Part shown: one piece after another, positions 1 through 64,000 of the stretch
Layout: each line of letters begins with the position of its first letter
Numbering within the stretch: the stretch's first letter is position 1
Assembly (NCBI GenBank): GCA_045531855.1
Contig: JAZSEU010000030.1
Span: 1,412 to 65,411, forward strand
Direction of reading: 5' to 3'
From: Acutalibacteraceae bacterium
GTDB taxonomy: Bacteria > Bacillota > Clostridia > Oscillospirales > Acutalibacteraceae
Length of the DNA: 64,000 bases
The notes under the pieces: generated by a model
What the model was told of the DNA's origin: nothing
Database searches by the model: none
What the model saw: only the letters and a program-made list of their open reading frames with translations
Program-made: the position numbers and the translations under genes

Positions 1-9
1 GATTTTCGT

Positions 10-46
10 CCCTGAGATTGCGAATATGCAGTCTCAGGGCTTTTTT
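10..46 (+). terminator. Rho-independent terminator-like hairpin, either ending an upstream unit or acting as attenuator of a leader that lies outside the window
   Basis: ccctgaga (10-17) pairs with tctcaggg (32-39), followed by TTTTTT (41-46), 45 nt before the first ORF. Confidence 0.5.
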
Positions 47-91
47 ATTGCCAAAACTTCAACATAATTTTTAAAATGAGAGGTAGAAATT

Positions 92-1477
92 ATGAACATC
101 AGAATTGCAGAAAGAACACTTTGCACGGGCGACAGTACTTTTAGCTTTAAGGAGAAAATAGAAATTTCACGCCAGTTTGAAAAACTTGGCGTTGATGCTA
201 TTGAGCTTCCCGAGATAGAAAATGTTAAAACAGATACCTTGCTTATTAAAACAATAGCATCGTTTGTTAAAAACAGCGTTATTTCGGTTGGTGTAGGAAT
301 AAATGCTCAGAGTGTTGAAAATGCGGCAGCAGCTCTTCAGACTGCTAAAAAGCCGAGAATCAGAATTGAGCTTCCCGTTTCAACCGTTGGAATGGAATAT
401 ACCTGCCATAAAAAAGCTCCTAAAATGCTCGAGATTGTTAAAGAGTTAGTAGCTCTTGCAAAGCAGAAATGTGATGATGTTGAGTTCTGTGCTTTGGATG
501 CCGCAAGGGCTGAAAAGGAAGAGTTAAAGGCATTTATCACTGCTGCCGCTGAAAACGGTGCAACCTTAATAACTGTTTGCGATAGTGCGGCAGAAATGAT
601 GCCCGATAGCTTTAAGGAATTTATAAATGAAATTAAGGGTATGCTTAATGGTTTTGATGTTAATATCGGTGTTATGTGCGATAACAAAAACGGCCTTGCA
701 GCCGCTAATGCCATAACTGCGGTTACCAACGGAGCAAACACTGTTAAGACTAATGTTACAGGTGATTTAGTTCCCGTTGAAACCTTTGCGGGAATTATCA
801 AAAACTGCGGAAACAGCTATGATTTTGAGTCGAATGTAAAGTATACCGAGCTTAACAGAATTATAAAGCAGGTTAATTGGATTATCGGAAACGCTAAGAA
901 CGAAAAGAGCGCTGTTACTGTTGCTGGAGTTGATGAAAGCGGAATAAAACTTGATAAAAATGACGAGCAGTCGGCAGTTATAACCGCTGTTATGAAGCTT
1001 GGTTACGACCTTTCCGAAGAGGATGCAGGCAAGGTTTATGAAGAATTTTTGCGTGTTGCTGAGAAAAAGAATGTTGGTGCTAAAGAGCTTGATGCTATTG
1101 TTGCAAGTGTTGCATTGCAGGTGCCGCCAACCTATAAGCTGATAAATTATGTTATAAACAACGGAAATATCATTTCTGCATCTGCTCAGATAACCCTTGA
1201 AAGAGATGGAAAGAAAATTAAGGGCATCTGCATTGGTGATGGTCCTATCGATGCGGCATTCCTTGCTATTGAGCAGATTATCGGCCATCATTATGAGCTT
1301 GATGATTTCCAGATTCAGTCTGTTACCGAGGGTAAAGAGGCTATGGGCTCAGCACTTGTTAAGCTTCGTTCAGGCGGAAAGCTCTATTCGGGTAACGGAA
1401 TTTCAACCGATATTATGGGAGCAAGTATAAGAGCGTATTTGGGTGCTGTAAACAAGATTGTTTACGAGGAGGCATAA
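92..1477 (+). CDS. 2-isopropylmalate/citramalate synthase-like (HMGL/LeuA family) protein with a LeuA allosteric-type C-terminal domain and degenerate catalytic motifs
   Basis: 461-aa ORF. The C-terminus (GDGPIDAAFLAIEQ...GNGISTDIMGASIRAYLGAVNKI) looks like a LeuA dimerisation/regulatory domain. The N-terminal DTTLRDGEQ-type motif reads ERTLCTGDS, and the HxH metal site reads MCDNKNG. Confidence 0.7.
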   Translation: MNIRIAERTLCTGDSTFSFKEKIEISRQFEKLGVDAIELPEIENVKTDTLLIKTIASFVKNSVISVGVGINAQSVENAAAALQTAKKPRIRIELPVSTVGMEYTCHKKAPKMLEIVKELVALAKQKCDDVEFCALDAARAEKEELKAFITAAAENGATLITVCDSAAEMMPDSFKEFINEIKGMLNGFDVNIGVMCDNKNGLAAANAITAVTNGANTVKTNVTGDLVPVETFAGIIKNCGNSYDFESNVKYTELNRIIKQVNWIIGNAKNEKSAVTVAGVDESGIKLDKNDEQSAVITAVMKLGYDLSEEDAGKVYEEFLRVAEKKNVGAKELDAIVASVALQVPPTYKLINYVINNGNIISASAQITLERDGKKIKGICIGDGPIDAAFLAIEQIIGHHYELDDFQIQSVTEGKEAMGSALVKLRSGGKLYSGNGISTDIMGASIRAYLGAVNKIVYEEA

Positions 1478-1481
1478 ACTT

Positions 1482-3989
1482 ATGAAATTATCATTTTCAA
1501 CAAAGGGCTGGCATAACAGAACCTTTGAAGATTTTTGTGATATCGCAAAGGATTTAAAATTTAAAGGAATAGAGCTTCATAATATTCATAATGAGCTATT
1601 TACCGCTAAGGACGGCGCTTTTCACGATTATACCGCCGCCGCAACGGTTAGAAAATTATATGAATTAAAGCTTAATATTCCTTGTATTGATACAATCTGC
1701 GACCCTGCAGATAAGTCTAAAGAAAAAGAAAGCATTGAAGAAATCTTTGCTTGCGTTGATATCGCTTCAAGACTTAATATTCCTTATGTCAGAATCCGTG
1801 CTTGCACAACGGAGAACCCCGAAGAAAAAACCGAGAATATGGCTGAGGTTATTACTTCTGTTTTGCCAACGGCTGAGGAAAAGGGAGTTACCTTGCTTGT
1901 TGAAACAAGCGGTATTTATTCAGATACTGCCCGTCTTCGAGATTTGCTTGACCGTTTTGCCTGCGATAATTTAGCGGCACTCTGGGATATGTATTGGCCG
2001 TACTTTAATATAAACGAGCAGCCCGAGACTACCATTAAAAACCTCGGAGCTTACATTAAGCATGTTCATATTAAGGACGCTGTTAAAACCGAGAGCGGCA
2101 ATGAATTTTGCCTTATCGGCGAGGGTGAAATGCCGATAGATGAAATGATGCTTGGTCTTCGCTCGGTTAACTTTGACGGTTTTATATCTCTTGAATGGGA
2201 CCCCAAATGGTGCGAAGAGCTTGATGATATGGAAATCATTTTCGCTCAGTTTATAAACTATATGAAGCAGTTCGGCGATACCTCTAAAAACGAATCTGCA
2301 CTTTATTATAACCGTGCCCATACGGGTAAATATGTATGGGAAAAGGACCAGCTTATAGATGCAACCTTTTCGGATGTGCTTGACAGAATGGTTGAAGAAT
2401 TCCCCGACCAGTATGCTTTTAAATACACAACCCTCGACTATACAAGAACCTATAGCGAGTTCAGGGATGATGTTGATAACTTCGCACGTTCCTTAATCTC
2501 TTTAGGTGTTAAGGCGGGTACCCATGTTGCTGTTTGGGCTTCTAATGTTCCGCAATGGTATATCGCATTCTGGGCAACGGTTAAGTTGGGAGCGGTTTTG
2601 GTTACGGTTAATACCGCTTATAAAATTCACGAAATTGAATATCTGCTCAGACAGTCGGATACACATACCCTTATTATGACCGAGGGTGCAAAGGACTGTA
2701 ATTACGGTGAGATTATTGCAGAGCTTTGCCCTGAGCTTGAGAAAACAAAAGAGGGAACTCCGCTTCACGCAAAAAGGCTTCCGTTCCTTAGAAATGTAAT
2801 TTCGGTAGGCTTTAAGCAAAAGGGTTGTCTTAGCTGGAACGAGGCTTGTGGGCGTGCTTCTCAGGTGCCGCTTGAAGAGGTGCACAGAATGGCGGCTTTG
2901 GTCGATAAGGATGATGTCTGCAATATGCAGTATACCTCAGGAACAACAGGTTTCCCAAAAGGTGTTATGTTAACTCACTACAATGTTGTTAACAACGGTA
3001 AATATATAGGCGACCATATGGAGCTTTCAACTGCGGACAGAATGATGATTCAGGTTCCGATGTTCCATTGCTTTGGAATGGTGCTTTCTATGACCGCATC
3101 TATGACACACGGAACAACTATGTGTCCGCTGCCTTATTTCTCGGCTAAGCCGGCATTGGCTTGCATAAATTTGGAGCATATAACAACCTTTAACGGCGTT
3201 CCGACTATGTTTATCGCTATGATGCAGCACCCTGATTTTGCAAAAACCGATTTCTCATATATGAGGGTTGGAATTATGGCGGGTGCCAACTGTCCTGCAG
3301 ACCTTATGAAAAAGGCAACTGAGGTTATGAATATGAAGGAAATCGTTTCGGTTTATGGTCAAACCGAGGCTTCTCCCGGTTGCACAATGAGCAGTTACTA
3401 TGACTCTTTAGAGGTTAGAACTGAAACCGTTGGCTCTGCATTTGCTAATGTTGAATGCAAGGTTGTTGACCCTGAAACAGGGGATGACTGTCCTGACGGT
3501 GTTAACGGTGAGTTTGTTGCCCGTGGTTACAACATAATGAAGGGTTATTATAAAATGCCAAAGGCAACCGCAGAGGCGATTGATGAGAACGGCTGGCTTC
3601 ATACCGGCGACCTTGCCTGCAGAAGAGAGGACGGAAACTACCTCATAACAGGCAGACTTAAGGATATGATAATCAGAGGCGGCGAAAACATTTATCCTAA
3701 AGAAATTGAGGAATTTATTTATACCTGTCCTAAGGTTCGCGATGTTCAGGTTATAGGCGTCCCAGATGAGCAATACGGTGAGGAAATAATGGCCTCTATT
3801 ATTCTCAAAAAGGGAGAAACTATGACCGAGGATGAAATGAGGGCTTATATTGCGGCAAATATGGCTCGCCATAAGGTGCCGAGATATATTGATTTTGTTG
3901 ATAGCTTCCCGATGAATGCGGCAGGAAAAATTCTTAAATATAAAATGAGAGAAGATGCCGCAAAAAAGCTAGGATTAAAGAAGGGTTAA
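1482..3989 (+). CDS. Fusion protein: xylose-isomerase-like TIM barrel (sugar phosphate isomerase/epimerase family) N-terminal domain plus AMP-dependent acyl-CoA synthetase/ligase C-terminal domain
   Basis: The ORF track starts at TTG 1458, but GAGGAGG (1466-1472) followed by ATG 1482 (MKLSFSTKGW) is the better start. AMP-binding motif YTSGTTGFPKGV is present, and the C-terminus is typical of acyl-CoA ligases. Confidence 0.75.
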   Translation: MKLSFSTKGWHNRTFEDFCDIAKDLKFKGIELHNIHNELFTAKDGAFHDYTAAATVRKLYELKLNIPCIDTICDPADKSKEKESIEEIFACVDIASRLNIPYVRIRACTTENPEEKTENMAEVITSVLPTAEEKGVTLLVETSGIYSDTARLRDLLDRFACDNLAALWDMYWPYFNINEQPETTIKNLGAYIKHVHIKDAVKTESGNEFCLIGEGEMPIDEMMLGLRSVNFDGFISLEWDPKWCEELDDMEIIFAQFINYMKQFGDTSKNESALYYNRAHTGKYVWEKDQLIDATFSDVLDRMVEEFPDQYAFKYTTLDYTRTYSEFRDDVDNFARSLISLGVKAGTHVAVWASNVPQWYIAFWATVKLGAVLVTVNTAYKIHEIEYLLRQSDTHTLIMTEGAKDCNYGEIIAELCPELEKTKEGTPLHAKRLPFLRNVISVGFKQKGCLSWNEACGRASQVPLEEVHRMAALVDKDDVCNMQYTSGTTGFPKGVMLTHYNVVNNGKYIGDHMELSTADRMMIQVPMFHCFGMVLSMTASMTHGTTMCPLPYFSAKPALACINLEHITTFNGVPTMFIAMMQHPDFAKTDFSYMRVGIMAGANCPADLMKKATEVMNMKEIVSVYGQTEASPGCTMSSYYDSLEVRTETVGSAFANVECKVVDPETGDDCPDGVNGEFVARGYNIMKGYYKMPKATAEAIDENGWLHTGDLACRREDGNYLITGRLKDMIIRGGENIYPKEIEEFIYTCPKVRDVQVIGVPDEQYGEEIMASIILKKGETMTEDEMRAYIAANMARHKVPRYIDFVDSFPMNAAGKILKYKMREDAAKKLGLKKG

Positions 3990-3990
3990 G

Positions 3991-4797
3991 ATGGTAAACG
4001 GAATTTTTACTATTGATGCTCATTGCCATATTTATCCCGAAAAAATCGCTTCAAGAGCGGTTGCAGGAACCGATAATTTCTATGGAGAAAACTCGGTTGG
4101 CACAGGTACAACAGAAAACCTTTTGGCTCTTGGAACTAAAGCCGGTATTGATATGTTCGTTGTTCAGTCGGTTGCAACAACACCCCATCAGGTAAAGAGC
4201 ATAAACAATTTTATATCGTCTGAGGTTGCAAAAAGTCCCGATAAGTTTATAGGTCTTGGAACGCTTCACCCTGATAGTGAGGATATTAAGGGAGATATTG
4301 AGCATCTTTTATCCTTAGGGCTTAAGGGTGTTAAGCTCCATCCCGATATTCAGGCTTTTAAGATTGATGATTACAGATGTCTTAAAATATATGAGTTATG
4401 CGAGGAAAAGGGACTTCCTGTTCTTATGCATACAGGGGATAACCGTTATGATTATTCAAATCCTAACAGACTTTTACCTGTGCTTGAGATTTATAAAAAC
4501 TTAACCGTTATTGGTGCTCACCTCGGCGGTTGGTCGATTTGGGAAGAGGCTGTAGAAGCTTATAAGGGTATTGAAAACTTTTATGTTGACTGCTCTTCAA
4601 GCTTTAATTATATTGATAAAGAAACCGCTAAGAATATAATAAGGGCTTACGGAGCGGATAAGGTGCTTTTTGGAACAGACTATCCTATGTGGTCTCCCGA
4701 AGCAGAACTTGAATATTTTTTATCCTTAGGGCTTGAAAATTGGGAAATAAATAGTATACTAAATATAAACGCTAAAAAAGTTTTTTGTTTGGAGTGA
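3991..4797 (+). CDS. Metal-dependent amidohydrolase (amidohydrolase-2 / TIM-barrel hydrolase family)
   Basis: 268-aa ORF with N-terminal DAHCHIYP (HxH) motif. It starts 2 nt after the previous stop. Confidence 0.7.
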   Translation: MVNGIFTIDAHCHIYPEKIASRAVAGTDNFYGENSVGTGTTENLLALGTKAGIDMFVVQSVATTPHQVKSINNFISSEVAKSPDKFIGLGTLHPDSEDIKGDIEHLLSLGLKGVKLHPDIQAFKIDDYRCLKIYELCEEKGLPVLMHTGDNRYDYSNPNRLLPVLEIYKNLTVIGAHLGGWSIWEEAVEAYKGIENFYVDCSSSFNYIDKETAKNIIRAYGADKVLFGTDYPMWSPEAELEYFLSLGLENWEINSILNINAKKVFCLE

Positions 4798-4802
4798 AAC
4801 AA

Positions 4803-6086
4803 ATGAGTAATTTAAAATTAGGAACAAAATGTGTTCAGGGCGGATATACCCCCGGTAACGGTGAGCCTCGTCAGGTCCCGATTATTCAGAGCACAACCTT
4901 TAAATATGCAACAAGCGAAGATATGGGCAAGCTTTTTGATTTGGAAGCAAGCGGATATTTTTATTCCCGTCTTCAAAATCCAACCTGCGATACTGTTGCA
5001 GCTAAGATTTGTGAATTAGAGGGCGGAACTGCCGCAATGTTAACCTCTTCAGGTCAGGCGGCTTCTTTCTTCTCTATCTTTAATATCGCTTCCTGTGGAG
5101 ACCATATTGTTGCTTCTTCGGCTCTTTACGGCGGAACATATAACCTATTTGCAGTTACTATGAAGAGAATGGGAATTGAGTTCACCTTTGTTTCCCCCTC
5201 TGCTTCAGAAGAGGAATTAGATAAGGCATTTAAGGATAATACCAAGGCAGTTTTCGGTGAGACTATCGCTAACCCTGCTTTGAATGTTCTTGATATTGAA
5301 AAGTTTGCAAATGCTGCTCATAAGCACGGTGTTCCGCTTATTATTGATAACACCTTTGCAACACCTGTTAACTGCCGCCCTTTTGAATGGGGTGCTGATA
5401 TTGTAACCCATTCAACCACTAAGTATATGGACGGACACGGTAGCGGTGTTGGTGGATGCATCGTTGATTCAGGCAAGTTTGACTGGACAAAGTATCCCGA
5501 TAAGTTCCCCGGTCTTTGCACTCCGGACGAGAGCTATCACGGGGTTACCTATACCGAGCGTTTTGGGCTTGAGGGTGCTTATATTACCAAGGCTACCGCT
5601 CAGCTTATGCGTGATTTCGGCTCTATTCAGTCTCCTCAAAATGCTTATTATGTGAATTTAGGACTTGAGAGCTTACACCTTAGAATGAAAAAGCATTGCG
5701 AGAACGGTCTTGCAGTTGCTAAATTCTTAGAGAGTGATGACAGAATTTCTTGGGTTACCTATCCCGGACTTGAGTCGGATAGTAACTATGAGCTTGCTAA
5801 GAAGTATCTTCCTAACGGCAGCTGCGGTGTTGTAAGCTTCGGTGTTAAGGGTGGAAGAGCGGCTGCGGAAGCCTTTATGAAGGGCCTTAAAATTGCAGCT
5901 ATCGAAACCCATGTTGCAGATGCCCGTTCTTGCTGCTTGCACCCTGCAAATGCAACCCATCGTCAGATGAATGAGGATGAGCTCAAGGCTGCAGGTATTT
6001 CGGGCGACCTTATCCGTTTCTCTTGCGGAATTGAGGACGCCGAGGACCTTATTGCCGATATTAAACAGGCGCTTGACAATATTTAA
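4803..6086 (+). CDS. metY: O-acetylhomoserine sulfhydrylase (PLP-dependent)
   Basis: Start MSNLKLGTKCVQGGY at ATG 4803 after GGAG. PLP-lysine context HSTTKYMDGHG. Full-length Cys/Met-metabolism PLP enzyme pattern. Confidence 0.9.
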   Translation: MSNLKLGTKCVQGGYTPGNGEPRQVPIIQSTTFKYATSEDMGKLFDLEASGYFYSRLQNPTCDTVAAKICELEGGTAAMLTSSGQAASFFSIFNIASCGDHIVASSALYGGTYNLFAVTMKRMGIEFTFVSPSASEEELDKAFKDNTKAVFGETIANPALNVLDIEKFANAAHKHGVPLIIDNTFATPVNCRPFEWGADIVTHSTTKYMDGHGSGVGGCIVDSGKFDWTKYPDKFPGLCTPDESYHGVTYTERFGLEGAYITKATAQLMRDFGSIQSPQNAYYVNLGLESLHLRMKKHCENGLAVAKFLESDDRISWVTYPGLESDSNYELAKKYLPNGSCGVVSFGVKGGRAAAEAFMKGLKIAAIETHVADARSCCLHPANATHRQMNEDELKAAGISGDLIRFSCGIEDAEDLIADIKQALDNI

Positions 6087-6090
6087 TAAA

Positions 6091-6119
6091 AAAACCCCTC
6101 TTGCATAAGAGGGGTTTTT
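6091..6119 (+). terminator. Rho-independent terminator after metY
   Basis: cccctctt (6095-6102) pairs with aagagggg (6107-6114), loop gcat, then TTTTT. Confidence 0.8.
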
Positions 6120-6159
6120 ATGTTATTCTATATAAAGATTAAGAAACGAGGTGAAAACT

Positions 6160-7080
6160 ATGCCCATTAAAATACCGAATGATTTACCTGCAGTTAAAAC
6201 ACTTAATGATGAAAATATATTTGTTATGACCGAAACGAGAGCAATAACTCAGGATATCCGTCCTTTGAAGATATTGCTCCTTAATTTGATGCCTAAAAAA
6301 ATCGAGACCGAGACTCAGTTATCCCGTCTTCTTGGAAACTCTCCCTTGCAGGTTGATTTAGAGCTTATTCATACTAAGAGCCATAAATCTAAAAATACTT
6401 CGGCTGAGCACCTTTTCACATTTTATAAAACCTTTGATGATGTTAAGGATAAAACCTTTGACGGAATGATTATAACAGGAGCTCCGGTTGAAAATATGGA
6501 GTTTGAAGAGGTTGAATATTGGAACGAGCTTTGCGAGATGATGGAATGGACCAAGACCCACGTTCACTCAACTTTTCATATTTGTTGGGGAGCTCAGGCG
6601 GCACTTTATTATCATTACGGGATAAAGAAATATCCTCTTGATAAAAAGCTTTTCGGTGTTTTTGAGCATAAGGTTGATTATAAAAAATCCATTCTTTTCA
6701 GAGGCTTTGATGATAGATTTATGGTACCTCATTCTAGGCATACAACTATAAAAGAAGAGGATATAAAGGCGGTTAAGGAGCTTAAGATTCTCTCAACCTC
6801 GAAAGAGGCAGGGGTTTATGCCGTTTCAACTAAAAAGGGTAAACAGATATTTATTACGGGGCATTCGGAATATGATGCCGATACTTTGGCTAATGAATAT
6901 TTCCGTGATTTAGGAGAAAATAAGCCGATAGAAGTTCCTAAAAACTATTTCCCGAAGGATGATATCAAGAAAAGCCCCATTGTTTCTTGGCGTTCTCATG
7001 CAAATTTGCTTTATTCCAACTGGCTTAACTACTTTGTTTACCAGACGACACCTTATGATATTGAGAAAATTAAAAAATAA
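6160..7080 (+). CDS. metA: Homoserine O-acyltransferase (MetA family; O-acetyl type expected in Firmicutes)
   Basis: [23 protein letters not shown]...LNLMPKK...TGAP...HSRH is colinear with enterobacterial MetA. ATG 6160 follows GAGGTG. Confidence 0.92.
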
Positions 7081-7114
7081 ACGACAAGGGTTTAAAGCCT
7101 TGTCGTTTATTTTT
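7081..7114 (+). terminator. Rho-independent terminator after metA
   Basis: acgacaagg (7081-7089) pairs with ccttgtcgt (7098-7106), followed by a T-rich run. Confidence 0.8.
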
Positions 7115-7220
7115 GGAAAGGGTCGAAGCCCTTGGATTTTTCACCTATTTGTTCGAATCCCCCTCAAAATACACAAATTTAAAAAGAGCCCATCCTAAAA
7201 GTGATAGACTCTTTTCAAAT

Positions 7221-7239
7221 TGGCGGAGAGAGGGGGATT
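7221..7239. repeat. attL core (partial copy of the tRNA-Ser 3' end)
   Basis: tggcggagagagggggatt is identical to 43037-43055. Flanking sequence differs on both sides. Confidence 0.85.
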
Positions 7240-7348
7240 GATTTTTATATTTATTTGTTTTTGCTTTATTGTCAAAAAACCGCATTATTACTGCATTTTT
7301 AATGCTTTTTGTGGTAGTTGACTATTGTTATTTTTGATGATTCTCCGA

Positions 7349-7373
7349 AAAATTCGTGCAAAATTCGTGTAAT
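7349..7373. repeat. Candidate integrase arm-type binding site (left arm)
   Basis: aaaattcgtgcaaaattcgtgtaat matches 42971-42995 at 24 of 25 positions in the same orientation. Internally it is two AATTCGTG units 11 bp apart. It lies between the int stop codon and attL. Confidence 0.6.
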
Positions 7374-8492
7374 TTATATAGTGTTTAGAATTTTAATAGC
7401 TCGTTCTTCTTCGCGGGGATATAAATGCGCATAAACCTTAAGCGTTATGTTTGCGTTTGAATGGCCTAGTCTTCGAGCTATCTCCTGAATATTAATTCCC
7501 TCGTTTATAAGCAGGGTGGCGTGGGTATGCCTAAAATCATGTATTCTTATAGTTCTAAGTCCTGCTTTTTGGGAAAGTTCAATATTCTTATTGGAAAGGC
7601 TTGTATCACGAAGGGGAATTTCACCGCCGCAAACAAGCATATTTTCATTCCATTTTGAGTATTCCGTTTGTTGAATTTTCTTTTGTTCTTCAAGGATACT
7701 TTGTAAAGGCTTTGGAATTTGCAGTTTTCGTTGGCTGGAAGCGTTTTTAGGCGGAGTGAATATATTTTGCTTCCCTTTTACTTTTTGAGCAACAGAGCGG
7801 GTCACGGACAATATATCGCCCTTTATATCGCACCATCTTAGAGCGTTTATTTCCCCTTTACGCATACCTGTATAAAAAGCAATAGAAAAGAAAGTGTAAT
7901 AAGCCCAGTCTTTCGGGGATTTCAAATCTAAAAAAGAAATAAACTTTTTGTATTCTTCGGCCGTATAATACTGAATTTTTTCTTCGGGCTTATTAAAATC
8001 ATATGCATCTTTAAAATTAGGAATCCTTTGAAGAGGATTATTTGGTAGATATTCCATTCTAACCGCAAAATTCAGCATTGCTGTAAATTCTTTATAGATA
8101 TTCTTTTTAGATGTTGTCTTTAAGGTTAATTTTGCGATTTCATTTTTCCAGTTCTGAAGGATAGGAATAGTGAGTTTTGATAGCCTTACATTTGCAAGCG
8201 TTGGTAGCACATATCTTTCGAGGTTACTTTTTGTTTTTGCAAGACTGGTTTCTCTAACTTCGTTTTGTTTTGTTTCGATATACAATTCATAAAGGCCGGA
8301 TATGGTTAAAATTTTAGAAGGTTCAATATTGGTTTGGGCCTGCAATTTTGCTTCTGCTTGTTTTGCCTCGGTTGAGCCGTATACTAATTTTGATTTTTGC
8401 TTATAATTTCCGTTAGTGTCGGTGAAATTATAAGTTACCCTATATTGAGATTTTCCTTCTTTATTCTTTTTTCCTGTTTTATATATAGGCAT
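7374..8492 (-). CDS. int: Tyrosine site-specific integrase
   Basis: 372 aa. C-terminal catalytic region HDFRHTHATLLINEGINIQEIARRLGHSNANITLKVYAHLY (R..HxxR..Y pattern). Adjacent to attL. Confidence 0.92.
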   Translation of the reverse strand: MPIYKTGKKNKEGKSQYRVTYNFTDTNGNYKQKSKLVYGSTEAKQAEAKLQAQTNIEPSKILTISGLYELYIETKQNEVRETSLAKTKSNLERYVLPTLANVRLSKLTIPILQNWKNEIAKLTLKTTSKKNIYKEFTAMLNFAVRMEYLPNNPLQRIPNFKDAYDFNKPEEKIQYYTAEEYKKFISFLDLKSPKDWAYYTFFSIAFYTGMRKGEINALRWCDIKGDILSVTRSVAQKVKGKQNIFTPPKNASSQRKLQIPKPLQSILEEQKKIQQTEYSKWNENMLVCGGEIPLRDTSLSNKNIELSQKAGLRTIRIHDFRHTHATLLINEGINIQEIARRLGHSNANITLKVYAHLYPREEERAIKILNTI

Positions 8493-8510
8493 TATAATAT
8501 CACCTCTTTA

Positions 8511-8906
8511 TTACTGTAGATAATAGTCTAAGGCTTTTTGCATAAAATCCTCGGTAACGCCGAAATGTTCGGAGAGCTCCCAGCGGTTTCGGCAATATTT
8601 ACAGGCTTCTTTTAGCTCATCCTCGGGGATGAGTTTTTTTATTGCCCATTTATTTGCTGTGTTTTCGTGTTTGGAACGAATATCAAATGGTGAATACTGA
8701 TTATAGAACGCTCCGGTTTCACAATGCCCGAGTTCATGAGCGAGTTTGACTTTTTCGTCTGATTCGTTAATTAACTTCAAAGGGTTTATAGCTATATGGC
8801 ATTGCCCATCGAGTAATAGTGAAACGCTTTCGGTTTTTTCCAAATCAAAAGAAAAAACATTAACATTATCATATTCGGCAATATCATATAGGTTGCTTAA
8901 TGTCAT
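8511..8906 (-). CDS. ImmA/IrrE family zinc metallopeptidase (candidate repressor-cleaving antirepressor)
   Basis: 131 aa with HELGH motif. It overlaps the stop of the upstream XRE repressor gene, which is the classic ImmR/ImmA arrangement. Confidence 0.8.
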   Translation of the reverse strand: MTLSNLYDIAEYDNVNVFSFDLEKTESVSLLLDGQCHIAINPLKLINESDEKVKLAHELGHCETGAFYNQYSPFDIRSKHENTANKWAIKKLIPEDELKEACKYCRNRWELSEHFGVTEDFMQKALDYYLQ

Positions 8907-9472
8907 AGGGTATCCTCTTTCTTTTTTTCTCTAATAAACTGTGCGAATTTACGAACATCTTCAAGAATATCAGGAGTGATATCCTTATTGTCTTCTCCGT
9001 AGAGCGCAAACATTAAAGCCTCGTCGTTAGTGATAACGGTGGGGTTTTCTTTATTTATAATCTGATTTATTGCATTTTTAGTTTCCGGTTTGGTTCGATA
9101 TTCCATTATCATTTTCATTTCGCGGTTTGTTGCAATAAAGGGTTCGGAATCTTTTGAAGGTAAATTGGAATCTTCCTTAAATATTAATACGGAGTTTTTA
9201 TTAGCGGAGTTGAGAACCAGGGGATTGGAATTGTCAGTTGTATTTTGCAAGGGGAAATTCATTTCATACTGTTCGTCTTCACCCATTATAAAAGATGGAT
9301 GCACTTGAAGAGCGTTAGCCAAAGAAACAATTTTATCACGGCGCATATTCGCAATGTCTCCACTTTCCCATCTTGAAACGGTAGCTTCGCTGACACCGAT
9401 TTGTTTCGCAACCTCGAGCATAGTCAATCCTAATTCTTTTCGTCTTTTCTTTAATTTTTCACATATATTCAT
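8903..9472 (-). CDS. XRE-family HTH repressor (CI-like)
   Basis: HTH LGLTMLEVAKQIGVSEATVSRWESG. Start moved to ATG 9472 (MNICEKLKK), which follows a GGAGG. Divergent from the cro-like gene. Confidence 0.85.
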   Translation of the reverse strand: MNICEKLKKRRKELGLTMLEVAKQIGVSEATVSRWESGDIANMRRDKIVSLANALQVHPSFIMGEDEQYEMNFPLQNTTDNSNPLVLNSANKNSVLIFKEDSNLPSKDSEPFIATNREMKMIMEYRTKPETKNAINQIINKENPTVITNDEALMFALYGEDNKDITPDILEDVRKFAQFIREKKKEDTL

Positions 9473-9499
9473 TCTACGCACCTCCAATATTACGATAGA

Positions 9500-9528
9500 A
9501 TTATAACACATTACTTGCAAAAAAGCAA
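9500..9528 (-). promoter_or_regulatory. Candidate sigma-A promoter for the repressor operon
   Basis: On the minus strand: TTGCTT, 17 nt, TGtTATAAT (extended -10). Palindromic operator 9513-9530 overlaps it. Confidence 0.4.
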
Positions 9529-9530
9529 GT
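9513..9530. promoter_or_regulatory. Palindromic operator-like site
   Basis: ACTTGC-aaaaaa-GCAAGT perfect inverted repeat. Confidence 0.55.
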
Positions 9531-9568
9531 GCGAAACGCTTTTTTTTGAAAAAACTTGCGAAAAGGTA

Positions 9569-9597
9569 TTGACAAAGAGGAAAAGGTGTGTTATCAT
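9569..9597 (+). promoter_or_regulatory. Candidate early rightward promoter (drives cro-like gene and the early operon)
   Basis: TTGACA (9569-9574), 17 nt, TGtTATCAT (-10 at 9592-9597). Confidence 0.6.
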
Positions 9598-9600
9598 TAA

Positions 9601-9616
9601 CTTGCGTAAACGCAAG
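9601..9616. promoter_or_regulatory. Palindromic operator-like site at the early promoter start region
   Basis: CTTGCG-taaa-CGCAAG perfect inverted repeat, 4 nt after the -10. An extra half-site CTTGCG lies at 9555-9560. Confidence 0.55.
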
Positions 9617-9639
9617 AATTATAGAAGGGAGGAAACGTA

Positions 9640-9843
9640 ATGTTTAATCAAAACATGTTAAAGGCGAAGATTATTGAAAATGGAAAATCAGTTATTGACC
9701 TATGTAATGACTTGGGTATTTGTGAAGCTACTTTTTATCGAAAGTTAGCACGAAATGGAGATTTTTCCCGTTTCGAGATTAGAAGGATAACGGAATCTTT
9801 GAATTTGAACAAGGCAGAAAGGGACAAGATTTTTTTTGCTTGA
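9640..9843 (+). CDS. Cro-like small HTH protein
   Basis: 67 aa. Segment IDLCNDLGICEATFYRKLARNG is HTH-like. GGGAGG RBS. Divergent from the repressor. Confidence 0.7.
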   Translation: MFNQNMLKAKIIENGKSVIDLCNDLGICEATFYRKLARNGDFSRFEIRRITESLNLNKAERDKIFFA

Positions 9844-9846
9844 AAA

Positions 9847-9862
9847 CTTACGGAAACGCAAG
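9847..9862. promoter_or_regulatory. Third, imperfect operator-like palindrome
   Basis: CTTACG-gaaa-CGCAAG, one mismatch relative to 9601-9616, directly after the cro-like stop codon. Confidence 0.4.
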
Positions 9863-9978
9863 AAAATTATTTTAGAAGTAATTCTTCATTTTTAAACTTA
9901 GAATTTAAAGTGCAGCTATCGTTTGGACATATTCTATCAAAAACATTGTCCAATAAAAAGGACTAAGGAGGTGAAAAT

Positions 9979-10290
9979 GTGAGGCAGGTGAATATCGCAG
10001 CAGCTCTTGAATTGTATTATGAGAGGTTAACCTTAAGTAACAAGGATATAAAAAATATATTTGGTGTTACGAGTGATAGTACTGCAAGCAAGATAAAGAA
10101 TGAAGTGATTTGTTATTTTGCTGAGTCTGATATAAATCCCATTAGCGCTCTAAACGGTAGGATTAAAACTGAATATGCTTTTGAGGCTTGGGGCATAGAT
10201 ATCAAAAATCTTGAGATGCGCTTTAGAAAATTACAAAAAATAAACGCCGCCCCCGGAAATAGCGTTCCGAAGACGGCAAAAGAAAATTAA
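9979..10290 (+). CDS. Hypothetical early protein
   Basis: 103-aa ORF with GTG start preceded by AAGGAGG. No recognisable motif. Confidence 0.5.
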   Translation: MRQVNIAAALELYYERLTLSNKDIKNIFGVTSDSTASKIKNEVICYFAESDINPISALNGRIKTEYAFEAWGIDIKNLEMRFRKLQKINAAPGNSVPKTAKEN

Positions 10291-10347
10291 CTTATTGGCA
10301 TTATACCAAAAGTATAACAAAAAGTCAAATGATAAGGAGAAAAGAAT

Positions 10348-10959
10348 ATGAGTAATTATTTAATGTTAAACGGAAAAAGGATAGATTTAACAGCTGAACA
10401 GATAGCGGATATAAAGCAAAGCTTTGGTATCGAGGATGTTAAATTATCAGATATAAAGGTTGGGGAAACTTTTAGAATCGGAGAGTATGAATTTGTTGTG
10501 TTAGAACAGTCCGGGGATACTACTGCAGTTATTCTTAAGGACTTATTGCACGAAGAAGAGATATTTGGCAGCAACAATAATTATGATGGGTCAAATGTAG
10601 ACAAGCTTTGCAATGAGTTTGGTGAAGAAATAGAAAATATAGTTGGTTCGGACAACCTTGTTGAGCATACAGTAGACCTTACAGCTGATGATGGGCTTAA
10701 ATGCTATGGAACTATCAAACGAAAGCTTTCCCTTATTACCGCCGAGCAGTATCGCAAATATGTGTACATATTGGATGAGCATAAAATCAGTTCTTGGTGG
10801 TGGCTGGCTACACCGCATAGCACAGATAAACACGAGAATGCAAGTTGGGTTAAAAGCGTTTCGCCTCTCGGCGGCATTAACAACTGCGGTTGCAACTACT
10901 ATGACTTTGGGGTTCGCCCGTTTTGTATCTTAAAATCTAATATCTTTGTATCTAAATAA
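10348..10959 (+). CDS. DGR target protein 1 (variable C-terminus; DUF6273/DUF1566-like WWWL...GVRP module)
   Basis: 203 aa, paralog of 10971-11489. The C-terminal ...SWWWLATPHS...VSPLGGINNCGCNYYDFGVRPF contains VR1. Confidence 0.85.
   Translation: MSNYLMLNGKRIDLTAEQIADIKQSFGIEDVKLSDIKVGETFRIGEYEFVVLEQSGDTTAVILKDLLHEEEIFGSNNNYDGSNVDKLCNEFGEEIENIVGSDNLVEHTVDLTADDGLKCYGTIKRKLSLITAEQYRKYVYILDEHKISSWWWLATPHSTDKHENASWVKSVSPLGGINNCGCNYYDFGVRPFCILKSNIFVSK
10856..10924 (+). repeat. DGR variable repeat VR1
   Basis: Ungapped 69-nt alignment to TR 11903-11971 with 14 differences, all at TR adenines. Confidence 0.9.
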
Positions 10960-10970
10960 GGAGAATAAAA

Positions 10971-11489
10971 ATGAAATTATCAGAAATTAAAATAGGAAAT
11001 ACTTTTAAAATTGCAGGCATTGAATTTGTAAAGCTCACAGAGGAGAACGGTGTATGTGCGGCTATATCCAAGGATATACTTTTCAATTCTAAATTTGGTA
11101 AGAATAATAACTTCGCTGAAAGCGAAATTTTAGAAAGACTTAATAATGAGGTTTTACCAAAATTAGAAGCTGAGGTAGGCCCTGAAAACATAAAGGAGTT
11201 TGAAATTGATTTAACTTCGTTAGATGGCTTAGACACATACGGCAAAATTAAATCAAAAATAGGATTGCCGACTATTGATTTCTACCGTGAAAATGTAAGA
11301 ACTTTTGATAAGTATAAACCTAATAACTGGTGGTGGTTAGCAACACCTGATACCACAAAGGAACACTTGAATGATAATTGGACAGTTTGCGTTTCGCCTC
11401 TCGGCGGCATTGGCAACCGCCATTGCATCATCAATAGCCTTGGGGTTTGCCCGTTTTTATACTTTGTATCTTTTATTTCTGTATCTTGA
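10971..11489 (+). CDS. DGR target protein 2 (paralog of target 1)
   Basis: 172 aa. ...NWWWLATPDT...VSPLGGIGNRHCIINSLGVCPF contains VR2. Confidence 0.85.
   Translation: MKLSEIKIGNTFKIAGIEFVKLTEENGVCAAISKDILFNSKFGKNNNFAESEILERLNNEVLPKLEAEVGPENIKEFEIDLTSLDGLDTYGKIKSKIGLPTIDFYRENVRTFDKYKPNNWWWLATPDTTKEHLNDNWTVCVSPLGGIGNRHCIINSLGVCPFLYFVSFISVS
11389..11457 (+). repeat. DGR variable repeat VR2
   Basis: Ungapped 69-nt alignment to the TR with 15 differences at TR adenines plus one C-to-T difference (11448). Confidence 0.9.
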
Positions 11490-11501
11490 GAGGAATAAGC
11501 T

Positions 11502-11870
11502 ATGGCCGATAATGATTTAAAAGTGATAATAAAAGCCAAAGAATTAGCGGTGCATTCTTTCAAGTTGACTTCCAATTGCAATAGATATCCTAAAAAATAT
11601 AGGCATTCGCTTGTTGACCAAATACAGCTGATAAGCTTGAAAATTCACAATAATTTATTGGAAGCGAATAGAACTAATAATGTTAGTCATTTGCGAGAAC
11701 GATGCGAAAAGATAACCAGGGCTATTACTTGTTGTGATGAGTTGCTCTTTTATATTGAATTATCTATCGAGCTTGGACTATTAGCGGATAATTCTGCAGC
11801 TTATTGGTCGAAGTTGGTATCGGATGTTAAGTATATGTCTATTGCGTGGAGAACAAAAGAAAAAAGATAA
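11502..11870 (+). CDS. avd: Avd-like accessory variability determinant (four-helix-bundle / 23S rRNA-IVS protein family)
   Basis: 122 aa. Pattern KAKELAVHSFKLT...YPKKYRHSLVDQIQLISLKIHNNLLEANR is typical of the family. It lies between the targets and the TR. Confidence 0.8.
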   Translation: MADNDLKVIIKAKELAVHSFKLTSNCNRYPKKYRHSLVDQIQLISLKIHNNLLEANRTNNVSHLRERCEKITRAITCCDELLFYIELSIELGLLADNSAAYWSKLVSDVKYMSIAWRTKEKR

Positions 11871-11902
11871 ATTTATTTAGGCTGTATGTTGTATTTTTCT
11901 AT

Positions 11903-11971
11903 GCGTTTCGCCTCACGGCAACATTAACAACAACAATTACAACAACAATAACAATGGGGTTCGCCCGTATT
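11903..11971 (+). repeat. DGR template repeat (TR)
   Basis: Noncoding. Contains 24 adenines. In the target reading frame it reads as AAC/AAT-rich codons (SPHGNINNNNYNNNNNGVRP). Confidence 0.9.
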
Positions 11972-12072
11972 GGTGGACAGCCGGTCAGAGTAGGTTCTAT
12001 ACCGAAATCAGAGCACCGCCATCAAAAGAATGTACAGCCTTTCCGTAAGGATAAACAAAGAGAGTGTGTTGT

Positions 12073-13110
12073 ATGACCGAGTTTGAGAAAGTAATCGATT
12101 TTAATAATATGTATAAAGCCTATCGAAAGGCCAAGCGTGGTAAAGGCTATAAAAAGAGTTCTGCCCAGTTTGGAATAATGGCATTAGATGGAATAAACAG
12201 GCTCATAGAACAATTAAATAACAAGACCTATAAAATATCTGATTATCAGGAGTTTAAGGTTTATGAGCCTAAGGAACGGATTATTAAAACTACCGCTTTT
12301 AAGGATAAGGTCGTGCAACACAGCTTGTGTGATAATGTGATATTACCAAGACTTAAAGAAATCTTTATATACGATAACTGCGCCGGCCAAAAAGGAAAAG
12401 GCACTCTGTTTGGTCTTAACCGCCTAAGTGAACAAATGGCAGAGTTTTATGAGAGGTATGGGACTGACGGATATATTCTTAAATGCGATATATCTAAATT
12501 CTTCTACAGCATACCTCATCAACAATTAAAAGATATCGTTAACTATTATTTTTCAGATGATAAGGATATATGTTGGCTCTGCGATTTGTTTATTGATAGC
12601 ACCGAAGGGAAAGGAATACCGTTAGGGAATCAGATTAACCAGGGCTTTGCTCTTCTTTACTTAGATGGTTTAGACAAGCTTATTAAAGGTGAATTAGGTA
12701 TTCAATATTACGGGAGATATATGGATGATTTCTATTTAATCCATCCTAGCAGGGAATATCTCAAATATTGCCTTGAAGTAATAACAGAGTTTTTAAGTAC
12801 TTTGGAGCTTTCTTTAAATGGGAAAACACAAATATTCCCTATAAAAAACGGAGTTAGTTATCTTGGATTTCATACTTATATTACTTCCGATGGGAAGATA
12901 ATACGAAAACTAAAAAATCAAAATAAAAGAAACGCTCAGCGAAAATATACAAGAATGGCAAAATTAGTAGCTTCTGATAAATTAACGAGAGATAAGTTTC
13001 AAAGCTCATATAATTCTTGGAAAAATCATATATCGCACGGTAACTGTTATAAGTTGAGTAAGGTTTCAGATAAGAAAATAAATAACATATTAAAGGAGAA
13101 AAGAATATGA
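12073..13110 (+). CDS. DGR-type reverse transcriptase
   Basis: RT motifs include YMDDFYL and LGNQINQ (DGR-type [I/L]GxxxSQ-like motif). ATG 12073 (MTEFEKV) is preferred over GTG 12064. Confidence 0.9.
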   Translation: MTEFEKVIDFNNMYKAYRKAKRGKGYKKSSAQFGIMALDGINRLIEQLNNKTYKISDYQEFKVYEPKERIIKTTAFKDKVVQHSLCDNVILPRLKEIFIYDNCAGQKGKGTLFGLNRLSEQMAEFYERYGTDGYILKCDISKFFYSIPHQQLKDIVNYYFSDDKDICWLCDLFIDSTEGKGIPLGNQINQGFALLYLDGLDKLIKGELGIQYYGRYMDDFYLIHPSREYLKYCLEVITEFLSTLELSLNGKTQIFPIKNGVSYLGFHTYITSDGKIIRKLKNQNKRNAQRKYTRMAKLVASDKLTRDKFQSSYNSWKNHISHGNCYKLSKVSDKKINNILKEKRI

Positions 13111-13358
13111 ACGGTTGTATTTACATAGATGGAATTGTAATGTGGGTGGTTGTATCAATATTAGTTTTATTGGTTGCGATTGCTCTTTTTTGTTCGATAT
13201 GCAGCATCGGGCTTCAGGATGAAAATTACATATTAAGGGACAAGCTCAGGAAGTCCGAGGAAGAGAACAAGGATTTGCGGTGTGAGCTTAGTAAAACATT
13301 ACAAAAGCTATACTCCAAGCAATATACGGACAACCTCAAGAGTTTAGAGGTGGAATAA
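13107..13358 (+). CDS. Small membrane-anchored coiled-coil protein
   Basis: 83 aa. Hydrophobic segment VMWVVVSILVLLVAIALFCSICSI. ATGA overlap with the RT stop codon. Confidence 0.55.
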   Translation: MNGCIYIDGIVMWVVVSILVLLVAIALFCSICSIGLQDENYILRDKLRKSEEENKDLRCELSKTLQKLYSKQYTDNLKSLEVE

Positions 13359-13549
13359 TGGCTGAGTGCTTAATCACAAAAAAAGCCTTACCTGAAAGAA
13401 ATGTTCATTTTATAGGGTTCGAATGCAGAAACAAGGATAGATATTGTTGTCCTAATTATAGATATAGTTTTTTAGATGGGACAAACTGTCAGTTGCTCAG
13501 AAAACCTCGTAATGTTGAAACACTTTTAAGGAGGGCGGAAAATGTATAG
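13358..13549 (+). CDS. Hypothetical small Cys-rich protein
   Basis: 63 aa, 1-nt overlap with the upstream stop. Confidence 0.45.
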   Translation: MAECLITKKALPERNVHFIGFECRNKDRYCCPNYRYSFLDGTNCQLLRKPRNVETLLRRAENV

Positions 13550-13910
13550 ATGCAATAACTGCTCTGCTGATTTTGAGGAGCCTGATGTTATCAGAGAGGA
13601 TACAAGCGAAAAATGGTTCGTATGTCCTTATTGCAGAGGAACGGACTTCGGTGAACTAAGACCAAGAAAAGAAGATGATGCCTTTTTGAAGATTAAAAAG
13701 AGCGAGGTTATAGATTTTGCGGTTGCTGCTATTGCTTTTATAAATGCAGGTGAAACAGACACTGCAAAAGAAACCCTTATTGAGCTCGTTGGAGAGATGG
13801 TGGGGTGCCATTTTGAATACAAGCAAAGCCTTGCACTTGTATCGGATAAAAAGGCAGTAGAGGAGCTCAGAGACAATATTATCACAATGTTAGAGGTGGA
13901 AGTTGTATGA
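13542..13910 (+). CDS. Hypothetical protein with N-terminal zinc-ribbon-like CxxC...CxxC
   Basis: 122 aa with CNNC...CPYC. Overlaps the upstream ORF. Confidence 0.55.
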   Translation: MYRCNNCSADFEEPDVIREDTSEKWFVCPYCRGTDFGELRPRKEDDAFLKIKKSEVIDFAVAAIAFINAGETDTAKETLIELVGEMVGCHFEYKQSLALVSDKKAVEELRDNIITMLEVEVV

Positions 13911-14003
13911 GATACGATGAGAATTTAACCTCTGCAGAAATTAGGCTTATAGAAAAGCTTAAGGATAAGAACCGAATGGAGCAAGACCAAATCATAGGAG
14001 AGT

Positions 14004-14240
14004 ATGAAAATGGCTAATTTCGAATCAGGAGTAGCTTCTTATGTTAAGACCTATGCCGTTGTTGAGGTTTATTTCCCGGTAGACGATAAAGGCAGAGCAG
14101 ATATTTCCTGTAAACGCTGTCCTTATCTCACTACAACGGGGATACAGGCTAAATGCCAGTTGAATAAAAGGGTTATAGCATTCCCGGATAGATTTGTCGG
14201 GGATTATTGTCCGCTTAATAAAATTGAAAGTGAGGAATAA
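14004..14240 (+). CDS. Hypothetical small Cys-rich protein
   Basis: 78 aa. A possible additional 36-codon ORF (13907-14017) fills the gap upstream. Confidence 0.45.
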   Translation: MKMANFESGVASYVKTYAVVEVYFPVDDKGRADISCKRCPYLTTTGIQAKCQLNKRVIAFPDRFVGDYCPLNKIESEE

Positions 14241-14241
14241 T

Positions 14242-14751
14242 ATGCAGTTTAGAGATTTAACAGCTGAGGATATTGAATGCCGAGTTGCACAATGCAATCA
14301 AATTTGGGGTGTTCAACTTTTGCTTTATAAAAACGCAAGAGTAGATATGAATATTCTTGATGAGACTGTAGGTAACGAAAATTGGCAAAATAGATTTTAT
14401 GAATGCAAAGGGAACCTATATTGTTCACTTGGAATAAATGTTAATTACGATAAACCCGAAAAAGAGCCTTTGTGGATTTGGAAGGATGATTGCGGTAGCG
14501 AGAGTAATACCGAAGCTGAAAAAGGAGAAGCCAGTGATGCTCGAAAGCGTGCTGGAGTTGCCTGGGGAATTGGCAGAGAACTTTATACTGCACCAAAATT
14601 CATTTGTTTCAAGCCTGAAGATGTTACTTGGAAAGATGGAAAATGTAAGGATACTTTTACAGTTATATCCTTAACGGTTGAAAACAAAAAAATTGTGGGT
14701 TTCCAAATTCAAAACAACAAGACAAAAAAGGGAATTAAATATGGCAAGTGA
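14242..14751 (+). CDS. Rad52/Sak-like single-strand annealing protein
   Basis: Start MQFRDLTAEDIECRV at ATG 14242 with an RBS. Motif KGEASDARKRAGVAWGIGRELY resembles the conserved Rad52-family K-x-A-x-S/T-D-A-x-K-R segment. Confidence 0.65.
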   Translation: MQFRDLTAEDIECRVAQCNQIWGVQLLLYKNARVDMNILDETVGNENWQNRFYECKGNLYCSLGINVNYDKPEKEPLWIWKDDCGSESNTEAEKGEASDARKRAGVAWGIGRELYTAPKFICFKPEDVTWKDGKCKDTFTVISLTVENKKIVGFQIQNNKTKKGIKYGK

Positions 14752-15268
14752 GTTAAATTTCGATTTCAGTTCGGTTTCATCCTTTAACTTCCATATGCCT
14801 ACACTTCTTAACTTTATTTCGCAGCTTAACGAGGGTGAATATACCCTTGAAATTAAGAAAAAGAAGAAGCGTAGAAGTCTTAATGCCAACGCTTATTTAT
14901 GGGAAATGTGTAACCAATTAGCTTTAGAACTTAGCAAAGACGGAACGGTTGTAACCAAAGAGGATATATACCGAGATGCCATAAAGAAGTGCGGAATATA
15001 TAAAGACTTCTTCGGATTATCAAAAAGAGATGCAGATACTCTAAGGCACGCCTGGGAGATGCTCGGAACGGGTTGGGTTACTGAACAAGTCGATTATATG
15101 CCTGATGGCGAAAATGTAGTTATAAGGTGTTATTACGGCAGCAGTCAGTATAACACAAAGCAAATGTCGAGAATAATCAACCATATCGTTGAGGAATGCC
15201 GAGAGCAAGGGATAGATACCCTTAGTGAGCAAGAAAGGAGCTTGCTTTTATCAGAATGGGAAAGGTAA
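14741..15268 (+). CDS. NinB/Orf-like recombination mediator
   Basis: RRSLNANAYLWEMCNQLA resembles lambda NinB RSLDQNRKLWACLGDV. Lies next to the SSAP and SSB genes. Confidence 0.5.
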   Translation: MASELNFDFSSVSSFNFHMPTLLNFISQLNEGEYTLEIKKKKKRRSLNANAYLWEMCNQLALELSKDGTVVTKEDIYRDAIKKCGIYKDFFGLSKRDADTLRHAWEMLGTGWVTEQVDYMPDGENVVIRCYYGSSQYNTKQMSRIINHIVEECREQGIDTLSEQERSLLLSEWER

Positions 15269-15549
15269 AAGAATTCTCAATAATGCCTGAAAGCGAGCTC
15301 TATTCAACCGTTCGATATGAAGGTTTACATAGACACGAAGTTTTTTATGGCACTAACAGGCAAAAATCCATTGATTATGGGCTTGTAGTATTCCTAACCC
15401 CCGAAATGCATAATATGAGCAATTACGGGGTGCATTTTAACAAAGCTTTTAATGATGAGCTGAGAAGAATAGGCCAAAAGGTTGCTATGGAATATTACGG
15501 CTGGAGTATAGAAGATTTCCGAAATATCTTCGGAGCAAATTATTTATAA
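15256..15549 (+). CDS. Hypothetical His-rich early protein
   Basis: 97 aa with LHRHEVFYG...FLTPEMH. Function not recognised. Confidence 0.5.
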   Translation: MGKVKEFSIMPESELYSTVRYEGLHRHEVFYGTNRQKSIDYGLVVFLTPEMHNMSNYGVHFNKAFNDELRRIGQKVAMEYYGWSIEDFRNIFGANYL

Positions 15550-15560
15550 GGAGAAATATT

Positions 15561-16001
15561 ATGTTTAATTTAGTAGTTTTAACAGGTCGCATGACCGATA
15601 CACCCGAGCTTAAAACAACACAAGGCGGAGTATCAGTTACTTCGTTTTCAATAGCGGTTAACAGGCCGTATAGAAAAGATAAGGAACAGGAGACCGATTT
15701 TATTAACATAGTCGCCTGGAGACAAACAGCGGAGTTTATTTGCCGCAACTTTACAAAGGGAAGCTTAATCGGAATCGAAGGGAAAATACAAACCCGAAGA
15801 TACCAGGATAGAGACGGTAATAATAGAACGGCTTTTGAGGTGGTTGCCGATAATGTTGAATTTGTTATACCTAAGAGCTCGGCTGTTCGTTCCGAGGGTG
15901 CTGATACGAATGATTATCCCCCTGAGGCTGAAAGCTTCTCAGAAGGCAACACAGAGGATTTTGAGCAGATGGATATATCTGATGATGATTTGCCGTTTTA
16001 G
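15561..16001 (+). CDS. ssb: Single-stranded DNA-binding protein
   Basis: OB-fold pattern MFNLVVLTGRMT...FINIVAWRQTAEF...GKIQTRRYQDRDGN and acidic tail DDDLPF. Confidence 0.92.
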   Translation: MFNLVVLTGRMTDTPELKTTQGGVSVTSFSIAVNRPYRKDKEQETDFINIVAWRQTAEFICRNFTKGSLIGIEGKIQTRRYQDRDGNNRTAFEVVADNVEFVIPKSSAVRSEGADTNDYPPEAESFSEGNTEDFEQMDISDDDLPF

Positions 16002-16014
16002 AGGTGAGCTTTAA

Positions 16015-16821
16015 ATGACGGGATATATGAAGCTGTACCGTTCATTGTTGGAGAACCCATTGTTTGATAATTCTGACTTGCTAAAAGTATGGATTTGGTG
16101 TTTGTTAAAAGCCTCATATCAACAACATTTTGAAATGGTTGGAAAGCAAAAAATTGAACTCTTGCCGGGACAATTTGTGTTTGGGAGAAAGAAAGCGGCA
16201 GCGGAATTAAAGCTTGGTGAGAGTCAATTTTATCGCTTAATGAAGCATTTAGAGGGCGAAAATCAAATAGTCTTAAAATCGAACAACAAATATACCCTTG
16301 TAAATGTGATAAATTGGGAGTTTTATCAAGGCTTAGAGATGCAAGTTGAACAACAAATGAACAACAAACGAACAACAAATGAACAGCAAATGAACACTAT
16401 AGAAGAAAGAAAAGAAATATATAAAGAAAATAATAATATATCATCATCGTGTATTACGCGTGTGCGCGCGTGTGAACAAATTTCGAATGACGATGTTATC
16501 GCAATGGAGGAACTGCAAAATTTGCCATTAGAAGCTCAGCTAAGATTCGATGATATTGCTGAAGAACTAATTGAAAAATATTTCCAAAGAGAATGTACCG
16601 TTAGCGATAAAGCGAAAATGTATTGGTGGTTGGAATTATTGTCAAGCAAACCTCAGATGACCGACAGTGATTTAGACCTGTTGCGTACCGCTTTTGAAAT
16701 TGCCGATGAGTCTGGCGGTATGAATTTTAAATACATAGACGGAATTTTCAATAATTGGGTAGATAACGAAATAAGAACTATTAGCGATTACCGTATTCAC
16801 GAAATAAGGAGAAGAAAATAA
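16015..16821 (+). CDS. Replisome organiser with C-terminal DnaD-like domain
   Basis: 268 aa. N-terminal winged-helix-like region. C-terminal FKYIDGIFNNWVDNEIRTISD is DnaD-domain-like. Confidence 0.65.
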   Translation: MTGYMKLYRSLLENPLFDNSDLLKVWIWCLLKASYQQHFEMVGKQKIELLPGQFVFGRKKAAAELKLGESQFYRLMKHLEGENQIVLKSNNKYTLVNVINWEFYQGLEMQVEQQMNNKRTTNEQQMNTIEERKEIYKENNNISSSCITRVRACEQISNDDVIAMEELQNLPLEAQLRFDDIAEELIEKYFQRECTVSDKAKMYWWLELLSSKPQMTDSDLDLLRTAFEIADESGGMNFKYIDGIFNNWVDNEIRTISDYRIHEIRRRK

Positions 16822-17042
16822 TGGAAGCATTATCAAGACAGTGTAAACGCATTATTGATTTTATAAACACCGAAGGCAGTATAACCGCTGCAGAGGCTAA
16901 GGACCATTTGGGGATTATGAATTTCTCTGCTCGCCTTTCAGAGCTTAAGGAACAGGGATATGTTTTTGAGATGACAAGAGAAAAAGGGCTAAATCGTTTT
17001 AACGAAAAAACCTGTTACGGAAGGTATAGGTTAGTGCAATGA
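16821..17042 (+). CDS. Small winged-helix-like protein
   Basis: 73 aa, translationally coupled on both sides. Confidence 0.5.
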   Translation: MEALSRQCKRIIDFINTEGSITAAEAKDHLGIMNFSARLSELKEQGYVFEMTREKGLNRFNEKTCYGRYRLVQ

Positions 17043-17407
17043 TAAAATTTACAATACCTATTGCTCCGATAACAAAGAAAAATCACAGTCAGATAGTTAG
17101 ACCTAAGGGGATGAATCGCCCGATTATAGTTCCGAGCAGTCAGTATAAGCAATACGAAAAGGATGCGGCTATGTTCATCCCTAAGGGTAAGCTCATATCG
17201 GTACCCGTAAATGTTAAGTGTATTTTCTATATGCCAACAAAACGGAAGTGCGATTTAACTAATCTACTTGAAGCCATAGATGATGTTATGGTGCGTTGCG
17301 GTTTACTTGAAGATGATAACTACACGATAATACATTCTCACGATGGAAGTCGGGTTATGTATTGCAAAGAAAGACCTCGGACCGAGGTTGAAATAACGGA
17401 GGTATGA
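17039..17407 (+). CDS. rusA: RusA-family Holliday junction resolvase
   Basis: 122 aa with IPIAPITKKN...DLTNLLEAIDDVMVRCGLLEDDN. Confidence 0.8.
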   Translation: MIKFTIPIAPITKKNHSQIVRPKGMNRPIIVPSSQYKQYEKDAAMFIPKGKLISVPVNVKCIFYMPTKRKCDLTNLLEAIDDVMVRCGLLEDDNYTIIHSHDGSRVMYCKERPRTEVEITEV

Positions 17408-18192
17408 GTATGAAAGCGATTTTAAAATATCCCGGAGGGAAATGGCGTATCGCTGATTGGATAATATCACATTTTCCTGAGCACAAAGTGTATTTAGAAC
17501 CTTTCTTTGGAAGTGGTGCGTATTTTTTTAATAAAACACCCTCTTATATTGAAACCATAAATGATTTGGACGGTGATATAGTTAATCTTTTTACTGTATG
17601 CAGGGAACATACAGAAGAGTTGGCTCAGCTGATAAACTTAACGCCATTTGCTCGTGATGAGTTTAAAAACTGCTATGAACGGTCCGACAATCCTATAGAG
17701 CAAGCACGCAGAACACTGGTGAGATATCATCAATCTTTTGGGACAAGTAATAGCAGTAAGAATAGTTGGCGAAATGTGCAGACTTATGGAGGACCTAGGT
17801 GTGCAACCATGTGGAATTATTTGCCCGAAATAATATGCTCTATTGCCGATAGGTTAAAAGAGGCTCAAATAGAAAATACAGATGCATTAACCCTTATAGA
17901 ACGATATAACGATAAAGACACGCTAATTTATTGCGACCCACCGTATTTAAGAAATATACGCAAAAAAAATATGTATGCTGTTGAAATGAATGATGAAAAG
18001 CATATACAGCTTCTTGATGTTCTTAAAAAAAGCAAATCAAAAATAGTCCTTTCAGGGTATGATAACGATTTATACAATCGAGTACTTAAAGATTGGTTTA
18101 CGGCCGAAAAGCAAACAACAGCACAAATGGGATTACATAGAACTGAAAAACTATGGATGAATTATAATCCAGGTATGATGATATTAGATTGA
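17404..18192 (+). CDS. dam: DNA N6-adenine methyltransferase (Dam-like, D12 class), orphan
   Basis: KYPGGKW N-terminus, FFGSGA SAM motif, DPPY catalytic motif. No cognate endonuclease gene nearby. Confidence 0.9.
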   Translation: MSMKAILKYPGGKWRIADWIISHFPEHKVYLEPFFGSGAYFFNKTPSYIETINDLDGDIVNLFTVCREHTEELAQLINLTPFARDEFKNCYERSDNPIEQARRTLVRYHQSFGTSNSSKNSWRNVQTYGGPRCATMWNYLPEIICSIADRLKEAQIENTDALTLIERYNDKDTLIYCDPPYLRNIRKKNMYAVEMNDEKHIQLLDVLKKSKSKIVLSGYDNDLYNRVLKDWFTAEKQTTAQMGLHRTEKLWMNYNPGMMILD

Positions 18193-18215
18193 GTTTGAAT
18201 TTTTAGGAGTGGAAT

Positions 18216-18512
18216 ATGAAGAATTACGAACGAATTAAAATTATGAGTATAGAAGAAATGGCTGAGGTTCTTTATCGTGCAAACGATGATATATGCTTTC
18301 ATAATTGCACTCAAGATACTGGAAATAAATTTGAATGTTCTTTTGGCGATAATCTTAAGCCTGAACATTGTTTATCTTGTGTGAAGAGATGGCTATTAAG
18401 TGAACCAAAGGAATGTTCAACCTGCACTTATTACAACACTTCCCGAGAAGACCAACCTTGTTGTAATTGTAACGGTGAGAACTATGAAAAAAGAGAGGTT
18501 GAGGGAGAATGA
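18216..18512 (+). CDS. Hypothetical Cys-rich protein
   Basis: 98 aa with several Cys pairs (CLSC, CSTC, CCNC). Confidence 0.5.
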   Translation: MKNYERIKIMSIEEMAEVLYRANDDICFHNCTQDTGNKFECSFGDNLKPEHCLSCVKRWLLSEPKECSTCTYYNTSREDQPCCNCNGENYEKREVEGE

Positions 18513-18796
18513 CACTTGATAGAATGAAATTGTCTGCACAAACAGTAAGAGATAATATAGCAATTATGGAAGAATGCGAAGAACCTGACGATGCAGGTTA
18601 TTATTTTCAATTAGAACACGAAAAATTTGTCCTTGCGTGTATTGAAAAGCAGATACCGAAAAAGGTTAATATTTCGCTTAAAGGTACAACAGGTTGGAAT
18701 ACAAAATGTCATTGTGCTAATTGCCGTGCTTTCATTTCAAACGGAAAATATTGTTCTGAGTGCGGTCAAGCATTAGATTGGAGTGATACCGAATGA
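18509..18796 (+). CDS. Hypothetical protein with C-terminal zinc ribbon
   Basis: 95 aa with CHCANC...CSEC. Confidence 0.5.
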   Translation: MTLDRMKLSAQTVRDNIAIMEECEEPDDAGYYFQLEHEKFVLACIEKQIPKKVNISLKGTTGWNTKCHCANCRAFISNGKYCSECGQALDWSDTE

Positions 18797-19428
18797 CCGA
18801 TAGAGATAGGCTGATAGAGTTATTGCAAGGTGCAAGGAATAAATATATTAACTTATTGCCATTTGAAAAAGAACTAATTACCGACCACCTTTTAGCAAAC
18901 GGTGTTATAGTACCGAAAAAAGTAAAAGGTTATACCGATTATTTTATTGATGAGTATGGAAATGTTTATAGTCTTAAAACCCATAAATATTTAAGTCAAG
19001 AAAAAGGCAAAGATGGTTATTATTATGTTCAACTTTGTGAAAATGGGAAAAGGAAAAGATTATCGGTGCATAGATTGGTTGCCGAAGCTTTTATTGAAAA
19101 TCCTTGCAATTTGCCTATGGTAAATCACAAAGACGAAAACCGAGAAAATAACGAGGTAAATAATCTTGAATGGTGTACCGAGAAATACAACACCAATTAT
19201 GGTAATGCAAGAGTAAAACAGGCAAAAGCCGTAAGTAAAGCCGTTGTTTGTATTGAAACAGGCGAGGTGTTTTCTTCTCAAAAAGAAGCAGGGCAAATTA
19301 AAGGTATTGCACATCAACATATTTGTGATTGTTGCAAAGGCAAAAAGCAAACTTGCGGTGGGTATCGTTGGCGGTATGCCACCAAAGAGGAAGCAGAAGC
19401 AAAGTTAAATGAGCATAACAATGGCTGA
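18793..19428 (+). CDS. HNH homing-type endonuclease (NUMOD4-like N-terminus plus HNH_3)
   Basis: IDEYGNVYS and NHKDENRENNEVNNLEW motifs. Confidence 0.8.
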   Translation: MTDRDRLIELLQGARNKYINLLPFEKELITDHLLANGVIVPKKVKGYTDYFIDEYGNVYSLKTHKYLSQEKGKDGYYYVQLCENGKRKRLSVHRLVAEAFIENPCNLPMVNHKDENRENNEVNNLEWCTEKYNTNYGNARVKQAKAVSKAVVCIETGEVFSSQKEAGQIKGIAHQHICDCCKGKKQTCGGYRWRYATKEEAEAKLNEHNNG

Positions 19429-19726
19429 ATACATAGAGCGTGAAGCATTGATTGAAAAACTGAATGAAGTACCTGCTTACTTTGATAGTGGTGATATACG
19501 ATACGGAACAGACATCGCAATACAACAAGTAATAGAACAACCTACTGCTGATGTGGTTAAGGTTGTAAGGTGTAAGGATTGTAAGTACGCCAAATTAGAT
19601 TTAATGGAAAAAGGATTAGTAGTTTGCAGAAGACCTGTATTAAAAAACGGTCAACTATTACCATTTAATTGGGAAACCAAGTACACCGATTTTTGCAGTT
19701 ACGGAGAGTTAAAGGAGCGTGAGTAA
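19409..19726 (+). CDS. Hypothetical protein
   Basis: 105-aa ORF, same strand, overlaps the upstream gene end. Confidence 0.5.
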   Translation: MSITMAEYIEREALIEKLNEVPAYFDSGDIRYGTDIAIQQVIEQPTADVVKVVRCKDCKYAKLDLMEKGLVVCRRPVLKNGQLLPFNWETKYTDFCSYGELKERE

Positions 19727-19751
19727 GTTGTTATCACGAATAGCAAGTGAT

Positions 19752-19871
19752 ATGAGATACACTATGAAAATGATGAGAGATATAGAGCGGTGGCAAAATC
19801 AAGGTAGTGTATTCTATCAACCTAAACGAAAACACCCAAAAAAGCAAAGAAGAAAGAATAAAAGGAAGTGA
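19752..19871 (+). CDS. Possible 39-aa highly basic micro-protein
   Basis: ORF MRYTMKMMRDIERWQNQGSVFYQPKRKHPKKQRRKNKRK fills an otherwise empty plus-strand gap. Below the ORF-track size cutoff. Confidence 0.3.
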   Translation: MRYTMKMMRDIERWQNQGSVFYQPKRKHPKKQRRKNKRK

Positions 19872-19876
19872 ACAAA

Positions 19877-20245
19877 ATGCCCGATAAACTACCCGATAGC
19901 GAGATTGTAAAGGCTTTGAAAATATGCAGCACTTATAAAGGCAAATGTACCGATTGCCCTGCCTTTGTAAAGGTTGACCGTTCAAATTGCAAAAAGGTGC
20001 TTTTGGGTGCGGTAGAAATAATTAACCGCCAAAAAGCAGATTTAATTGATAAAGAGAAACAATTACAAGAAGCCCTGAAAAGTATGGCGGTAAACAAAAC
20101 AAAGGTAATTGATTGTGAAAAAGAAATCGCCCGCCTACAAGCAAGAATTGACGATTTAGAAAGAAACGATTTGCCGAGATGTAAGGACGCTTTAAGACGA
20201 GCAAATGAAATTGGTGTTGAACTACAAGCAGAGATTGAGAGGTGA
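19877..20245 (+). CDS. Hypothetical coiled-coil protein
   Basis: ATG 19877 after AAAGGAAG is preferred over GTG 19868. The C-terminal half is heptad-like. Confidence 0.5.
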   Translation: MPDKLPDSEIVKALKICSTYKGKCTDCPAFVKVDRSNCKKVLLGAVEIINRQKADLIDKEKQLQEALKSMAVNKTKVIDCEKEIARLQARIDDLERNDLPRCKDALRRANEIGVELQAEIER

Positions 20246-20253
20246 GAAGGGAT

Positions 20254-20508
20254 ATGATGGTTAAGGATTTGGAAAAATATCAGAAGCTTCTGAAGGAAGA
20301 TAAAGCAGTTAGGGATAAGGCACAAAAAGAACTTAGAAAGCTTAACCGCTTTATCATTTCTTGCCCTGACCCCGTTATCCGTTCAATAATTATCAATCGA
20401 TACATAAAGGGCTTAAGTTGGACTGCTGTGGCAATGAAAATAGGCGGCAATGTTACTGATGACAACTGCCGAAAAATGCTTACAAGATATCTGATGAAGA
20501 AGAAATAA
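20254..20508 (+). CDS. Small sigma-70 region-4-like HTH protein, candidate late-gene activator
   Basis: RSIIINRYIKGLSWTAVAMKIGGNVTDDNCRKMLTRYL resembles a region 4 HTH. It is the last gene before the packaging module. Confidence 0.55.
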   Translation: MMVKDLEKYQKLLKEDKAVRDKAQKELRKLNRFIISCPDPVIRSIIINRYIKGLSWTAVAMKIGGNVTDDNCRKMLTRYLMKKK

Positions 20509-20522
20509 CATTTACAGGAAAG

Positions 20523-20550
20523 ACGCTCATTTGGGCGTTTTTTCTTTTTT
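20523..20550 (+). terminator. Candidate terminator at the early/late boundary
   Basis: acgctc (20523-20528) pairs with gggcgt (20533-20538) including one G-U pair, followed by TTTTTTCTTTTTT. Confidence 0.45.
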
Positions 20551-20555
20551 GAAAA

Positions 20556-20590
20556 TTTGTCCGTTTTTTGAAAGTTAGTGCCGTTATAAT
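20556..20590 (+). promoter_or_regulatory. Late promoter candidate A (TTTGTCCGTTT motif plus -10)
   Basis: TTTGTCCGTTT (20556-20566), 18 nt, TATAAT (20585-20590). Upstream of terS. Confidence 0.55.
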
Positions 20591-20615
20591 TTCAATATCA
20601 GAAGGAGGCGAGAAG

Positions 20616-20969
20616 ATGGCTAATGAGCAAAATTTAATACCGGGTGGATATATTCCAACTAAAGAAGAAGCCTCGAAAGGCGGCAAGGCATCAGGTAGGA
20701 CAAGAAGGCTGCAAGGTGCTATAAAGAAAGCCCTTGAAGCTAAAGCCTCTTCAGCCGAGTTTGCGGAAATCTTTGAGCAGTTCGGTATTGAAGAACAAAA
20801 TAAAGATTATGCAATGGTAATCGCCTGTGCACTTGTCGGGAAAGCGGCGAAGGGCGATTTATCTGCTGCCGGATTTATTAGAGATACCATTGGCGAAAAG
20901 CCGAAAGAGGAAATTGACTTGAACGGAGGCGTGGTGATAGTTGATGACATCACCAATCCGATTAAGTGA
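20616..20969 (+). CDS. Terminase small subunit candidate
   Basis: Start MANEQNL at 20616 after GGAGG. 117-aa basic protein immediately upstream of terL and overlapping it. The call rests on position. Confidence 0.5.
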   Translation: MANEQNLIPGGYIPTKEEASKGGKASGRTRRLQGAIKKALEAKASSAEFAEIFEQFGIEEQNKDYAMVIACALVGKAAKGDLSAAGFIRDTIGEKPKEEIDLNGGVVIVDDITNPIK

Positions 20970-22272
20970 TATAGTCGGTGGTGGGTATGATGCTTTCTGG
21001 AACAGCCGAAAAAGATATAGAGTTTTAAAGGGTGGCAAGGGCAGTAAGAAATCAACCACCACTGCACTTAATTTGATATACCGCCTGATGAAATACCCTG
21101 AGAGTAATATTCTTGTTGTTAGAGCGGTTATGAACACTCACAGAGACTCAACCTTTGCACAACTTAAATGGGCTCAGGAAAAGCTCGGAGTTTCGCATTT
21201 ATTCAGAAACAATGTTTCACCTTTAGAAATTACTTATTTACCAACAGGACAAAAGATATTATTCAGAGGTTTTGACGATGTTTTAAAACTTGCTTCAACA
21301 ACTGTTGAAAAAGGTTATCTATGCTGGGTTTGGATAGAAGAGGCTTATGAAATCGAAAGCAAAGTTGATTTTGAAAAGCTTGACTTGTCCGTTCCGAGAG
21401 GCAACATACCCGATTATCTATTCAAGCAAACAACCCTTACCTTTAACCCATGGAGCGATAGGCATTGGCTTAAAAAGAGGTTTTTTGATGAGGAGCGCGA
21501 GGACTCCGATTCATTCTCGACTAATTATCTGATTAACGAGTTCCTCGATAAAACTGATATACAAGTCTTCGAGAGGATGAAGGATGAAAACCCGAGAAGA
21601 TATGCAGTTGCGGGACTTGGTGAATGGGGAATTGCCGAAGGGTTGGTTTTCGAGAATTGGGAAGTTAAAGAGTTTGATATAAAAGGTCTTGGAACCGAAG
21701 ACAACGCTGAATGGCAATATAAACACTTCTTTGGACTTGATTACGGGTATACGAATGACCCTACAGCTTTTGTTGCGTTTGTGGCTAACCCAATAGAAAA
21801 AACAGTTTATATTTACGATGAGCATTACGAGAGGAAAATGCTTAACACCGATATAGCCGATATGATAAAGAATAAAGGCTTTGCAAAAGAAAGGATAAGA
21901 GCCGATGCGGCCGAACCTAAATCAAACGATGATTTAAGAAGGCTTGGAATTAGCAGAATAATGCCCTCGGTTAAGGGAAGAGACAGTATCGTTAACGGGA
22001 TAGCAAAGCTTCAGGAATATAAAATCTTTGTTTTGCCTAAATGTCAGAATATGATTACTGAGTTATCAAGCTATTGCTGGAAAAAGGACAGGCAAAATGA
22101 TAACTCACTTAACGAGCCTGAGGATAGGAACAACCATTTGTGTGATGCTTTAAGGTATGCTTTTGAGGATGTTAAGTTCTTTCATCCTGAAGACCCGAAG
22201 ATTAAAAGAAGAGTATCGCCGGGAGCGAGATATAGTATTACACAAGAAGACTTCAAGGAAGGATGGGAATAG
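20944..22272 (+). CDS. terL: Terminase large subunit (PBSX/Terminase_3-like)
   Basis: Walker A-like LKGGKGSKKSTT. C-terminal nuclease region with conserved acidic residues. Size is typical. Confidence 0.88.
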   Translation: MTSPIRLSDIVGGGYDAFWNSRKRYRVLKGGKGSKKSTTTALNLIYRLMKYPESNILVVRAVMNTHRDSTFAQLKWAQEKLGVSHLFRNNVSPLEITYLPTGQKILFRGFDDVLKLASTTVEKGYLCWVWIEEAYEIESKVDFEKLDLSVPRGNIPDYLFKQTTLTFNPWSDRHWLKKRFFDEEREDSDSFSTNYLINEFLDKTDIQVFERMKDENPRRYAVAGLGEWGIAEGLVFENWEVKEFDIKGLGTEDNAEWQYKHFFGLDYGYTNDPTAFVAFVANPIEKTVYIYDEHYERKMLNTDIADMIKNKGFAKERIRADAAEPKSNDDLRRLGISRIMPSVKGRDSIVNGIAKLQEYKIFVLPKCQNMITELSSYCWKKDRQNDNSLNEPEDRNNHLCDALRYAFEDVKFFHPEDPKIKRRVSPGARYSITQEDFKEGWE

Positions 22273-22273
22273 G

Positions 22274-22477
22274 ATGAAACTTATACTGCTTATTTTATTT
22301 ATTATTATTTTATGCCTGCTTTTCTTTTTAGGCGGTTTTTTGGTTGCGGTAACAAAAGGTATTGCCATTAAAAGAATGGAAGAGCCTGAGCTTTCCGAGG
22401 AAGAGAAACGCAAAAGGGAAAAGGCAAAAAGGGAATATGAGAATTTTTTGAGATATGACGGAAGTCTACAAAGCTAA
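22274..22477 (+). CDS. Small membrane protein
   Basis: MKLILLILFIIILCLLFFLGGFLVAV followed by a charged tail. ATG lies 1 nt after the terL stop. Confidence 0.5.
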   Translation: MKLILLILFIIILCLLFFLGGFLVAVTKGIAIKRMEEPELSEEEKRKREKAKREYENFLRYDGSLQS

Positions 22478-22541
22478 TTAGACCGATTAAAAGGTTTGAT
22501 TTTATATAATCTCCCATACCATAGGGAGAAAGGAGTATTTT

Positions 22542-23330
22542 ATGAAAGAAATGGAAACAATGGGAACTTTGGAAGAGGAAACCATACCGAATTCAGAGGA
22601 AACGAGCGAGACAGCAGAAACAGAGCAGACCGAAACCTCACCACAGGGAGAGGAAAGCAAAGAGGAGCAGTCAGAAGAAGCGGTTAACCCCGAGGGAAGC
22701 GAAGACATCGAGTTTTTGGAAGTTAAGTTCAACAAAGAGCAGAAGAGTCTTAATCGTGATGAGGCTATTAAATATGCTCAAATGGGTATGAATTACGAAA
22801 GGTTTGAGCCTTTGATTTCAAAGCTTGATTACCTTGCGGCAATAAACGGAGTTACACGTGAACAGTTTGTTGAGGCACAGCTTAAGGCTCAAGAAGATGC
22901 CGAGAGACAAAGCTTAATCGAACGTTTCGGTAATGATGAGGAAGTCATTAAGGATATGATGGAATTTTCAAAACAGAAGCACCGTAAAGCTTATGATGAA
23001 ATGCTTGCCCGACAAAAAGCAGATGAAGAGTCTGCAGAAGAAACCGAACAAGCAAGAATAGCGAAGGAATTTACCGAGCTTTGCGAAGAGTTCCCCGAGC
23101 TTGCTGAAAAAGGTTTCAAAGGATTGCCTAAGCAGGTTAAACAAGCGAGTTTTAACGGCGAAAAGCTGTTTAATGCTTATCTTCAGCACCTGCATAGAGA
23201 ATCAAAGAACATAGCCGCTGCTCAAAAACAAGCGGAAGAGGCGGCAAAGAAATCGGCAGGTTCAATGGAATCGCAAGGAACGAATGAGTCTATAGGCGAT
23301 GCATTCCTGAACGGTTTATTTAAAAAATAA
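22542..23330 (+). CDS. Scaffolding protein candidate
   Basis: 262 aa, very acidic, predicted helical, directly upstream of the capsid gene. Confidence 0.55.
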   Translation: MKEMETMGTLEEETIPNSEETSETAETEQTETSPQGEESKEEQSEEAVNPEGSEDIEFLEVKFNKEQKSLNRDEAIKYAQMGMNYERFEPLISKLDYLAAINGVTREQFVEAQLKAQEDAERQSLIERFGNDEEVIKDMMEFSKQKHRKAYDEMLARQKADEESAEETEQARIAKEFTELCEEFPELAEKGFKGLPKQVKQASFNGEKLFNAYLQHLHRESKNIAAAQKQAEEAAKKSAGSMESQGTNESIGDAFLNGLFKK

Positions 23331-23355
23331 TTTATAAAGAAAAAGGAGAAAGAAA

Positions 23356-24261
23356 ATGTCTATCAATTCTATTTCAACTGCTACAAAGTATTCGGACGCT
23401 TTGGACCAGGTATTTATGCAGAAGTCCGTAACTTCATTTTTTAAGGATAATGCACTCGGAACAAAGTTTGTAGGTGCTAAGACTGTAATGATTCCCGATG
23501 TTGATTTTGCAGGTCTTGTTGACTATGACAAAGACACAGGCTTTGCAAGAGGAACAATTACTGTTAACCATGAGTCTTACACTCTCAGTATGGACCGTGC
23601 ACGTTCAATTATGATTGACCGAGAGGATATGGATGAGACCGGTATTGCAAATCTTGCAGGTAAGGTTCTCGGCGAATATGTTAGAACTAAAGTTGTTCCC
23701 GAGTGTGATGCTTATGTTATTCATAAAATCTTCGGTTATGCTACTGCAAAGAATAACGCTGAGGTTTATGAAGCCGGCAAGGAACTTTCACAGCTTACCG
23801 CTGCGATTAACGGTGTTCGTAAAGTTGTTGGTTACGATGAGGAGCTTGTTGCTTTTGTTGAGAGCGATTTCTATGCGGCTCTTGAGAACTCTCCTGAGAT
23901 TTCTCGCCATATCACCGTTTCAGATTTTAAGAAGGGCGAAATCAACACTAAGGTTAAATATATTAACGGTGTTGCTCTCATCCCCGTTGTTCCTGAGAGA
24001 ATGAAGAGCGATTATACCTTTGTTAAGAACGGCGAGGCTGCTGAGGGCGGTTTCACTGCTACAGAAGGAGCAAAGGATATTAAGCTTATAGTTGTTCCTA
24101 AGAGCGGTGCTCACCTCGTTCAGAAGAGCGAGAAAATGAGAGTGTTTACTCCCGAGCAGAACCTTGATGCTGATGCTTATAAGTTTGATTACAGAACTTA
24201 TTACGATGTATTTGTTAAGAAGAGCGGCGAGAATGCTATTCAGGCCGTATATGCTGAATAA
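23356..24261 (+). CDS. Major capsid protein candidate
   Basis: 301 aa, strong RBS, follows the scaffold gene and is followed by a strong terminator (pattern of a highly expressed gene). Confidence 0.6.
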   Translation: MSINSISTATKYSDALDQVFMQKSVTSFFKDNALGTKFVGAKTVMIPDVDFAGLVDYDKDTGFARGTITVNHESYTLSMDRARSIMIDREDMDETGIANLAGKVLGEYVRTKVVPECDAYVIHKIFGYATAKNNAEVYEAGKELSQLTAAINGVRKVVGYDEELVAFVESDFYAALENSPEISRHITVSDFKKGEINTKVKYINGVALIPVVPERMKSDYTFVKNGEAAEGGFTATEGAKDIKLIVVPKSGAHLVQKSEKMRVFTPEQNLDADAYKFDYRTYYDVFVKKSGENAIQAVYAE

Positions 24262-24271
24262 GATAAAAAAT

Positions 24272-24306
24272 AAAAACTGCAATCTTTAAGGGGTTGCAGT
24301 TTTTTA
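24272..24306 (+). terminator. Rho-independent terminator after the capsid gene
   Basis: actgcaa (24276-24282) pairs with ttgcagt (24294-24300), flanked by an A-run and a T-run. Confidence 0.75.
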
Positions 24307-24307
24307 A

Positions 24308-24342
24308 TTTGTCCGTTTATAAGAAGTTAATCGCTCTAAAAT
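24308..24342 (+). promoter_or_regulatory. Late promoter candidate B
   Basis: TTTGTCCGTTT (24308-24318), 18 nt, TAAAAT (24337-24342). Upstream of the portal gene. Confidence 0.5.
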
Positions 24343-24374
24343 CTAATTATAAAATACCGAAAAGGAGTATACAA

Positions 24375-26216
24375 ATGAGCGATTTCAAAATAAAGACAGA
24401 GCCGAAAACTATATTTGAAGAGTTTAAAAACGGCGACAATTACAAGCAAGGAATAGGCAAAAGAGGTCTTGCTGAACAGGGAAAGGTTAACGAGAGATTT
24501 TTTATCGGCGACCAATGGCACGGTGCTAACTGCGGAACGAACAGACCGCTTGTTAGAAGAAACATTATCAAGAGAATTGGGGAGTTTAAAATGTCCTCAA
24601 TTACTGCTGCACCGATAGCAGTTAACTATACGGCGGATGGAATACCCGATATAAACCTCGAGGATGAGAAAAAGGCTTATTCTAAGGAGCTTGCTGAGGG
24701 AGCAATGATGAGCGGTGAGGTTAGCAATGCGGAAATTGCGACCATAATGCAATGCTTATCGGAATACTTCAAAATAACGGGAGAGAGACTAAAACTCGAT
24801 ATGTTGAAAGAACAGGCACTTAGAAACTGCTATATAAGCGGTACGGGGCTTTTGTATACATACTGGGACCCAAATATTAAGACGGGACTTTATGCTGATG
24901 AGGCTAAGCAAATGCCTATAAACGGAGATATAAATTGCGAGGTTTTAGAGGTTGAGAATGTTGTTTTCGGAGAGCCCAATAATGACGATATTCAAACTCA
25001 GCCCTATATTATCATTTCTCGAAGAAGACATATAGGAGAGGTTATCAGAGAGGCAAAAAGAAACGGAGTATCCGCTGAGGATATTGCCGATATCAAGCCC
25101 GACAATGTTGATTATATGCAGACCGAGGGAGAGCTTGGCGAATACGAGCCGAATGACAGCAACAGAGTTACAACTCTTACGAAGTTTTATAAGAAATGGG
25201 CTAAGGATGGAAACAGTTTCAAAATTTTCTGCACTGAGGTTGCGGAAAAGGTTGTTATAAGAAAGCCTTTTGATATCGGAATTACTCATTATCCTTTTGC
25301 AATAATGCCTTGGGAACGCCGCCGCTCTTGTATTTACGGTGAGAGTGAGGTTACTCATTTGGTACCGAATCAGATAGCAATAAACCGCTGTCTTACTGCG
25401 GCAGTTTGGGGAATTATCTCAACGGGAATGCCGATAATGATTGTTAACGGTGATGTTGTAACCGAAAGAATTACTAATGAACCCGGTCAAGTTATAAAGG
25501 TTTATGGAAGCAATGAGGATGTTGCAGGTGCTATAAGACATATTCAACCGCCTGTGTTCCAAAGCCAATACTTCCAGAGTGTTAACGAGATGGCGAGCAA
25601 TACCCTTAACGATTCAGGAGCAAATGATGCGGCACTCGGAAATCTAAGACCCGACAATGCTTCAGCCATAATCCAGATGAGAGAAGCCGCTATGCAACCA
25701 ATGCAGATTTATATGAACCGCTTTTATGATTTCATAGAACAGCTTGCGAGAATTTGGGCGGACTTTTGGATAAATCTTTATGGAAAGAGAATGCTCCAAA
25801 CCGTTACAAAAGAGGGAACTAATTATATACATTTTGATGGCGAGAGATATAAAAATCTTGTTATAACCGCAAGAATAGACGTTGGTGCTTCAACCCTTTG
25901 GAGCGAGGCGGTTGTTATCTCTACTCTTGATAATCTGCTTGAGAGACAAATGATAACCTTTGAGCAGTATCTTGACCGACTTCCCTCAGGAATTATTCCC
26001 GATGTTACAGGGCTTAAGGAAGACCTGCAGTTGCAGAGTCAACAGGCAGAACAAGAGGCGGGCCTTTCTGATGAAGCGGTGCTGAGAGACTTTGCACAGC
26101 AGCAACCCGAACTCTATAAACAGTTTGAGAGAATGCCTGCTTCTCAGCAGATGGCATTGATGGCAAAAATAAAAGGAGCTTATAACGGCGGTGAAGCTCA
26201 GGAGGTAATAGAATGA
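24375..26216 (+). CDS. Portal protein candidate
   Basis: Start MSDFKIKTEP at ATG 24375 after AAAGGAG. 613 aa. Size and acidic C-terminus fit a portal. No other portal-sized candidate lies near terL. Confidence 0.55.
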   Translation: MSDFKIKTEPKTIFEEFKNGDNYKQGIGKRGLAEQGKVNERFFIGDQWHGANCGTNRPLVRRNIIKRIGEFKMSSITAAPIAVNYTADGIPDINLEDEKKAYSKELAEGAMMSGEVSNAEIATIMQCLSEYFKITGERLKLDMLKEQALRNCYISGTGLLYTYWDPNIKTGLYADEAKQMPINGDINCEVLEVENVVFGEPNNDDIQTQPYIIISRRRHIGEVIREAKRNGVSAEDIADIKPDNVDYMQTEGELGEYEPNDSNRVTTLTKFYKKWAKDGNSFKIFCTEVAEKVVIRKPFDIGITHYPFAIMPWERRRSCIYGESEVTHLVPNQIAINRCLTAAVWGIISTGMPIMIVNGDVVTERITNEPGQVIKVYGSNEDVAGAIRHIQPPVFQSQYFQSVNEMASNTLNDSGANDAALGNLRPDNASAIIQMREAAMQPMQIYMNRFYDFIEQLARIWADFWINLYGKRMLQTVTKEGTNYIHFDGERYKNLVITARIDVGASTLWSEAVVISTLDNLLERQMITFEQYLDRLPSGIIPDVTGLKEDLQLQSQQAEQEAGLSDEAVLRDFAQQQPELYKQFERMPASQQMALMAKIKGAYNGGEAQEVIE

Positions 26217-26581
26217 CAGGACAACAGATTTTAAAGCTTGCAACGGATTTACTCGGATATACAAATGCTAACGGCAATCTGCAGCTGAGTGCAAGAATTA
26301 TGGGTAAAGCGGTTGTTAATATAAACCTTATATATAGCGATTTATGGCGAATTTGTTATGATACAGAATTTGAACCTATAAGTAATATTCACGGTGAAAT
26401 AAAGCTTCCTGAAAGGGTGCTTAATGACATTATGCCTTACGGTGTTGCGATGATGTTAGCACAGAGCGAGAGTGATGGCGACCAGCAACAGCTTTATTCT
26501 GTTCTATATAACCGCAAAAGAACCTCTTTATCGAAGAAAGAGGGTATTGAGGATGTATTGCCGAGGTGTTATGACTTATGA
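26213..26581 (+). CDS. Head-tail adaptor/connector candidate
   Basis: 122 aa, ATGA overlap with the portal gene. Call rests on position only. Confidence 0.4.
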   Translation: MTGQQILKLATDLLGYTNANGNLQLSARIMGKAVVNINLIYSDLWRICYDTEFEPISNIHGEIKLPERVLNDIMPYGVAMMLAQSESDGDQQQLYSVLYNRKRTSLSKKEGIEDVLPRCYDL

Positions 26582-28797
26582 GATTTCCTTCTATAAACAA
26601 ACAGGGTAAGCGAAGGGTTAATATCCCGCAGTTTACAGGCGGAATTAACCTTCGTGATAACCCGACACAATGCAATGATAATCAGTTGACAGAGCTTGTT
26701 AATATGTGGTTCAAGGATGGAACGCTGAGAACAAGACCGGGACTGATAAGGCTCAACGATAATGAGGTTTTTGAAACTGAGTCGCCTTCGCTTACGGGAG
26801 AGTATAGTGTAGAGGGCAAGGCACATAACATCTTGAATGATGATAAAAGGCTTATAAGCATTAAGGAAACAAGGATTTCAACTATAGGAGAAGCCTTAAA
26901 AACTTCTTTTTATGCTATACATTTCTTTTGGTGTAATAAAGATGGTGCTGTGAAGCTTCCGAGTATCAGATACGATTATCAGGAAAATAATTTTGTTAAT
27001 AAAGACCTTGAGAACTATTTTGTTGTAAATCAAAACGGAACACTTTATTGCTTTGTTAAAACGAGTGCTGATAGAAGTGTTTATATGCTCGAAAAGAGCA
27101 AAGAAAAATGGCAGAAGCTTGGCGATGAGGATATGTATATACCAACAGTTATGACTCATTGCAAAGTGAATCATAAACTAAAAGATGGACATGCCTATGA
27201 AAAAGGTCATACAGGAACGATGCTTGAGGGCTATAACCTTTTAAGCAATTATTACAAAATGGTTTATTCAACCGTTAATACCGATGCGGATATTTCAGAT
27301 GATGCCTATCCTATGGTTTATTCGGTTGAGGAAAGCACCTACTATAACAAATATAAGGGTTATGAGGTTAAGGCTGAGTATATCGATAAGAAAGGTAATG
27401 TACATAAACACAGTGTAACGCTTCAGGGTGTTCTTGAGAATGGTTGGTTTGTATGGGAGAAAGAGGCTTCAACCGATGGCTTGGTTATGGGAGTTTGCAG
27501 CCGACAGATACGTTTTGCTAAGCCCGGAGTGGATAGTGCGGCCACCCTCACAAGAGCTGATTATGTTGAGGACAACCTCACTATTACAGTTCCCTTTATA
27601 CCTGATAACAGAGAAGAAGAGCTTGATAAAATTTTTTGTATGACCGAATGTGAATGGTTCGGAGGAAGCTCTGCAGGACTTACAGGCGGAACGAGACTGT
27701 TTTTAGGCAGTAATAAGAAGCATGAGGAAAAGGCACTTGTTATATGGTCGGGTCTTAACAAACCTCTTTATTTCCCCGAAAACTCCTATTTTTATGTTGG
27801 TGATACTTCACAGAGGATTACAGGTTTTGGCAAACAGTCTAATATGCTTGTGATTTTCAAAGAGAATGAAACCTGGTATACGCAATATCATCAGAACACA
27901 AGTATAACAGGGGAAGACTTGGCAAGTCAGAGAGTCATTGATTTGCAGGCAAGTGCAGTGTATTTTCCGCTTGTTCAAATCAATTCTTCGATAGGTTGTT
28001 CTTATCCTGGAACGATTCAGCTTTGCAGAAACCGCCTTGTTTGGCTCGGAAGCGGAAATAAGGTTTACAGCCTTGTTTCTAATAATCAGTATAATGAGCG
28101 AAGCGTTTATGTTGTTTCTGAAATGATAGAACGTAGGTTTAAAAAGGAAAATCTTTCGAAAAGTATAGCTTATGACTGGAACGGATATTATTGCCTTAAA
28201 TGCGGCGGTGAAATGTTCCTTATGGACTATAACAGTTATGGTTATATTTATGTTTCGAGCCATTCGAAGACAGAGGATGCGAATATAAGAATACCGTGGT
28301 ATTATTGGGAGTTTCCGAATGCAGAGGATGAAGGAACAGCAGATATTATGTTCCTTTGCGGTGATGAACTTCTTAATATGAAATTCAAAGCTTCGGGAAG
28401 CGATATAACCTGTTCTGCATTTGAGTTCAGAAGTGGAATAGGAAACGATATTCTTGTTGACGGTACCAAAAAAGAAATTAAAAGTTTAATTGAAACCAAG
28501 TTCTTTGATTTCGGTGAGCCTAATTTCTATAAAAATATAGGCTCTGTAGCACTCTCTTTGGGTTATAACGGCGGAGGCGAGATAAGTGTTGCCTTTATAA
28601 CCGATGGCGGAGAAGAGCAAACAGGACTTGTTTTAGAGGAAGCGGCGGATGAACGCTCGGCGGGATTTACCAAGAGCAAGATATTAACCCCCGCAATTTG
28701 TTCGGCACTCAGGTTTGGAATAAGGCTTGAAAGTCAGAGCGATATCTTAATTGATGGATTAACAATAGATTATAGAGTTACAGGGAGGGCAAGATAA
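26578..28797 (+). CDS. Large virion structural protein (tail/nozzle candidate)
   Basis: 739 aa, translationally coupled. No enzymatic motif recognised. Confidence 0.45.
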   Translation: MRFPSINKQGKRRVNIPQFTGGINLRDNPTQCNDNQLTELVNMWFKDGTLRTRPGLIRLNDNEVFETESPSLTGEYSVEGKAHNILNDDKRLISIKETRISTIGEALKTSFYAIHFFWCNKDGAVKLPSIRYDYQENNFVNKDLENYFVVNQNGTLYCFVKTSADRSVYMLEKSKEKWQKLGDEDMYIPTVMTHCKVNHKLKDGHAYEKGHTGTMLEGYNLLSNYYKMVYSTVNTDADISDDAYPMVYSVEESTYYNKYKGYEVKAEYIDKKGNVHKHSVTLQGVLENGWFVWEKEASTDGLVMGVCSRQIRFAKPGVDSAATLTRADYVEDNLTITVPFIPDNREEELDKIFCMTECEWFGGSSAGLTGGTRLFLGSNKKHEEKALVIWSGLNKPLYFPENSYFYVGDTSQRITGFGKQSNMLVIFKENETWYTQYHQNTSITGEDLASQRVIDLQASAVYFPLVQINSSIGCSYPGTIQLCRNRLVWLGSGNKVYSLVSNNQYNERSVYVVSEMIERRFKKENLSKSIAYDWNGYYCLKCGGEMFLMDYNSYGYIYVSSHSKTEDANIRIPWYYWEFPNAEDEGTADIMFLCGDELLNMKFKASGSDITCSAFEFRSGIGNDILVDGTKKEIKSLIETKFFDFGEPNFYKNIGSVALSLGYNGGGEISVAFITDGGEEQTGLVLEEAADERSAGFTKSKILTPAICSALRFGIRLESQSDILIDGLTIDYRVTGRAR

Positions 28798-29819
28798 TGG
28801 CAACTAAACCAAGAGATTGGAATGTCATACATTCTGAAATTGAAAATTCACTTGCTGCTCAAAAGCAGGCGGATAAGGATGCACAAAATAAAATATTTGA
28901 TACAAATAAAAAGACCATAACCGATAATTATACGCAGTCAATAAAAGATGGTGAGGCTGAGTATGAGGACGATTATAGAGAAAACGCTGTTCAGAAAAAG
29001 GTTAACGAGTTTTACATATCCGAAGAGATGGCTAATATGGGGCTTGCTAATTCGGGGTTCAATCGCACACAAATTACGGCAAATCAGTTATCCTATGCCA
29101 ATAATAAGGCGGAAATCGACAGGAAGAGACAGAGTATGGTTGATAGTCTCAAAATAGAAATGACTAATAAGCTTACCGAAAACGAAAACGAAAGAACAGG
29201 TGCTTTAGCAGGTATTGATTCGAGTTACAAGCAAACTGCAATCGAAAAAACAAATGAGATTTATGGAGATGAGTGGGATGCTTATAATAAAGAACGAGAA
29301 GCGGAAATTAAAGCTGAAACGGAGAGGCAGAAGGCGTATTACAGTGCCTTGGAAAAACAAGCAGAAGCAGCAAAAAACGCCAAGCCCCAAAATATTATAA
29401 ACAGCAAGGAAGGGTTTTTAAATCGTGAGGCTATGAAGGAGGGCGGCTTTACTGCAAACAACATCAAAGTTAAAGAAAACGGAAATGGAACAGTAACTTA
29501 TTTTGATATAGATACAGGGTATTCTTCTACATTTGCGAAAAATGAAAATCCGTTTACTGGACGTGCGCATAAAAACGCCCAATATGGAACATTCGATAAC
29601 GGGTATCAGCCAAACAACATGGGTAAAGATGAAAGCGGAAAAATATTAAAGTTAAGAGCTGCAAAGAGAGTTGATACAGGCGAAACTGCAACACTTCCTA
29701 AAAATGGACAGCAACAAACAGTATGGACCGTTGATGGCAAAACATTCTATCTTTGGAATGGAGCTATCAACGATTATGAAAAATTAAACCCCAACAAAGC
29801 AAAAGGAGTGTTCAAGTAG
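28797..29819 (+). CDS. Virion-associated coiled-coil protein
   Basis: 340 aa. The central region is charged and helical. Confidence 0.45.
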   Translation: MATKPRDWNVIHSEIENSLAAQKQADKDAQNKIFDTNKKTITDNYTQSIKDGEAEYEDDYRENAVQKKVNEFYISEEMANMGLANSGFNRTQITANQLSYANNKAEIDRKRQSMVDSLKIEMTNKLTENENERTGALAGIDSSYKQTAIEKTNEIYGDEWDAYNKEREAEIKAETERQKAYYSALEKQAEAAKNAKPQNIINSKEGFLNREAMKEGGFTANNIKVKENGNGTVTYFDIDTGYSSTFAKNENPFTGRAHKNAQYGTFDNGYQPNNMGKDESGKILKLRAAKRVDTGETATLPKNGQQQTVWTVDGKTFYLWNGAINDYEKLNPNKAKGVFK

Positions 29820-32800
29820 TGAATGTAATCGACTTCGATATTAAAAAAATAGGAAGCAAAAGCGGAGAGAATACACAAAAAACGGTGGATTTCGATATAT
29901 CACAAGTGGGAGGTAAAGGGGATGTTGACCCGATTACAGTACTAAAAAACCTTGCTTCTCCTTCTTCCTCCTCTCAATCCCCCCTTCGCAAGTATAGTTC
30001 GATAGATTGGGAAAACAATCCCTTAAATAAAATCGACAAAGCCAAATCAACTATTCCTTCGGTGTATTACGATGAGAGTTATGTTGAAACGAAAAAGAAT
30101 AACGCTGAAATTGCAAAATTGAAGGCTGATATGGAAGCGGCAAAATATAATTTCCAACACGCCAAAAACGATTATGGTTTGGTGCAGCAAGGAATGGAAT
30201 ATTTGAGAAATTTCGATGTTGTTGATACATATTCGGGTGAAAAATATTCAGCATATAAAACATGGCAAGAAGCGGCCGAAAAATACTATACCACAAAATA
30301 CGGAAACAAAGAAGCTCAACAAATTTTGTTAAATCAATTACAGGCCACAAAAAAAGAAGTTCCTGAAAATAAAAAAGAAACGGTAGACACTACCATAAAA
30401 GAATTACAAAACTCTTTATATGGAGATTATGTTATTGATGATTTTGTAAGTAATAGCATAATGGCAGGTGTGTCTGGATATGATGCAGGATTTTCTAAAT
30501 CTCTGGATGCAACATTAGGTAAGGCTTTAAATTGGTTGGGATGGAAAAATAATCCTATAAATAAACTAAATAGTTGGATATCATCGGGTAATGAATATTA
30601 TGCGGAGAATGCCGCAAATGCAGCGGCTGCGATGGGTGGAGGTATTTATAATTACGTAAACGCCTTTAATCAAGGAATTATAGGTATGTTGCCAGATATT
30701 GTAATTGCGATGGCATCGGGTAAAGGTTTAGCCAATACTCCAACAGCTCTTAAAAAGATAGCTAATATTGCAACAAATCAAGCCTCGATGGGAGCTATTG
30801 CGAAATTTGGAGATAATATGACAAGGGCGGTTTCCAACACTTTTTCAACCGCAGTTAAAAATCCTTTATATTGGACTTCTATGACAAGAACTTTTGGTAA
30901 CGATTATGAGGAGGCTAAAAAGGGTGGGGCTTCAGAAGGAGCAGCTTATTTATATGCTACACTTACTTCTTCAATGAATGCCTTAGTAGAAATCGGCGGT
31001 GGTGTGCAAGTTCTTCCTGATAAACTTAAAAATTTAACTAAACCGCAAATATTAGAATTAATTATAAGTGCCGTTGAAGAAGGTAATGAAGAGGTAATCC
31101 AAAGTTTAATTAGCGATATTAACGCAAAACTTATATATGACCCCAATAAAGAAATGACTTCCGCAAAAGATTTAGCTTTTGAATGGGCCGTTGGTTTTGG
31201 TGTTGGTGTTGCCGGAGGCTCAGGAACTGTAATTTTAGATAATATAGTTAATAATCGTTCCGAATATGCTAAGGTAGGTGAAATTGTTAGAAAAGATAGC
31301 AACAATGTTGAAGGCGTTATAGAATATGCTTCAAAATCTTCCAATGAAAGCATTAGAGATATAGCGACCAAAAATATAAGTAATCCTTCGAAAATTTCCA
31401 ATACGGATTTAGGTGTTTTGTATTCTTATGTAATGCAAGATATTGATACAGCGTTTAATTCTGCAACAACCATTGAAAATCTTTCAGAAGCGTTAACTAG
31501 TTTGAATACTTCAAATGAAACTGTTAAAAATTTAGCGTTTTCAAGATATGTTAAAAGAGCTATGGAATTAGGCGAAGATATAAAAAATATCGAAGCAAGT
31601 AAGAATGAATTTATAGTTCCCTCAAATACCGCTCATGCTTCTTTAACTGAAGCCGAGCAGGAAATATTAAACACCCCCGATGAGCAGTTGACACCTGTGC
31701 AGAGAGCAATTAAACAAAATATTCAAGAAAGACATTCTTCAGTGTTGCGCACGGGTGCAAATAATAATGGCACAAATGTGAAACTTGAAACTATGAAACA
31801 ACAAAAAAACACCGCCCAGGATAGCGATGCAAATACTGAAAATATTGTTGACCTTTCAGGAGATAATAATTTGTCAAAACTGGTTGAAAATTTGCATGGT
31901 GCAGAAAAATACAAAAAAATCAGAGATTATATATTTGGCATTTTGGGTGGCCGCAACATAAAACTTAGTGATGGCAAAAATGCTATTGTTGATAAAAGCG
32001 ATGCTTTGCATATAGCAAATAAATCAGGTTCCGAAAAAACTTCACAAATATCGAAGATTAAAGAGTTAATAGAAAAAGCTAGGCTTTATGCGGAAGATAA
32101 TAATGTTCAACATAATAAATTCAACTATTTTTGTTATTATATTGTTGATATAAAATACGGAAAAGAGATTATCCCTATTTATATTAATGTTGGCAAAGGT
32201 AAAAACGATGGTAAATATCATATTTATGATATTACTAAAAAAATAAGAGATACCGCCCATCGAGTTAACGATGTGGAGCGCCCCAAACCAAACGAGGGCT
32301 ACGCTCTAGAAAACGATATCTCTAACAATAGATTAACACAAAAACCACCTATTGTCAATAATATTATATCCAACGAAGGCGATAATAATTCCTCCACCCC
32401 CTCCGATATTATCCTTCCGGAAAATATAAAGGAGATATCGATAGCAAATAAAAACAAACAGCGACATCATACAACCCTGAAAGAGCAAAACTATATTATA
32501 GGCATAGGTAAGGCTTTGGGCAGAACGGTTGTTTTTGAAAATGTTGTTGATAAACTTAGAGCCGAAGGAATAGACCTTAAAGGGCAAATACCTGATGGAT
32601 ATATAGATAACAATAATGTTATTCATATGAATTTTACGGTTATAGACCCATTGACTTTTATTTTCAAGCATGAGCTCACTCATTTCGGAGAAGGTACCGA
32701 AGCATATAACAAGTTTGTTGATGCGGTTAGAAAATCAGATGCTTTTAAAAACTGGCTTATAGAGAAAACGGGTCTTAATGCTGAAGATAATACCGTAGAA

Positions 32801-35800
32801 GTTCTTATTGCTGCAGCAAGACAAAGCGTTATGGATAGCCGTACTGGTGATGCGGCTGTTGATGTGGACGCGGCAATGGCCGAGGTTATAGCCGATTTTG
32901 TTGGAGATTGTTTATTTACTGATAACGGCTCAGGCCTGGAGTCAATGCTCAGCAACCTTAATGTTAAGGAACGAAACGCTGTTATTCAATATATACTCGA
33001 CTTTTTATCTTACATAAAGAAAAAACTCGCAGGATATAAAGATATAGAGTTTGAAATCTCCCGACTTGAAGATAGCTTTAATCGAATGCTATCAGAAGCA
33101 ACTCAGGTAAAGGCTGCGGGCGACTTTACGAGCGAAGGAAATAAGTATACATTTGCTCGGTCTTATGATACCGAAGCTATATCCAAAGCTGAGGATATGG
33201 AGAGTCAAGGTGCAAAACATCCTGAGATTTGGGAAGAAACAGGGCTGATGCGTGATGGAGGAGGAACTTGGGTTTATGAAATAGATGATTCCGAGATGGA
33301 GTTTTATCCTGAAGGCAATGCGAAAAAAGAGCTTGATGCGGATTATTACGAATATCTTTCATTAGCAAAACTGAAAAGGCGAACTCCTGAAAAAAGCAAA
33401 AGATTTATGGAGTTATATTCTAAATACGGCAACATTTTTTTGAAAAAATATACGGTTGCAGATTTTGTTAAGCACGATAAGTTGTTTAAAGCATATCCGC
33501 AACTAAAAGATATAAAAATAGAGTTTAGAGATTTGGGCGAAAATGGTTATGGCGGCTATTATTCTCATTCGGAGAAAAAAATAGTTATCAATCAGCATTC
33601 GTTAAATTCTAAAGACCCGAATAGAATAAAAAAGACTTTGATTCACGAGATGCAGCACGCGGTTCAATATATTGATGGTCGTGAAGAAGGTTCTAATAAG
33701 GAATTTTGGAATGCACGTATTTTGAACGGCGAAAGAATGCCTATAAATTATAGAACCGGAAGACCATATACGTCCGAAGAAACATATGATGCCTATTTGG
33801 ATACTGCAGGGGAAATGGAAGCCAGAGAGGCCGCAGAAAGATTCGATTATACTGAAGATGAGCGAGGATATAGCTTTTTTGCTCCCGATATAGATTATAA
33901 TAATTCTGTAAGGATGAGCGAGTTTAAAAAGGAAACGGTTCCTACCGCTATGTCAGAAGGATATATTGAAGCTGTAAATTCAAAGGATGTAAATACTGCT
34001 CAGCGTTTAGTTGACCAAGCCGCTAAGAAATCGGGTTATACCGAGAGACTTTATCATCAAACGGGAAAAGAATTTACGGAATTTAATACCAACAACCAAA
34101 TTGCCGGTAAATATGATTGGGAGTTGCCTACAGGGACTTTTTTAAAGCCGTCTAATAACGATATTGGTTTATCCGGCAAAAAGCAACTGGAGCTTTATGC
34201 AAAGTTTGAAAATGCATTGGTATTCAAGAATAGAAGTGAAGCTCGAAAGTTTTGGGTTGATAATATTCCCGAATATAAGAAGATAGCTCAAGAACTCACA
34301 AACATAGATTCTCAATACCGCAGAAAAACCGATGAGGCTATGGATAATGTTCGCCAGTATTTGAAACAATGGAAACAAAAAAATCCCACTACTGACAGTA
34401 GAGAGATTTATAGTGATTCCGAATATCAAAGGCTCAATGATTTAGAGGATAAAATCGTTGATGAATGGGAAGAAAAGAGCAATGAGGCAAGCTTAAGGGC
34501 TAAGGAGTTGCTTGATGATTTCATTTCGAACAGTGATTTTGATGGTGTTGTTGTAGAGAATGATGAAGGCTCATATGGTAGGAGTACAAAGACATATATT
34601 GTTTTTGATTCGAGTCAACTAAAGGATGCTTCGCCTATTACCTATGACGATAATGGTAATGTTATACCTTTGTCAGCAAGATTTGATTCTGACAAGAAGG
34701 ATATTAGATATTCGATACCTCGTGGGACAACGCATACTGGCGAGGATTTAAAAGATACTCCCGATACATTGAAACCAAAATCGAATAGAGAATGGTCTGC
34801 TTTTAATCGCTCATTCGCAAATCAAACAAATGGATTGAAAAGTGGAGCGAAAAAGAGTATAATAATTACAACTCAAAGCAATGTATATTTTGTTTTTGCG
34901 GATGGATACATGAGCGGCGAAATTGTAAAAAAAATAAATATTGATAAATTAAAGAAAGGTCAAGAGTTTTATGACAGTTTGGGACGGGCAGAAACTAATC
35001 ATAGCAAAGATGAAATCATTGGGAATAGACAAGGAAACTATAGTGGTAGCTATGTTTTTGGAAACCAAGAAACAGATACTAACTATGATGAATTGGATGA
35101 ATTCATTGACAAACATCCCGAGTGGTTCCGAAATAAAAGAGAAAGTTATGCAAATTATAAAAGAAGAGAAATAGATAAAAATAAATATTCTATACCAAGC
35201 GAAGCTAATAGTTTGCTCGATAGATATGAAAACGGAGAAATCAGTCGAGAGGATTATCAGCAACAATTGGATGAGCTTTGGAAGTCGGCTAATGAGGAAT
35301 ATGGAACTATAAAGCAAGGCGAAAATGCTAAAACGCCATTAGCTATTCCTAAAGCGGTTGAAGATGGTATGCCTACTAAGCAATTCATAAGAACTGTTAT
35401 AGAAACAGGTAAGCTTACTTCTGAGATGATAGAAGATATTGAGCAAGAAGTTTTATTAGGTGATACATATTTTTATAAAGTTGTTTCCGATGAAAGTGCC
35501 AAGAACAAGGCAGAAAAAAGTTTTGAAAAGGGAATAGCTGAAGAAAGCTGGAATAAGGCAATATCTACAAAGGCGATTTCAAAAGAGGATATTGCTATCG
35601 GTGAAAAACTTTTATTGCAGGCGATAGAAGATAATAACAGGTTGGGGGTTATCGAATTATCTGCCGAACTTGCCGATGCATTCACTCGTTCAGGACAAGT
35701 TGTCCAGGCGGCGAGAATGCTCAAAAAAATGTCAGGTGTGGGAAGGCTGGTTGCAGCACAAAAAAATGTAAACACGATAAACAAATCTTTACAAGAAAAG

Positions 35801-37690
35801 TATGGAGATAAGTCGCCAACGGTGAAGCTTAATCCGTTACTTGCGGAGCAGTTAGCAAAAACAAAAACCACCCGAGAAATTGAAATGGTTTACGGTGAGG
35901 TATTAAGTGATATTGCTTCTCAAGTCCCTGCGACTTGGCTTGATAAATTAAATGCTTGGCGGTATTTCGCTATGTTATCCAATCCGAGAACCCATATAAG
36001 AAACCTTGTTAGCAATACGGTGTTTACACCGAGCATTATGTTGAAAAGATTTATCGCTACAGGTGCGGAACATATACTTATTAAAGATGCTGATAAAAGA
36101 ACAAAAGCGGTTTTCATCAAAAAAGAGTATATGGATTTTGCTAAAAAGGATATTAAAAATCGTGAAGTTAAGAATATGCTTCAAGGAAAAGGACAACTGG
36201 ATGATAAAGCCATCATAGAAGAGCTAAGGAAAACTTTTGAAACCAAATGGCTTGAATCACTTACAAAGGGCAATGGCAATCTTTTGGAAGCTGAAGATAT
36301 GTGGTTTAAATCACATCATTATAAAGTTGCCTTTGCAAGTTTTTTACAGGCCCGAAAAGTAAATTTGAAAAGTGTTAGCGAAACCACTTTACAGGAAGCT
36401 AGAGAATATGCAGTTAATGAAGCGAAGAAATCTACTTTCCAAGATTTCAGTAAACTTGCGAATTGGCTCAACAATATAAAAAATCCTGTTGGTAGAATTG
36501 CTGTCGAGGGTGTGCTACCCTTTAAGAGAACCCCGATTAACATTATTAAGCGTGGGGTTGAATATAGTCCTATAGGACTTATGGAAAAACTCACTGTGGG
36601 ATTATTGGATGTTCGGAAAGGAAAGATTACTGTTTCGGAATTTTGCGATGGTTTAGCTGCAGGTATTGCAGGTACGGGCTTGATGGCTATTGGTTGGGTT
36701 TCGGCATCTGCAGGTATGGTTGTTGGCAGTTCCGGAGATGATGAAGAAGATAAGTTTAAGCGACTTAACGGCGAACAAGAGTATGCTGTTCAAATTTTTG
36801 ATAAATCATATACTGTTGACTGGGCTGCACCGGCTGCGATACCCTTTTTCATAGGGGTGGAGCTTGCGGGCGAAATTGATGAGAATGATGGTTTTGAATT
36901 TAAAGATTTAACAGATAGCTTTTGGAATGCCTTGGAGCCTATTACAAATCTTTCTATGCTTTCCGGAGTGCAGGGACTGATAGAGGCTGTAAAATATGAG
37001 GATAGCAGTAAGACAATAGGAACGATGATAGGCGATGTTGCTACTAATTTTGCGATGCAATTGATTCCTTCTTCATTTGGTGCAATCGCAAGAACGATTG
37101 ATGAAACCCAACGAACTTGGTATACTGACAAGAACTCATCCTTAGACTCATTCTCACAATCGATAATAAATAATGTAAAATCTAAGGTTCCTGGTTTGTC
37201 ATATACACAAATACCAAAAATCGATGCATGGGGTAGAGAAGCAAGTCGAGGCTCGGTTGGAGAAAGGATAGCGGAAAACTTTATTTCTCCCGGATACTAT
37301 TCGCAAATTGATGTTTCGGATGCTGAAGAAGAACTTAAGAAAATTTATAGGAGCACTGGAGAAAATGTTTTTCCAAAAACAGCTGCAAAATATTTCCAAG
37401 TCAACGGTGAAACCAAGCATTTAACTGCAGATGAATATGTTGAATATGCAAAGGCGAAAGGTGAGTACTCTTTTGATTATATCGAGGAGTTTGTTAACAG
37501 TAGTACTTTCACTAAACTCACCGACAATGAGAAAGCGGAGGTTATTAAAAACCTTTATGAATATGCCAATGCAAAAGCAAAGGCTAAAGTTTCTGATTAT
37601 GATATTATGAAGCAGTATAAAACTGTAACTAATTGGGAACGAGACGGAAAATCGGCAGTTATTTACTACATATCCAAAGCTATAAACTAA
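29819..37690 (+). CDS. Giant (2623-aa) multidomain virion/ejection protein, polyvalent-protein-like, with two zincin HExxH motifs and hydrophobic Gly-rich segments
   Basis: Uninterrupted 7.9-kb ORF. GTG start overlaps the previous TAG. HELTH at 32669-32683 and HEMQH at 33644-33658. Predicted membrane-like segments near both ends. Confidence 0.85.
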   Translation: MNVIDFDIKKIGSKSGENTQKTVDFDISQVGGKGDVDPITVLKNLASPSSSSQSPLRKYSSIDWENNPLNKIDKAKSTIPSVYYDESYVETKKNNAEIAKLKADMEAAKYNFQHAKNDYGLVQQGMEYLRNFDVVDTYSGEKYSAYKTWQEAAEKYYTTKYGNKEAQQILLNQLQATKKEVPENKKETVDTTIKELQNSLYGDYVIDDFVSNSIMAGVSGYDAGFSKSLDATLGKALNWLGWKNNPINKLNSWISSGNEYYAENAANAAAAMGGGIYNYVNAFNQGIIGMLPDIVIAMASGKGLANTPTALKKIANIATNQASMGAIAKFGDNMTRAVSNTFSTAVKNPLYWTSMTRTFGNDYEEAKKGGASEGAAYLYATLTSSMNALVEIGGGVQVLPDKLKNLTKPQILELIISAVEEGNEEVIQSLISDINAKLIYDPNKEMTSAKDLAFEWAVGFGVGVAGGSGTVILDNIVNNRSEYAKVGEIVRKDSNNVEGVIEYASKSSNESIRDIATKNISNPSKISNTDLGVLYSYVMQDIDTAFNSATTIENLSEALTSLNTSNETVKNLAFSRYVKRAMELGEDIKNIEASKNEFIVPSNTAHASLTEAEQEILNTPDEQLTPVQRAIKQNIQERHSSVLRTGANNNGTNVKLETMKQQKNTAQDSDANTENIVDLSGDNNLSKLVENLHGAEKYKKIRDYIFGILGGRNIKLSDGKNAIVDKSDALHIANKSGSEKTSQISKIKELIEKARLYAEDNNVQHNKFNYFCYYIVDIKYGKEIIPIYINVGKGKNDGKYHIYDITKKIRDTAHRVNDVERPKPNEGYALENDISNNRLTQKPPIVNNIISNEGDNNSSTPSDIILPENIKEISIANKNKQRHHTTLKEQNYIIGIGKALGRTVVFENVVDKLRAEGIDLKGQIPDGYIDNNNVIHMNFTVIDPLTFIFKHELTHFGEGTEAYNKFVDAVRKSDAFKNWLIEKTGLNAEDNTVEVLIAAARQSVMDSRTGDAAVDVDAAMAEVIADFVGDCLFTDNGSGLESMLSNLNVKERNAVIQYILDFLSYIKKKLAGYKDIEFEISRLEDSFNRMLSEATQVKAAGDFTSEGNKYTFARSYDTEAISKAEDMESQGAKHPEIWEETGLMRDGGGTWVYEIDDSEMEFYPEGNAKKELDADYYEYLSLAKLKRRTPEKSKRFMELYSKYGNIFLKKYTVADFVKHDKLFKAYPQLKDIKIEFRDLGENGYGGYYSHSEKKIVINQHSLNSKDPNRIKKTLIHEMQHAVQYIDGREEGSNKEFWNARILNGERMPINYRTGRPYTSEETYDAYLDTAGEMEAREAAERFDYTEDERGYSFFAPDIDYNNSVRMSEFKKETVPTAMSEGYIEAVNSKDVNTAQRLVDQAAKKSGYTERLYHQTGKEFTEFNTNNQIAGKYDWELPTGTFLKPSNNDIGLSGKKQLELYAKFENALVFKNRSEARKFWVDNIPEYKKIAQELTNIDSQYRRKTDEAMDNVRQYLKQWKQKNPTTDSREIYSDSEYQRLNDLEDKIVDEWEEKSNEASLRAKELLDDFISNSDFDGVVVENDEGSYGRSTKTYIVFDSSQLKDASPITYDDNGNVIPLSARFDSDKKDIRYSIPRGTTHTGEDLKDTPDTLKPKSNREWSAFNRSFANQTNGLKSGAKKSIIITTQSNVYFVFADGYMSGEIVKKINIDKLKKGQEFYDSLGRAETNHSKDEIIGNRQGNYSGSYVFGNQETDTNYDELDEFIDKHPEWFRNKRESYANYKRREIDKNKYSIPSEANSLLDRYENGEISREDYQQQLDELWKSANEEYGTIKQGENAKTPLAIPKAVEDGMPTKQFIRTVIETGKLTSEMIEDIEQEVLLGDTYFYKVVSDESAKNKAEKSFEKGIAEESWNKAISTKAISKEDIAIGEKLLLQAIEDNNRLGVIELSAELADAFTRSGQVVQAARMLKKMSGVGRLVAAQKNVNTINKSLQEKYGDKSPTVKLNPLLAEQLAKTKTTREIEMVYGEVLSDIASQVPATWLDKLNAWRYFAMLSNPRTHIRNLVSNTVFTPSIMLKRFIATGAEHILIKDADKRTKAVFIKKEYMDFAKKDIKNREVKNMLQGKGQLDDKAIIEELRKTFETKWLESLTKGNGNLLEAEDMWFKSHHYKVAFASFLQARKVNLKSVSETTLQEAREYAVNEAKKSTFQDFSKLANWLNNIKNPVGRIAVEGVLPFKRTPINIIKRGVEYSPIGLMEKLTVGLLDVRKGKITVSEFCDGLAAGIAGTGLMAIGWVSASAGMVVGSSGDDEEDKFKRLNGEQEYAVQIFDKSYTVDWAAPAAIPFFIGVELAGEIDENDGFEFKDLTDSFWNALEPITNLSMLSGVQGLIEAVKYEDSSKTIGTMIGDVATNFAMQLIPSSFGAIARTIDETQRTWYTDKNSSLDSFSQSIINNVKSKVPGLSYTQIPKIDAWGREASRGSVGERIAENFISPGYYSQIDVSDAEEELKKIYRSTGENVFPKTAAKYFQVNGETKHLTADEYVEYAKAKGEYSFDYIEEFVNSSTFTKLTDNEKAEVIKNLYEYANAKAKAKVSDYDIMKQYKTVTNWERDGKSAVIYYISKAIN

Positions 37691-37724
37691 AAAAGACCGC
37701 CCTTCAAAAGAGGGGCGGTTTTTA
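37690..37724. terminator. Bidirectional rho-independent terminator
   Basis: ccgcccttc pairs with gaggggcgg, flanked by an A-run and a T-run, between convergent genes. Confidence 0.8.
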
Positions 37725-37728
37725 AAAT

Positions 37729-37995
37729 CTAATCTTGTATTGGTTCAGCTTCAAAGAGCCTGCCACACATTTCTTCAAAGCTAATCAATTCTTCCTCTGG
37801 AGTTTTTAAAGCTATTGAAAAATTTGATAATTTTGAATATGGGGCATACATTATGCCTCGTTCGATTTTGCTTATTGTTGAACCACTTTTATAACCGACT
37901 TTTTGAGCAAGTTCTTGTTGAGACATACCTAGTTCTATTCGCCGACGTTTAATAGCTTCACGGAATAATTCTATATTTTTATGTATTATTATCAT
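37729..37995 (-). CDS. XRE-family HTH protein encoded antisense within the late region
   Basis: 88 aa with LGMSQQELAQKVGYKSGSTISKIERG. Confidence 0.75.
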   Translation of the reverse strand: MIIIHKNIELFREAIKRRRIELGMSQQELAQKVGYKSGSTISKIERGIMYAPYSKLSNFSIALKTPEEELISFEEMCGRLFEAEPIQD

Positions 37996-38014
37996 ATCAC
38001 ACCATCCTATTTAT

Positions 38015-38043
38015 ATCGTAAAATAAATTTAACCTAATGTCAA
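38015..38043 (-). promoter_or_regulatory. Candidate sigma-A promoter of the antisense XRE gene
   Basis: On the minus strand: TTGACA (38043-38038), 17 nt, TACGAT (38020-38015). Confidence 0.4.
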
Positions 38044-38093
38044 TAAGAATTTGGTGATATTAACACTTGTTTTTAAATGAGCAGGTGTTTTAT

Positions 38094-38127
38094 TTTGTCC
38101 GTTTTTGAATATTATCTCAATTAAAAT
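38094..38127 (+). promoter_or_regulatory. Late promoter candidate C
   Basis: TTTGTCCGTTT (38094-38104), 17 nt, TAAAAT (38122-38127). Upstream of the fibre genes. Confidence 0.5.
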
Positions 38128-38160
38128 AGAATTGTAAATAAATCAAAACGGAGGTTTGAA

Positions 38161-39348
38161 ATGGCTGTAAGAGAGTTTACATATACGGTTGGAAAAAATG
38201 ACATTGCCGCCGCTAACATACCTCAAGCGGGAGTACAGGGTGAGCATAATGCGACAAAGGTTATTTTTAAAATTGCTGAGGATTTAAAAACAGAGCTTTC
38301 AAGTTTATCGGGGGATGGCAAGACATTTTGTTATCACTTTGACAGATATGATGGAACAGGAGGAAAGAACTCAACAGAGCCTATAAGGTTTAATCCTGAT
38401 ATAGATACGGAGTTTTCTCATTTGATAGAGCAATGGCAGACAAGATACGGTGGAGCTATACAGGTATTTTTTGTTATAACGCTTATTGAAAATGATAAAA
38501 CCGAATTGGAGCTCTATTCATACTGCGTTAAAATGCAGCTTAAATCTTTGCCTGAAGCAGCAGAAGTTGATGAGGAAAACTATGATACCATAGTTACTCT
38601 TGCTATGGTTGCTAAAAAGCATTCTGAGATAGCGACAAATGCTGCTATAGATGCGACAAATGCTGCACAAAGAACAGAACTTGCAAAAGCTGAACTTCAA
38701 GGCGGTTCGGAATGGGTATTCGATGGTGGAAGTGCCTCAGATGCTATAGGAATAGATTTTGTTGTTGATTCGGAGGTTATAAATGATAGTGATAACCCTG
38801 TAAAGAGCAAGGCAATAAAAGCCTATGTTGACGAGAAAACAAATGCTTTGGCAGCAGAAAATGAAGAACAGGAAAAAGTAATAAATGAAAATGCAACGGT
38901 ACTCGGTAAGATGGTCGATTATATTGTTGAACAGGATACCGTTGGAAATTGGACATATCGGAAATGGAATAGCGGAGTAGCTGAATGCTGGTGTGTTATA
39001 CCTACCACAATAAATGAGCTTGTGAGGGGTGATGACTATCATTTCTTTCAAGCAATATCCGACTATAAATTTCCAGAGGTCAATGGACAACCTTTGTTTA
39101 TAGCTGTCCCTAAACTTGATGTTGATATAGGAAATGCACCGACAACGGGTCTTGGCCAAGGAATTCTTTATTCATTACGAGGATATCAAACTATAACGAA
39201 CACAGGAACTTTATATGTTGCAGGAACATCAAAATATATTGATGGTTTCGAATTATCCTATACAAGAGAAGATGGTTTGAAGGTATATAAATTAGAAAAA
39301 GGAATGAAAGTAATTATAAGTATTGCCGCAAAGGGTATTTGGAAATAA
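38161..39348 (+). CDS. Tail fibre/receptor-binding module protein candidate
   Basis: 395 aa, precedes the collagen-like fibre gene. The N-terminus loosely resembles BppU-type N-domains. Confidence 0.45.
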   Translation: MAVREFTYTVGKNDIAAANIPQAGVQGEHNATKVIFKIAEDLKTELSSLSGDGKTFCYHFDRYDGTGGKNSTEPIRFNPDIDTEFSHLIEQWQTRYGGAIQVFFVITLIENDKTELELYSYCVKMQLKSLPEAAEVDEENYDTIVTLAMVAKKHSEIATNAAIDATNAAQRTELAKAELQGGSEWVFDGGSASDAIGIDFVVDSEVINDSDNPVKSKAIKAYVDEKTNALAAENEEQEKVINENATVLGKMVDYIVEQDTVGNWTYRKWNSGVAECWCVIPTTINELVRGDDYHFFQAISDYKFPEVNGQPLFIAVPKLDVDIGNAPTTGLGQGILYSLRGYQTITNTGTLYVAGTSKYIDGFELSYTREDGLKVYKLEKGMKVIISIAAKGIWK

Positions 39349-39360
39349 GGAGGGAGAATA

Positions 39361-40665
39361 ATGGGAAACGGAGCGACAAGAATAATTGCAAAAGCAAGGT
39401 TTAAATATAGAAGTGATACAAAAGAAAATTGGGAAAAGGAAAACCCTGTTTTGCTCTCGGGGGAAATCGGTGTTGTTACCGATGGAACCGAAACTGAAAA
39501 GGTTAAATGGGGAGACGGTGTAACTCCTTGGAATAGTCTTGGTTGGTGGAAAGGAGAAAAGGGTGAAACTGGAGAGACAGGTCCACAAGGCGAAAAAGGT
39601 GATAAAGGGGACCAAGGAATACAAGGCATTCAAGGACCAAAAGGAGATAAGGGAGATAAGGGCGATACCGGAGCAGCAGGAGTTGACGGCAAGGACGGTA
39701 TTAACGGAACAAACGGCACTGATGGTGTGAGTATTACAAAAACCGAAATTAACTCAAATGGAGAGCTTATAATTACCCTTTCGGATAACACTGTATCCAA
39801 TCTCGGTGTTGTAGTTGGAGAAAAGGGAGAACAAGGTATTCAGGGTGTACCGGGGGAGCCTGGAAAGGACGCAGTTGTTGAAAATACATACAACCCTGAA
39901 AGTGAAAACGCACAAAGCGGAAAAGCGGTAGCAGAAGCAATAGAATTACAAAATGTAAATTTCAACAACAACTTTGCAAATGCAATTAAATCATCTAAAA
40001 AAGGCGAGATAATTACAGTAGATGATGTTTCACCTTTAGAACACGATTTAAAAATTAAACTAACAAGTGATACTATTACTGATTTTTCTACGGTCAAAGT
40101 TAGTAGATATGGGAAAAATTTATGTCCTATTACTGAAAGAGGTGCGGATTATTCTCAACCTATTATAGATATCACAGATGTTTGCCCGAAAGGTGTGCCA
40201 GTAACGGTTCGGGGCTACATTGTGCGAAGTGTAGAAACGGAACCGGCACGATTAAGAATAGATTATGTTGTTGATGGCAAAGTAAATTATTTCTTTTCGA
40301 ACGTTTGGTCTACAGGCAGCGGATATAGTTGGCTAACATTTACCGTGCCGACAAATGCAACTTCGGTCAAAATTACTGTTCAATACTTAAGTACAACTAC
40401 CGGCACTATTTCGTGTAGTAAAATGCAACTCGAAATTGGAGAAACATATACGGAATATGAACCTTATACAGAACCGCAATTTGCAATTGCAAACGCAGAT
40501 GGAATAGTTGAAGGGTTAAAAAGTGTTTCACCAAATATGACTTTAATTCCTGATACGGATAACGTTGTTATTGAGGTTGAATATATAGCAGATACCAAGC
40601 TTTATATTGACAATAAATTCAAAGAACTTAAATCAGAGCTTCAAGCTTTAATTTTGGAGGGTTAA
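39361..40665 (+). CDS. Collagen-like repeat tail fibre protein
   Basis: 434 aa with a long G-X-Y tract (GEKGETGETGPQGEKGDKGDQGIQG...) and a second short tract, followed by a globular C-terminal domain. Confidence 0.75.
   Translation: MGNGATRIIAKARFKYRSDTKENWEKENPVLLSGEIGVVTDGTETEKVKWGDGVTPWNSLGWWKGEKGETGETGPQGEKGDKGDQGIQGIQGPKGDKGDKGDTGAAGVDGKDGINGTNGTDGVSITKTEINSNGELIITLSDNTVSNLGVVVGEKGEQGIQGVPGEPGKDAVVENTYNPESENAQSGKAVAEAIELQNVNFNNNFANAIKSSKKGEIITVDDVSPLEHDLKIKLTSDTITDFSTVKVSRYGKNLCPITERGADYSQPIIDITDVCPKGVPVTVRGYIVRSVETEPARLRIDYVVDGKVNYFFSNVWSTGSGYSWLTFTVPTNATSVKITVQYLSTTTGTISCSKMQLEIGETYTEYEPYTEPQFAIANADGIVEGLKSVSPNMTLIPDTDNVVIEVEYIADTKLYIDNKFKELKSELQALILEG
39553..39726 (+). repeat. Collagen-like G-X-Y triplet repeat region (coding)
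   Basis: 58 consecutive residues follow G-X-Y periodicity. This also generates spurious antisense ORFs. Confidence 0.85.
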
Positions 40666-40667
40666 AA

Positions 40668-40856
40668 ATGAGTAAAAGAGAACAAAGAGTTATTAAGGCA
40701 TTCATCAACTGCGTAAGGTCAGGCGAATATTCTTTCGATTACGCAACCACCTTAATAGAAAATACAGAGCGTTACGGCTATTTAACGGATGAGGCAAAGG
40801 AAACCTTTTATGCTGAGTTTGAGGTTGCAACGGAAGTTGTTGAAGCGGAGGTGTAA
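40668..40856 (+). CDS. Hypothetical small protein
   Basis: 62-aa ORF coupled to the fibre gene. Confidence 0.45.
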   Translation: MSKREQRVIKAFINCVRSGEYSFDYATTLIENTERYGYLTDEAKETFYAEFEVATEVVEAEV

Positions 40857-40859
40857 CCG

Positions 40860-41138
40860 ATGGATATAGCATCAGCTTTAATAAGTGCTGGAAGTTCGGT
40901 TTTAGTTGGAGTGTTAGCTCTTTTGGGTGTTATTATCACCAATAATCGCTCAAACAATAAAATGCAGAATGAATCGAAAACAACTCAAGCTGTAACGAAT
41001 GAGCGAATTGATGAGTTAACCCGAGAAGTGCGAGCTCATAACGATTTTGCAAGCCGAATACCTGTGCTCGAGGAAAAAATCAAAGTAGTTAACCGAAGAA
41101 TTTCAGACCTTGAACAATTCCATAAACCAAATAATTAA
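40860..41138 (+). CDS. N-terminally membrane-anchored coiled-coil protein of the lysis module
   Basis: 92 aa. TM segment ALISAGSSVLVGVLALLGVIIT followed by a helical region. Confidence 0.45.
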   Translation: MDIASALISAGSSVLVGVLALLGVIITNNRSNNKMQNESKTTQAVTNERIDELTREVRAHNDFASRIPVLEEKIKVVNRRISDLEQFHKPNN

Positions 41139-41158
41139 AGAAAGATGAGGAAGTTAAT

Positions 41159-41950
41159 ATGTCAGTAAAAACATATTCTTTAAAAACAGACGGCAACAAA
41201 TATTGTTCCGTACATACACAAGTAAAAGAGATGAGAAGTAAATGCGGTGCAGATAAAATCTTAATTGATACCGCATTAATGGAAATGGTAGAGAAACTCT
41301 TTACAAAATTAAGATGTTCAAAATATATCATTTCAAGCGGTTATCGCACCGCTTCGCACGATAAAGCCGTTGGCGGTAGCGGAAAAGGTCAGCATACAAC
41401 AGGCAGAGCCGTAGATGCGTGTTTCTATTGGAAAGACGGTTCTATCATCCCTGCTCAAATCGTTTGTTGTGTAGCACAGGATTTAGGCTTTAAGGGAATT
41501 GCTAATATCTCTAAGAATTATCGTTATGTTCATTTAGATATGAGAGCAAGCGGTACATATTACGGTGATGAGGTTAAAAGTTATAACACCGTTACAACTG
41601 ATTTCCGCAAATACTTCGGTGTTAGCGATGCCGATATTGCAAAATATACAGGCGAGAAACCCAAAAAGTCGGTTTCCGAAATCGCAAAAGAGGTTCTTGA
41701 GGGCAAGTGGGGAAACGGAGCGGACCGCAAGAAAAAGCTCACAGCGGCGGGCTATGATTACAACAAGGTACAAGCAGAGGTAAATAATCTTGTCAATGGC
41801 AAATCCTCACCGAAAAAGAAGTCTAACGAAGAAATTGCAAAGGAAGTTATTGCAGGCAAATGGGGCAATGGAGCAGACCGTAAGAAAAGATTAACCGCTG
41901 CAGGATATAATTACTCTACAATTCAGAAGATTGTTAATAAACTTACATAA
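41159..41950 (+). CDS. Endolysin: peptidase M15 (D-Ala-D-Ala carboxypeptidase-like) domain plus two CW_7-type cell-wall-binding repeats
   Basis: SGYRT..H..GRAVD...VHLD zinc-site pattern. Tandem repeats EIAKEVLEGKWGNGADRKKKLTAAGYDYNKVQAEVN and EIAKEVIAGKWGNGADRKKRLTAAGYNYSTIQKIVN. Confidence 0.85.
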   Translation: MSVKTYSLKTDGNKYCSVHTQVKEMRSKCGADKILIDTALMEMVEKLFTKLRCSKYIISSGYRTASHDKAVGGSGKGQHTTGRAVDACFYWKDGSIIPAQIVCCVAQDLGFKGIANISKNYRYVHLDMRASGTYYGDEVKSYNTVTTDFRKYFGVSDADIAKYTGEKPKKSVSEIAKEVLEGKWGNGADRKKKLTAAGYDYNKVQAEVNNLVNGKSSPKKKSNEEIAKEVIAGKWGNGADRKKRLTAAGYNYSTIQKIVNKLT

Positions 41951-41961
41951 GGAGAATTATT

Positions 41962-42162
41962 ATGAAAGAAAAAGTTATAAAATGGTTAAAGGCCGCAGGT
42001 ATAAGAGCAATTAAAACGGTTGCCGAAACTGCAGTAGCAACTATCGGTACTTCCGCAGTGCTTGCTCAGGTAGACTGGAAGATAGTTGTATCAGCTTCAA
42101 TTCTTTCAGGAATACTTTCCCTATTGATTTCAATTAAAGGCTTGCCTGAGATAAAAGAATAA
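41962..42162 (+). CDS. Holin candidate
   Basis: 66 aa with two hydrophobic segments, adjacent to the endolysin gene. Confidence 0.6.
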   Translation: MKEKVIKWLKAAGIRAIKTVAETAVATIGTSAVLAQVDWKIVVSASILSGILSLLISIKGLPEIKE

Positions 42163-42174
42163 GATATAAGAAAA

Positions 42175-42209
42175 ACCGCCTCGTTCAAAAAAGAATGAGG
42201 CGGTTATTT
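42175..42209. terminator. Bidirectional rho-independent terminator
   Basis: aaccgcctcgttc pairs with gaatgaggcggtt, between the holin gene and the convergent membrane-protein gene. Confidence 0.8.
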
Positions 42210-42879
42210 AATTTGATTCGGTTTTTATTGAGTTTGTAATATAAAAGACGGTTCCGATTAAGGTGGCAATTACTTCAACGAAGGGTAATATTAGTTTAGA
42301 GGGTTTGCTCGGGTTTGTTTCTAAAACCTTTTCGTTATAAGTTTTGTAAGGTGTGATTTTAATTTTCCATTCTCTATCTCTTTGGTCTGAAAATGTTTCT
42401 GCAGTATCATAATCTGTGTAGCAATCTTCGAAATATAAGTAACCGCCGTTTTTAAAATAAACATTGTTGATATAATAAATGGTTTTTGTTTTTGTTTTGC
42501 CTTCCTCGTATTCGTAAGTATCAGAAATTTTTTCAATTTTTGCAGGTAGTGTATAGGTTTTGCCTTTTTCATTTGTTGCTTTAACATAATAACAATATGT
42601 ACCTTCGGGCATTACGCGTATATCATTGCATCCGAGAGAGATAACTAATTGATTACTCGAAAAAAGTATTAAAAAACATATGAATAAACCTATAATAGAA
42701 GATAAAAAGGCTTTATTTTTTAGGTTTTTAATGTTTCCGTAAAATAAATCTAAAGCAGGTGTATTAGATTGCTTTTTTATTGAGCTTATAACTTCTATTG
42801 CCGCAAATAGTGCATAAAAAAACGATATTATAAGGAACGGCCAAGCTGAACAAAAACGATATATTGAATATAAATCCAT
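42208..42879 (-). CDS. Membrane protein of unknown function (moron at the att-proximal prophage end)
   Basis: 223 aa. Hydrophobic segments at the N-terminus, around residues 55-80 and at the C-terminus. Opposite strand to the late genes. Confidence 0.6.
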   Translation of the reverse strand: MDLYSIYRFCSAWPFLIISFFYALFAAIEVISSIKKQSNTPALDLFYGNIKNLKNKAFLSSIIGLFICFLILFSSNQLVISLGCNDIRVMPEGTYCYYVKATNEKGKTYTLPAKIEKISDTYEYEEGKTKTKTIYYINNVYFKNGGYLYFEDCYTDYDTAETFSDQRDREWKIKITPYKTYNEKVLETNPSKPSKLILPFVEVIATLIGTVFYITNSIKTESN

Positions 42880-42970
42880 ATTAGAACCTCCTCAACGACT
42901 AAAGTATAATCATCGCTTATATTATTGTCTATGCAATAAAAAATGCAAGCTGAAAAATAAAAAAATCAAT

Positions 42971-42995
42971 AAAATTCGTGCATAATTCGTGTAAT
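42971..42995. repeat. Candidate integrase arm-type binding site (right arm)
   Basis: aaaattcgtgcataattcgtgtaat, 24 of 25 identical to 7349-7373. Confidence 0.6.
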
Positions 42996-43036
42996 AAAAA
43001 AAGAAAACCGCTTAAAATAAGGGGTTTTCTTTCGTC

Positions 43037-43055
43037 TGGCGGAGAGAGGGGGATT
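43037..43055. repeat. attR core (3' end of the intact tRNA-Ser)
   Basis: Identical to 7221-7239. Confidence 0.85.
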
Positions 43056-43128
43056 CGAACCCCCGAAGTGGTATTAGCACTTACACGATTTCCAGTCGTG
43101 CGCCTTAGACCAGCTCAGCCATCTCTCC
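43037..43128 (-). tRNA. tRNA-Ser (anticodon GGA), CCA encoded
   Basis: Minus strand reads GGAGAGA...CACGA-CTGGAAA-TCGTG...long variable arm...GGGGGTTCGAATCCCCC-TCTCTCC-G-CCA. Confidence 0.9.
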
Positions 43129-43273
43129 GTAGCAAGCAATGATTATTATAATTCATAACAAATGAAAAATCAAGCATAATTTTAAATGAGATGAATTTTT
43201 TTTAAGTTTTCATTGCTTTAATCGGTATTTTATTATATAATTTAGAAAAGATTTCCTGAAAGGAGAGTTTTAT

Positions 43274-44104
43274 ATGAAGAAATTGCTTATAAATATCTTT
43301 AAAACGCTTTTCTTTTTTGACTTGGCGGTTATGTGTTTTCCTATTTTGCCAACCATCAAAACTGAAAACACCGCTCTTTTAAAGCTCTTCACTGAGGGAG
43401 TTCAGTTGATTTTTATTATCATTTTAACCTGGATTTTTATTAAATGGGTTGAAAAGAAAAGTATTAAGCTTCCCTCTAAAAAGAAAAAGGTTAAACAGGT
43501 TTTTAAAGGTCTGTTTTTCGGAATAGTTCTTCCTGTTATTGCGGTTGCTGTTATGGTTGCAACAAAGAGTATTGATTTTGTCGGTATAGAGAAAATCAAA
43601 TACCTTTATTTTTGGCTTCCTGCTCTTTTAATCAATGCCGTAGTGGCAGAGCTTTTATTAAGAGGCTATTTATTCCAGCTTTATAAAAGGGAATATGGCG
43701 TTATCGCCTCTTTTGTTATAACAACACTTCTTTATATCTCTCTTAACTCCCATATTCTTAAAATGGGCAGAATTTATATCTTCACTTTAATAGCACTTAA
43801 TCTTCTTTTGTGCTTATTGCTTGAATATTCAGGCTCATTAGTTGTTACTGTTTCGGCAAGATTTTTCTATTCATTGCTTAGCGTATTTTTGTTAGGCTCT
43901 GTTTCTTTTGCAGAAGGATATCCCGTTTTGCTTAAAACAAAGCTTTCGGGCAGTGCATATATAACGGGAGTACCTTACGGAATTGAGGGAAGTGTAACAC
44001 CGCTTGTTATTATCGGTGTGTTTACTGCTTTATGGGCTTGGAGAAAATATAAGCCTATAACTCTTATTAAAAATTTAACAAACAAAATAAGAAGAAATGC
44101 ATAG
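43274..44104 (+). CDS. CPBP-family (CAAX/Rce1-like) intramembrane protease
   Basis: Polytopic 276-aa protein with an AELLLRGYLF motif. Confidence 0.6.
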   Translation: MKKLLINIFKTLFFFDLAVMCFPILPTIKTENTALLKLFTEGVQLIFIIILTWIFIKWVEKKSIKLPSKKKKVKQVFKGLFFGIVLPVIAVAVMVATKSIDFVGIEKIKYLYFWLPALLINAVVAELLLRGYLFQLYKREYGVIASFVITTLLYISLNSHILKMGRIYIFTLIALNLLLCLLLEYSGSLVVTVSARFFYSLLSVFLLGSVSFAEGYPVLLKTKLSGSAYITGVPYGIEGSVTPLVIIGVFTALWAWRKYKPITLIKNLTNKIRRNA

Positions 44105-44130
44105 GGCGGAAAATCCGCCCTATATTTTTT
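44101..44130 (+). terminator. Rho-independent terminator
   Basis: atagggcgga pairs with tccgccctat, then TTTTTT. Overlaps the stop codon. Confidence 0.8.
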
Positions 44131-44159
44131 TACAAAAAGGTTACAGATGGTGTAAAAAG

Positions 44160-44189
44160 TTGACAATTAGGGCTTAAATTTGGTATAAT
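44160..44189 (+). promoter_or_regulatory. Sigma-A promoter of the yicC-remA-gmk cluster
   Basis: TTGACA (44160-44165), 18 nt including TGg, TATAAT (44184-44189). Confidence 0.65.
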
Positions 44190-44249
44190 GATATGACTAT
44201 TATGGAGTAGTATTATCGGGCGGAAGCCCTTAATGGAAGTGGATAAAAA

Positions 44250-45128
44250 ATGATAAAAAGTATGACCGGTTTTGGCAGAGCCTCAGGGGCAAATAACGGC
44301 TTTGAGGTTACGGTTGAGTTAAGGTCGGTAAACCATAGATATTTTGAGTTTACCTCCCGTATGCCGAGAAGTTTTCAGTTTGCTGAGGAAAAGCTCAAGG
44401 CTCTTTGTCAGCAGAGCATTTCAAGGGGCAAGGTTGAGGCTTCGGTTTTTATTGAGGATACCAATGAAAACTCAACCGAAATTGAAATCAACCGTCAATA
44501 TGCCGATGCTTATATAAAGGCTTTAAAAACTCTTTCAAAGGAATATAAGCTTAAGAATGATGTTAAAGCTTCTTCTTTTATCGGAAACAGCGATGTTTTT
44601 AAGCTTCGCCGTAAGGAAGTTGATGAGAAGCAGGTTTTAGAGGCGGTTTTACCCGTTGCAGAAGAGGCAATAAATAGCTTTATTGCTATGCGTGAAACCG
44701 AGGGTGAAAGGCTGAAGGCTGATATTTCCTCAAGAGCTGAAGCAATACTTTCAAAGGTGGCTATTATCGAGGAGCGTTCCCCCGAGACCGTTAAAGCATA
44801 CAGAGAAAGACTTGAAAACAAAATTAAGGAGCTTCTTGATGACGCTAAGGTTGATGAGCAACGCCTAATAACCGAAACTGCAATTTTTGCAGATAAGGTT
44901 GCGGTTGATGAGGAAACCGTAAGGCTCAGAAGTCATATAAAACAGCTTTTCTCTTTGCTTGAGGAAAACGGTCCTGTTGGAAAGAAACTTGATTTTATTG
45001 TTCAGGAAATGAACAGGGAAACCAATACAATAGGCTCTAAATGTCAGGATGTTGATATAGCCCATATAGTTGTTGATATAAAATCTGAAATAGAGAAAAT
45101 CAGAGAACAAGTTCAGAATATTGAATAG
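44250..45128 (+). CDS. yicC: YicC/YloC family stress-induced protein
   Basis: [12 protein letters not shown]-terminus and conserved C-terminal [12 protein letters not shown]. Confidence 0.9.
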
Positions 45129-45139
45129 AGGCAAGAATT

Positions 45140-45409
45140 ATGAAATTGGTAAACATTGGTTTTGGTAATATGGTTTCGGCAAACCGAATGATTGCAATAG
45201 TAAGCCCCGAATCGGCTCCTATTAAGCGAATAATTCAGGATTCAAGGGAACGGGGAACACTTATCGACGCTACCCACGGTAGAAGAACACGTGCGGTTAT
45301 CATTATGGACAGCGACCATATTATTCTGACTTATCTTCAGGCTGAAACTCTGGCAAACAGAATTGCCGAGGAAGAGGAGCTTGAAGAAGAGGAGGATGAG
45401 GATGAATAA
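45140..45409 (+). CDS. remA: RemA (DUF370) biofilm/extracellular-matrix regulator
   Basis: [31 protein letters not shown]...[14 protein letters not shown] closely matches B. subtilis RemA. Confidence 0.9.
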
Positions 45410-46010
45410 GGGTTCGGTTTTTATAATCTCAGGTCCTTCGGGCTCAGGAAAGGATACTATTTTAGTAAAACTTTTCAATAAATGCCCTGAGCTTAAATTC
45501 TCCATCTCCTCTATAACAAGGGATATGCGAGTGGGTGAAACAGAGGGCGAAAAGTATAATTTTATCTCCCGCGAAGAGTTCGAAAAAATGATTGAAGAAG
45601 ATATGCTTCTTGAATATAACTGCTATGTTGGTAACTATTACGGAACTCCGAAAGCACCTGTTATCAAGGCGACCGAAGAGGGCTATGATATAGTTATAGA
45701 GGTTGATGTTAACGGTGCGGCAAACATCAGGAAAAAGCTTCCCGATGCTATAAGCATTTTCATTATGCCGCCGTCTTTCAGCGAGCTTGAAAGAAGACTA
45801 ACAGGCCGTGGCACAGATACAAAAGAGGTTATCGCTAAGAGAATGGCAAGTTCTCTCGGCGAAATCAAGAGAGCTGTAGAATATGATTATATCGTTGTTA
45901 ATGATGATATAGATACTGCTGTTGATGATATAATTTCCATTATCAATGCGAGTGGCTTAACGCTTGAAAAACAAAGCCAAATACTTAAAGAGGTGTTAGA
46001 AAAATGTTAA
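45402..46010 (+). CDS. gmk: Guanylate kinase
   Basis: Start [19 protein letters not shown] (P-loop) at ATG 45402, overlapping the remA stop. Confidence 0.92.
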
Positions 46011-46177
46011 ATCCTAATATTGGAAAACTTATTAAGAGTAGAGAGAACAGGTATCGTCTTGTTATAGATGTTGCCCATACTGCACGCGAAATTTCAAAGA
46101 AAACCGAAGAAAGCGGCGAGATTACGGTTGAAAAGCCGGTTAGTGTTGCTATTGATAAATTAGCTTCCGAAATCTAA
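46004..46177 (+). CDS. rpoZ: RNA polymerase omega subunit
   Basis: 57-aa ORF, below the track cutoff, with ENRYRLVIDVAHTAREI. Conserved position after gmk. Confidence 0.7.
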   Translation: MLNPNIGKLIKSRENRYRLVIDVAHTAREISKKTEESGEITVEKPVSVAIDKLASEI

Positions 46178-46210
46178 AAAAGATTATTTCTTTAAAAGGG
46201 GGAATGGGAT

Positions 46211-48631
46211 ATGTCGGGGCTTGTTGCACTAATCGCACTAAAAGACGCAACCTTAGCGTTTGATAAGCTCTATACCTATGCCGTTCCGCCTGAGCTTCAC
46301 ACCAAGGCAGAGGCAGGAAAAAGGGTTTTGGTTCCCTTTGGAAATGGCAACATAAAAAAACAGGGTATAATTTTCTCCTTAAAGCAAGCAGAGCTTAAAA
46401 ATCTTAAGAAAATACTTGCTGTAACCGATGAAAATGCTGTTTTGAACGAGGAATTGCTTTCTCTTTGCGAATATATGAAGGAAAGCCTTTTTTGCACGTA
46501 TTATGATGCTGTGAGTTCTATGCTTCCGCCGGGATTAGGGTTAAAGCTTATAAACTTTTATTCTGCTAATTCCGAGTTTTCAGCAATCTCACTTTTGACA
46601 GATAGCGAAAAAGAGGTTTATGAATATCTCTTGAAAACGGGAGAAAAGGAAGAGGATAAGCTAATAAGCGACCTTGGTATTGAAAAGCAGGTAATTGAAA
46701 GCCTTGTTCTCAAGGAAGCGGTTATTAAAAGCTTTGATACAAAAAGAAAAATCGGAGATGCAACTTCGAAATGGGTCAAGTTATGCGAGGATGATATATC
46801 CTCTGTTAAGCTTACTCCAAGGCAGACTGAGGTTGTATCCTTGCTAAAGGGCATAGGCTCTGCCTCAGTTAAAGAGATTTGCTATTTCACGGGGGTTACT
46901 GCATCTGTTATAGAAACTCTTGTTAAAAAAGGAGTTCTGAGTGCTTTTGAAAAGCAGATTTTCAGAACACCCATAAGAGCAAAGCTTTCCTCAAAATCTG
47001 AGAAGATTACCTTAACCTCTGAGCAAAAAGAGGCTTTTGAGGGACTTCTCAAAGATTATAAAGAGGAAAGCGGGAAGACTTCCTTGCTTTACGGAATAAC
47101 AGGCTCGGGCAAAACTCAGGTGTTTTTAAGTCTTGCCGATGAGGTTATAGCAGAGGGCAGAGGGGTTATCGTTATGGTGCCCGAAATTTCGCTCACTCCT
47201 CAGCTTATTTCCATTTTCACCGCCCGTTACGGCGATAAGATTGCCGTTTTCCATAGTGCGATGTCTATGGGGCAGAGAATGGACGAATGGAAGCGTATTA
47301 AAGAGGGTAAGGCACTTATTGCAATTGGTACGAGAACTGCAGTTTTTGCACCCTTCAGCGATTTAGGACTTATCATTATAGATGAAGAGCAGGAGCATAC
47401 CTATAAATCGGAGAAATCTCCCCGTTTTGTTACGAGGGATGTAGCTCGTTTCAGGGTTATGAAGCATAAGGGACTTTTGTGTTTGGCTTCCGCAACCCCA
47501 TCCCTTGAAAGCTATACTGCCGCCAAAAAGGGTAAATATTCCCTTTATAAGCTTACCTCCCGTTACGGAAATGCCGTTTTGCCCGAGGTTATAACGGTTG
47601 ATATGAGGGAAGAGCTTAAGAACGGAAACAGCGGTGTTTTAAGTAGCACTCTTTATGAAGCAATCAATGAGGCTTTGAGTGAAAAAAAGCAAGCAATAAT
47701 TCTGCTCAACCGCAGAGGGCATAATACTTATATATCCTGTCCATCTTGCGGATATATTGCCGCTTGTCCCAACTGCAGTGTAAGCCTTACTTACCATTCT
47801 GCGAATGACCGACTTATGTGTCATTACTGCGGTTATTCTGAGAAAGCGGATAAGAAATGCCCTGAATGCGAAAATGAGCATATGAAATTTATGGGTCTTG
47901 GCACTCAAAAAGCTGAAGAGGAATTGAAACTTCTTTTCCCAAATGCAAGGGTTTTAAGACTTGATGCCGATAGCACCGTTTCGAGAGATTCTTATGCTAC
48001 CTATCTTGAAGCTTTTTCTAAGGGAGAATATGATATTTTACTTGGAACTCAGATGGTTGCAAAGGGACTCGATTTCCCGAATGTTACGGTAGTTGGTGTC
48101 TTGGGAGCGGATAAGGCAAGCTATAGCGAAGATTTCCGCAGTTTTGAGAGAACATTTTCTTTGCTGACTCAGGTTATCGGCAGAGCGGGAAGAGGAGAAA
48201 ACCCCGGCAAAGCCATTGTTCAGACAATGAACCCCGAAAGCAATCTTCTTGAAATGGCAGAAAAACAAGACTTTGATGCCTTTTATGAGGAAGAAATACT
48301 AACCAGAAAGCTTATGATTTATCCGCCTTATTGCGATATTTGTGTTGTTAGCGTTCAGTCGCTTGATAGAGGTATCGCCGAAAAAACCATAAATGAGGTT
48401 TTCGGAAAAATAAAAACACTTATTGAAAGTGAATATTCTGCCGTTAAGGTTATAATTTTAGGACCTGCAGCGGCTTCGATACCGAGGGTTAACAATCGAT
48501 ATAGGTATCGGATGATAATTAAATGTAAAAATAATGCCGAATTCAGAAAAATGCTCGGCGAGGCAACAAAAATTAAGACTATGAATGATGCAACGGTTTG
48601 GGTTGATATGAACCCTGAGACCATTATATAG
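46211..48631 (+). CDS. priA: Primosomal protein N' (replication restart helicase)
   Basis: 806 aa. Walker A GITGSGKT, DEEQ box, Cys-rich zinc region CPSCG...CPNC...CHYCG...CPEC. Confidence 0.93.
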   Translation: MSGLVALIALKDATLAFDKLYTYAVPPELHTKAEAGKRVLVPFGNGNIKKQGIIFSLKQAELKNLKKILAVTDENAVLNEELLSLCEYMKESLFCTYYDAVSSMLPPGLGLKLINFYSANSEFSAISLLTDSEKEVYEYLLKTGEKEEDKLISDLGIEKQVIESLVLKEAVIKSFDTKRKIGDATSKWVKLCEDDISSVKLTPRQTEVVSLLKGIGSASVKEICYFTGVTASVIETLVKKGVLSAFEKQIFRTPIRAKLSSKSEKITLTSEQKEAFEGLLKDYKEESGKTSLLYGITGSGKTQVFLSLADEVIAEGRGVIVMVPEISLTPQLISIFTARYGDKIAVFHSAMSMGQRMDEWKRIKEGKALIAIGTRTAVFAPFSDLGLIIIDEEQEHTYKSEKSPRFVTRDVARFRVMKHKGLLCLASATPSLESYTAAKKGKYSLYKLTSRYGNAVLPEVITVDMREELKNGNSGVLSSTLYEAINEALSEKKQAIILLNRRGHNTYISCPSCGYIAACPNCSVSLTYHSANDRLMCHYCGYSEKADKKCPECENEHMKFMGLGTQKAEEELKLLFPNARVLRLDADSTVSRDSYATYLEAFSKGEYDILLGTQMVAKGLDFPNVTVVGVLGADKASYSEDFRSFERTFSLLTQVIGRAGRGENPGKAIVQTMNPESNLLEMAEKQDFDAFYEEEILTRKLMIYPPYCDICVVSVQSLDRGIAEKTINEVFGKIKTLIESEYSAVKVIILGPAAASIPRVNNRYRYRMIIKCKNNAEFRKMLGEATKIKTMNDATVWVDMNPETII

Positions 48632-48639
48632 GAGGAAAT

Positions 48640-49083
48640 ATGGCTATAAGAAATATAGTTAAGGTTGGGGATGACGTGCTCAGAAAGGTTTGCCGCACAC
48701 AGCTTACCTTTGATGAGCGTTTAGCCCAGATTTTAGACGATATGGCCGATACAATGTATAACGCTGAGGGTGTTGGACTTGCCGCTCCCCAGATTGGAAT
48801 ACTCAGAAGATTTTGTATTGTTGATACGGGGGATGGACTTATAGAACTCATTAACCCCGTTATAACCGAAAGAAGCGGTTGTCAGATAGGGGCTGAGGGT
48901 TGTCTTTCTGTGCCTAACAGAAGTGAAGAGGTTAAAAGGCCCATGAAGGTTACTGTTCGTGCTCAGGATAGAAATGGCAACAACATTGTGGTAACAGGGG
49001 AGGGCTTAAAAGCTCGTGCTTTCTGCCACGAAATCGACCATCTTGACGGAATACTTTATATAGACAGAGCTGGTAAAAAATGA
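48640..49083 (+). CDS. def: Peptide deformylase
   Basis: GVGLAAPQIG, EGCLS and HEIDHL motifs. Confidence 0.95.
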   Translation: MAIRNIVKVGDDVLRKVCRTQLTFDERLAQILDDMADTMYNAEGVGLAAPQIGILRRFCIVDTGDGLIELINPVITERSGCQIGAEGCLSVPNRSEEVKRPMKVTVRAQDRNGNNIVVTGEGLKARAFCHEIDHLDGILYIDRAGKK

Positions 49084-50015
49084 AAATAGTTTTTATGGGA
49101 ACTCCCGATTATGCGGTGAGCACTCTTGAAAGGTTAATAGAAGAAGGGCATGAGATTGCCGCTGTTTTCGCTCAGCCCGATAAAAAGGTTGGCAGAAAGC
49201 AGATTTTAACCCCGCCGCCTGTAAAGGTTTGTGCTTTAGAGCATTCAATTCCCGTTTTTCAGCCTGAAACCTTAAGGGATGGTAAGGCTGAGGAAATTTT
49301 AAGAGAAATTAACCCTGATATAATTGTTGTTGTGGCTTACGGTAAGATTTTGCCCAAAGAAATTTTATCCTTGCCAAAAATGGGCTGTGTTAACGGCCAC
49401 GCCTCACTTCTTCCGAAATATAGAGGTGCTTCACCTATTCAGTGGTGTATCGTTTGCGGTGAAGAGGAAACCGGAGTTTCAACTATGCTTATGGATGAGG
49501 GTATGGATACAGGCGATATCCTTGAGCAGACTGTTGTTAAAATAGGCGAGAATGAAACGGCCGAAGAGCTTTTTGACAGACTCTCTGCCATCAGTGCCGA
49601 TTTAATGGCTTCAACTATTGATAAATTAGAAAAGGGAGAAATTGCTCCCAAAAAGCAACCTGAGGGTGTTACCTATGCTCCGATTATAAATAAGGAAATG
49701 GCACACTTGGATTTTAGCAAAACAGCAAAAGAGGTTCATAACGCAATAAGAGGCTATTATTCCTGGCCTTGTGCTTTCTTCTTTTTAAAGGGTAAGCGGG
49801 TTAAGGTGATTTCTGCTGAAATGGGTATTGAAACCAACAAAAAAGCAGGCACTGTTATCACCGAAAATCAAGAGATGTTTATTGCCTGCGGTGACATGAA
49901 AACAGTTAAGCTTAATGTTATTCAGCCCGAGGGCTCAAAGGCTATGACAGCTAAACAGTTCCTTTGCGGAAATTCTGCCGTTTCAGGTATTGTTATCGGT
50001 GAAGAAAATGGCTAA
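49080..50015 (+). CDS. fmt: Methionyl-tRNA formyltransferase
   Basis: MKIVFMGTPDYAV, HASLLPKYRGASPIQ. Confidence 0.95.
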   Translation: MKIVFMGTPDYAVSTLERLIEEGHEIAAVFAQPDKKVGRKQILTPPPVKVCALEHSIPVFQPETLRDGKAEEILREINPDIIVVVAYGKILPKEILSLPKMGCVNGHASLLPKYRGASPIQWCIVCGEEETGVSTMLMDEGMDTGDILEQTVVKIGENETAEELFDRLSAISADLMASTIDKLEKGEIAPKKQPEGVTYAPIINKEMAHLDFSKTAKEVHNAIRGYYSWPCAFFFLKGKRVKVISAEMGIETNKKAGTVITENQEMFIACGDMKTVKLNVIQPEGSKAMTAKQFLCGNSAVSGIVIGEENG

Positions 50016-51279
50016 CCCGAGAAAAATTGCGGTAAAGACACTTGTTAAGATTGAAAAGGATAATGCCTATTCAAACATAACCCTTTCCTCTGTTTTAAAG
50101 GAATATGATTTAAAAAATGAGGATAAAGCATTTGTTTCTGCTTTGGTTTATGGTGTTTTAGACCGTAAAATCACTTTAGATTATGTTCTCTCTTCATTTA
50201 TGAAAACACCTCTTAGAAAGACCGCACCTTTTACCCTTAATGTTTTAAGAACGGCACTTTATCAGATAATGTTTATGGATAAAATCCCTGAAAGTGCGGC
50301 GGTTAATGAGGCAGTAAAGTTAATTAAGGGTTCAAGAGAGAACAGAAATTCGGGATTTGTTAATGCGGTGCTGAGAAGTGTTCTCAGAAGTGAAGAGCTA
50401 TTGCCCGAGGGGGATAGTATAGAGGATTTAAGCATCAGATATTCCGCTCCTTTTTGGATTACAGAAAGTTTTGTTAAGGATTACGGAAAAGAAAATGCTA
50501 AGTCTTTATTAAGTGAAAGTCTTAAAACTCCGCCACTAACTATTAAGGTTAATACGGTTAAAACCGATATGAATTCCCTTAAAGAAAAGCTTTTTGAAGA
50601 TGGTATTTCTACTAAAGAAATCGAAGGCTTCGATGCTTTGATTATAGAAAAGGGAATGGATATAAAATCAAGCCCTCTTTATAATAACGGTTTATTCTAT
50701 GCTCAGGATTTAGCCTCACAAACGGCTATAAAGAGTATGGGGCTTTCAGGCGGAGAGAGGGTACTTGATATGTGTGCCTCTCCGGGTGGAAAAAGCTTTA
50801 CCATGGCTCAGCTTATGGGTAATAAGGGTGAAATTATAGCCTGCGACCTTTATGAGCATAGGGTTAAGCTTATAGCAGACGGGGCTGACAGATTAGGCCT
50901 TGATATAATAAAAACTACAGTTCAGGATGCAACTGAATATAATAAAGATTTAGGTGAGTTTGACTTTGTTTTATGCGATGTCCCCTGTTCGGGACTCGGG
51001 GTGTTAAGACGAAAGCCTGAGATAAAATACAAGCAAACAGAAGATTTTAACGGTCTTCAGCAAATTCAGTATTCAATACTTAAAAATGCAATAAAATATT
51101 TAAAAAAAGGCGGCAAAATTCTTTATTCAACCTGCACCTTAAGAAGAGATGAAAACGAAAATATTGTAAATTGCTTTTTAAAGGAGTATAATGGGTTTAA
51201 GAAAACAGAAGAGAAAACCCTTATGCCGCATATAGACGGGACGGACGGATTTTATTTCGTACTGCTTGAAAAGCTTTAA
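50008..51279 (+). CDS. rsmB: 16S rRNA m5C967 methyltransferase
   Basis: NusB-like N-terminus, SAM motif DMCASPGGKS, catalytic DVPCSG and YSTCT. Confidence 0.9.
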   Translation: MANPRKIAVKTLVKIEKDNAYSNITLSSVLKEYDLKNEDKAFVSALVYGVLDRKITLDYVLSSFMKTPLRKTAPFTLNVLRTALYQIMFMDKIPESAAVNEAVKLIKGSRENRNSGFVNAVLRSVLRSEELLPEGDSIEDLSIRYSAPFWITESFVKDYGKENAKSLLSESLKTPPLTIKVNTVKTDMNSLKEKLFEDGISTKEIEGFDALIIEKGMDIKSSPLYNNGLFYAQDLASQTAIKSMGLSGGERVLDMCASPGGKSFTMAQLMGNKGEIIACDLYEHRVKLIADGADRLGLDIIKTTVQDATEYNKDLGEFDFVLCDVPCSGLGVLRRKPEIKYKQTEDFNGLQQIQYSILKNAIKYLKKGGKILYSTCTLRRDENENIVNCFLKEYNGFKKTEEKTLMPHIDGTDGFYFVLLEKL

Positions 51280-51296
51280 AAAGGGGGAAGGCTCTT

Positions 51297-52346
51297 TTGA
51301 ATAAAACAGATATAAAGTCAATGACCGAAAAAGAGCTTTCCGAAATGTTAGAAGCTTTAGGTCAGCCAAAATTCAGAGCATCGCAGATTTTCAAATGGCT
51401 TCAGACAGGAGCTGTCAGCTTTGATGAGATGACTAATATTCCAAATTCTTTAAGAGAAATACTTAAAGAAAAATGCTATATTGCTGATGTTCAAATAGTT
51501 AAAAAGTTCGTATCAAAAATAGATTCGACCGTTAAATATCTTTATAAGCTATATGATGGGGAATATATCGAATCGGTGCTTATGAAGTATGAGCATGGGT
51601 ATACGGTTTGTATTTCAACCCAGGTAGGTTGCAGAATGGGATGCAGCTTCTGTGCTTCAGGTATTAACGGACTGACGAGAAATCTAACGGCTTCCGAAAT
51701 GCTTTCTCAGATAATGGCAGCAGAAAGAGATAACGGTATCAGAGTTTCCAACGTTGTTATGATGGGAATGGGCGAGCCGCTTGATAATTTTGATAATTCG
51801 GTAAGGTTTTTAGAGCTTATCTCTTGCGATAAGGGAATGAATATAGGGCTTCGCCATATATCCCTTTCAACCTCGGGAGTGGTAAGCGGAATTGAAAAGC
51901 TAAAGGAATATAATTTCCCTATAACCCTTTCAATCTCTCTTCACGCACCGAATGATGAAATCAGAAGCTCTATGATGAGGGTTAATAAAAAATGGAATGT
52001 TGATGCCCTGCTTAAAGCTTGCAAGGAATATCAGAAGAAAACAACAAGAAGAATTTCCTTTGAATATGCACTGATTGAGGGAGTTAACGATTCCAAACAA
52101 TGTGCTGAAGAATTAGCAAGGAAGCTAAAGGGTATTATGTGCCACGTGAATTTAATACCCGCAAATCCCGTTAAGGAAAATTCCTTTAAAAAGCCCGATA
52201 AAAATAAAATATTCAAGTTCCAACAGGAGTTAGTAAAACTTGGAATAAATGCAACTGTAAGAAGAACGCTTGGAGCCGATATTGAAGCCTCTTGCGGACA
52301 GTTGAGACAGCGAGTAAAGGAGGGGATAGAAAGTGATAATTCATAG
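51297..52346 (+). CDS. rlmN: 23S rRNA/tRNA A2503 C2-methyltransferase (radical SAM)
   Basis: CRMGCSFCASG radical-SAM cluster motif, GMGEPL. The exact start is uncertain (TTG 51297 or ATG 51321). Confidence 0.9.
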   Translation: MNKTDIKSMTEKELSEMLEALGQPKFRASQIFKWLQTGAVSFDEMTNIPNSLREILKEKCYIADVQIVKKFVSKIDSTVKYLYKLYDGEYIESVLMKYEHGYTVCISTQVGCRMGCSFCASGINGLTRNLTASEMLSQIMAAERDNGIRVSNVVMMGMGEPLDNFDNSVRFLELISCDKGMNIGLRHISLSTSGVVSGIEKLKEYNFPITLSISLHAPNDEIRSSMMRVNKKWNVDALLKACKEYQKKTTRRISFEYALIEGVNDSKQCAEELARKLKGIMCHVNLIPANPVKENSFKKPDKNKIFKFQQELVKLGINATVRRTLGADIEASCGQLRQRVKEGIESDNS

Positions 52347-53064
52347 TAGGTCGGATATAGGCAAGGTTCGAACCTCTAATCAGGATGCCTATTTTGCCGC
52401 AGAACTGAGCTCCGGCACAGTTTTTGCCATTGTTTGTGATGGTATGGGCGGAGCTAATGCCGGTAATGTTGCGAGTGAAACGGCGGTTAAGGCAATATCC
52501 GAGTATGTTCTTCATTCCTATAGATTTGATATGGATAGCTTTGAAATTGCAAAAATGCTCAAAAATGCAATAGTGAGTGCGAATATCGAGATTTATGAAA
52601 TGTCGCTTAAAAATCCTGATTTAAAGGGTATGGGAACAACGGTGGTTGCCGTTCTGGTAAAAGACGACAAGGCGGTTGTTATAAATGCAGGTGATAGCCG
52701 AGCATACCATATCGGCGAAGAAATTACCCAGATAACTAAAGACCATTCGGTTGTTCAGTCGCTTATTGAAAGCGGAAAGATAACAAGTGAGGACGCAAAG
52801 GTCCACCCGAGAAAAAATGTTATAACCAGAGCATTGGGTGCCGAGGAAAACATTATAGTTGATAGTTATGAGGTAAAGCTCGCTAAGAACAGTAAGTTTT
52901 TACTCTGCACAGACGGTCTTAGCAGTTTTGCTGAGGAACAAGAAATTTTTGATATTTTTAAAACCGCTGAAAAAGATGACGTAACCGAAGAACTTATTGC
53001 CCTTGCTAACGAAAATGGCGGCGGAGATAATATAACGGTTGTAACTTTAGCGATGGAGGAATAA
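52333..53064 (+). CDS. prpC: PP2C-family Ser/Thr phosphatase
   Basis: NQDAY...VCDGMGG...GDSR...TDG...GGGDNITV motifs. Confidence 0.9.
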   Translation: MIIHSRSDIGKVRTSNQDAYFAAELSSGTVFAIVCDGMGGANAGNVASETAVKAISEYVLHSYRFDMDSFEIAKMLKNAIVSANIEIYEMSLKNPDLKGMGTTVVAVLVKDDKAVVINAGDSRAYHIGEEITQITKDHSVVQSLIESGKITSEDAKVHPRKNVITRALGAEENIIVDSYEVKLAKNSKFLLCTDGLSSFAEEQEIFDIFKTAEKDDVTEELIALANENGGGDNITVVTLAMEE

Positions 53065-53067
53065 ATT

Positions 53068-55059
53068 ATGGATAGATTTGTTGGTAAAAGACTTGACGGA
53101 AGATACGAAATAAAAGAGATTATCGGTGTTGGCGGAATGGCTGTTGTTTATAAAGCACACGATAATGTTGAGAACAGAACGGTTGCTATAAAAATTCTCA
53201 AAGAGGAATTTGTTTCTAATGAGGAATTTTTACGCCGCTTTAAGAATGAGTCTAAGGCTATTGCTATGCTTGCTCATCCGAATATCGTTAAGGTTTATGA
53301 TGTTAGCTTCGGCGACCTTATTCAGTATATCGTAATGGAGCATATCGAGGGTATCACCCTTAAAGAGTTTATTGAACACGAGGGAAGTCTTCGTTGGAAG
53401 GACGCTGTTCATTTCACCATCCAGATACTCAAGGCTCTTCAGCATGCTCACGATAAGGGAATTGTTCACCGTGATGTAAAGCCTCAGAACATAATGGTTC
53501 TTTCTGATGGAACTATAAAGGTAACCGATTTCGGTATTGCAAGATTTGCAAGAAGTGAGCAGAGAACAATGACCGATAAGGCTATCGGTTCAGTTCATTA
53601 TATCAGTCCCGAGCAGGCAAGAGGTGAGAAGACTGATGAGAAGGCAGATATTTATTCTGTTGGTGTTATTCTTTATGAAATGCTCACAGGAAGAATGCCT
53701 TTCCAGGCAGAGAGTGCAGTTTCGGTTGCTATTATGCAGCTTCAGAGAGACCCTCAGCTTCCTACCGAGATTAACGGTTCAATCCCCTTAGGTCTTGAAC
53801 AGATTACTATGCACGCAATGCAGAAAACTCCTGAGAGACGATATCAGTCCTCGGCAGAAATGCTCTGCGACTTAGGTCAGTTCAGAAAAGACCCATCGCT
53901 TACCTTTGAATATCCTTATTTCGTTGATAATTCTCCAACCAAGTTTGTTGGAGCTATAAAGGAAGAGCTTGTAACAGAGGATGAGCCGGAAACTCGGGAA
54001 AAGAATAATATTATCCCTATTTTAGCAGGTGTTGCCGCAACCTTTGTTATTGCAATTATTATCATTATTGTTTTTGTTGTTGGCAAATGGGGAAAAACGG
54101 GCGAAGAAATTGTTTGTCCTAAGTTTATCGGTCAGACACTCAGCGATATCAAGGACAATGCAGAATATAAAGAAAATTTCAAGTTTATTGAAAAATGGGA
54201 ATTTAACGAAGACTTTGCTTACGGAATTGTTTATGAGCAGTCTGAAACAGAGGGTGAAAAGCTCAAAAAAGATGCTAAGATTACTCTTTATATAAGCAAG
54301 GGGCAGACAACCAGAAAGGTTCCCGATGTTTCGGGTAAAACCGAGGCTGCAGCTGTTTCTGAGCTTGAAGCAAACGGATTTAAAACTGTTGTTACCCAAA
54401 TTGCCGATGAAGATTTCGAAGAGGGAATTGTTATAAAAACAGACCCTGCAAGAACAACTGTCGTTGGAGAGGGAGCAGAGATTACTGTTTTTGTAAGCAC
54501 AGGAAAGCCAATTAAAAATGTTAAAGTACCCGATGTTATCGGTATGGAAAAGGCTGATGCTGAGAGCGAGCTTAAGGATAAAGGTCTTGTTGCAGAGTTT
54601 GTTGAAGCACCCATTACCGCAGAAGATAGATTTTATCCTGTTGGTTGTATTTTCAAGCAAGAGCCTGCTGCAAGCTCTGAAGAGGTTCCCGAAGGCACAA
54701 AAGTTAAGCTTTATGTCTGCACAGGATATAAGTTTGATTTATCCTTTGAGCTTCCGTCAGACCTTAAGGACGGAAAATATACAGTTGAGCTTTATGAAAA
54801 TGGAAAACTTATTCATAAGGGAGATACCATAAGCTCTGCTGCAGTGCACGGCGAATATAAGTTCGAGGGTGTTGTTACCAAGAAAACTGAGCTTACGGTT
54901 ACAGTTATGATTGATGACGGTAAAGAGCAGTATGAACTTTTCGATTATAAGGTTAATAACAAGACTGGTAAAAATTCTGTAATAACAAAATATAAAAATT
55001 ATCCGCAGGAATCCGATTTAGGAGATATTGATAACAGCAGTTCTGAGGCTAACGGATGA
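53068..55059 (+). CDS. prkC: Ser/Thr protein kinase with TM segment and extracellular PASTA repeats
   Basis: Kinase motifs GGMAVVYKA, HRDVKPQN, DFGIA. TM at IIPILAGVAATFVIAIIIIIVFVV. Repeated KVPDV...G modules. Confidence 0.92.
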   Translation: MDRFVGKRLDGRYEIKEIIGVGGMAVVYKAHDNVENRTVAIKILKEEFVSNEEFLRRFKNESKAIAMLAHPNIVKVYDVSFGDLIQYIVMEHIEGITLKEFIEHEGSLRWKDAVHFTIQILKALQHAHDKGIVHRDVKPQNIMVLSDGTIKVTDFGIARFARSEQRTMTDKAIGSVHYISPEQARGEKTDEKADIYSVGVILYEMLTGRMPFQAESAVSVAIMQLQRDPQLPTEINGSIPLGLEQITMHAMQKTPERRYQSSAEMLCDLGQFRKDPSLTFEYPYFVDNSPTKFVGAIKEELVTEDEPETREKNNIIPILAGVAATFVIAIIIIIVFVVGKWGKTGEEIVCPKFIGQTLSDIKDNAEYKENFKFIEKWEFNEDFAYGIVYEQSETEGEKLKKDAKITLYISKGQTTRKVPDVSGKTEAAAVSELEANGFKTVVTQIADEDFEEGIVIKTDPARTTVVGEGAEITVFVSTGKPIKNVKVPDVIGMEKADAESELKDKGLVAEFVEAPITAEDRFYPVGCIFKQEPAASSEEVPEGTKVKLYVCTGYKFDLSFELPSDLKDGKYTVELYENGKLIHKGDTISSAAVHGEYKFEGVVTKKTELTVTVMIDDGKEQYELFDYKVNNKTGKNSVITKYKNYPQESDLGDIDNSSSEANG

Positions 55060-55949
55060 TTATGGAAGGGATAATAGTTAAGGCATTATCCGGATTTTAT
55101 TATGTTGCCGCTGGCGGCAAAACCTATGAATGCAAAGCAAGGGGAAACTTCCGCAAAAGCGGAGTTTCCCCTTTGGTTGGAGATAAGGTTAAAATAGAAC
55201 TTTCGGATGATAAAAGCGGAGTGGTTGATGAGATATGTCTTCGGAAAAACAGTCTTTCAAGACCGCCTGTTGCTAATATCGATAAGCTTTTTATAGTTTC
55301 TTCCTATTCTTCGCCTCAACCAAATACTCTGATTATTGATAAAATGACCGTTATCGCTGAGCATAACGGAATTGAGCCCATTATTGTTTTTAATAAATGC
55401 GATATGGGTGATTTCAAAGATTTTCAGAAGATATATAAGAATGCGGGCTTTAAAACCTTTGTTGTATCGGCAGAGAACGGCGAGGGCTTTGAGGCTTTGC
55501 AGAAGGAAATGAAGGATTGTATCAGTGCATTTACTGGGAATTCGGGCGTTGGGAAATCGAGTATCCTTAACAGAGTTTTTGGAAGTGAATTGATAACAAC
55601 AGGTGAAGTAAGTGAAAAGCTTGGCCGAGGAAGACATACAACAAGACATACCGAGCTTTATCCTTTGTCATTTGGAGGCTTCGTTGCCGATACCCCAGGC
55701 TTTTCAGCTTTAGAGCTCGGGGGATTTGATTATGAGCTTAAGGAAAATCTCGTAAATTGCTTTAGTGATTTTGAAGAATTTAAAGATTTATGCCGTTTTT
55801 CTTCCTGCACTCACACGAAGGAAAAGGGCTGTGCTATTTTAGACGCATTAATTCAGGGAAAAATAGAAGAGACGAGACATAAGTCATATATTGCTTTTTT
55901 TGAAGAAATGAAGGATTTAAAGCCCTGGGAAGCAAAAAGAAACAAATAA
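55056..55949 (+). CDS. rsgA: Ribosome small-subunit-dependent GTPase A
   Basis: OB N-terminus, circularly permuted GTPase (NKCD...GNSGVGKSS), C-terminal zinc knuckle CRFSSCTHTKEKGC. Confidence 0.92.
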   Translation: MIMEGIIVKALSGFYYVAAGGKTYECKARGNFRKSGVSPLVGDKVKIELSDDKSGVVDEICLRKNSLSRPPVANIDKLFIVSSYSSPQPNTLIIDKMTVIAEHNGIEPIIVFNKCDMGDFKDFQKIYKNAGFKTFVVSAENGEGFEALQKEMKDCISAFTGNSGVGKSSILNRVFGSELITTGEVSEKLGRGRHTTRHTELYPLSFGGFVADTPGFSALELGGFDYELKENLVNCFSDFEEFKDLCRFSSCTHTKEKGCAILDALIQGKIEETRHKSYIAFFEEMKDLKPWEAKRNK

Positions 55950-56022
55950 AAGAGAATTTAATGTAACAAATAAAAGCTTTTCTCTATATACTGTTAGTGT
56001 AAGTCATCGGGAGGGAAGCTAT

Positions 56023-56169
56023 ATGAGGAGAAACCGCTGTTCTAAAAAAGGCTTATTAGCTTTAACCTTTGCTTGCGGACTTCTTGTGAGTTGCTTTTGC
56101 CCTCCGAAATTTTTGGTGGCTGTACTGGCTATCTGGGTTATAATACTTGGAATTTCAGCCTGTAAGTAA
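56023..56169 (+). CDS. 48-aa Cys-containing small membrane protein (unannotated micro-ORF)
   Basis: GGGAGGGA RBS, then MRRNRCSKKGLLALTFACGLLVSCFCPPKFLVAVLAIWVIILGISACK. Confidence 0.45.
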   Translation: MRRNRCSKKGLLALTFACGLLVSCFCPPKFLVAVLAIWVIILGISACK

Positions 56170-56182
56170 CGGAGGGAACATA

Positions 56183-56266
56183 ATGAAAGTGGTTTTAATT
56201 AAAAGTCCTAAGTTTTTAGGTGGTATTCTCAGAATGCTTTTTGGAATTAAAAAACAAAATGCTTAA
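56183..56266 (+). CDS. spoVM: Stage V sporulation protein M (27 aa)
   Basis: GGAGGGA RBS. MKVVLIKSPKFLGGILRMLFGIKKQNA compares with B. subtilis SpoVM MKFYTIKLPKFLGGIVRAMLGSFRKD. Conserved neighbourhood near prkC/rsgA. Confidence 0.75.
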   Translation: MKVVLIKSPKFLGGILRMLFGIKKQNA

Positions 56267-56271
56267 TACAT

Positions 56272-56304
56272 AAAAAGACCTATGCCGCAGCATAGGTCTT
56301 TTTT
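56272..56304. terminator. Bidirectional rho-independent terminator
   Basis: agacctatgc pairs with gcataggtct, loop cgca, flanked by an A-run and a T-run. Confidence 0.85.
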
Positions 56305-57030
56305 CTATCTTTTAACTTTCTCACCATATCCATAGGGTTGTTTATGATATTTTGAGTTGATGCTGTGTCTCGCATCGGTTTGGTTAAGAACAACACCGAT
56401 AATTTCGCATCCGCTCTTAGATAGCTGTTCCTTAACTTTAATAGCATCGTTTTGCTTCACCTTGCCCGAAGCTAGAACTAAGATAGCCCCATCGCAGTTA
56501 ACCGAGATAACAGCCGCATCAATAACCGGACCTAATGGCGGGGAATCGATAATGATATAATCATAAATCTTTCTGAATTTTTCAAGAATTTCTTTAAAGA
56601 TTTCAGAGTTTAAAAGCTCAACGGGGTTTGGCGGAAAATGACCGCTGAATATAACATCAAAATCAGGCATTTGGGTGTTATATAAAACCTGACTGATGTC
56701 AGCCTGTCCCGATAGAAGCTCAGAAAGACCTAAAATTCCTTGGGTTTTAAGGTTGCGGCGAAGGATAACCGATTTTCTCATATCTGCATCGATAAGAAGG
56801 GTTTTCTTATTGATTTCAGAAAGGCTCTTTGAAAGCTCGGTTGCAACGGTGCTCTTGCCCTCATTTTCAACAGAAGAGGTTACAAGAATTACCTTTTTAT
56901 TTTTGCCGCAGAATAATAGGTTCGAACGAAGGGTTTTAAAAGCTTCGTTGGTTGAATAATCTGTTGTTGCAGAGGCGTTAAAATTAACTCTACCTACAGT
57001 TTTTAATTCATCAAAATTCAAAATATCCAT
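56305..57030 (-). CDS. CpsD/CapB-family bacterial tyrosine kinase (BY-kinase)
   Basis: Walker A SSVENEGKST, A' LIDADMRK, B IIIDSPP. Confidence 0.88.
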   Translation of the reverse strand: MDILNFDELKTVGRVNFNASATTDYSTNEAFKTLRSNLLFCGKNKKVILVTSSVENEGKSTVATELSKSLSEINKKTLLIDADMRKSVILRRNLKTQGILGLSELLSGQADISQVLYNTQMPDFDVIFSGHFPPNPVELLNSEIFKEILEKFRKIYDYIIIDSPPLGPVIDAAVISVNCDGAILVLASGKVKQNDAIKVKEQLSKSGCEIIGVVLNQTDARHSINSKYHKQPYGYGEKVKR

Positions 57031-57050
57031 TTATATAGCCTTTCGGTTGT

Positions 57051-57743
57051 TTAATATTTCGGTTTTTGTTTTCCCTGATTATAGGGAATAGATGCTAAAA
57101 CATTAAGGTTAAGATATTTTTCAATATCTTTAGAGGTTGAAATTTTATTATCAGTCAGATAAATAGCCAGGATTATAATAGCAGAAACAATAACTCCAAA
57201 TGCAAAAGCATAAATTAGGTTAAGTAAGGTATTGGGTGAAGAGGGGGTTTTTTCAAGACTGCCGTTTCGGATTATGTTTATTCGGTCAAAGCCCATAACA
57301 TCAACCAGCTTGTCCTGCGAAATGCGACAGATACTGTCAGCAATCTTCTTAGAGTCCTCAGCCTTTGGAGAACGCACCTTAATTTCGATTATGCGGGTGT
57401 TTTCAGGCTGAGAAACCTGAATGAAGCCTTTTAAGGTGTTAACATCATATTTGTTTCCAAGGTCGTTCGCAACCTCTTCAAGAACAACCATATCTCCAAT
57501 AATCTCTGTAAAGTCGTTAGTAAGATATGTAGAAATCGAGAAGTCAACTGAATTTACAACCTGAGTTTCTTTATTAACAACATAAAGCTTAGCGGTTGAA
57601 TCGTACATTGGTGTTGCGATAAGGGATGAATAGATAAAGGATATAATCAGTGATATCGCAAGAATAGGTGCTATGATAAACCAACGTTTGATTGCCAGAA
57701 TTATAAGCTCAGTAAAGTCAACAGTTTTTTTATTTTCAGACAT
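57051..57743 (-). CDS. Wzz/CpsC-type chain-length determinant (BY-kinase transmembrane modulator)
   Basis: 230 aa with N- and C-terminal TM segments flanking a periplasmic-type domain. Upstream of the kinase gene. Confidence 0.85.
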   Translation of the reverse strand: MSENKKTVDFTELIILAIKRWFIIAPILAISLIISFIYSSLIATPMYDSTAKLYVVNKETQVVNSVDFSISTYLTNDFTEIIGDMVVLEEVANDLGNKYDVNTLKGFIQVSQPENTRIIEIKVRSPKAEDSKKIADSICRISQDKLVDVMGFDRINIIRNGSLEKTPSSPNTLLNLIYAFAFGVIVSAIIILAIYLTDNKISTSKDIEKYLNLNVLASIPYNQGKQKPKY

Positions 57744-57874
57744 TTTTTTCTCCGTATTACATTTTTTGAAGTGTACATCAAAATACAGTTCATTCTATCA
57801 CACATAATAATATTTTGCAAGAGGTATATTATTGAATTGGCAATAATTTTATACAAAAGTAATGTTCAATACAC

Positions 57875-57903
57875 TTGAAAAATGTAATAAAATGTTGTAA
57901 AAT
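57875..57903 (+). promoter_or_regulatory. Candidate promoter of the rnf operon
   Basis: TTGAAA, 17 nt, TAAAAT. Confidence 0.4.
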
Positions 57904-57945
57904 TATTATGTATTATTGTATACGATATTTTCAAAGGAGTATGTT

Positions 57946-59244
57946 ATGGAGAAAAAAGAAAAAATACTTCGTCCCGTTAAGATGATTAGCGGCGGAGCAT
58001 CTTTGCCCCATTTGAAAAAATCCGCAGAAATCGAAACGGTTGTTATGCCTCCTGTTTCAAAGGTGAGCATTCCTCTGCAGCAGCATATTGGAGCACCCGC
58101 TGAAAGTGTTGTTAAAGCAGGCGATAAGGTTTTTGTTGGGACACTTATTGCAAAATCGGGCGGTTTTGTGAGTGCACCTGTTCATTCAAGCGTTTCGGGA
58201 ACAGTTCAGTCTGTTGGAAGCCATATTGTTATTGAATCGGACGGACTTATGGAAAAGGACCCTGAGCTTAAGCCGTTTCCAGTTAAAACCCCTGACGATT
58301 TAGCAGAGGCTGCTGATATGTGTGGTCTTGTTGGTCTCGGTGGTGCAGGCTTTCCTGCTAAGGTTAAGCTTACGATTAAGCCCGAAACCAAGATAGATAC
58401 CCTTATAATCAACGCTGCAGAGTGCGAGCCTTATATCACGAGCGATTACAGAGAGTGTATGGAAGCTTATGATGATGTTATTGAGGGAGTTTATCTTATC
58501 AAGGATATACTCGGTATTGAAAAGGTTATAATCTGCGTTGAAAGTAATAAGAAAAAGGCTATCGAAAAGCTTTATGAAATCGCAACAGATAAGAGGGACA
58601 GTGATGACACTGTTAAGCTTATGCGACTTCCTACTCAGTATCCTCAGGGTGCTGAAAAGGTTATAATCTATTCTGCAACGGGTAGAAAAGTGCCGCTTGG
58701 AAAGCTTCCGAGTGATGTTGGCTGTATTGTTATGAACGTTACAAGCGTTGCAACCCTTTATAGATTTATTAAAACAGGTATGCCGCTTGTATCAAAGAGG
58801 GTTACTGTTGACGGCACCTCAGTTACTGAGCCGAAAAATGTTATCGTTCCGATAGGAACGCCTATTAAGGAGCTTCTCGAGTTCGTTGGAACTGTTGATG
58901 AGGAAGCCGATGAAATCATTATGGGCGGACCAATGATGGGTATCGATGTTTGCGAGGAAACAGCGGTTGTTGAAAAAAGAAATAACGCAATAACCGTTAT
59001 GAAATCGCATGATACTCCAAAGGTAACTGCTTGTATTCGTTGCGGAAGATGTGCTTCTTCTTGTCCTATGAAGCTTTATCCTGCCTCGGTTGACGGTGCT
59101 ATAACCTTTGGACCTGAAAAACTCAAGAATTTAAATGTTAATTACTGTATGGAATGCGGAAGCTGTTCCTTTGTATGTCCTGCGAACCGACCGCTAACTC
59201 AGACTATGCGACTTGCTAAATCAATGCTAAGAAAGGGGATATAA
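57946..59244 (+). CDS. rnfC: Rnf complex subunit C
   Basis: ATG 57946 after AAAGGAG. GLGGAGFP NADH/FMN motif. Two 4Fe-4S motifs, CIRCGRCASSCP and CMECGSCSFVCP. Confidence 0.92.
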   Translation: MEKKEKILRPVKMISGGASLPHLKKSAEIETVVMPPVSKVSIPLQQHIGAPAESVVKAGDKVFVGTLIAKSGGFVSAPVHSSVSGTVQSVGSHIVIESDGLMEKDPELKPFPVKTPDDLAEAADMCGLVGLGGAGFPAKVKLTIKPETKIDTLIINAAECEPYITSDYRECMEAYDDVIEGVYLIKDILGIEKVIICVESNKKKAIEKLYEIATDKRDSDDTVKLMRLPTQYPQGAEKVIIYSATGRKVPLGKLPSDVGCIVMNVTSVATLYRFIKTGMPLVSKRVTVDGTSVTEPKNVIVPIGTPIKELLEFVGTVDEEADEIIMGGPMMGIDVCEETAVVEKRNNAITVMKSHDTPKVTACIRCGRCASSCPMKLYPASVDGAITFGPEKLKNLNVNYCMECGSCSFVCPANRPLTQTMRLAKSMLRKGI

Positions 59245-59246
59245 AA

Positions 59247-60173
59247 ATGAAAAGTATTTTAAATGTTGCTTCTTCTCCCCATATCAAGCATATTGATACA
59301 ACAAGCGGTATAATGCTCGATGTTATAATCGCTTTGCTTCCTGCATGTGTTTTCGGTTGCATTCTTTTTGGTATAAAAGCTGCTTTAGTGCTTCTTGTAA
59401 CTGTTGCAAGTGCAGTTATAAGTGAATTTTTATGGAACAAGATTTTAAAAAAAGAAACAACTATCGGTGATTTATCGGCAGTTGTTACGGGACTTTTGCT
59501 TGGAATGAACCTGCCCTCAACCATTCCGCTTTGGATGGCGGCTATTGGCGGTGCAGTTGCGATAATCGTTGTTAAGCAGATGTTCGGCGGAATAGGTTGT
59601 AACTTTGCAAACCCTGCAATAGCGGCAAGAATTGTGTTGCTTGTTTCTTTCCCTGCTGCGATGACAAGCTTTGCAGAACCGATTTCGCATATCCCCGTAA
59701 CCTCAGCAACACCCCTTGCGGCAGAGGTTGCACCCTCTATTAAAAACCTTTTCTTTGGTTTACATAGCGGTTGTATCGGCGAAACCTCAGCATTTTTACT
59801 TATAATCGGCGGTCTTTATCTTATTATCCGCCGTGTAATTTCTCCCGTTATTCCCGTTTGCTTTATCGGAACAGTCGCTGTTTGTTCCTTAATTGCAGGT
59901 GATAGCCTTTCGGTTTCCTTACTTGGTGGAGGACTAATGCTCGGTGCTATATTTATGGCAACTGACTATACCACAAGCCCCACAACCAAGCTTGGCAAGT
60001 TAGTATTCGGTATCGGCTGCGGACTTATAACCTTTGTTATAAGAAAGTTTGCCGCTCTTCCCGAGGGAGTTTCATATTCGATACTTCTTATGAATATTTT
60101 AGTTCCTCATATTAACCGATTAACCCTTTCTAAACCCTTTGGCTTTGTAAAGGAGGGAAAGAGTAATGGTTGA
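59247..60173 (+). CDS. rnfD: Rnf complex subunit D
   Basis: Polytopic NqrB/RnfD pattern including the FMN-attachment region FMATDYTTSP. Confidence 0.92.
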   Translation: MKSILNVASSPHIKHIDTTSGIMLDVIIALLPACVFGCILFGIKAALVLLVTVASAVISEFLWNKILKKETTIGDLSAVVTGLLLGMNLPSTIPLWMAAIGGAVAIIVVKQMFGGIGCNFANPAIAARIVLLVSFPAAMTSFAEPISHIPVTSATPLAAEVAPSIKNLFFGLHSGCIGETSAFLLIIGGLYLIIRRVISPVIPVCFIGTVAVCSLIAGDSLSVSLLGGGLMLGAIFMATDYTTSPTTKLGKLVFGIGCGLITFVIRKFAALPEGVSYSILLMNILVPHINRLTLSKPFGFVKEGKSNG

Positions 60174-60783
60174 TTTTATTAAGAAAAACTGGAATGATAT
60201 TTTCAAGCCCGTTGTGGTTTTGCTTGCGATTTGCGTTGTAATTCCTTTGGCTCTTTCCTTAACCAACAAAATAACAGTTAAGAGAATAGCAGAGCTTGAG
60301 AAGAAAAATACAAATGAAACTATGACAAGTCTTATTTCTGCTGAAGAGTTTGAAGAAAAAACATTCGGCTCAGAAAATATCTTTAACTATTATGTTGCAA
60401 AGAGCGAGGATAAGGAAATAGGCTATATCTTTGTAACAAAGGCTAAGGGCTATGGCGGCGAGGTTTCTGTTATGACCGCTGTTAATATTGATGGTACGGT
60501 TAAATCGGTTGCTATTTTAGATGCCTCAAACGAAACCCCAGGACTTGGACAAAATGTTACAAAGGAAAGCTTTTACTCTCAGTTTACAGGCAAAAAAGAG
60601 GGAGTAAAGGTGCTTAAAAACGGAGCGGATAGCGAAAAGAATGAAATTGATGCCGTAACAGGTGCAACAATTTCTTCCCGTGCCGTAACCAAAGCGGTTA
60701 ATGAAGCACTCGAAAATTATAAAATTGTAAAATCACTTTCTTCAACCTATGTACCCGAAGGGGAGGTGGCAGTAAATGAGTAA
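60166..60783 (+). CDS. rnfG: Rnf complex subunit G
   Basis: N-terminal TM segment. FMN-binding domain with GATISS motif. Confidence 0.9.
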   Translation: MVDFIKKNWNDIFKPVVVLLAICVVIPLALSLTNKITVKRIAELEKKNTNETMTSLISAEEFEEKTFGSENIFNYYVAKSEDKEIGYIFVTKAKGYGGEVSVMTAVNIDGTVKSVAILDASNETPGLGQNVTKESFYSQFTGKKEGVKVLKNGADSEKNEIDAVTGATISSRAVTKAVNEALENYKIVKSLSSTYVPEGEVAVNE

Positions 60784-61471
60784 GAAATATTTAGGATATT
60801 TTACAAACGGTCTTATAAAGGAAAACCCTGTTTTAAGACTTGTGCTTGGCACCTGCCCCACCTTAGCGGTTACAACTGCCGCTATTAACGGTATCGGAAT
60901 GGGAATTTCGGCAACGGTTGTTCTTGTTTGCTCAAACCTTGTTATTTCATTACTCCGTAATGTTATTCCCGATAAGGTTAGAATTCCCGCATTTATAACC
61001 GTTATCGCAGGCTTTGTTAGCGTTGTTCAGATGCTTGTTAAGGCATTTTTACCCTCGATTGATAAGGCACTTGGAATATTCTTGCCGTTAATCGTTGTTA
61101 ACTGCATTATTTTAGCCCGTGCCGAAATGTTTGCTTCCAAAAACAGTGTTGTTCCAAGTATTTTAGACGGACTCGGAATGGGAATAGGCTTTACCGCAGT
61201 TTTAACCCTTATGGGTGCTATTCGTGAGTTGTTTGGAGCGGGAACATTGTTTTCTCTCCCCGTAACCGCCGAGTTTATCGACCCGATGGTTATATTCTTG
61301 TTACCTCCCGGTGGATTTTTCGTGTTTGGTGTTTTGGTTGCAGTTTCTAATGCAATAGCCAAGAGAAACGGAAAGAAACCTGTAGAACATTTAGGCTGTG
61401 CAAATTGCCCATCACGTGCTATTTGCGGCAAGACAGAGTGCGAAGAAAAGGAGGCAGTAGTTAATGAATAA
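60776..61471 (+). CDS. rnfE: Rnf complex subunit E
   Basis: ENPVLRLVLGTCPTLAVTT signature of RnfE/NqrD. Confidence 0.92.
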   Translation: MSKKYLGYFTNGLIKENPVLRLVLGTCPTLAVTTAAINGIGMGISATVVLVCSNLVISLLRNVIPDKVRIPAFITVIAGFVSVVQMLVKAFLPSIDKALGIFLPLIVVNCIILARAEMFASKNSVVPSILDGLGMGIGFTAVLTLMGAIRELFGAGTLFSLPVTAEFIDPMVIFLLPPGGFFVFGVLVAVSNAIAKRNGKKPVEHLGCANCPSRAICGKTECEEKEAVVNE

Positions 61472-62045
61472 TACAACTATAGTTTCAATTTTACTTGCCT
61501 CTATTTTAACAAATAATATGGTATTATCGAAGTTCCTTGGAATTTGTCCTTTTTTAGGTGTTTCCAAGAAAACCAACACCGCCTTTTCAATGAGTATTGC
61601 CGTTACATTGGTAATGGTGGTTGCAACGGCGGTTACATGGCCGATTTATACCTATATTTTATCCCCTAATTTTACCTATCTTCAGACAATAGTTTTTATC
61701 CTTGTTATAGCGGCTATTGTTCAGCTTATTGAAATTGTTTTAAAGCGTTATATTAAGCCGATTTATAATGCCCTTGGAATTTATCTTCCCCTTATAACCA
61801 CTAACTGTGCGGTTTTGGGTATTACAATGCTTAACATAACCGATGAGCTTAATTTTGTTCAGTCTTTATTCAACGCTTTAGGAGCAGGACTCGGCTTTAT
61901 GCTTGCTATGCTTCTTTTCTCGGGCGTTAGAGAAAGAATGGAAACTTCAAATGTTCCCGAATTTTTAAAGGGACTTCCCATAACACTTATCGCAGCAGCC
62001 TTGGTATCTCTTTCATTTTTAGGCTTTGCAGGAATAGGAGGTTAA
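61464..62045 (+). CDS. rnfA: Rnf complex subunit A
   Basis: NNMVLSKFLGICPFLGVS signature of RnfA/NqrE. Confidence 0.92.
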   Translation: MNNTTIVSILLASILTNNMVLSKFLGICPFLGVSKKTNTAFSMSIAVTLVMVVATAVTWPIYTYILSPNFTYLQTIVFILVIAAIVQLIEIVLKRYIKPIYNALGIYLPLITTNCAVLGITMLNITDELNFVQSLFNALGAGLGFMLAMLLFSGVRERMETSNVPEFLKGLPITLIAAALVSLSFLGFAGIGG

Positions 62046-62048
62046 TAT

Positions 62049-62825
62049 ATGGAAATTCTATTACCTGTAATAATAGTGGCTGTTATAGGTCTTGTGGCGG
62101 GTGTCGGTTTATCCTTAGCTTCAAAGTTTATGGCTGTTCCTGTTGATGAAAAGCAGGAGAAAATAGCTGAGGCACTTCCAGGAGCTAACTGCGGTGCCTG
62201 CGGATATTCAGGCTGTGATGGTTATGCTGCGGCTATAGCTTCGGGTGAGGCTGAGCCTAACCTTTGTGCCCCCGGAGGAGCGACAGCGGCGGCTGCTATT
62301 GCCGAAATCTTGGGTGTTGAGGTTAAAAATGAGCCCAAGGTTGCCTTTATTGCCTGCAAAGGAAATAGAGAAATAACAAAGCAAAAATATAACTATCAGG
62401 GGCTTGAAAGCTGTGCGGCGGCATCTCTTTTATATAAGGGTCCGCTTGAGTGTGAATTTGGTTGTATTGGCTTTGGGGACTGTATGATAGCCTGTCCTTT
62501 CGGTGCAATTACCCTTGAAAACGGCAAGCCCATAGTTTGCGAAGATATATGCGTTGGTTGTTCAAAATGCGTTGCAGCTTGTCCTAAGGCAATTATTTCG
62601 CTTATCCCGAAAGACCATAAAACAACCGTTAACTGCTCCAACAAGAATAAGGGCGCAGCAGTTGTTAAGGCTTGTGCAGTTTCCTGTATTGCTTGCCGTT
62701 TGTGCGAAAAGCAGTGCGAAGTGGGAGCTATCAGCATTGTTGATAATCTTGCTGTTATCGACCATTCACTTTGTAACGGCTGCGGTAAATGCAAAGCCGT
62801 TTGCAAGAGGGGTGTTTTAATTTAA
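62049..62825 (+). CDS. rnfB: Rnf complex subunit B
   Basis: N-terminal TM segment, CGACGYSGC cluster, several ferredoxin-type CxxCxxCxxxCP motifs. Confidence 0.92.
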   Translation: MEILLPVIIVAVIGLVAGVGLSLASKFMAVPVDEKQEKIAEALPGANCGACGYSGCDGYAAAIASGEAEPNLCAPGGATAAAAIAEILGVEVKNEPKVAFIACKGNREITKQKYNYQGLESCAAASLLYKGPLECEFGCIGFGDCMIACPFGAITLENGKPIVCEDICVGCSKCVAACPKAIISLIPKDHKTTVNCSNKNKGAAVVKACAVSCIACRLCEKQCEVGAISIVDNLAVIDHSLCNGCGKCKAVCKRGVLI

Positions 62826-62840
62826 AATTCGGGAGATAAA

Positions 62841-64000
62841 ATGGAAGTTAATTATAAAAACAAAAAGTATTATAAAACCTCTAAGTATCCCATAAGGCAA
62901 CCTAAAATAATGGCATTTTTGCTTTATCTTGTGAGTAAGATTATGATGCCAAGGGTGCCTTACAAAATTGAGAAGTTTGGTATGGAAGACTTGAAACCTC
63001 CGTATATTCTTCTCAGTAATCATATGTATTTTGTTGATTTTCAGTTGTCGGCTATGGCAACATATCCCCATCGTGTTAACAATGTTGCAACTATAGACGG
63101 GTATTACAGAAGACCTTGGCTTATGGAGCTTTTAGGTTGCATTTGCAAAAGAAAGTTTACCAACGATTTGCATCTTATAAAATCAATAAGAAAGGTGCTT
63201 AAAAGGGGAGATATACTTTGTATGTACCCCGAGGCGAGATATTCGCCTGTTGGAACAACGGCTATCTTACCTGATTCTCTCGGAAAGCTTATTAAGATGA
63301 ACAAGGTGCCGGTTGTAGTGCTACTGCACCACGGAAATTATCTTCATACTCCTTTCTGGAATTACAGAAAGCCCCGCAAGGCTCCGCTTTATACTACAAT
63401 GACCAAAATCCTTTCAAACGAGGATGTTGAAAGGATGACGGCTGATGAAATCAATACTGCCGTCAGAGATGCTATGAAATATGATGAATATGAATGGCAA
63501 AGAAAGCAGGGTATAATTATTGATGAGCCTTTCCGTGCTGAAGGACTGCATAAGGTTTTATATCAGTGTCCCAACTGCAAAACAGAGCATAAGATGGACT
63601 CTAAGGGAAGTGAAATCTTCTGTACGGAGTGTGGGAGACGTTGGAGAATGAACGAGGATGGCTCACTCAAAGCTCTTATAGGCGAAACCGAATTCAGCCA
63701 TATTCCCGATTGGTATGAATGGCAAAGAGTAGGGGTCGGAAAGCAGATTGAAAACGGCAGTTATTCTTTCTCTGATGAGGTTGAGGTTTATTCTCTTCCG
63801 AGGTGTATGCGATTTATGAACCTCGGCAAAGCAAGGCTTACCCATAACAGTGAGGACGGTTTTGTTCTGGAGGGACATTACAGGGGCAAAGATTATAAAA
63901 TCCAAAGAAAGCCTATTGAAATGTATGGCGTTCATATTGAATATGATTACTGCTATATAAAGCCATTTGATTGCATCGATATTTCAACCGAAAAGGATTC
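62841..64000 (+). CDS. PlsC-family lysophospholipid acyltransferase-like protein, 3'-truncated by the window end
   Basis: Open frame from ATG 62841 to the window end with no stop (hand-translated), absent from the ORF track because it has no stop codon. NHMYFVD (HX4D) and YPEARYS motifs. Internal CPNC...CTEC zinc ribbon. Confidence 0.75.
   Translation, partial: MEVNYKNKKYYKTSKYPIRQPKIMAFLLYLVSKIMMPRVPYKIEKFGMEDLKPPYILLSNHMYFVDFQLSAMATYPHRVNNVATIDGYYRRPWLMELLGCICKRKFTNDLHLIKSIRKVLKRGDILCMYPEARYSPVGTTAILPDSLGKLIKMNKVPVVVLLHHGNYLHTPFWNYRKPRKAPLYTTMTKILSNEDVERMTADEINTAVRDAMKYDEYEWQRKQGIIIDEPFRAEGLHKVLYQCPNCKTEHKMDSKGSEIFCTECGRRWRMNEDGSLKALIGETEFSHIPDWYEWQRVGVGKQIENGSYSFSDEVEVYSLPRCMRFMNLGKARLTHNSEDGFVLEGHYRGKDYKIQRKPIEMYGVHIEYDYCYIKPFDCIDISTEKD

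Follow-up and report, generated by a model that had tools for sequence, protein, structure and literature searches.

The 64 kb window (the whole stretch of DNA that we analysed, 64,000 nucleotides) very probably carries a complete diversity-generating retroelement (DGR) of the avd-TR-RT type, active now or recently, in a temperate phage that is integrated in the genome of a gut bacterium of the Oscillospirales (Acutalibacteraceae-like). DGRs form a large, well-characterised class with tens of thousands of catalogued members; the element is typical of that class, and one more DGR changes little. It is nevertheless a clean and compact example, with two targets, a near-identical relative that has diversified independently and all its parts within 2.8 kb, on one strand, in the order target 1, target 2, avd, TR, RT:

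10348..10959, + strand, target gene 1, a DUF6273 / C-type-lectin-like protein of 203 aa (PF19789, phrog_9958) with VR1 near its C-terminus
10856..10921, + strand, VR1, the variable repeat of target 1, encoding VSPLGGINNCGCNYYDFGVRP (ungapped match to the TR)
10971..11489, + strand, target gene 2, a paralogue of target 1 of 172 aa (PF19789, phrog_9958) with VR2 near its C-terminus
11389..11454, + strand, VR2, the variable repeat of target 2, encoding VSPLGGIGNRHCIINSLGVCP (ungapped match to the TR)
11502..11870, + strand, Avd-like accessory gene, 122 aa (phrog_3206, PF05635, TIGR02436)
11903..11968, + strand, template repeat (TR), non-coding, 66 nt with 23 adenines, all at codon position 1 or 2 in the target frame
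12073..13110, + strand, DGR-type reverse transcriptase (RT), 345 aa (ATG start at 12073), YMDD and PLGNQINQ motifs

The ungapped alignment of 11903-11971 with 10856-10924 and 11389-11457 was exactly as a first-pass annotation had described it, and so were the peptides read in one common frame, VSPHGNINNNNYNNNNNGVRP from the TR, VSPLGGINNCGCNYYDFGVRP from VR1 and VSPLGGIGNRHCIINSLGVCP from VR2. Its counts over 69 nt, 14 differences for VR1 and 15 plus one C>T for VR2, could also be reproduced, but its inclusion of A11969 among the mutagenised sites did not hold. In related loci the shared CCGT is followed by ATT, ACT, TCT or TCC in the TR and by TTT in almost all VRs, and because TR and VR differ so consistently there, A11969 against T is better read as the fixed end of the TR/VR homology than as a mutagenised adenine. 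The homology limits were taken as 11903-11968 (66 nt, 23 A) for the statistics; with A11969 excluded as the homology end, the 24 TR adenines given earlier become 23 effective ones, and the ceiling of 4^24 DNA variants per VR becomes 4^23 = 7e13, corresponding to about 3.7e13 reachable peptides, with a stop codon unreachable by mutation at any variable codon.

Within these limits, all 13 differences between the TR and VR1 fall on TR adenines (hypergeometric P = 5.6e-8), as do 14 of the 15 between the TR and VR2 (hypergeometric P = 1.3e-7), giving 27/28 for the two VRs pooled. The sole non-adenine difference, C11962>T11448, is a private point mutation, since the near-identical prophage L001 keeps C at that position; it lies inside the GC-rich 3' element, changes R to C within the conserved GVRPF (GVCPF in VR2) and might lower homing into VR2. 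The GC-rich end GGGGTTCGCCCGT is common to the TR and the VRs, and divergence starts right after it, consistently across the family, in the IMH/IMH* comparison. A gap of 104 nt separates the TR from the RT start downstream of it, and the TR is overlapped only by a mechanical GTG ORF in another frame. A search of both strands of the 64 kb window found no third VR. One TR serving two VRs is already known from about 13% of catalogued DGRs (PMC5758913).

The claim that the element is prophage-encoded was borne out by genes in the window for an integrase, an ImmA/cI/cro lysogeny switch, terminase, capsid, portal, tail fibres and an endolysin. Upstream of the cassette lie the lysis-lysogeny switch and its cro-like gene, downstream of it the genes for recombination and replication, and the tail-fibre genes (38161-40665) are some 26 kb away. 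A promoter-like site (9569-9597) lies upstream, and no terminator-like site was found on the + strand between it and the RT gene. Given its early-operon position, the cassette is therefore probably expressed on induction or infection. This placement recurs in relatives: SSB is encoded within 6 kb of the cassette in 67/151 loci, and the 25 PHROG families seen most often in 127 flanking ORFs comprise replication, recombination, partition, methylase and unannotated families, with 0 head or tail families. Early/replication placement across the family is the only feature of the element that we regard as mildly unusual.

Both target proteins score above the Pfam PF19789 cut-off of 23.5 bits (26.4 for target 1, 23.6 for target 2) and match phrog_9958 (7.7e-38 and 4.6e-34, respectively). 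Target 2 is 45% identical to target 1 (BLASTP E = 2e-46) and lacks its first 30 residues; target 1 has 2420 homologues at E<=1e-5. In the AF2 model of target 1 (pLDDT 90), VR1 forms a beta-hairpin with strands at residues 177-181 and 187-189, and Foldseek matched this model to DUF6273 phage proteins and to the T. ramosa IgA peptidase, a secreted enzyme of which DUF6273 is the N-terminal domain, while C-type lectins matched weakly (E >= 0.04). Neither of these small, single-domain proteins has a signal peptide, a hydrophobic segment or a recognisable virion-attachment domain. The VR sites are the tips of two small neighbouring, presumed binding proteins, rewritten by the DGR. In gut phages DUF6273 has been described as a C-lec target of DGRs (PMC10743442, PMC11792537), and ligand or receptor binding has been proposed in the literature for other phage DUF6273 targets; by analogy, the two targets most likely bind a ligand or receptor, acting on the virion or extracellularly.

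Close known counterparts are gut phage DGRs with DUF6273 targets, namely those of phages nd4 and nd12 (tentaclins and tgt2; PMC10743442), of the Faecalibacterium phages Lelie and CP11 (PMC11792537) and of Toutatisvirus (bioRxiv 10.1101/2024.10.15.618418). As here, one TR serves two VRs, and the VR lies at the C-terminal end of DUF6273 as a surface beta-hairpin. In contrast to the two small adjacent paralogues described here, these systems pair one large target, carrying Ig-like or tail-fibre-like domains, with one small target. Their layout differs as well: in nd12 the cassette next to the RT belongs to the late region, immediately before the lysin, with the small target resembling target 1 some 12 kb further downstream, near the genome end, and Toutatisvirus has one target at a distance of about 17 kb from its TR, whereas here the whole cassette is early. 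The nd12 protein tgt2 is the closest named-phage homologue of target 1 (32% identity over 91% of the query), the top match in the same search being an unannotated faecal Bacteriophage sp. contig (MT839962.1, 36.6%), and the phage collection gave only two matches at the DNA level, one of them the nd12 RT. The Bordetella phage BPP-1 DGR (mtd-avd-TR-brt) shares the order target-avd-TR-RT, the adenine-specific differences, the AAY-rich TR and the position of the VR near the C-terminus of a C-type-lectin-fold protein. It differs in having one 381-aa trimeric tail-fibre tip protein instead of two tandem small targets, in the beta-prism and beta-sandwich attachment domains of that protein, which are absent from the targets here, and in the location of its cassette at the end of the tail operon rather than in an early/replication region.

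Early placement and small targets that carry no attachment domain call into question the default that a phage DGR target is a tail protein. It is conceivable, though we doubt it, that the DGR is real and its targets are non-structural, intracellular proteins that, for example, bind variable host defence proteins and neutralise them, or keep competing phages out, so that hypervariation would feed an arms race inside the cell instead of receptor recognition. The cassette's location between the lysogeny switch and the replication genes, far from the tail fibres, the recurrence of that location across the family and the bare single-domain architecture of the targets would all fit such a role. So would Quimbyvirus: its DGR likewise has two VRs, and one of its targets is encoded apart from the structural genes, in the company of methylase and nuclease genes (PMC8008677), a position that was taken to suggest a non-structural role; it is the single report of a non-structural DGR target beside counter-defence genes, from a Bacteroides phage with a frameshifted RT in which only one of the two targets is non-structural. 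Gene position, however, does not fix function, virion proteins need no signal peptide, and a PADLOC search gave no match. Moreover, the fusion of DUF6273 to Ig-like or tail-fibre-like domains in other phages (PMC10743442, PMC11792537), together with its presence in the secreted T. ramosa peptidase, points to extracellular binding. The wider proposal, of a large clade of Clostridia prophage DGRs (about 100 loci) with an early-module cassette and two possibly non-virion targets, in which hypermutation serves intracellular or lysogen-level conflict rather than tail-fibre tropism switching, appears unlikely to us.

The RNA around the TR is predicted to contain the following elements:

11880..11890, + strand, GGCTGTATGTT, 5' strand of the long-range duplex around the TR (11/11 pairs with 12029-12039)
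11972..12020, + strand, structured RNA domain directly 3' of the TR (outer helix and irregular stem-loop)
12021..12028, + strand, single-stranded AUCAAAAG between the two helices (conserved in relatives)
12029..12039, + strand, AATGTACAGCC, 3' (spacer) strand of the long-range duplex (pairs with 11880-11890)
12042..12059, + strand, short stem-loop UCC-GUAA-GGA, then A-rich UAAACAAA (conservation in alignment A2)

The long-range duplex shows many compensatory changes among 88 non-redundant relatives and forms on average 10.70 of its 11 pairs there, whereas permuted partners give 9.18 +/- 0.08 (top of 200 permutations, 9.42); by analogy, 11880-11890 is the counterpart of the upstream 'cPRT Stop' duplex strand of Bordetella. 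The domain 3' of the TR is closed by a helix between GGTGG (11972-11976) and CCGCC (12016-12020), which encloses the irregular stem-loop AGAGUAGG-loop-CCGAAAUCAG; its duplex energy averages -6.1 kcal/mol in 81 relatives and -4.38 +/- 0.17 with permuted partners, and its inner 3-bp hairpin shows compensatory changes. This domain is a candidate for the template:primer helix and the Avd-binding stem-loop. ATCAAAAG is found in 50 of 74 distinct relatives, the C and AAA are invariant in alignment A2, and AUCAAAAG is a candidate site of the priming nucleotide, like Sp A56 of the Bordetella phage DGR. In the same alignment GGATAAAC is conserved, and the hairpin varies in sequence and length while retaining its pairing. 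In 12042-12059 the elements follow one another as do the stem-loop and the A-minor adenosines in the cPRT Stop of Bordetella (bioRxiv 10.1101/2023.10.23.563531), from which we infer an A-minor role for the A-rich UAAACAAA.

The architecture matches that of the Bordetella RNP RNA, which has been predicted for Bacillota DGRs too (bioRxiv 10.1101/2023.10.23.563531), and it is from this likeness that we infer the roles given to the helices. Shared with BPP-1 are the TR-bracketing long-range duplex, the short stem-loop and adenosines that follow it and the helix at the TR 3' end. In BPP-1, unlike here, the upstream duplex strand lies inside avd rather than in intergenic DNA, two nucleotides rather than eight conserved ones separate the spacer strands, and a hairpin is present downstream of the VR; no stable hairpin or cruciform of this kind was found after VR1 or VR2. 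For the TR-bracketing duplex, the stem-loop and the A-rich tail, covariation among the roughly 100 relatives is natural evidence that the Bordetella RT-Avd-RNA architecture extends to Bacillota phage DGRs. The Rfam RT-2 RNA (RF03077) scored 23.3 bits, under its gathering score of 40, on the spacer 11976-12117: its AGUAG...CGAAAUCAG core and its second hairpin followed by UAAA align, whereas the model's large 3' stem is absent here, and the resemblance is a lead and not membership. No Rfam family reached its gathering score in the window, nor did RT-2 in any of 11 relatives.

By analogy with BPP-1, a transcript from about 11880 to the RT start would fold so that the duplex 11880-11890:12029-12039 brackets the TR, and this duplex, the short stem-loop and the A-rich tail would act as a stop for cDNA synthesis. 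The helix 11972-11976:12016-12020 would set the TR 3' end beside a priming nucleotide in or near AUCAAAAG, and the RT-Avd complex would then copy the TR from about 11968 back to 11903, misincorporating opposite adenines. The resulting cDNA would replace VR1 or VR2 by homology, anchored at the common GC-rich end GGGGTTCGCCCGT, and each event could re-randomise up to 13 codons of the surface beta-hairpin, with about 4e13 possible peptides per target.

Comparison with L001 bears on whether this process is recent. Its 66-nt TR is 100% identical to that of the window and its flanking DNA 93.5% identical, while the positions at which the VRs differ fall in TR-adenine columns in 12 of 12 cases for VR1 and 11 of 12 for VR2. 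Because the TRs are identical while the VRs differ almost only at TR-adenine columns, the comparison argues for recent DGR activity, in support of the first-pass annotation, which had called the element active or recently active. The same signature runs through the family, in which about 100 of the 160 related loci fetched share the target-target-Avd-TR-RT cassette. Among 203 non-redundant TR/VR pairs from the 160 loci, 2292/4249 TR adenines are mismatched (54%), against 45/10,095 non-adenine TR bases (0.45%), the latter rate being somewhat underestimated as the TR/VR scanner penalises non-adenine mismatches. It is very improbable that the cassette is a relic which diversified its VRs in the past and is now non-functional in this prophage: the GVCPF change in the conserved GC-rich end of VR2 would fit such decay, but the RT is full-length and keeps YMDD, avd and both target genes have intact reading frames, the TR is the same as in L001, the RNA helices are completely paired, and adenine columns of both VRs have changed since the two prophages separated, a time over which the flanks diverged by only 6.5%.

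The remaining components agree with a DGR. The Avd-like protein proposed earlier for 11502-11870 matched phrog_3206, 'Avd protein of DGR' (6.3e-19), and scored above the cut-offs of PF05635 (34.0 vs 33.8 bits) and TIGR02436 (25.2 vs 24), and under those of both DGR-specific Avd models, PF22296 bAvd and NF033474. Its single-sequence AF2 model consists of four long helices, for which the Foldseek match to bAvd was not significant, and a PDB sequence search gave no match. The best PDB match of the RT is the Bordetella phage DGR RT (bRT; 8ub7_A, E 5.6e-31, residues 5-321), ahead of a group II intron maturase (6.8e-10) and retron-type RTs (5.6e-6); it also matches phrog_1423 (364 bits, 3.8e-108) and RVT_1 (8.8e-15). 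Judged by these profile comparisons with DGR, retron and group II RTs, it belongs to the DGR clade. There is next to no chance that the RT is of another class (retron, group II intron or defence-associated) and that the TR/VR likeness is ordinary divergence of paralogue ends, since the group II (TIGR04416, 76.9 vs 300 bits), Drt3a (55.3 vs 200) and retron St85 (34.1 vs 235) matches, such as any RT would give, are far below their curated cut-offs, no intron RNA or retron msr/msd was found, the nearest structural relative is a DGR RT, the adenine bias has P around 1e-7 for each VR and about 100 relatives share both the cassette and the adenine signature; retron, group II intron and Drt identities were rejected.

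Of the two RT motifs listed in the first-pass annotation, YMDD is present as stated, and the [I/L]GxxxSQ-like one reads LGNQINQ, with N replacing the S of the canonical [I/L/V]GxxxSQ that BPP-1 retains. At this position the RT clade has NQ in 60 sequences, SQ in 37 and AQ in 30. The RT ORF also contains one weak 5-bp terminator-like match, at 12641-12653.

The element is a genuine diversity-generating retroelement (DGR), and comparison with related loci indicates that it is probably active. The region 9800-13600 contains five cassette elements in close series, all on the plus strand:

10348-10959, plus strand: target 1 ORF, 203 aa
10971-11489, plus strand: target 2 ORF, 172 aa
11502-11870, plus strand: Avd-like ORF, 122 aa
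between the Avd-like and RT ORFs, plus strand: 202-nt gap containing the template repeat (TR)
12073-13110, plus strand: reverse transcriptase (RT) ORF, 345 aa

The gapless match of 11903-11971 to the variable repeats VR1 (10856-10924) and VR2 (11389-11457) proposed in the first-pass annotation was reproduced by script, and re-translation returned the same peptides for the TR and both VRs. The claimed confinement to adenines was also recovered, with 14 differences in VR1 and 16 in VR2 over the 69 nt, all at TR adenines except C11962>T. That annotation had counted 24 TR adenines; the alignment itself stands, but the effective count is 23, excluding A11969. Across related loci, the three bases following a common CCGT read ATT, ACT, TCT or TCC in TRs versus TTT in almost all VRs, and because these bases differ between TR and VR, A11969 is read as a fixed homology end rather than a position subject to mutagenesis. 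Over the TR as redefined (11903-11968; 66 nt, 23 adenines), 13 of 13 differences in VR1 (P = 5.6e-8) and 14 of 15 in VR2 (P = 1.3e-7) lie at adenines. Every TR adenine falls in the first or second position of a codon, mutation at these sites cannot create a stop codon, and some 3.7e13 peptides are reachable per VR. Scanning of the whole window, tail-fibre genes included, revealed no third or remote VR. The sole non-adenine difference, the C>T at 11448 in VR2, falls inside a GC-rich element common to TR and VR and turns the nearly invariant Arg of GVRPF into Cys; the near-identical prophage L001 keeps the ancestral C, and GVCPF is also seen in homologue P0101.

Profile and structure comparisons assigned the RT and Avd-like genes to the classes originally proposed for them. 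The best solved-structure relative of the RT is the Bordetella phage DGR RT (8ub7_A, E 5.6e-31, residues 5-321), compared with 6.8e-10 for a group II maturase and 5.6e-6 for retron-type RTs in the same structure-sequence comparison. The RT scored 364 bits on phrog_1423 and fell far under the curated cut-offs of the group II, retron and Drt models. It carries YMDD and, at the position where Bordetella bRT has PIGSLTSQ, the different motif PLGNQINQ; within its clade this position ends in NQ in 60 sequences, SQ in 37 and AQ in 30. The 122-aa ORF matched phrog_3206, "Avd protein of DGR" (6e-19), and lay narrowly above the PF05635 and TIGR02436 cut-offs and under those of two bAvd-specific models. 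Its single-sequence AF2 model shows four long helices, for which Foldseek gave no confirmed match to bAvd, and phmmer found no match among PDB sequences.

Scans with the RT protein recovered 160 related loci from IMG/VR and from genomes, mostly gut MAGs of Oscillospirales and Lachnospiraceae, with Acutalibacteraceae and Oscillospiraceae MAGs among them. An adenine-tolerant, ungapped TR/VR finder was run on loci with enough upstream DNA kept; 100 of them carried a pair of VRs whose spacing hardly varied, 39 a single VR and 3 three VRs, and in 10 it detected none. In 203 non-redundant TR/VR pairs, mismatches affected 2292 of 4249 TR adenines and 45 of the 10,095 positions with another base, the latter rate being a lower bound because the finder penalises non-adenine mismatches. 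The closest relative is L001, from an Acutalibacteraceae MAG, whose RT is 99% identical; across 10324-14411 its nucleotide sequence matches that of the window at 93.5%. The TRs of L001 and the window are identical, while VR1 and VR2 each differ at 12 positions, all in TR-adenine columns bar the private C>T of the window. This comparison is the strongest available evidence pointing to DGR activity since the two prophages split, and agrees with the recent activity first suggested. Taken as a whole the initial interpretation is supported, its observation holding with the one-adenine correction.

Two side observations concern these relatives. The closest relative (L001/L162) has the DGR and the replication module in common with the window but another lysogeny module: where the window (7374-10323) encodes a tyrosine integrase, ImmA and a cI-like repressor, it carries a serine recombinase, a PemK-like gene and a LexA-type repressor, with the breakpoint just upstream of target 1 at about 10324. 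In a farther RT clade (53% identity; L076, L077, L079 and L080, from Ruthenibacterium, Pseudoflavonifractor and Acutalibacter), the only VR is placed on the downstream side of the RT, some 760 nt away, instead of upstream, with a TR of 101 nt and a spacer of about 190 nt; this RT family thus includes a second cassette architecture.

The spacer between TR and RT was then compared with the published Bordetella RT-Avd-RNA structure (bioRxiv 10.1101/2023.10.23.563531), and the same elements were sought. A long-range duplex pairs GGCTGTATGTT (11880-11890, between avd and the TR) with AATGTACAGCC (12029-12039) at 11 of 11 positions. In 88 non-redundant relatives a mean of 10.70 of the 11 positions are paired, with many compensatory variants (GGTTGCGCGTT:AACGCGCAACC, GGCCATACGTT:AACGTATGACC and GGATATCTGAT:ATCAGATATCC are examples), against 9.18 +/- 0.08 when partners were permuted among loci (top of 200 permutations, 9.42). 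A short stem-loop (UCC-GUAA-GGA) and then an A-rich tail follow the duplex on its 3' side, the same order of elements as in the "cPRT Stop" of Bordetella. Directly 3' of the TR, GGTGG (11972-11976) pairs with CCGCC (12016-12020) in a helix that also covaries (-6.1 kcal/mol for true partners versus -4.38 +/- 0.17 for permuted ones). Inside this helix is a conserved irregular stem-loop, with compensatory changes in its 3-bp tip. The two spacer strands are separated by a conserved single-stranded linker, AUCAAAAG (12021-12028). By analogy with Bordetella, the template:primer duplex would correspond to the post-TR helix and the priming nucleotide to an adenosine in AUCAAAAG. The minimum free energy of the TR plus spacer as a single strand was not better than that of shuffles (z = 0.37); the RNA structure is backed by covariation, not by thermodynamic stability. 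The spacer gave a sub-threshold match to Rfam RT-2 (23.3 bits; gathering score 40), and at gathering score Rfam returned only tRNAs in 11 relatives. Two other analyses were less informative: the signal was weak when the post-TR helix was paired in another register, and RNAalifold on a MAFFT spacer alignment recovered just a 3-bp hairpin because the 3' strands were misaligned, and was replaced by the anchored partner-permutation tests.

The two targets are paralogues (45% identical), both above the DUF6273 cut-off and both matching phrog_9958. In the AF2 model of target 1 (pLDDT 90) the VR lies on a beta-hairpin, and Foldseek matched DUF6273 phage proteins and, in the T. ramosa IgA peptidase, the N-terminal domain that contains DUF6273, with weak matches to C-type lectins. 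The best named-phage homologue of target 1 is nd12 tgt2 (32% identity), ranked below a faecal Bacteriophage sp. contig that lacks annotation (MT839962.1, 36.6%). PADLOC gave no specific hit to either target, to Avd or to the small ORFs nearby. TTTGTATCT, repeated after each VR, was set aside as a possible cis element, since its codons specify the conserved FCIL/IFVS strands at the C-terminus. Within 10922-10959 and 11455-11489, the motif (T)TTGTATCT occurs twice downstream of VR1 and once, together with the one-base variant TTCTGTATCT, downstream of VR2; the motif overlaps the conserved codons at the C-terminal end (FCIL...IFVS and FVS...SVS). Neither VR is followed by a hairpin, and metagenome contigs searched for an exact 40-nt match to the flank downstream of VR1 yielded none.

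DGRs of this kind are already known, and this one is typical of gut Clostridia prophages. Two-target DGRs make up about 13% of a curated set in which avd-TR-RT is the commonest architecture (PMC5758913). DUF6273 has been reported before as a C-lec-like DGR target in gut phages, small single-domain examples (nd4/nd12 tgt2) included, and two-VR systems with DUF6273 are known from Lelie, CP11 and Toutatisvirus. The cassette family itself is absent from deposited phages: blastn against 50,697 GenBank phage records gave two weak matches, to the RT only.

The one unusual feature is the position of the cassette. The proposed prophage location was borne out by integrase, repressor, terminase, capsid, portal, tail-fibre and endolysin genes. 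The genes identified are:

minus strand: tyrosine integrase, ImmA-like protease, cI-like repressor
upstream of the DGR: cro-like gene
after the DGR: Erf, NinB, SSB, DnaD, methylase, HNH
also: terminase, capsid, portal
29819-37690, plus strand: 2623-aa ORF
38161-40665: tail fibres
also: endolysin

In the window, as throughout the family, the cassette is surrounded by early, recombination and replication genes. SSB is encoded within 6 kb of it in 67 of 151 loci, and the 25 commonest PHROG families of 127 flanking ORFs comprise replication initiators, DnaD, helicase, RecT, SbcC, ParB, methylases, SSB and several unannotated families, with no head or tail family among them. A near-consensus promoter-like site (9569-9597) precedes the cro-like gene, no plus-strand terminator-like site was found between it and the RT gene, and the sole plus-strand match is a weak 5-bp stem within the RT ORF (12641-12653); we infer that the cassette probably belongs to the early operon. 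With this placement the two small targets could be non-structural proteins, a reading that is less likely than not; against it, DUF6273 is elsewhere fused to virion-type or secreted domains, and gene position by itself cannot establish function. Catalogued viral DGR clades of gut Firmicutes phages have mostly predicted tail proteins as targets (PMC8144416), and the single non-structural DGR target of Quimbyvirus was called without precedent in 2021 (PMC8008677). A limited literature search found no discussion of this early-module family.

Further features were observed around the cassette and in the late region. On the minus strand, a near-consensus promoter-like TTGACT-17-TATAAT with TG (10328 to 10300) is followed about 20 nt further on by a strong terminator-like hairpin (10278 to 10245, 14 pairs, 8 GC) and then TTTATTTTTT. 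Together these sites (10235-10328) could give rise to a short antisense transcript, about 50-60 nt long, overlapping ORF 9979-10290 at its 3' end, a short distance upstream of target 1; the other possibility is that the hairpin serves purely as a terminator. The giant 2623-aa ORF, flanked by a virion structural protein on one side and the tail-fibre genes on the other, had no PHROG match at E<=1e-4, and none of the ORFs scanned was recognised as a tape-measure or sheath gene. Finally, a tRNA-Ser (GGA) on the minus strand (43037-43128) lies just past the endolysin end of the prophage, where local GC falls to 0.33 (42001-44000), and this region may mark the attachment site or prophage boundary.

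Follow-up and report, generated by a model that had tools for sequence, protein, structure and literature searches.

A prophage cassette with two tandem DGR targets

The window analyzed here, a 64-kb stretch of DNA taken as a whole, contains a 35.8-kb prophage inserted in tRNA-Ser. A 19-bp repeat marks both prophage ends (Table 1), and its attR copy at 43037-43055 is the 3′ end of the tRNA-Ser (43037-43128). Positions 10348-13110 hold a complete diversity-generating retroelement (DGR) consisting of two tandem targets, Avd, a 70-nt template repeat (TR), and a reverse transcriptase (RT).

Table 1. Features of the left part of the prophage, in window coordinates
Feature	Position	Strand	Basis or remark
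attL, 19-bp direct repeat TGGCGGAGAGAGGGGGATT	7221-7239		Longest exact repeat common to both prophage ends
Tyrosine integrase	7374-8492	-	Pfam Phage_integrase, E 1e-20; SAM-like N-terminal domain
ImmA/IrrE-type metallopeptidase	8511-8906	-	Pfam Peptidase_M78, E 1e-7
cI-like HTH repressor	8903-9520	-	Pfam HTH_3, E 5e-14
PR-like promoter, TTGACA-17 nt-TATCAT, extended TG	9569-9597	+	Consensus match only, 11/12 positions
Operator-like perfect palindrome CTTGCGTAAACGCAAG	9601-9616		Putative operator
Cro-like small HTH protein	9640-9843	+	Weak HTH Pfam matches; divergent from cI
orf103, between cro and cassette	9979-10290	+	No Pfam, PHROG, PADLOC, or NCBIfam match
DGR target 1, 203 aa, DUF6273 C-type-lectin-like domain plus 30-aa N-terminal extension	10348-10959	+	Pfam, AF2, Foldseek
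VR1, at end of target 1	10856-10924	+	Matches TR
DGR target 2, 172 aa, DUF6273 domain only	10971-11489	+	Pfam, AF2, paralogy to target 1
VR2, at end of target 2	11389-11457	+	Matches TR
Avd accessory protein, four-helix bundle	11502-11870	+	Pfam 23S_rRNA_IVP, 34.0 bits (cut-off 33.8); NCBIfam TIGR02436, 25.2 bits (cut-off 24); bAvd and DivGenRetAVD (E 4e-7) below cut-off
Template repeat (TR)	11903-11971	+	In target frame, 10 AAY codons plus CAC, ATT, TAC, and TAT
Candidate DGR RNA spacer, TR to RT	11976-12117	+	Sub-threshold Rfam RT-2 RNA match, 23.3 bits (gathering score 40; E 0.027)
DGR reverse transcriptase (RT)	12064-13110	+	Pfam RVT_1, E 9e-15; YMDD motif in translation
Small membrane protein, 83 aa, N-terminal TM helix	13107-13358	+	Maximum 19-residue hydropathy 3.18

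The TR core is rich in adenine (24 per 69 nt), and nearly all differences between the repeats fall on these adenines. VR1 differs from TR at 14 positions, all of them template adenines, and VR2 at 16, of which 15 are template adenines; in both VRs pooled, 29 of the 30 mismatches show the adenine specificity by which a DGR is recognized. An adenine-degenerate TR pattern occurs three times in the 64-kb window, as TR, VR1, and VR2 (0 copies expected by chance), and a third VR is absent from it. The fiber genes at 38161-40665 therefore carry no VR, as a preliminary description of this DNA had reported. The RT gene, which begins 93 nt downstream of TR, was assigned to the DGR by profile, motif, and adjacency to TR; its scores against group II intron, retron, and Drt families were under the curated cut-offs. 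An ORF spanning the TR (11846-12076) was rejected as a gene, being the TR read in another frame.

Comparison with relatives shows the same adenine specificity. In a sister prophage (L173) the TR is identical over the 72 nt compared, and both VRs differ from those of the window at adenine sites. Across 110 related cassettes, TR adenines account for 1977 of 2029 TR/VR mismatches. Column entropy among target homologs is highest at the AAY-coded residues 174-187; inside this variable stretch G175, with a codon free of adenine, is invariant. On this comparative evidence mutagenic homing is probably ongoing, and the prophage DGR appears to be self-contained and active, with two small lectin-fold proteins as its only targets.

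The cassette follows the cI/Cro switch at a distance of 830 bp. Target 1 starts 505 bp after the end of the Cro-like gene (9843), close to the 500 bp estimated previously, in a plus-strand early block that continues downstream of the cassette with genes for Erf, NinB, SSB, DnaD, RusA, and a methyltransferase. The PR-like promoter is the best plus-strand consensus match within 9300-14300; no plus-strand terminator was predicted between it and the targets, and a consensus scan yielded no convincing promoter belonging to the targets themselves. Weaker copies of the operator-like palindrome occur at 9514-9529 and 9847-9862, so that such palindromes flank cro. Allowing up to 3 mismatches, the whole window contains 5 matches, against 0.5 expected by chance. 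The start of the 83-aa membrane protein gene overlaps the RT stop; this gene is not kept beside other cassettes, the neighbors being different in L005, L008, and L168. The fiber genes comprise ORFs 38161-39348 and 39361-40665, with PHROG tail-fiber, Pfam Collagen, and Mtd_N matches. The sole Mtd_N domain of the window belongs to ORF 39361-40665, which is not diversified.

Family and fold of the target proteins

The two targets are tandem paralogs, identical at 45% of positions in a 173-aa alignment (E 2e-46), and both contain the motifs WWWLATP ... VSPLGG ... GV(R/C)PF; each point had been noticed earlier in the translations. Both pass the Pfam DUF6273 (PF19789) gathering threshold of 23.5 bits narrowly, target 1 with 26.4 bits and target 2 with 23.6 bits, and the assignment is backed by Foldseek matches to DUF6273 phage proteins (E 1e-9) and to IgA peptidase 9qa6. 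AF2 models (pLDDT 91 for target 1 and 97 for target 2) each show one C-type-lectin-like domain, and the VR maps to a hairpin (strands 177-181 and 187-189) at the C-terminal end of the fold; a ligand-binding fold displaying the VR is what the preliminary description had expected of structure prediction. Surface exposure of the VR has been reported on related models (PMC10743442).

For both targets the best solved structure in Foldseek was the Thomasclavelia ramosa IgA peptidase (9qa6), the N-terminal domain of which is DUF6273. Rank 2, for the 203-aa target only, was the C-terminal domain of Legionella Lcl (DUF1566; E 8e-3), and the next matches for both were CD23 and surfactant-protein lectins, including surfactant protein A. 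The resemblance to DUF6273 and DUF1566 domains proposed earlier thus stands for DUF6273 at sequence level and for DUF1566 at fold level only. Pfam profiles for DUF1566 and for FGE-sulfatase, a further family put forward at that stage, gave no match to the targets at E up to 0.1. We found 2420 homologs of target 1; the longer ones, checked for domain fusions, held nothing besides DUF6273. A profile search of PDB sequences gave a chance match only, and exact look-up of the 172-aa sequence returned no contig on record. PADLOC, which covers known anti-phage defense systems, returned nothing for either target, for Avd, or for the small ORFs on the flanks, and its matches to the RT were generic RT profiles only; NCBIfam gave none for the targets and flanking small ORFs.

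Hydropathy and sequence scans revealed no signal peptide, TM segment, N-terminal hydrophobic segment, or lipobox in either target, bearing out the earlier reading. Kyte-Doolittle hydropathy over 19 residues peaks at 0.86 in target 1 (203 aa) and at 1.86 in target 2 (172 aa), where the peak is a C-terminal stretch modeled as beta-strands. Neither Pfam nor AF2 revealed an Ig or Fn3 domain, for which the lengths leave no space, and anchoring domains (Ig-like, beta-prism, or other) are absent. Target 2 is a bare lectin domain, and the N terminus of target 1 is modeled as a conserved 30-aa hairpin plus helix.

The cassette shares with the DGR of Bordetella phage BPP-1 its Avd-TR-RT machinery, its adenine-specific mutagenesis, a TR rich in AAY codons, and a C-type-lectin fold whose C-terminal part contains the VR. 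BPP-1 Mtd, however, is a 381-aa tail-module product with an N-terminal beta-prism and beta-sandwich docking on tail fibers (PMC10743442), whereas the window targets are single domains of 172-203 aa in an early operon. No Mtd structure is among the top 50 Foldseek matches of either target, and neither matches Mtd_N. They are not Mtd-like receptor-binding tail proteins, in agreement with the earlier proposal. Nor are they tentaclins. FP_Brigit gp60 and the Mushuvirus tentaclin share the DUF6273 lectin head and VR style, but tentaclins have added Ig-like domains, including a presumed C-terminal anchor, which the window targets lack. Tentaclin genes belong to the late region, where tail and lysis genes are their neighbors, whereas the window targets are early. 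Virion attachment is predicted for Hoc-like tentaclins with DUF6273, and an IgA peptidase that is secreted and probably anchored by sortase has DUF6273 at its N terminus (PMC10743442, PMC12402451).

Early-region placement and published relatives

Related cassettes were found 111 times, in gut and rumen Clostridia prophages. Placement was scored in 61 nonredundant contexts using iterative HMM markers over 10 kb. Upstream of the cassette, 54 of the 61 contexts have an integrase, recombinase, ImmA, or minus-strand HTH gene, a proximity to lysogeny genes that the preliminary description had suggested surveying; TerL, portal, or MCP genes occur upstream in none (0/61), tail modules lying mostly beyond the 10 kb examined. 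Downstream, replication or recombination genes are present in 47/61 contexts and TerL, portal, or MCP genes in 23/61; 109 of 114 labeled downstream genes are co-directional with the cassette. A methyltransferase gene lies within 6 kb in 18/61. Gene tables of four different backbones give the same layout. Early-region placement is real and not an accident of one prophage. A strand-only metric (nearest upstream minus-strand ORF, greedy caller) was dropped owing to spurious antisense ORFs. An apparent target next to a capsid gene in L184/L185 was rejected, because a deletion there has fused the start of a target-1 homolog (~35 codons) to the scaffold gene.

The placement rule is well tested only for the cassette-bearing group together with Brigit, Toutatis, and nd4; DGR-less distant relatives lie mostly on backbones that the marker panel left unlabeled. 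Relatives retrieved via the major capsid protein have sequence that ends short of the upstream cassette site. Some phages whose Erf/NinB/SSB early modules are related have no such cassette, and it is therefore dispensable; the window phage has fibers of its own.

Small single-domain DUF6273 DGR targets have been published as nd4_tgt2 and nd12_tgt2 (PMC10743442), in Lelie and CP11 (PMC11792537), and as Toutatisvirus gp24 (bioRxiv 10.1101/2024.10.15.618418). These proteins share 27-32% identity with the window targets (tblastn) and, like them, consist of one DUF6273 C-type-lectin-like domain with a C-terminal VR beta-hairpin. Their hosts are temperate phages of gut Oscillospiraceae, in which they are encoded among early/replication genes, as here. 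In those phages the small protein is a second target, often distant from the RT, and the first is a large Ig-domain tentaclin, whereas both window targets are small tandem paralogs directly 5′ of Avd-TR-RT with no structural target. The papers take receptor binding as the likely role of the small proteins, and their accessible portions contain no remark on the early-region position. Inducible Faecalibacterium prophages with such genes (Lelie and relatives of Brigit and Toutatis) are in culture.

Three phages separate the position of the target from that of the DGR. The Avd, TR, and RT of FP_Brigit are late-region neighbors of a Hoc-like late gene, and a single TR serves both the gp60 tentaclin and the small early gp06. 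The latter is a 203-aa DUF6273 gene directly after the switch, 41 kb from the DGR, and its VR matches the TR with 7 of 9 mismatches at adenines. The Toutatisvirus small target is described as a core gene 17.5 kb upstream of the TR (bioRxiv 10.1101/2024.10.15.618418), and nd4 tgt2 adjoins replication genes. Early position is a property of the target gene and not of the DGR. Since the small gene lies beside the switch even when the DGR is in the late region, insertion bias of the cassette cannot account for its position.

Nonstructural DGR targets are also known from Bacteroidota phages, as Quimbyviridae ORF84 (PMC8008677) and as distal second VRs near methyltransferases (PMC12629997). As in the window, a hypervariable C-type lectin lies outside the structural module near counter-defense-type genes. 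The host phylum and target family differ, and those phages keep a tail or structural target, with the nonstructural VR as a remote second site, whereas in the window the entire DGR is dedicated to nonstructural targets. The arrangement had at first seemed undescribed. That view does not hold, with small DUF6273 targets published in 2023-24 and nonstructural or counter-defense-linked phage DGR targets in 2021 and 2025. Since earlier reports cover the protein family as well as nonstructural targets, the cassette represents a widespread but little-noticed variant.

Possible roles of the diversified proteins

We tentatively propose that the targets are early-made, soluble, nonvirion hypervariable binders. 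The RT, aided by Avd, would copy the 70-nt TR RNA to cDNA while misreading adenines, and the cDNA would replace the 3′ ends of both tandem paralogous genes, so that 14 codons (10 of them AAY) could rewrite a beta-hairpin and give each protein roughly 1.5e14 possible forms. The four-gene cassette would be an accessory module that moves among phage backbones and lands in the rightward early/replication part of temperate phage genomes. Judging from the promoter and operator-like motifs, the targets appear to be transcribed from the PR-like promoter within the early lytic operon. The proteins may be made early after induction or infection, remain cytoplasmic, and form no part of the virion. They could serve as diversifiable binders of a partner that itself changes quickly, in conflict between phage and host or between phages, with a host defense protein or a rival-phage component as candidates; a role as adsorption device is not envisaged. 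Against a nonvirion role, DUF6273 elsewhere is an extracellular module, and early transcripts can last into late infection, which makes gene position a prior. A single TR diversifies a predicted virion-exposed protein as well as the small one in Brigit, Toutatis, and nd4, which hints at a shared ligand class. Published work, moreover, takes the small proteins to be receptor-binding, and PADLOC matched no defense or anti-defense family.

The main rival, in our judgment somewhat unlikely, is that the targets are accessory virion adhesins or receptor-binding tips docked noncovalently on fibers or capsid, like Mtd on BPP-1, with the early position reflecting only which sites tolerate a mobile cassette. 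Mtd itself is not known to have a signal peptide, the conserved N-terminal hairpin plus helix of target 1 could act as a docking element, and fiber ORF 39361-40665 supplies an Mtd_N domain. In addition, tentaclins, which are predicted to be virion-associated, and larger proteins with receptor-binding or tail annotations use DUF6273 as their binding head (PMC10743442, PMC11792537), and the Brigit TR diversifies a Hoc-like protein as well as the small one. Virion docking is harder to reconcile with proteins that have no anchor of any kind, target 2 being lectin domain alone, and with the absence of packaging and head genes upstream of the cassette in the 61 contexts (tail modules mostly lying farther away than 10 kb). 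It also sits poorly with a Brigit small gene that remains at the switch although its DGR is in the late region, and with phages that have related early modules and no cassette.

It is distinctly improbable that the targets are lysogenic-conversion factors, expressed from the prophage and released in vesicles or by lysis of a subpopulation to provide the host population with a variable lectin. In favor of such a role, a 2026 preprint (10.64898/2026.05.08.723808) reports that lysogens transcribe and translate the DGR-diversified DUF6273 tentaclin of a Mushuvirus prophage and that extracellular vesicles contain it, and cellular DUF6273 proteins are surface proteins. The targets, however, have no export signal and no convincing promoter of their own, and they lie outside the usual moron sites (integrase-repressor gap and prophage ends). 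Action in the lysogen or early in infection had been envisaged at the outset; the lysogen half looks less likely because the target genes are oriented for lytic transcription and come after both cro and operator-like sites. Superinfection exclusion at the envelope, through masked receptors or a block to DNA entry, is hardly credible, although the genes lie near the immunity region and changing rival phages could in principle be tracked by a hypervariable binder: the targets are free of TM segment, lipobox, and signal peptide, lie in lytic orientation, and have no PADLOC match, while the known Gram-positive exclusion proteins are, to our knowledge, membrane-anchored or lipoproteins and lysogen-expressed.

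A broader form of the nonvirion proposal would be that temperate phages of gut Clostridia devote a DGR wholly to intracellular, antibody-like, early lectin-fold binders, diversified in the phage population to neutralize variable host defense proteins or rival phages, with the same TR in lineages such as Brigit and Toutatis also tuning a virion adhesin; in this full form we consider it unlikely.

The usual account of phage DGRs is tropism switching via tail proteins. The abundant cassette type described here diversifies only small anchor-less proteins of the early operon. If these targets do not belong to the virion, phages would use targeted hypermutation for an intracellular or early-infection function as well, and the published assumption of receptor binding for small DUF6273 targets would need revision.

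Anatomy and past activity of the DGR

The window carries a complete DGR with the two diversified genes of the preliminary description: Avd, template repeat (TR) and RT are present, and each of the two genes upstream ends in a variable repeat (VR1 and VR2) that matches the TR. The TR core has 24 adenines in 69 nt. VR1 differs from it by 14 mismatches, 14/14 at TR adenines, and VR2 by 16, of which 15 are at TR adenines. With all TR adenines set to N, a scan of the 64-kb window returned exactly three copies (TR, VR1 and VR2; chance expectation, 0), so that the fibre genes lack a VR-like copy, as first described, and no hidden third target exists in these or other genes of the window. In the target frame, the TR reads V-S-P-H-G-N-I-N-N-N-N-Y-N-N-N-N-N-G-V-R-P-Y, with ten AAY codons plus CAC, ATT, TAC and TAT as variable codons. 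Mutagenesis can turn AAY into codons for 15 amino acids but not into a stop codon, from which a repertoire of about 15^10 x 4^4 = 1.5e14 per target follows. An RT-2 RNA match in Rfam, below threshold (23.3 bits, E 0.027), starts directly 3′ of the TR and extends into the RT start, where a DGR RNA spacer would be expected.

A sister prophage (L173) is 93 to 97% identical to the window across the early region and has the same TR over the 72 nt compared, and its VR1 and VR2 both differ from those of the window, at adenine positions. Homology begins at a mosaic junction (window 10324, L173 7640) located 24 nt before the ATG of target 1; the lysogeny modules upstream of it are unrelated. An alignment of 97 homologs has a column entropy of about 3 bits at residues 174, 176, 178 to 181 and 183 to 187; codons 177 and 182, with one adenine each, score lower, and G175, encoded without adenine, scores zero. 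TR adenines are the site of 1977 of the 2029 TR/VR mismatches (97%) counted in 110 related cassettes. Judged from these repeats, the window DGR has been active.

Coordinates of the prophage and cassette features
Feature	Position	Strand	Remark
19-bp direct repeat	7221-7239		Prophage end
Tyrosine integrase	7374-8492	minus
ImmA-type peptidase	8511-8906	minus
cI-like HTH repressor	8903-9520	minus
Palindrome-related copy	9514-9529
Promoter match	9569-9597	plus	Best plus-strand match in 9300-14300; upstream of cro
Perfect 16-bp palindrome	9601-9616		Between promoter and cro
Cro-like gene	9640-9843	plus	Divergent from cI
Palindrome-related copy	9847-9862		Just 3′ of cro, over weak promoter-like site
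orf103	9979-10290		Between cro and cassette
Promoter-like site	in 10235-10328	minus
Four-gene DGR cassette	10348-13110		After orf103
VR1	10856-10924
VR2	11389-11457
Avd	11502-11870		5′ of TR
TR	11903-11971		Between Avd and RT
RT-2 motif match	11976-12117
RT	12064-13110		3′ of TR
83-aa protein	13107-13358
TerL	20941-22272
Major head protein	23356-24261
Portal	24294-26216
2623-aa ORF	29819-37690		Virion module
First fibre gene	38161-39348
Second fibre gene	39361-40665
19-bp direct repeat	43037-43055		Prophage end; 3′ end of tRNA-Ser gene

Family and fold of the target proteins

The two targets (203 and 172 aa) are acidic tandem paralogs (45% identity, E 2e-46) that lack signal peptides, lipoboxes and TM segments. 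The longer has 30 extra N-terminal residues, modelled as a beta-hairpin and helix. The preliminary description, correct on paralogy and on the missing anchors, had also proposed a DUF6273/DUF1566-type domain, of which the DUF6273 part stood: both proteins pass the Pfam DUF6273 gathering score by a narrow margin, and neither matches the DUF1566, FGE-sulfatase or Mtd_N profiles. DUF1566 appears in a second structural match of the 203-aa protein, to the Legionella Lcl C-terminal domain (E 8e-3). AlphaFold2 models (pLDDT 91.2 for 203 aa and 97.0 for 172 aa) are CLec-like and place the VR-coded residues on a hairpin of strands 177-181 and 187-189, the same hairpin as reported by Baykov et al. in related proteins (PMC10743442). 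The top solved-structure match of both is a Thomasclavelia ramosa IgA peptidase (E 5e-5 and 1e-4), whose N-terminal domain is annotated as DUF6273 (PMC12402451); CD23 and surfactant-protein lectins are later matches of both and, because E is >0.1, fold-level hints only. The best predicted viral structures are gut-phage DUF6273 proteins (E 1e-9). The family comprises 2420 matches in a 90%-clustered database (1036 clusters at 50% identity), mostly single domains of about 170 to 210 aa, from Oscillospiraceae, Acutalibacteraceae, Faecousia and related Clostridia of human and ruminant guts.

Early placement of the targets

The prophage is 35.8 kb long. The cassette is followed by small ORFs and genes for an Erf-like annealing protein, NinB, SSB, a DnaD-like loader, RusA, a DNA methyltransferase and an HNH nuclease; large virion proteins, including the 2623-aa ORF, follow the portal, and the endolysin comes last, after the fibres. 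No tape-measure or tail-tube gene is among the annotated prophage ORFs, so the particle is probably short-tailed. The 2623-aa ORF has LPD23 and SprT-like domains, resembling a "polyvalent protein," and no PHROG or NCBIfam match. The 83-aa protein, whose start overlaps the RT stop codon, combines a TM helix at its N-terminus with a coiled-coil tail and is not conserved next to other cassettes.

A survey of viral contigs and species-representative genomes gave 160 related loci. The module of the window, with a single or a paired DUF6273 gene followed by Avd and RT, is present in 111 of them: two adjacent targets in 99 and one in 12. The 68 loci with at least 5 kb on each side gave 61 non-redundant flanking contexts, and neighbours were labelled with iterative profiles that started from Pfam-annotated seeds. 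TerL, portal or major head genes are upstream in 0/61 contexts and downstream in 23; an integrase, recombinase, ImmA or minus-strand HTH gene is upstream in 54, and replication/recombination genes are downstream on the same strand in 47. In 32 contexts an HTH regulator is the closest labelled marker on the upstream side, and a DNA methyltransferase lies within 6 kb in 18. Early placement beside lysogeny-type genes, first noticed in the window, is general. Gene tables and precomputed Pfam matches show the layout on unlike backbones: a serine-recombinase phage with DnaB, ParA and ParB, two tyrosine-integrase phages with cI-S24 repressors, and a PemK-carrying phage. The site varies within the early arm, being directly 3′ of cro in the window and some phages, and after the replication genes, immediately 5′ of terminase, in others. 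Two IMG/VR contigs, L184 (4132-4790) and L185, are deletion derivatives in which a target-1 homolog, cut to its first ~35 codons, is fused to the middle of a scaffold gene adjoining the capsid gene; the remaining early region and terminase are missing.

The early position belongs to the target gene, not the retroelement. Faecalibacterium phage FP_Brigit has the order integrase, HTH, HTH, regulator, gp06 (203 aa, DUF6273 homolog), exonuclease and RecT; its Avd, TR and RT, with the Hoc-like target gp60, lie 41 kb from gp06, after the tail fibre gene. Mismatches to the TR are at adenines in 10/11 cases for gp60 and 7/9 for the gp06 3′ end, the two exceptions lying at the 3′ edge of the repeat (L002 3948-4559 and L174 32400-32800; FP_Brigit record 4373-4452, TR from ~45399). 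The original FP_Brigit description names only the Hoc-like target (PMC5883640). A 2024 preprint on Toutatisvirus reports the same arrangement, in which the second VR gene belongs to the core genes and lies 17.5 kb upstream from the TR (bioRxiv 10.1101/2024.10.15.618418); in the Toutatis record it is an early-region gene that precedes the replication initiator and a Q-like antiterminator. The small second target of nd4 (tgt2) lies between lysis and replication genes. A mobile cassette's insertion preference therefore cannot account for the early location of these genes.

Near-identical tandem DUF6273 pairs occur between SSB and RecT with Avd and RT (L048-L051, L056, L057, L059, L076, L077) and without them (L052, L060, L064); the DGR is gained or lost while the pair stays put. 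Targets, Avd and RT are all absent from the stretch upstream of Erf (up to 8 kb, less where contigs are short) in nine phages whose Erf, NinB and SSB modules are related, and in one of these Erf directly follows cI. The cassette is accessory.

Expression signals and possible roles

No plus-strand terminator is predicted between the promoter match upstream of cro and the targets. The palindrome (CTTGCGTAAACGCAAG) and its two related copies bracket cro, and the window holds 5 matches against 0.5 expected by chance. These are putative operators; if so, the cassette would be repressor-controlled and transcribed with the early lytic genes. A terminator-like hairpin (14-bp stem) and T-run come no more than about 20 nt after the strong minus-strand promoter-like site (TTGACT, 17 nt, TATAAT, with TG); the site could yield a ~60-nt antisense RNA against the orf103 3′ end, just upstream of target 1.

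DGR targets with a DUF6273 domain of C-type-lectin-like fold are already published: tentaclins (Hoc-like targets with Ig-like domains) and the small tgt2 proteins (PMC10743442), both the large and the small targets of Lelie and CP11 (PMC11792537), and a Toutatisvirus target (bioRxiv 10.1101/2024.10.15.618418). The available text of these three sources calls the function unclear or supposes receptor binding, and does not discuss early-region position. Non-structural phage DGR targets already have precedent: Roux et al. split viral targets into structural and non-structural (PMC8144416), Quimbyviridae have a second target inside a defence-related island (PMC8008677), and a second, distal VR is found near methyltransferases in four gut prophages (PMC12629997).

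We tentatively favour the targets as early-made, soluble, non-virion binders in phage-host or phage-phage conflict. Because the window phage encodes fibres of its own, the targets are not the primary receptor-binding protein; the second fibre has collagen repeats, a Pfam Mtd_N match (26.7 bits; cut-off, 26.3) and no VR, and is therefore a non-diversified fibre with an Mtd-style N-terminal module. A role as accessory virion adhesins ranks second and seems rather unlikely. Lysogenic conversion, in line with a 2026 preprint in which a DUF6273 tentaclin is expressed in lysogens and found in vesicles, is a distinctly improbable third, and envelope-level exclusion by these anchor-less proteins is very improbable. 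In contrast to published DUF6273 and non-structural targets, the entire DGR of the window serves only small early-region proteins without an anchor domain. A DGR devoted to such proteins is a common and conserved arrangement.

Follow-up and report, generated by a model that had tools for sequence, protein, structure and literature searches.

Known giant phage proteins

Polyvalent proteins have been described by Iyer, Burroughs, Anand, de Souza and Aravind (2017, J Bacteriol; PMC5512222), and zincins were proposed to process them. In the case of gp47 of phi24B, a podovirus and Stx phage, for which a role as ejection protein has been proposed, mass spectrometry showed the protein to be abundant in virions (bioRxiv 10.64898/2026.04.10.717836). 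In the present study, we analyzed a giant gene in the window, i.e., the whole stretch of 64,000 nucleotides of Acutalibacteraceae DNA. We consider its product rather probably to be a polyvalent protein of the phage type, with a core of three modules (A-C-F) and inserted cassettes, which would be packaged and ejected, would aid the DNA conduit and would deliver the cassettes.

The prophage and its giant gene

The features around the giant gene are as follows.

7374-8492, minus strand: integrase, start of the prophage
24294..26216, plus strand: portal protein, podovirus type (37.4 bits with Pfam SU10_portal, cutoff 30)
26578..28797, plus strand: virion structural protein of 739 aa (phrog_3287)
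28797..29819, plus strand: protein of 340 aa, directly upstream of the giant ORF and translationally coupled to it
29803..29808, plus strand: Shine-Dalgarno sequence AAGGAG, 10 nt 5' of the GTG at 29819
29819..37690, plus strand: giant ORF with GTG start (7,872 nt, 2623 aa, 295 kDa, pI 5.4)

The prophage extends over about 35 kb, beginning with the integrase and closing with the endolysin/holin region near 42.2 kb, beyond which PriA of the host is found at 46.2 kb; with these limits the giant ORF takes up about 22% of the prophage, as the initial annotation had estimated. Its portal is 31% identical to those of the Bacillus podoviruses Page and Pascal, and the portals of the prophage and its relatives are of the SU10/P22 type, with Bacillus podoviruses as the nearest cultured relatives. 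No tape measure was found in the prophage. The SU10-type portal together with this lack indicates a podovirus-like virion, and the prophage is, as judged from sequence, that of a podovirus-like (short-tailed) temperate phage in a gut Firmicute. The giant gene lies inside the virion operon, after the portal-proximal structural genes and before the tail fibres, and the synteny around it recurs in four independent prophages. The 739-aa gene is its conserved upstream partner in loci L001, L004 and L010, and the encoded protein shows partial similarity to one of the virion structural proteins of Page. The 340-aa gene is also a conserved partner, and its product has no family match.

The giant ORF is one real protein. 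Translation of the frame 29819-37690 gave zero internal stops, it is a single ORF in the ORF listing, and a stop-free run of 2623 codons has a chance of about 1e-93 at the local base composition, which bears out the uninterrupted frame of 7872 nt noted earlier. The TAG of the upstream ORF (29817-29819) shares one base with the start of the giant ORF, which fits translational coupling. The initial annotation had allowed that frameshifts might reveal several genes. Apart from its unusual length, nothing speaks for an assembly or sequencing artefact that fused several genes in one frame; full-length relatives of 2,200-2,600 aa in syntenic prophages are collinear with it from end to end, which argues against such a fusion, and the order of the modules is the same in independent assemblies. 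We give an artefact practically no credence.

Tape measures are giant, helical proteins of the virion module that contain Gly/Ala-rich hydrophobic segments and sometimes a peptidase domain, and the giant ORF, large, largely helical, with two hydrophobic segments and upstream of the tail-fibre genes, could be taken for the tape measure of a long-tailed phage. However, the module has no tail tube, sheath, tail terminator or frameshifted chaperone gene and no match to a tape-measure family, its portal is of the SU10/P22 type with podoviruses as the nearest cultured phages, and the corresponding modules of the relatives are likewise without a tape measure. Furthermore, the fold matches given below point to internal proteins of podoviruses, and by our own estimate 2623 aa at about 1.5 Å per residue would correspond to a tail some 390 nm long. 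A tape measure is thus highly improbable.

Modular architecture

The giant protein is a mosaic in which seven modules, A to G, can be distinguished; their locations are as follows.

29996..31768, plus strand: Module A, residues ~60-650 (conserved core 201-497), all-helical
31823..32422, plus strand: Module B, residues 669-868, LPD3-like
32489..33172, plus strand: Module C, zincin 1, residues 891-1118, zincin-like metallopeptidase of the core
33155..33304, plus strand: LPD23 domain of Module D, residues 1113-1162 (Pfam E 6e-12, above threshold)
33473..33706, plus strand: SprT-like zincin 2 of Module D, residues 1219-1296 (28-32 bits with Pfam, cutoff 25.6)
33986..34753, plus strand: Module E, residues 1390-1645, ART-PolyVal-like with a helical insert of ~80 aa
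34754..35164, plus strand: Module G, residues 1646-1782, with the C-terminal end ...NKYSIP
35165..37687, plus strand: Module F, residues 1783-2623, conserved C-terminal module of ~840 aa, mostly helical (AF2 pLDDT 76)

Module A, which has no Pfam match, stands near the N-terminus in many giant relatives and has the consensus motifs NPxYWTSxxxTxGNDYEEA..GAS...NA.VEIGGG...EEGxEEVxQ. Module B reaches 24.4 bits with Pfam LPD3 at residues 699-798 (sub-threshold, cutoff 27) and is 56% identical to a stretch inside P0038. Module E is also sub-threshold, with 25.7 bits against 31.2 for Pfam ART-PolyVal, and ends with ...DIRYSIP. It retains H1413 and Y1460, but K1591 stands where relatives have D or E; with this lysine in place of the catalytic acid, Module E is probably an inactive, degenerate ART. 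Module G is an orphan: none of the 110 relatives contains a homolog of it, and it matched no family.

All of the 110 relatives are giant (1.5-4.5 kaa), carry other polyvalent-protein domains and lie on phage-sized contigs. Together with LPD23 and the SprT-like domain above the Pfam thresholds, and LPD3 and ART-PolyVal just below them, this agrees with the initial assignment to the polyvalent class. The grammar A-C-variable-F is maintained across the relatives, named loci in Acutalibacteraceae MAGs having A-C-F and A-C-E-F, and the order of the modules is conserved between independent assemblies. When domain order was compared in this way, as had been suggested at the outset, the core A-C-F proved to be common to the relatives and the cassettes between its parts to be exchanged.

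[quoted passage not shown] However, the gene is translationally coupled within a virion operon that runs from portal-proximal structural genes to tail fibres, the synteny is found again in four independent prophages, and no T4SS, relaxase or secretion-system genes were found nearby. No immunity gene was detected and no signal peptide was noticed, the latter without a dedicated signal-peptide test. We regard such a chance neighbour as very unlikely.

The two zincins

Two HExxH motifs, HELTHFGEG and LIHEMQHAVQ, had been pointed out in the initial annotation, and both were located at the residues it had given.

32669..32683, plus strand: HELTH motif, residues 951-955 (HELTHFGEG 951-959), in zincin 1
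33644-33658, plus strand: HEMQH motif, residues 1276-1280 (LIHEMQHAVQ 1274-1283), in zincin 2

In zincin 1, the residues H951, E952, H955 and E1022 are invariant in 15 of 15 sequences, and no column besides these four is invariant. The predicted topology (helix, three strands, HExxH helix, Glu-bearing helix; pLDDT 75-92) is zincin-like in the model. No Pfam peptidase family was above threshold for zincin 1, and its profile matched the peptidase domain of ArdC (6sna) weakly (E 0.17). A fold search with the N-terminal model yielded noise only, and thus the zincin fold of Module C is without a structural match. The HExxH of zincin 2 is kept in 18 of the 19 homologs of its cassette, and zincin 2 is absent from the closest A-C-F relatives. 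Both motifs are therefore conserved, each among homologs of its own cassette, and the suspicion that they might not be does not hold. The two zincins are not equivalent, zincin 1 belonging to the core and zincin 2 being optional cargo.

Module F and the hydrophobic helices

Module F has no Pfam match, LPD38 included, no PDB match and no match to the solved T7 gp15 and gp16. Its family is very large and comprises 21,500 representative clusters; 8,726 clusters are reached at E<=1e-30. By fold, Module F matches internal virion proteins of T7-like marine podoviruses, namely Pelagibacter phage Eyrgjafa and the Synechococcus phages S-RIP1, S-CBP2 and S-CBP3 (E 5e-13 to 1e-10), which supports the link to podovirus ejection proteins drawn in the initial annotation. 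In S-RIP1, the matched protein is encoded by the gene that closes the internal-protein cluster and is the largest in it; by sequence profile this protein is reached at E 0.03. Module F is also collinear with C-terminal modules of the LPD38 type (E 1e-4, 58% probability over 621 columns), and there is moderate support for its alignment with the LPD38 module of phi24B gp47. P0067 and similar chimeric relatives carry a tail of the F type on an LPD38 core.

The two Gly/Ala-rich hydrophobic stretches reported earlier proved to be the sole Kyte-Doolittle peaks above 1.4, both helices being only moderately hydrophobic (~1.45).

30677..30733, plus strand: hydrophobic helix of Module A, residues 287-305, IIGMLPDIVIAMASGKGLA, Gly/Ala-rich, conserved
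36650..36724, plus strand: hydrophobic helix of Module F, residues 2278-2302, GLAAGIAGTGLMAIGWVSASAGMVV, conserved and followed by the acidic cluster GDDEED

The arrangement of helix and acidic cluster is found also in phi24B gp47, P0067 and Page gp20.

One possible explanation is that the giant protein serves only as packaged cargo inside the capsid, an effector polyprotein comparable to N4 vRNAP or the P1 Dar proteins that has no conduit role, in which Module F would serve capsid targeting or retention instead of membrane insertion. Polyvalent proteins have been proposed to be delivered effectors (PMC5512222). Furthermore, the zincin-containing region of N4 vRNAP is required for encapsidation, none of the solved ejectosome structures is matched by Module F, a monoderm host offers no periplasm that would need bridging, and the true conduit or nozzle proteins could be the products of the two conserved genes upstream (739 aa and 340 aa). 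However, the fold of Module F matches internal virion proteins at the gp16 position, and the hydrophobic helix with its acidic cluster is kept in very distant members including phi24B gp47. Moreover, Module F is retained while all of the cargo varies, as would be expected of an essential mechanical part. Cargo alone is a possibility to be taken seriously, though an unlikely one.

Proposed mechanism

The initial annotation had read the giant protein as a packaged ejection/effector protein with channel-forming and enzymatic modules; each test made here agreed with this reading, and none spoke against it. According to the reading that we prefer, an ejected polyvalent protein that aids the conduit, the giant protein would be synthesized late, coupled to the two conserved upstream virion genes, and a few copies may be placed inside the capsid. 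It is most likely packaged and ejected. At infection it would leave through the portal and the short tail, either before the DNA or together with it. Module F and perhaps Module A, each with one conserved hydrophobic helix, may then engage the cytoplasmic membrane and help to form or extend a DNA conduit, as the gp16-position proteins do in T7-like phages. The cassettes would thus be delivered into the cell and could act early. The most likely task of the core zincin is cleavage within the linkers of the polyprotein, and candidate sites are the [RK][YF]S strings that recur where cassettes end, a motif absent from phi24B gp47 and Page gp20; alternatively, the zincin might attack host targets. 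No ejectosome model exists for monoderm hosts, to which the host of this prophage belongs.

Comparison with known systems

As in ArdC-type and SprT-like zincins, both zincins of the giant protein have HExxH and a downstream Glu; unlike in ArdC, neither has a DNA-binding ArdC-N partner.

The gp16-position internal virion proteins (S-RIP1 YP_007676442, 1,067 aa; T7 gp16) are likewise products of the largest gene in a podovirus structural module, which is also the last one ahead of the tail fibres, and have a conserved hydrophobic helix in the C-terminal part; the predicted fold of Module F matches those of cyanophages and pelagiphages, and the transglycosylase of T7 gp16 is a precedent for an enzymatic domain fused to an ejection protein. 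However, the giant protein is 2-3 times larger, has no detectable peptidoglycan hydrolase domain and no match to the solved T7 gp14/15/16 structures, is only weakly supported against S-RIP1 by sequence profile, and belongs to a monoderm host.

Bacillus phage Page has the nearest cultured relatives of the portal and virion structural protein in the window. Page gp20 (YP_008770527, 1,679 aa; Pagevirus podovirus, B. megaterium) is also one very large late-operon protein, with a C-terminal LPD38 module (E 3e-27) and the same helix and acidic landmarks. However, our module profiles have no significant match to gp20, HExxH is absent from it, and its gene comes after the tail genes and adjoins the holin.

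Although phi24B gp47 has no BLAST-level similarity to the giant protein, has LPD5, LPD1, MuF_C and a clear Pfam LPD38, none of which the latter matches, and is encoded at the far end of the genome of a phage with a Gram-negative host instead of between nozzle-region genes and fibres, it is a giant LPD-bearing protein (2,807-2,811 aa; HM208303 49148-57571) that contains two HExxH motifs and comes from a temperate podovirus. Its C-terminal ~750 aa are those collinear with Module F (E 1e-4), with the landmarks 'NP.F..N', 'F.N..IQG', hydrophobic helix and acidic cluster in common.

With respect to the phage-type polyvalent proteins, about 55% of the giant protein (A, G and F) falls outside the Pfam models derived from that study (PMC5512222), a core of A, zincin and F with cargo between was not found in the portion of the paper used, and the ART cassette is without the strand-5 acid. 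However, as in the proteins described there, a single giant polypeptide, whose gene stands among the late virion genes, joins many unrelated cassettes, with LPD23, LPD3-like, ART-PolyVal-like and two zincin (MPTase) domains, and the cassettes of its relatives are extensively shuffled. The giant protein is a good example of an already known kind, not something new.

Giant gene and its prophage

The initial annotation described a single 2623-aa open reading frame (ORF) with two HExxH motifs and two hydrophobic stretches, and all of these details were borne out by translation, motif positions and hydropathy. The frame is uninterrupted, HELTH and HEMQH fall at residues 951-955 and 1276-1280, and only two Kyte-Doolittle peaks exceed 1.4 (residues 287-305 and 2278-2302). 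The predicted protein has a mass of 295 kDa and a pI of 5.4. The TAG stop codon of the upstream gene encoding 340 aa (29817-29819) shares one base with the start of the giant ORF, an overlap that suggests translational coupling of the two genes. An assembly artefact was rejected, since the probability of a stop-free run of this length is about 1e-93 at the local base composition.

Features of the giant gene and its prophage
7374-8492, minus strand: tyrosine integrase
29819, plus strand: GTG start codon of the giant ORF, with AAGGAG ahead at 29803-29808
29819-37690, plus strand: giant ORF, 2623 codons plus stop
37729-37995, minus strand: 88-aa XRE-type helix-turn-helix gene
39361-40665: fibre-like protein with Mtd_N (major tropism determinant N-terminal) and collagen repeats
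41159-41950: M15/CW_7 endolysin
42208-42879, minus strand: 223-aa ORF without a family match
43274-44104: CPBP/Rce1-like intramembrane protease

The late operon begins with genes for the large terminase, a 262-aa protein, the major head protein, the portal, a 122-aa protein, a 739-aa virion structural protein and the 340-aa protein, and continues after the giant ORF with two fibre-like genes (one of them with Mtd_N and collagen repeats), small ORFs and the endolysin. Past the prophage lie host YloC and PriA and then a priA...rsmB-rlmN...PASTA-kinase cluster, typical of Firmicutes; host DNA of the window is contained in gut and ruminant metagenomes. From the span between the integrase and the host genes, the prophage is about 35 kb, and the giant ORF therefore occupies about 22% of it, in agreement with the initial estimate. 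The portal scores above the Pfam threshold for the SU10 (podovirus) portal, and among cultured phages, the portal and the 739-aa protein both have their nearest relatives in Page, Pony, Pascal and related podoviruses of Bacillus megaterium. Neither protein has a solved-structure relative detectable by sequence. Homologs of the genes for the 739-aa and 340-aa proteins are upstream partners of the giant gene at four independent loci.

No tape measure, tail tube or sheath gene was found among the genes of the prophage. A tape-measure function was rejected for the giant protein, as tail tube, chaperone and tail assembly genes and any match to tape-measure families were absent from the window and the relatives. 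A protein of a conjugative element or a toxin was likewise rejected: the gene is in the virion operon, between portal-proximal structural genes and tail fibres, and type IV secretion genes are absent nearby.

Three further observations concern the surroundings. The XRE-type gene is antisense and directly follows the giant gene within the late operon; a small minus-strand gene occupies this place in two other loci as well (L001 and L003), that of L001 being non-homologous. Two Mtd_N genes are present in a further locus, L010. The 223-aa ORF and the CPBP/Rce1-like protease at the right border of the prophage might represent a moron or immunity-type gene.

Modular architecture

Family scans were run on the whole giant protein and on segments. 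Two domains were found above threshold and two below it, and no family matched residues 1-660, 880-1110 or 1640-2623 in either kind of scan.

Family matches in the giant protein
residues ~699-798: LPD3, 24.4 bits against 27, sub-threshold
residues 1113-1162: LPD23, Pfam E 6e-12, above threshold
residues 1219-1296: SprT-like zincin (PF10263), 28.3-31.8 bits against a cutoff of 25.6
residues ~1406-1605: ART-PolyVal (PF18760), 25.7 bits against 31.2, sub-threshold

A PHROGs search of the protein returned only families of unknown function, over the second zincin, and an NCBIfam search returned nothing useful. When the whole protein was compared with 50,697 phage records by tblastn, one weak match was obtained, confined to the LPD23/zincin region. 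Look-ups of the exact sequences of proteins encoded in the window gave no match. The 110 relatives found in a large protein database are all of 1,459-4,464 aa and lie on contigs of 10-60 kb; ART-PolyVal, LPD3, PBECR3/4, MuF_C, LPD38, DdrB-ParB and CHAP domains vary among them. By local-similarity mapping and searches with our own module profiles, the giant protein was divided into seven modules.

Modules of the giant protein
residues ~60-650 (core 201-497): module A, N-terminal helical module
residues 669-868: module B, LPD3-like
residues 891-1118: module C, first HExxH (zincin 1)
residues 1095-1313: module D, LPD23 and second HExxH (zincin 2)
residues 1390-1645 (33986-34753): module E, ART-like
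residues 1646-1782: module G, no relative found
residues 1783-2623 (35165-37687): module F, conserved C-terminal module

In the relatives, module A invariably comes first and C second, and F follows the variable cassettes. A single-sequence scan of named genomes yielded only two loci, both in Acutalibacteraceae metagenome-assembled genomes with the same synteny, and their architectures are A-C-F and A-C-E-F. Thus, the core consists of A, C and F, and the other four modules (B, D, E and G) are cargo. The gene order of the window is shared by the closest relative (P0001), which lies beside cotJA/cotJB. In another relative (P0003), the giant gene comes after the lysis genes; thus its position is not absolutely fixed. 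Three further diverse members are on prophage-like contigs of about 35-55 kb with P22-type or SU10-type portal/adaptor matches and no tape measure, and two of the three keep the order of a ~720-aa gene, a ~420-aa gene, the giant gene, fibres and lysis genes. Separately, residues 1-58 (29819-29992) form a leader in which a short stretch is duplicated (VIDFDIKKIGSKSG / TVDFDISQVGGKGD); a Ser-rich linker comes next, and the closest relative does not share this leader.

With LPD23 and the SprT-like domain above threshold (the class is defined by at least two unrelated effector or LPD domains) and a phage-type late/virion gene context, the giant protein, as judged from its sequence, shows the features that define the phage type of polyvalent proteins (Iyer et al. 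2017); members of the conjugative type are encoded together with type IV secretion genes. An RNA polymerase of the N4 virion type was rejected, because no segment matched an RNA polymerase family or structure. Neither a tape measure nor an N4-type RNA polymerase nor an artefact accounts for the giant protein.

Zincins and the ART-like cassette

HExxH is present in all 15 module C sequences, and no alignment columns other than H951, E952, H955 and E1022 are invariant; this pattern is the gluzincin signature. The confident AF2 model of module C (pLDDT 75-92) begins with a helix and three strands, after which come the HExxH helix and, further on, a helix with E1022 (H887-899, E903-907, E927-929, E934-938, H944-955, H1016-1032). 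According to PMC5512222, the metallopeptidase core of polyvalent proteins comprises a three-stranded sheet and, behind it, an HExxH helix and a later helix with a Glu, and the invariant residues and predicted topology of module C agree with this description. When the module C profile was compared with the PDB, weak matches to the ArdC peptidase domain (E 0.17) and the minigluzincin MJ1213 (E 0.56) were obtained; the designed helical repeats that topped this search were set aside as compositional artefacts. A Foldseek search of the PDB with a 1,130-residue N-terminal model returned only helical-repeat noise, and thus the predicted zincin fold of module C stands without a confirming structural match.

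In zincin 2, the SprT-like score is above the gathering cutoff, and the HExxH motif (HExQH) is conserved in 18 of 19 cassette homologs together with an acidic residue ten positions downstream. The initial annotation had made its reading dependent on conservation of the HExxH motifs among homologs, and on this point it withstood the comparison; the metal-binding residues are conserved in both zincins. In status the two differ, zincin 1 belonging to the core and zincin 2 being an optional cassette travelling with LPD23.

Module E contains the elements YH(Q/G)T, LY and YDG...Q.K, and an ~80-residue helical insert common to a subfamily of the relatives. The active site published in PMC5512222 is H, Y and D; for ART-PolyVal, H is expected on strand 1, Y on strand 2 and D/E on strand 5. 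H1413 and Y1460 are kept in module E, K1591 occupies the acid position and the family score lies below the gathering threshold; its closest relative, at locus L005 (51% identical), has Glu at the acid position. The ART-like cassette is probably inactive.

A motif at module borders

The pattern [RKG]Y[ST][IFSV] has six occurrences in the giant protein (0.75 expected), five of them at module borders.

Border strings in the giant protein
29990-29998: residue 58
33143-33154: residue 1109
33866-33877: residue 1350
34706-34720: residue 1630
35183-35194: residue 1789

The border string, in the form [RK][YF]S[IV] and often as D-I-R-Y/F-S, is also found at residues 2086, 2279, 2522 and 3027 of another relative (P0071). 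Among the relatives, ART cassettes are followed by D[IV]R[YF]S, and module C ends with (K/R/Q)[YF]S[IV]. Of 14 module C ends, 7 have the motif within 40 residues, as do 29 of 56 module E ends; random placement gives 1 and 3, respectively. It may be the cleavage site of the core zincin, or simply a conserved domain terminus. The motif is absent from phi24B gp47 and Page gp20, and thus this punctuation is not universal. No mention of it was found in the passages searched in PMC5512222.

The C-terminal module

In an exhaustive profile search, module F matched 21,500 representative clusters with E<=1e-3; at the stricter cutoff of E<=1e-30, there were 8,726. Among the best 150 of the 21,500 clusters, module F is always C-terminal, in proteins of 1,116-3,844 aa. 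No Pfam, PHROG-function or NCBIfam model covers it or its family (including P0111-P0257), and on these searches it is a very common module without a curated family. Its abundance in gut metagenomes is very high, and a model would annotate thousands of proteins. Apart from these results, a SHOCT-like motif, ENGEISREDYQQQLDEL (16-18 bits, sub-threshold), is located at residues 1801-1820 (35219-35278), at the very start of module F, and also in P0001 and P0002.

The AF2 model of module F, built from an alignment of 21 sequences, is almost all helical (pLDDT 76, pTM 0.61). Against solved structures, the sequence profile gave nothing and the best Foldseek match to the PDB had an E value of 0.096; the solved T7 gp15/gp16 chains were not among the PDB fold matches. 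Against predicted viral structures, there were 53 matches at E<=1e-3, the best being C-terminal pieces of other giant phage proteins (TM 0.6-0.78). More distantly, proteins annotated as internal virion proteins in Pelagibacter phage Eyrgjafa (5e-13) and Synechococcus phages S-RIP1 (3e-12), S-CBP2 (2e-11) and S-CBP3 (1e-10) were matched, with TM 0.33-0.46 between predicted structures of the cyanophage and pelagiphage proteins and module F, as was an unnamed protein of cyanophage NATL2A-133. In the T7-like phage S-RIP1, the matching protein (1,067 aa) occupies the gp16 position, its gene being the final and largest one of the internal-protein cluster. The profile-to-sequence match to this protein is weak (E 0.03), and the alignment covers the same core: PF.KTP.NI, the hydrophobic helix, an acidic patch and YS.-.-G..(S/Y)YT.DW..P. 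At the level of predicted folds, module F appears similar to internal virion proteins in the gp16 position.

A second link is to proteins with LPD38. Pfam LPD38 (PF18857) was not detected in the giant protein, even at E<=5 on segments; strong matches are found in phi24B gp47 (at 2490-2695), P0067 and Page gp20. BLAST-level similarity between gp47 and the giant protein is absent and our module profiles did not significantly detect gp47 or gp20; thus the link needs profile-profile or fold comparison. In hhalign, the 21-sequence module F alignment matched a five-sequence alignment of the LPD38 module over 621 collinear columns (E 9.9e-5, probability 58%), and single LPD38-module sequences with E 0.12. 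P0067 is a chimera with an LPD38 core and an F-type tail 28-35% identical to true F modules, and in the last ~750 residues of gp47 the landmarks of module F can be recognized by eye in the same order. The LPD38-type module probably has a divergent sister in module F, a relationship with moderate support. Page, a Bacillus podovirus and the nearest cultured relative by portal, also has a late 1,679-aa protein with LPD38 (gp20, E 3e-27). For this class, gp20 would be a tractable experimental model in a Gram-positive host. As a side observation, gp20 (19786-24825 of the Page locus, annotated as 'hypothetical protein') has the same hydrophobic-helix and acidic-cluster landmarks.

Proposed role and significance

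The giant gene is a coupled gene in a podovirus-type virion operon, and its product is a mosaic of cassettes on an A-zincin-F core. We propose that the giant protein would be packed in the capsid and expelled at infection, that module F and perhaps module A would engage the membrane and contribute to a DNA conduit, and that the cassettes, released by the core zincin, would act early in the host. We favour this picture as a whole, with some confidence. Modules A and F each have one conserved hydrophobic helix, that of F (2278-2302) being only moderately hydrophobic (Kyte-Doolittle 1.44). The main rival explanation is that the protein is cargo only and that module F serves for encapsidation instead of conduit formation, which we regard as unlikely. 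It is mildly unexpected to find a gp16-like module in phages with a monoderm host, where it may have another role, with thick peptidoglycan and one membrane to cross and no periplasm to bridge.

In these small prophage genomes, a fifth of the length goes to giant polyvalent proteins, almost none of which, to our knowledge, has been studied experimentally. The fixed core, composed of the N-terminal module, the zincin and the ejection-like C-terminal module, flanks a swappable cargo bay in a clear division of labour, and thus mechanical parts and host-directed effectors can be told apart by prediction. Two leads also come from the giant protein: a very large module family that lacks annotation, and a processing motif open to testing. 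Should packaging and self-cleavage be confirmed, they would explain protein delivery by short-tailed phages of Gram-positives and might offer a natural chassis for bringing protein cargo into gut Firmicutes in the laboratory.

A more far-reaching possibility, which we consider improbable at present, joins these points: A-zincin-F proteins would be self-processing 'ejectosome polyproteins' of monoderm-Firmicute podoviruses, module F would be an unrecognised Gram-positive counterpart of the gp16-position protein (>8,000 clusters, no curated model), and the zincin would cut at [RK][YF]S, so that any cassette between zincin and F would reach the host as a free early effector. If true, this would overturn the view of Gram-positive podoviruses as lacking ejection proteins and would allow the cargo of thousands of gut prophages to be interpreted by one general rule.

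Comparison with known systems

The polyvalent and ejection concepts are already in the literature, and the giant protein is a clean, instructive example of them. As with T7 gp16-type proteins (compared with S-RIP1 and a review), the giant gene of the window closes the internal-protein cluster, of which it is the largest gene, and lies upstream of the fibres. T7 gp16-type proteins have putative transmembrane helices in their C-terminal part, where the giant protein has the single helix at 2278-2302. The N-terminal peptidoglycan hydrolase of the T7 gp16 type has no equivalent in the giant protein among lysozyme, transglycosylase and CHAP matches; some relatives carry CHAP. In the Stx podovirus phi24B, gp47 (2,811 aa; LPD5, LPD1, LPD38 and MuF_C) was abundant when virions were analysed by proteomics and was not visible in the reconstruction, and the authors proposed it as a capsid-packaged ejection protein (2026 preprint, bioRxiv 10.64898/2026.04.10.717836). 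Of the LPD38-bearing giant proteins compared here, gp47 is the one known from virions. By analogy, the giant protein would work most like the ejection proteins in the gp16 position with an added effector cargo, as proposed for phi24B gp47.
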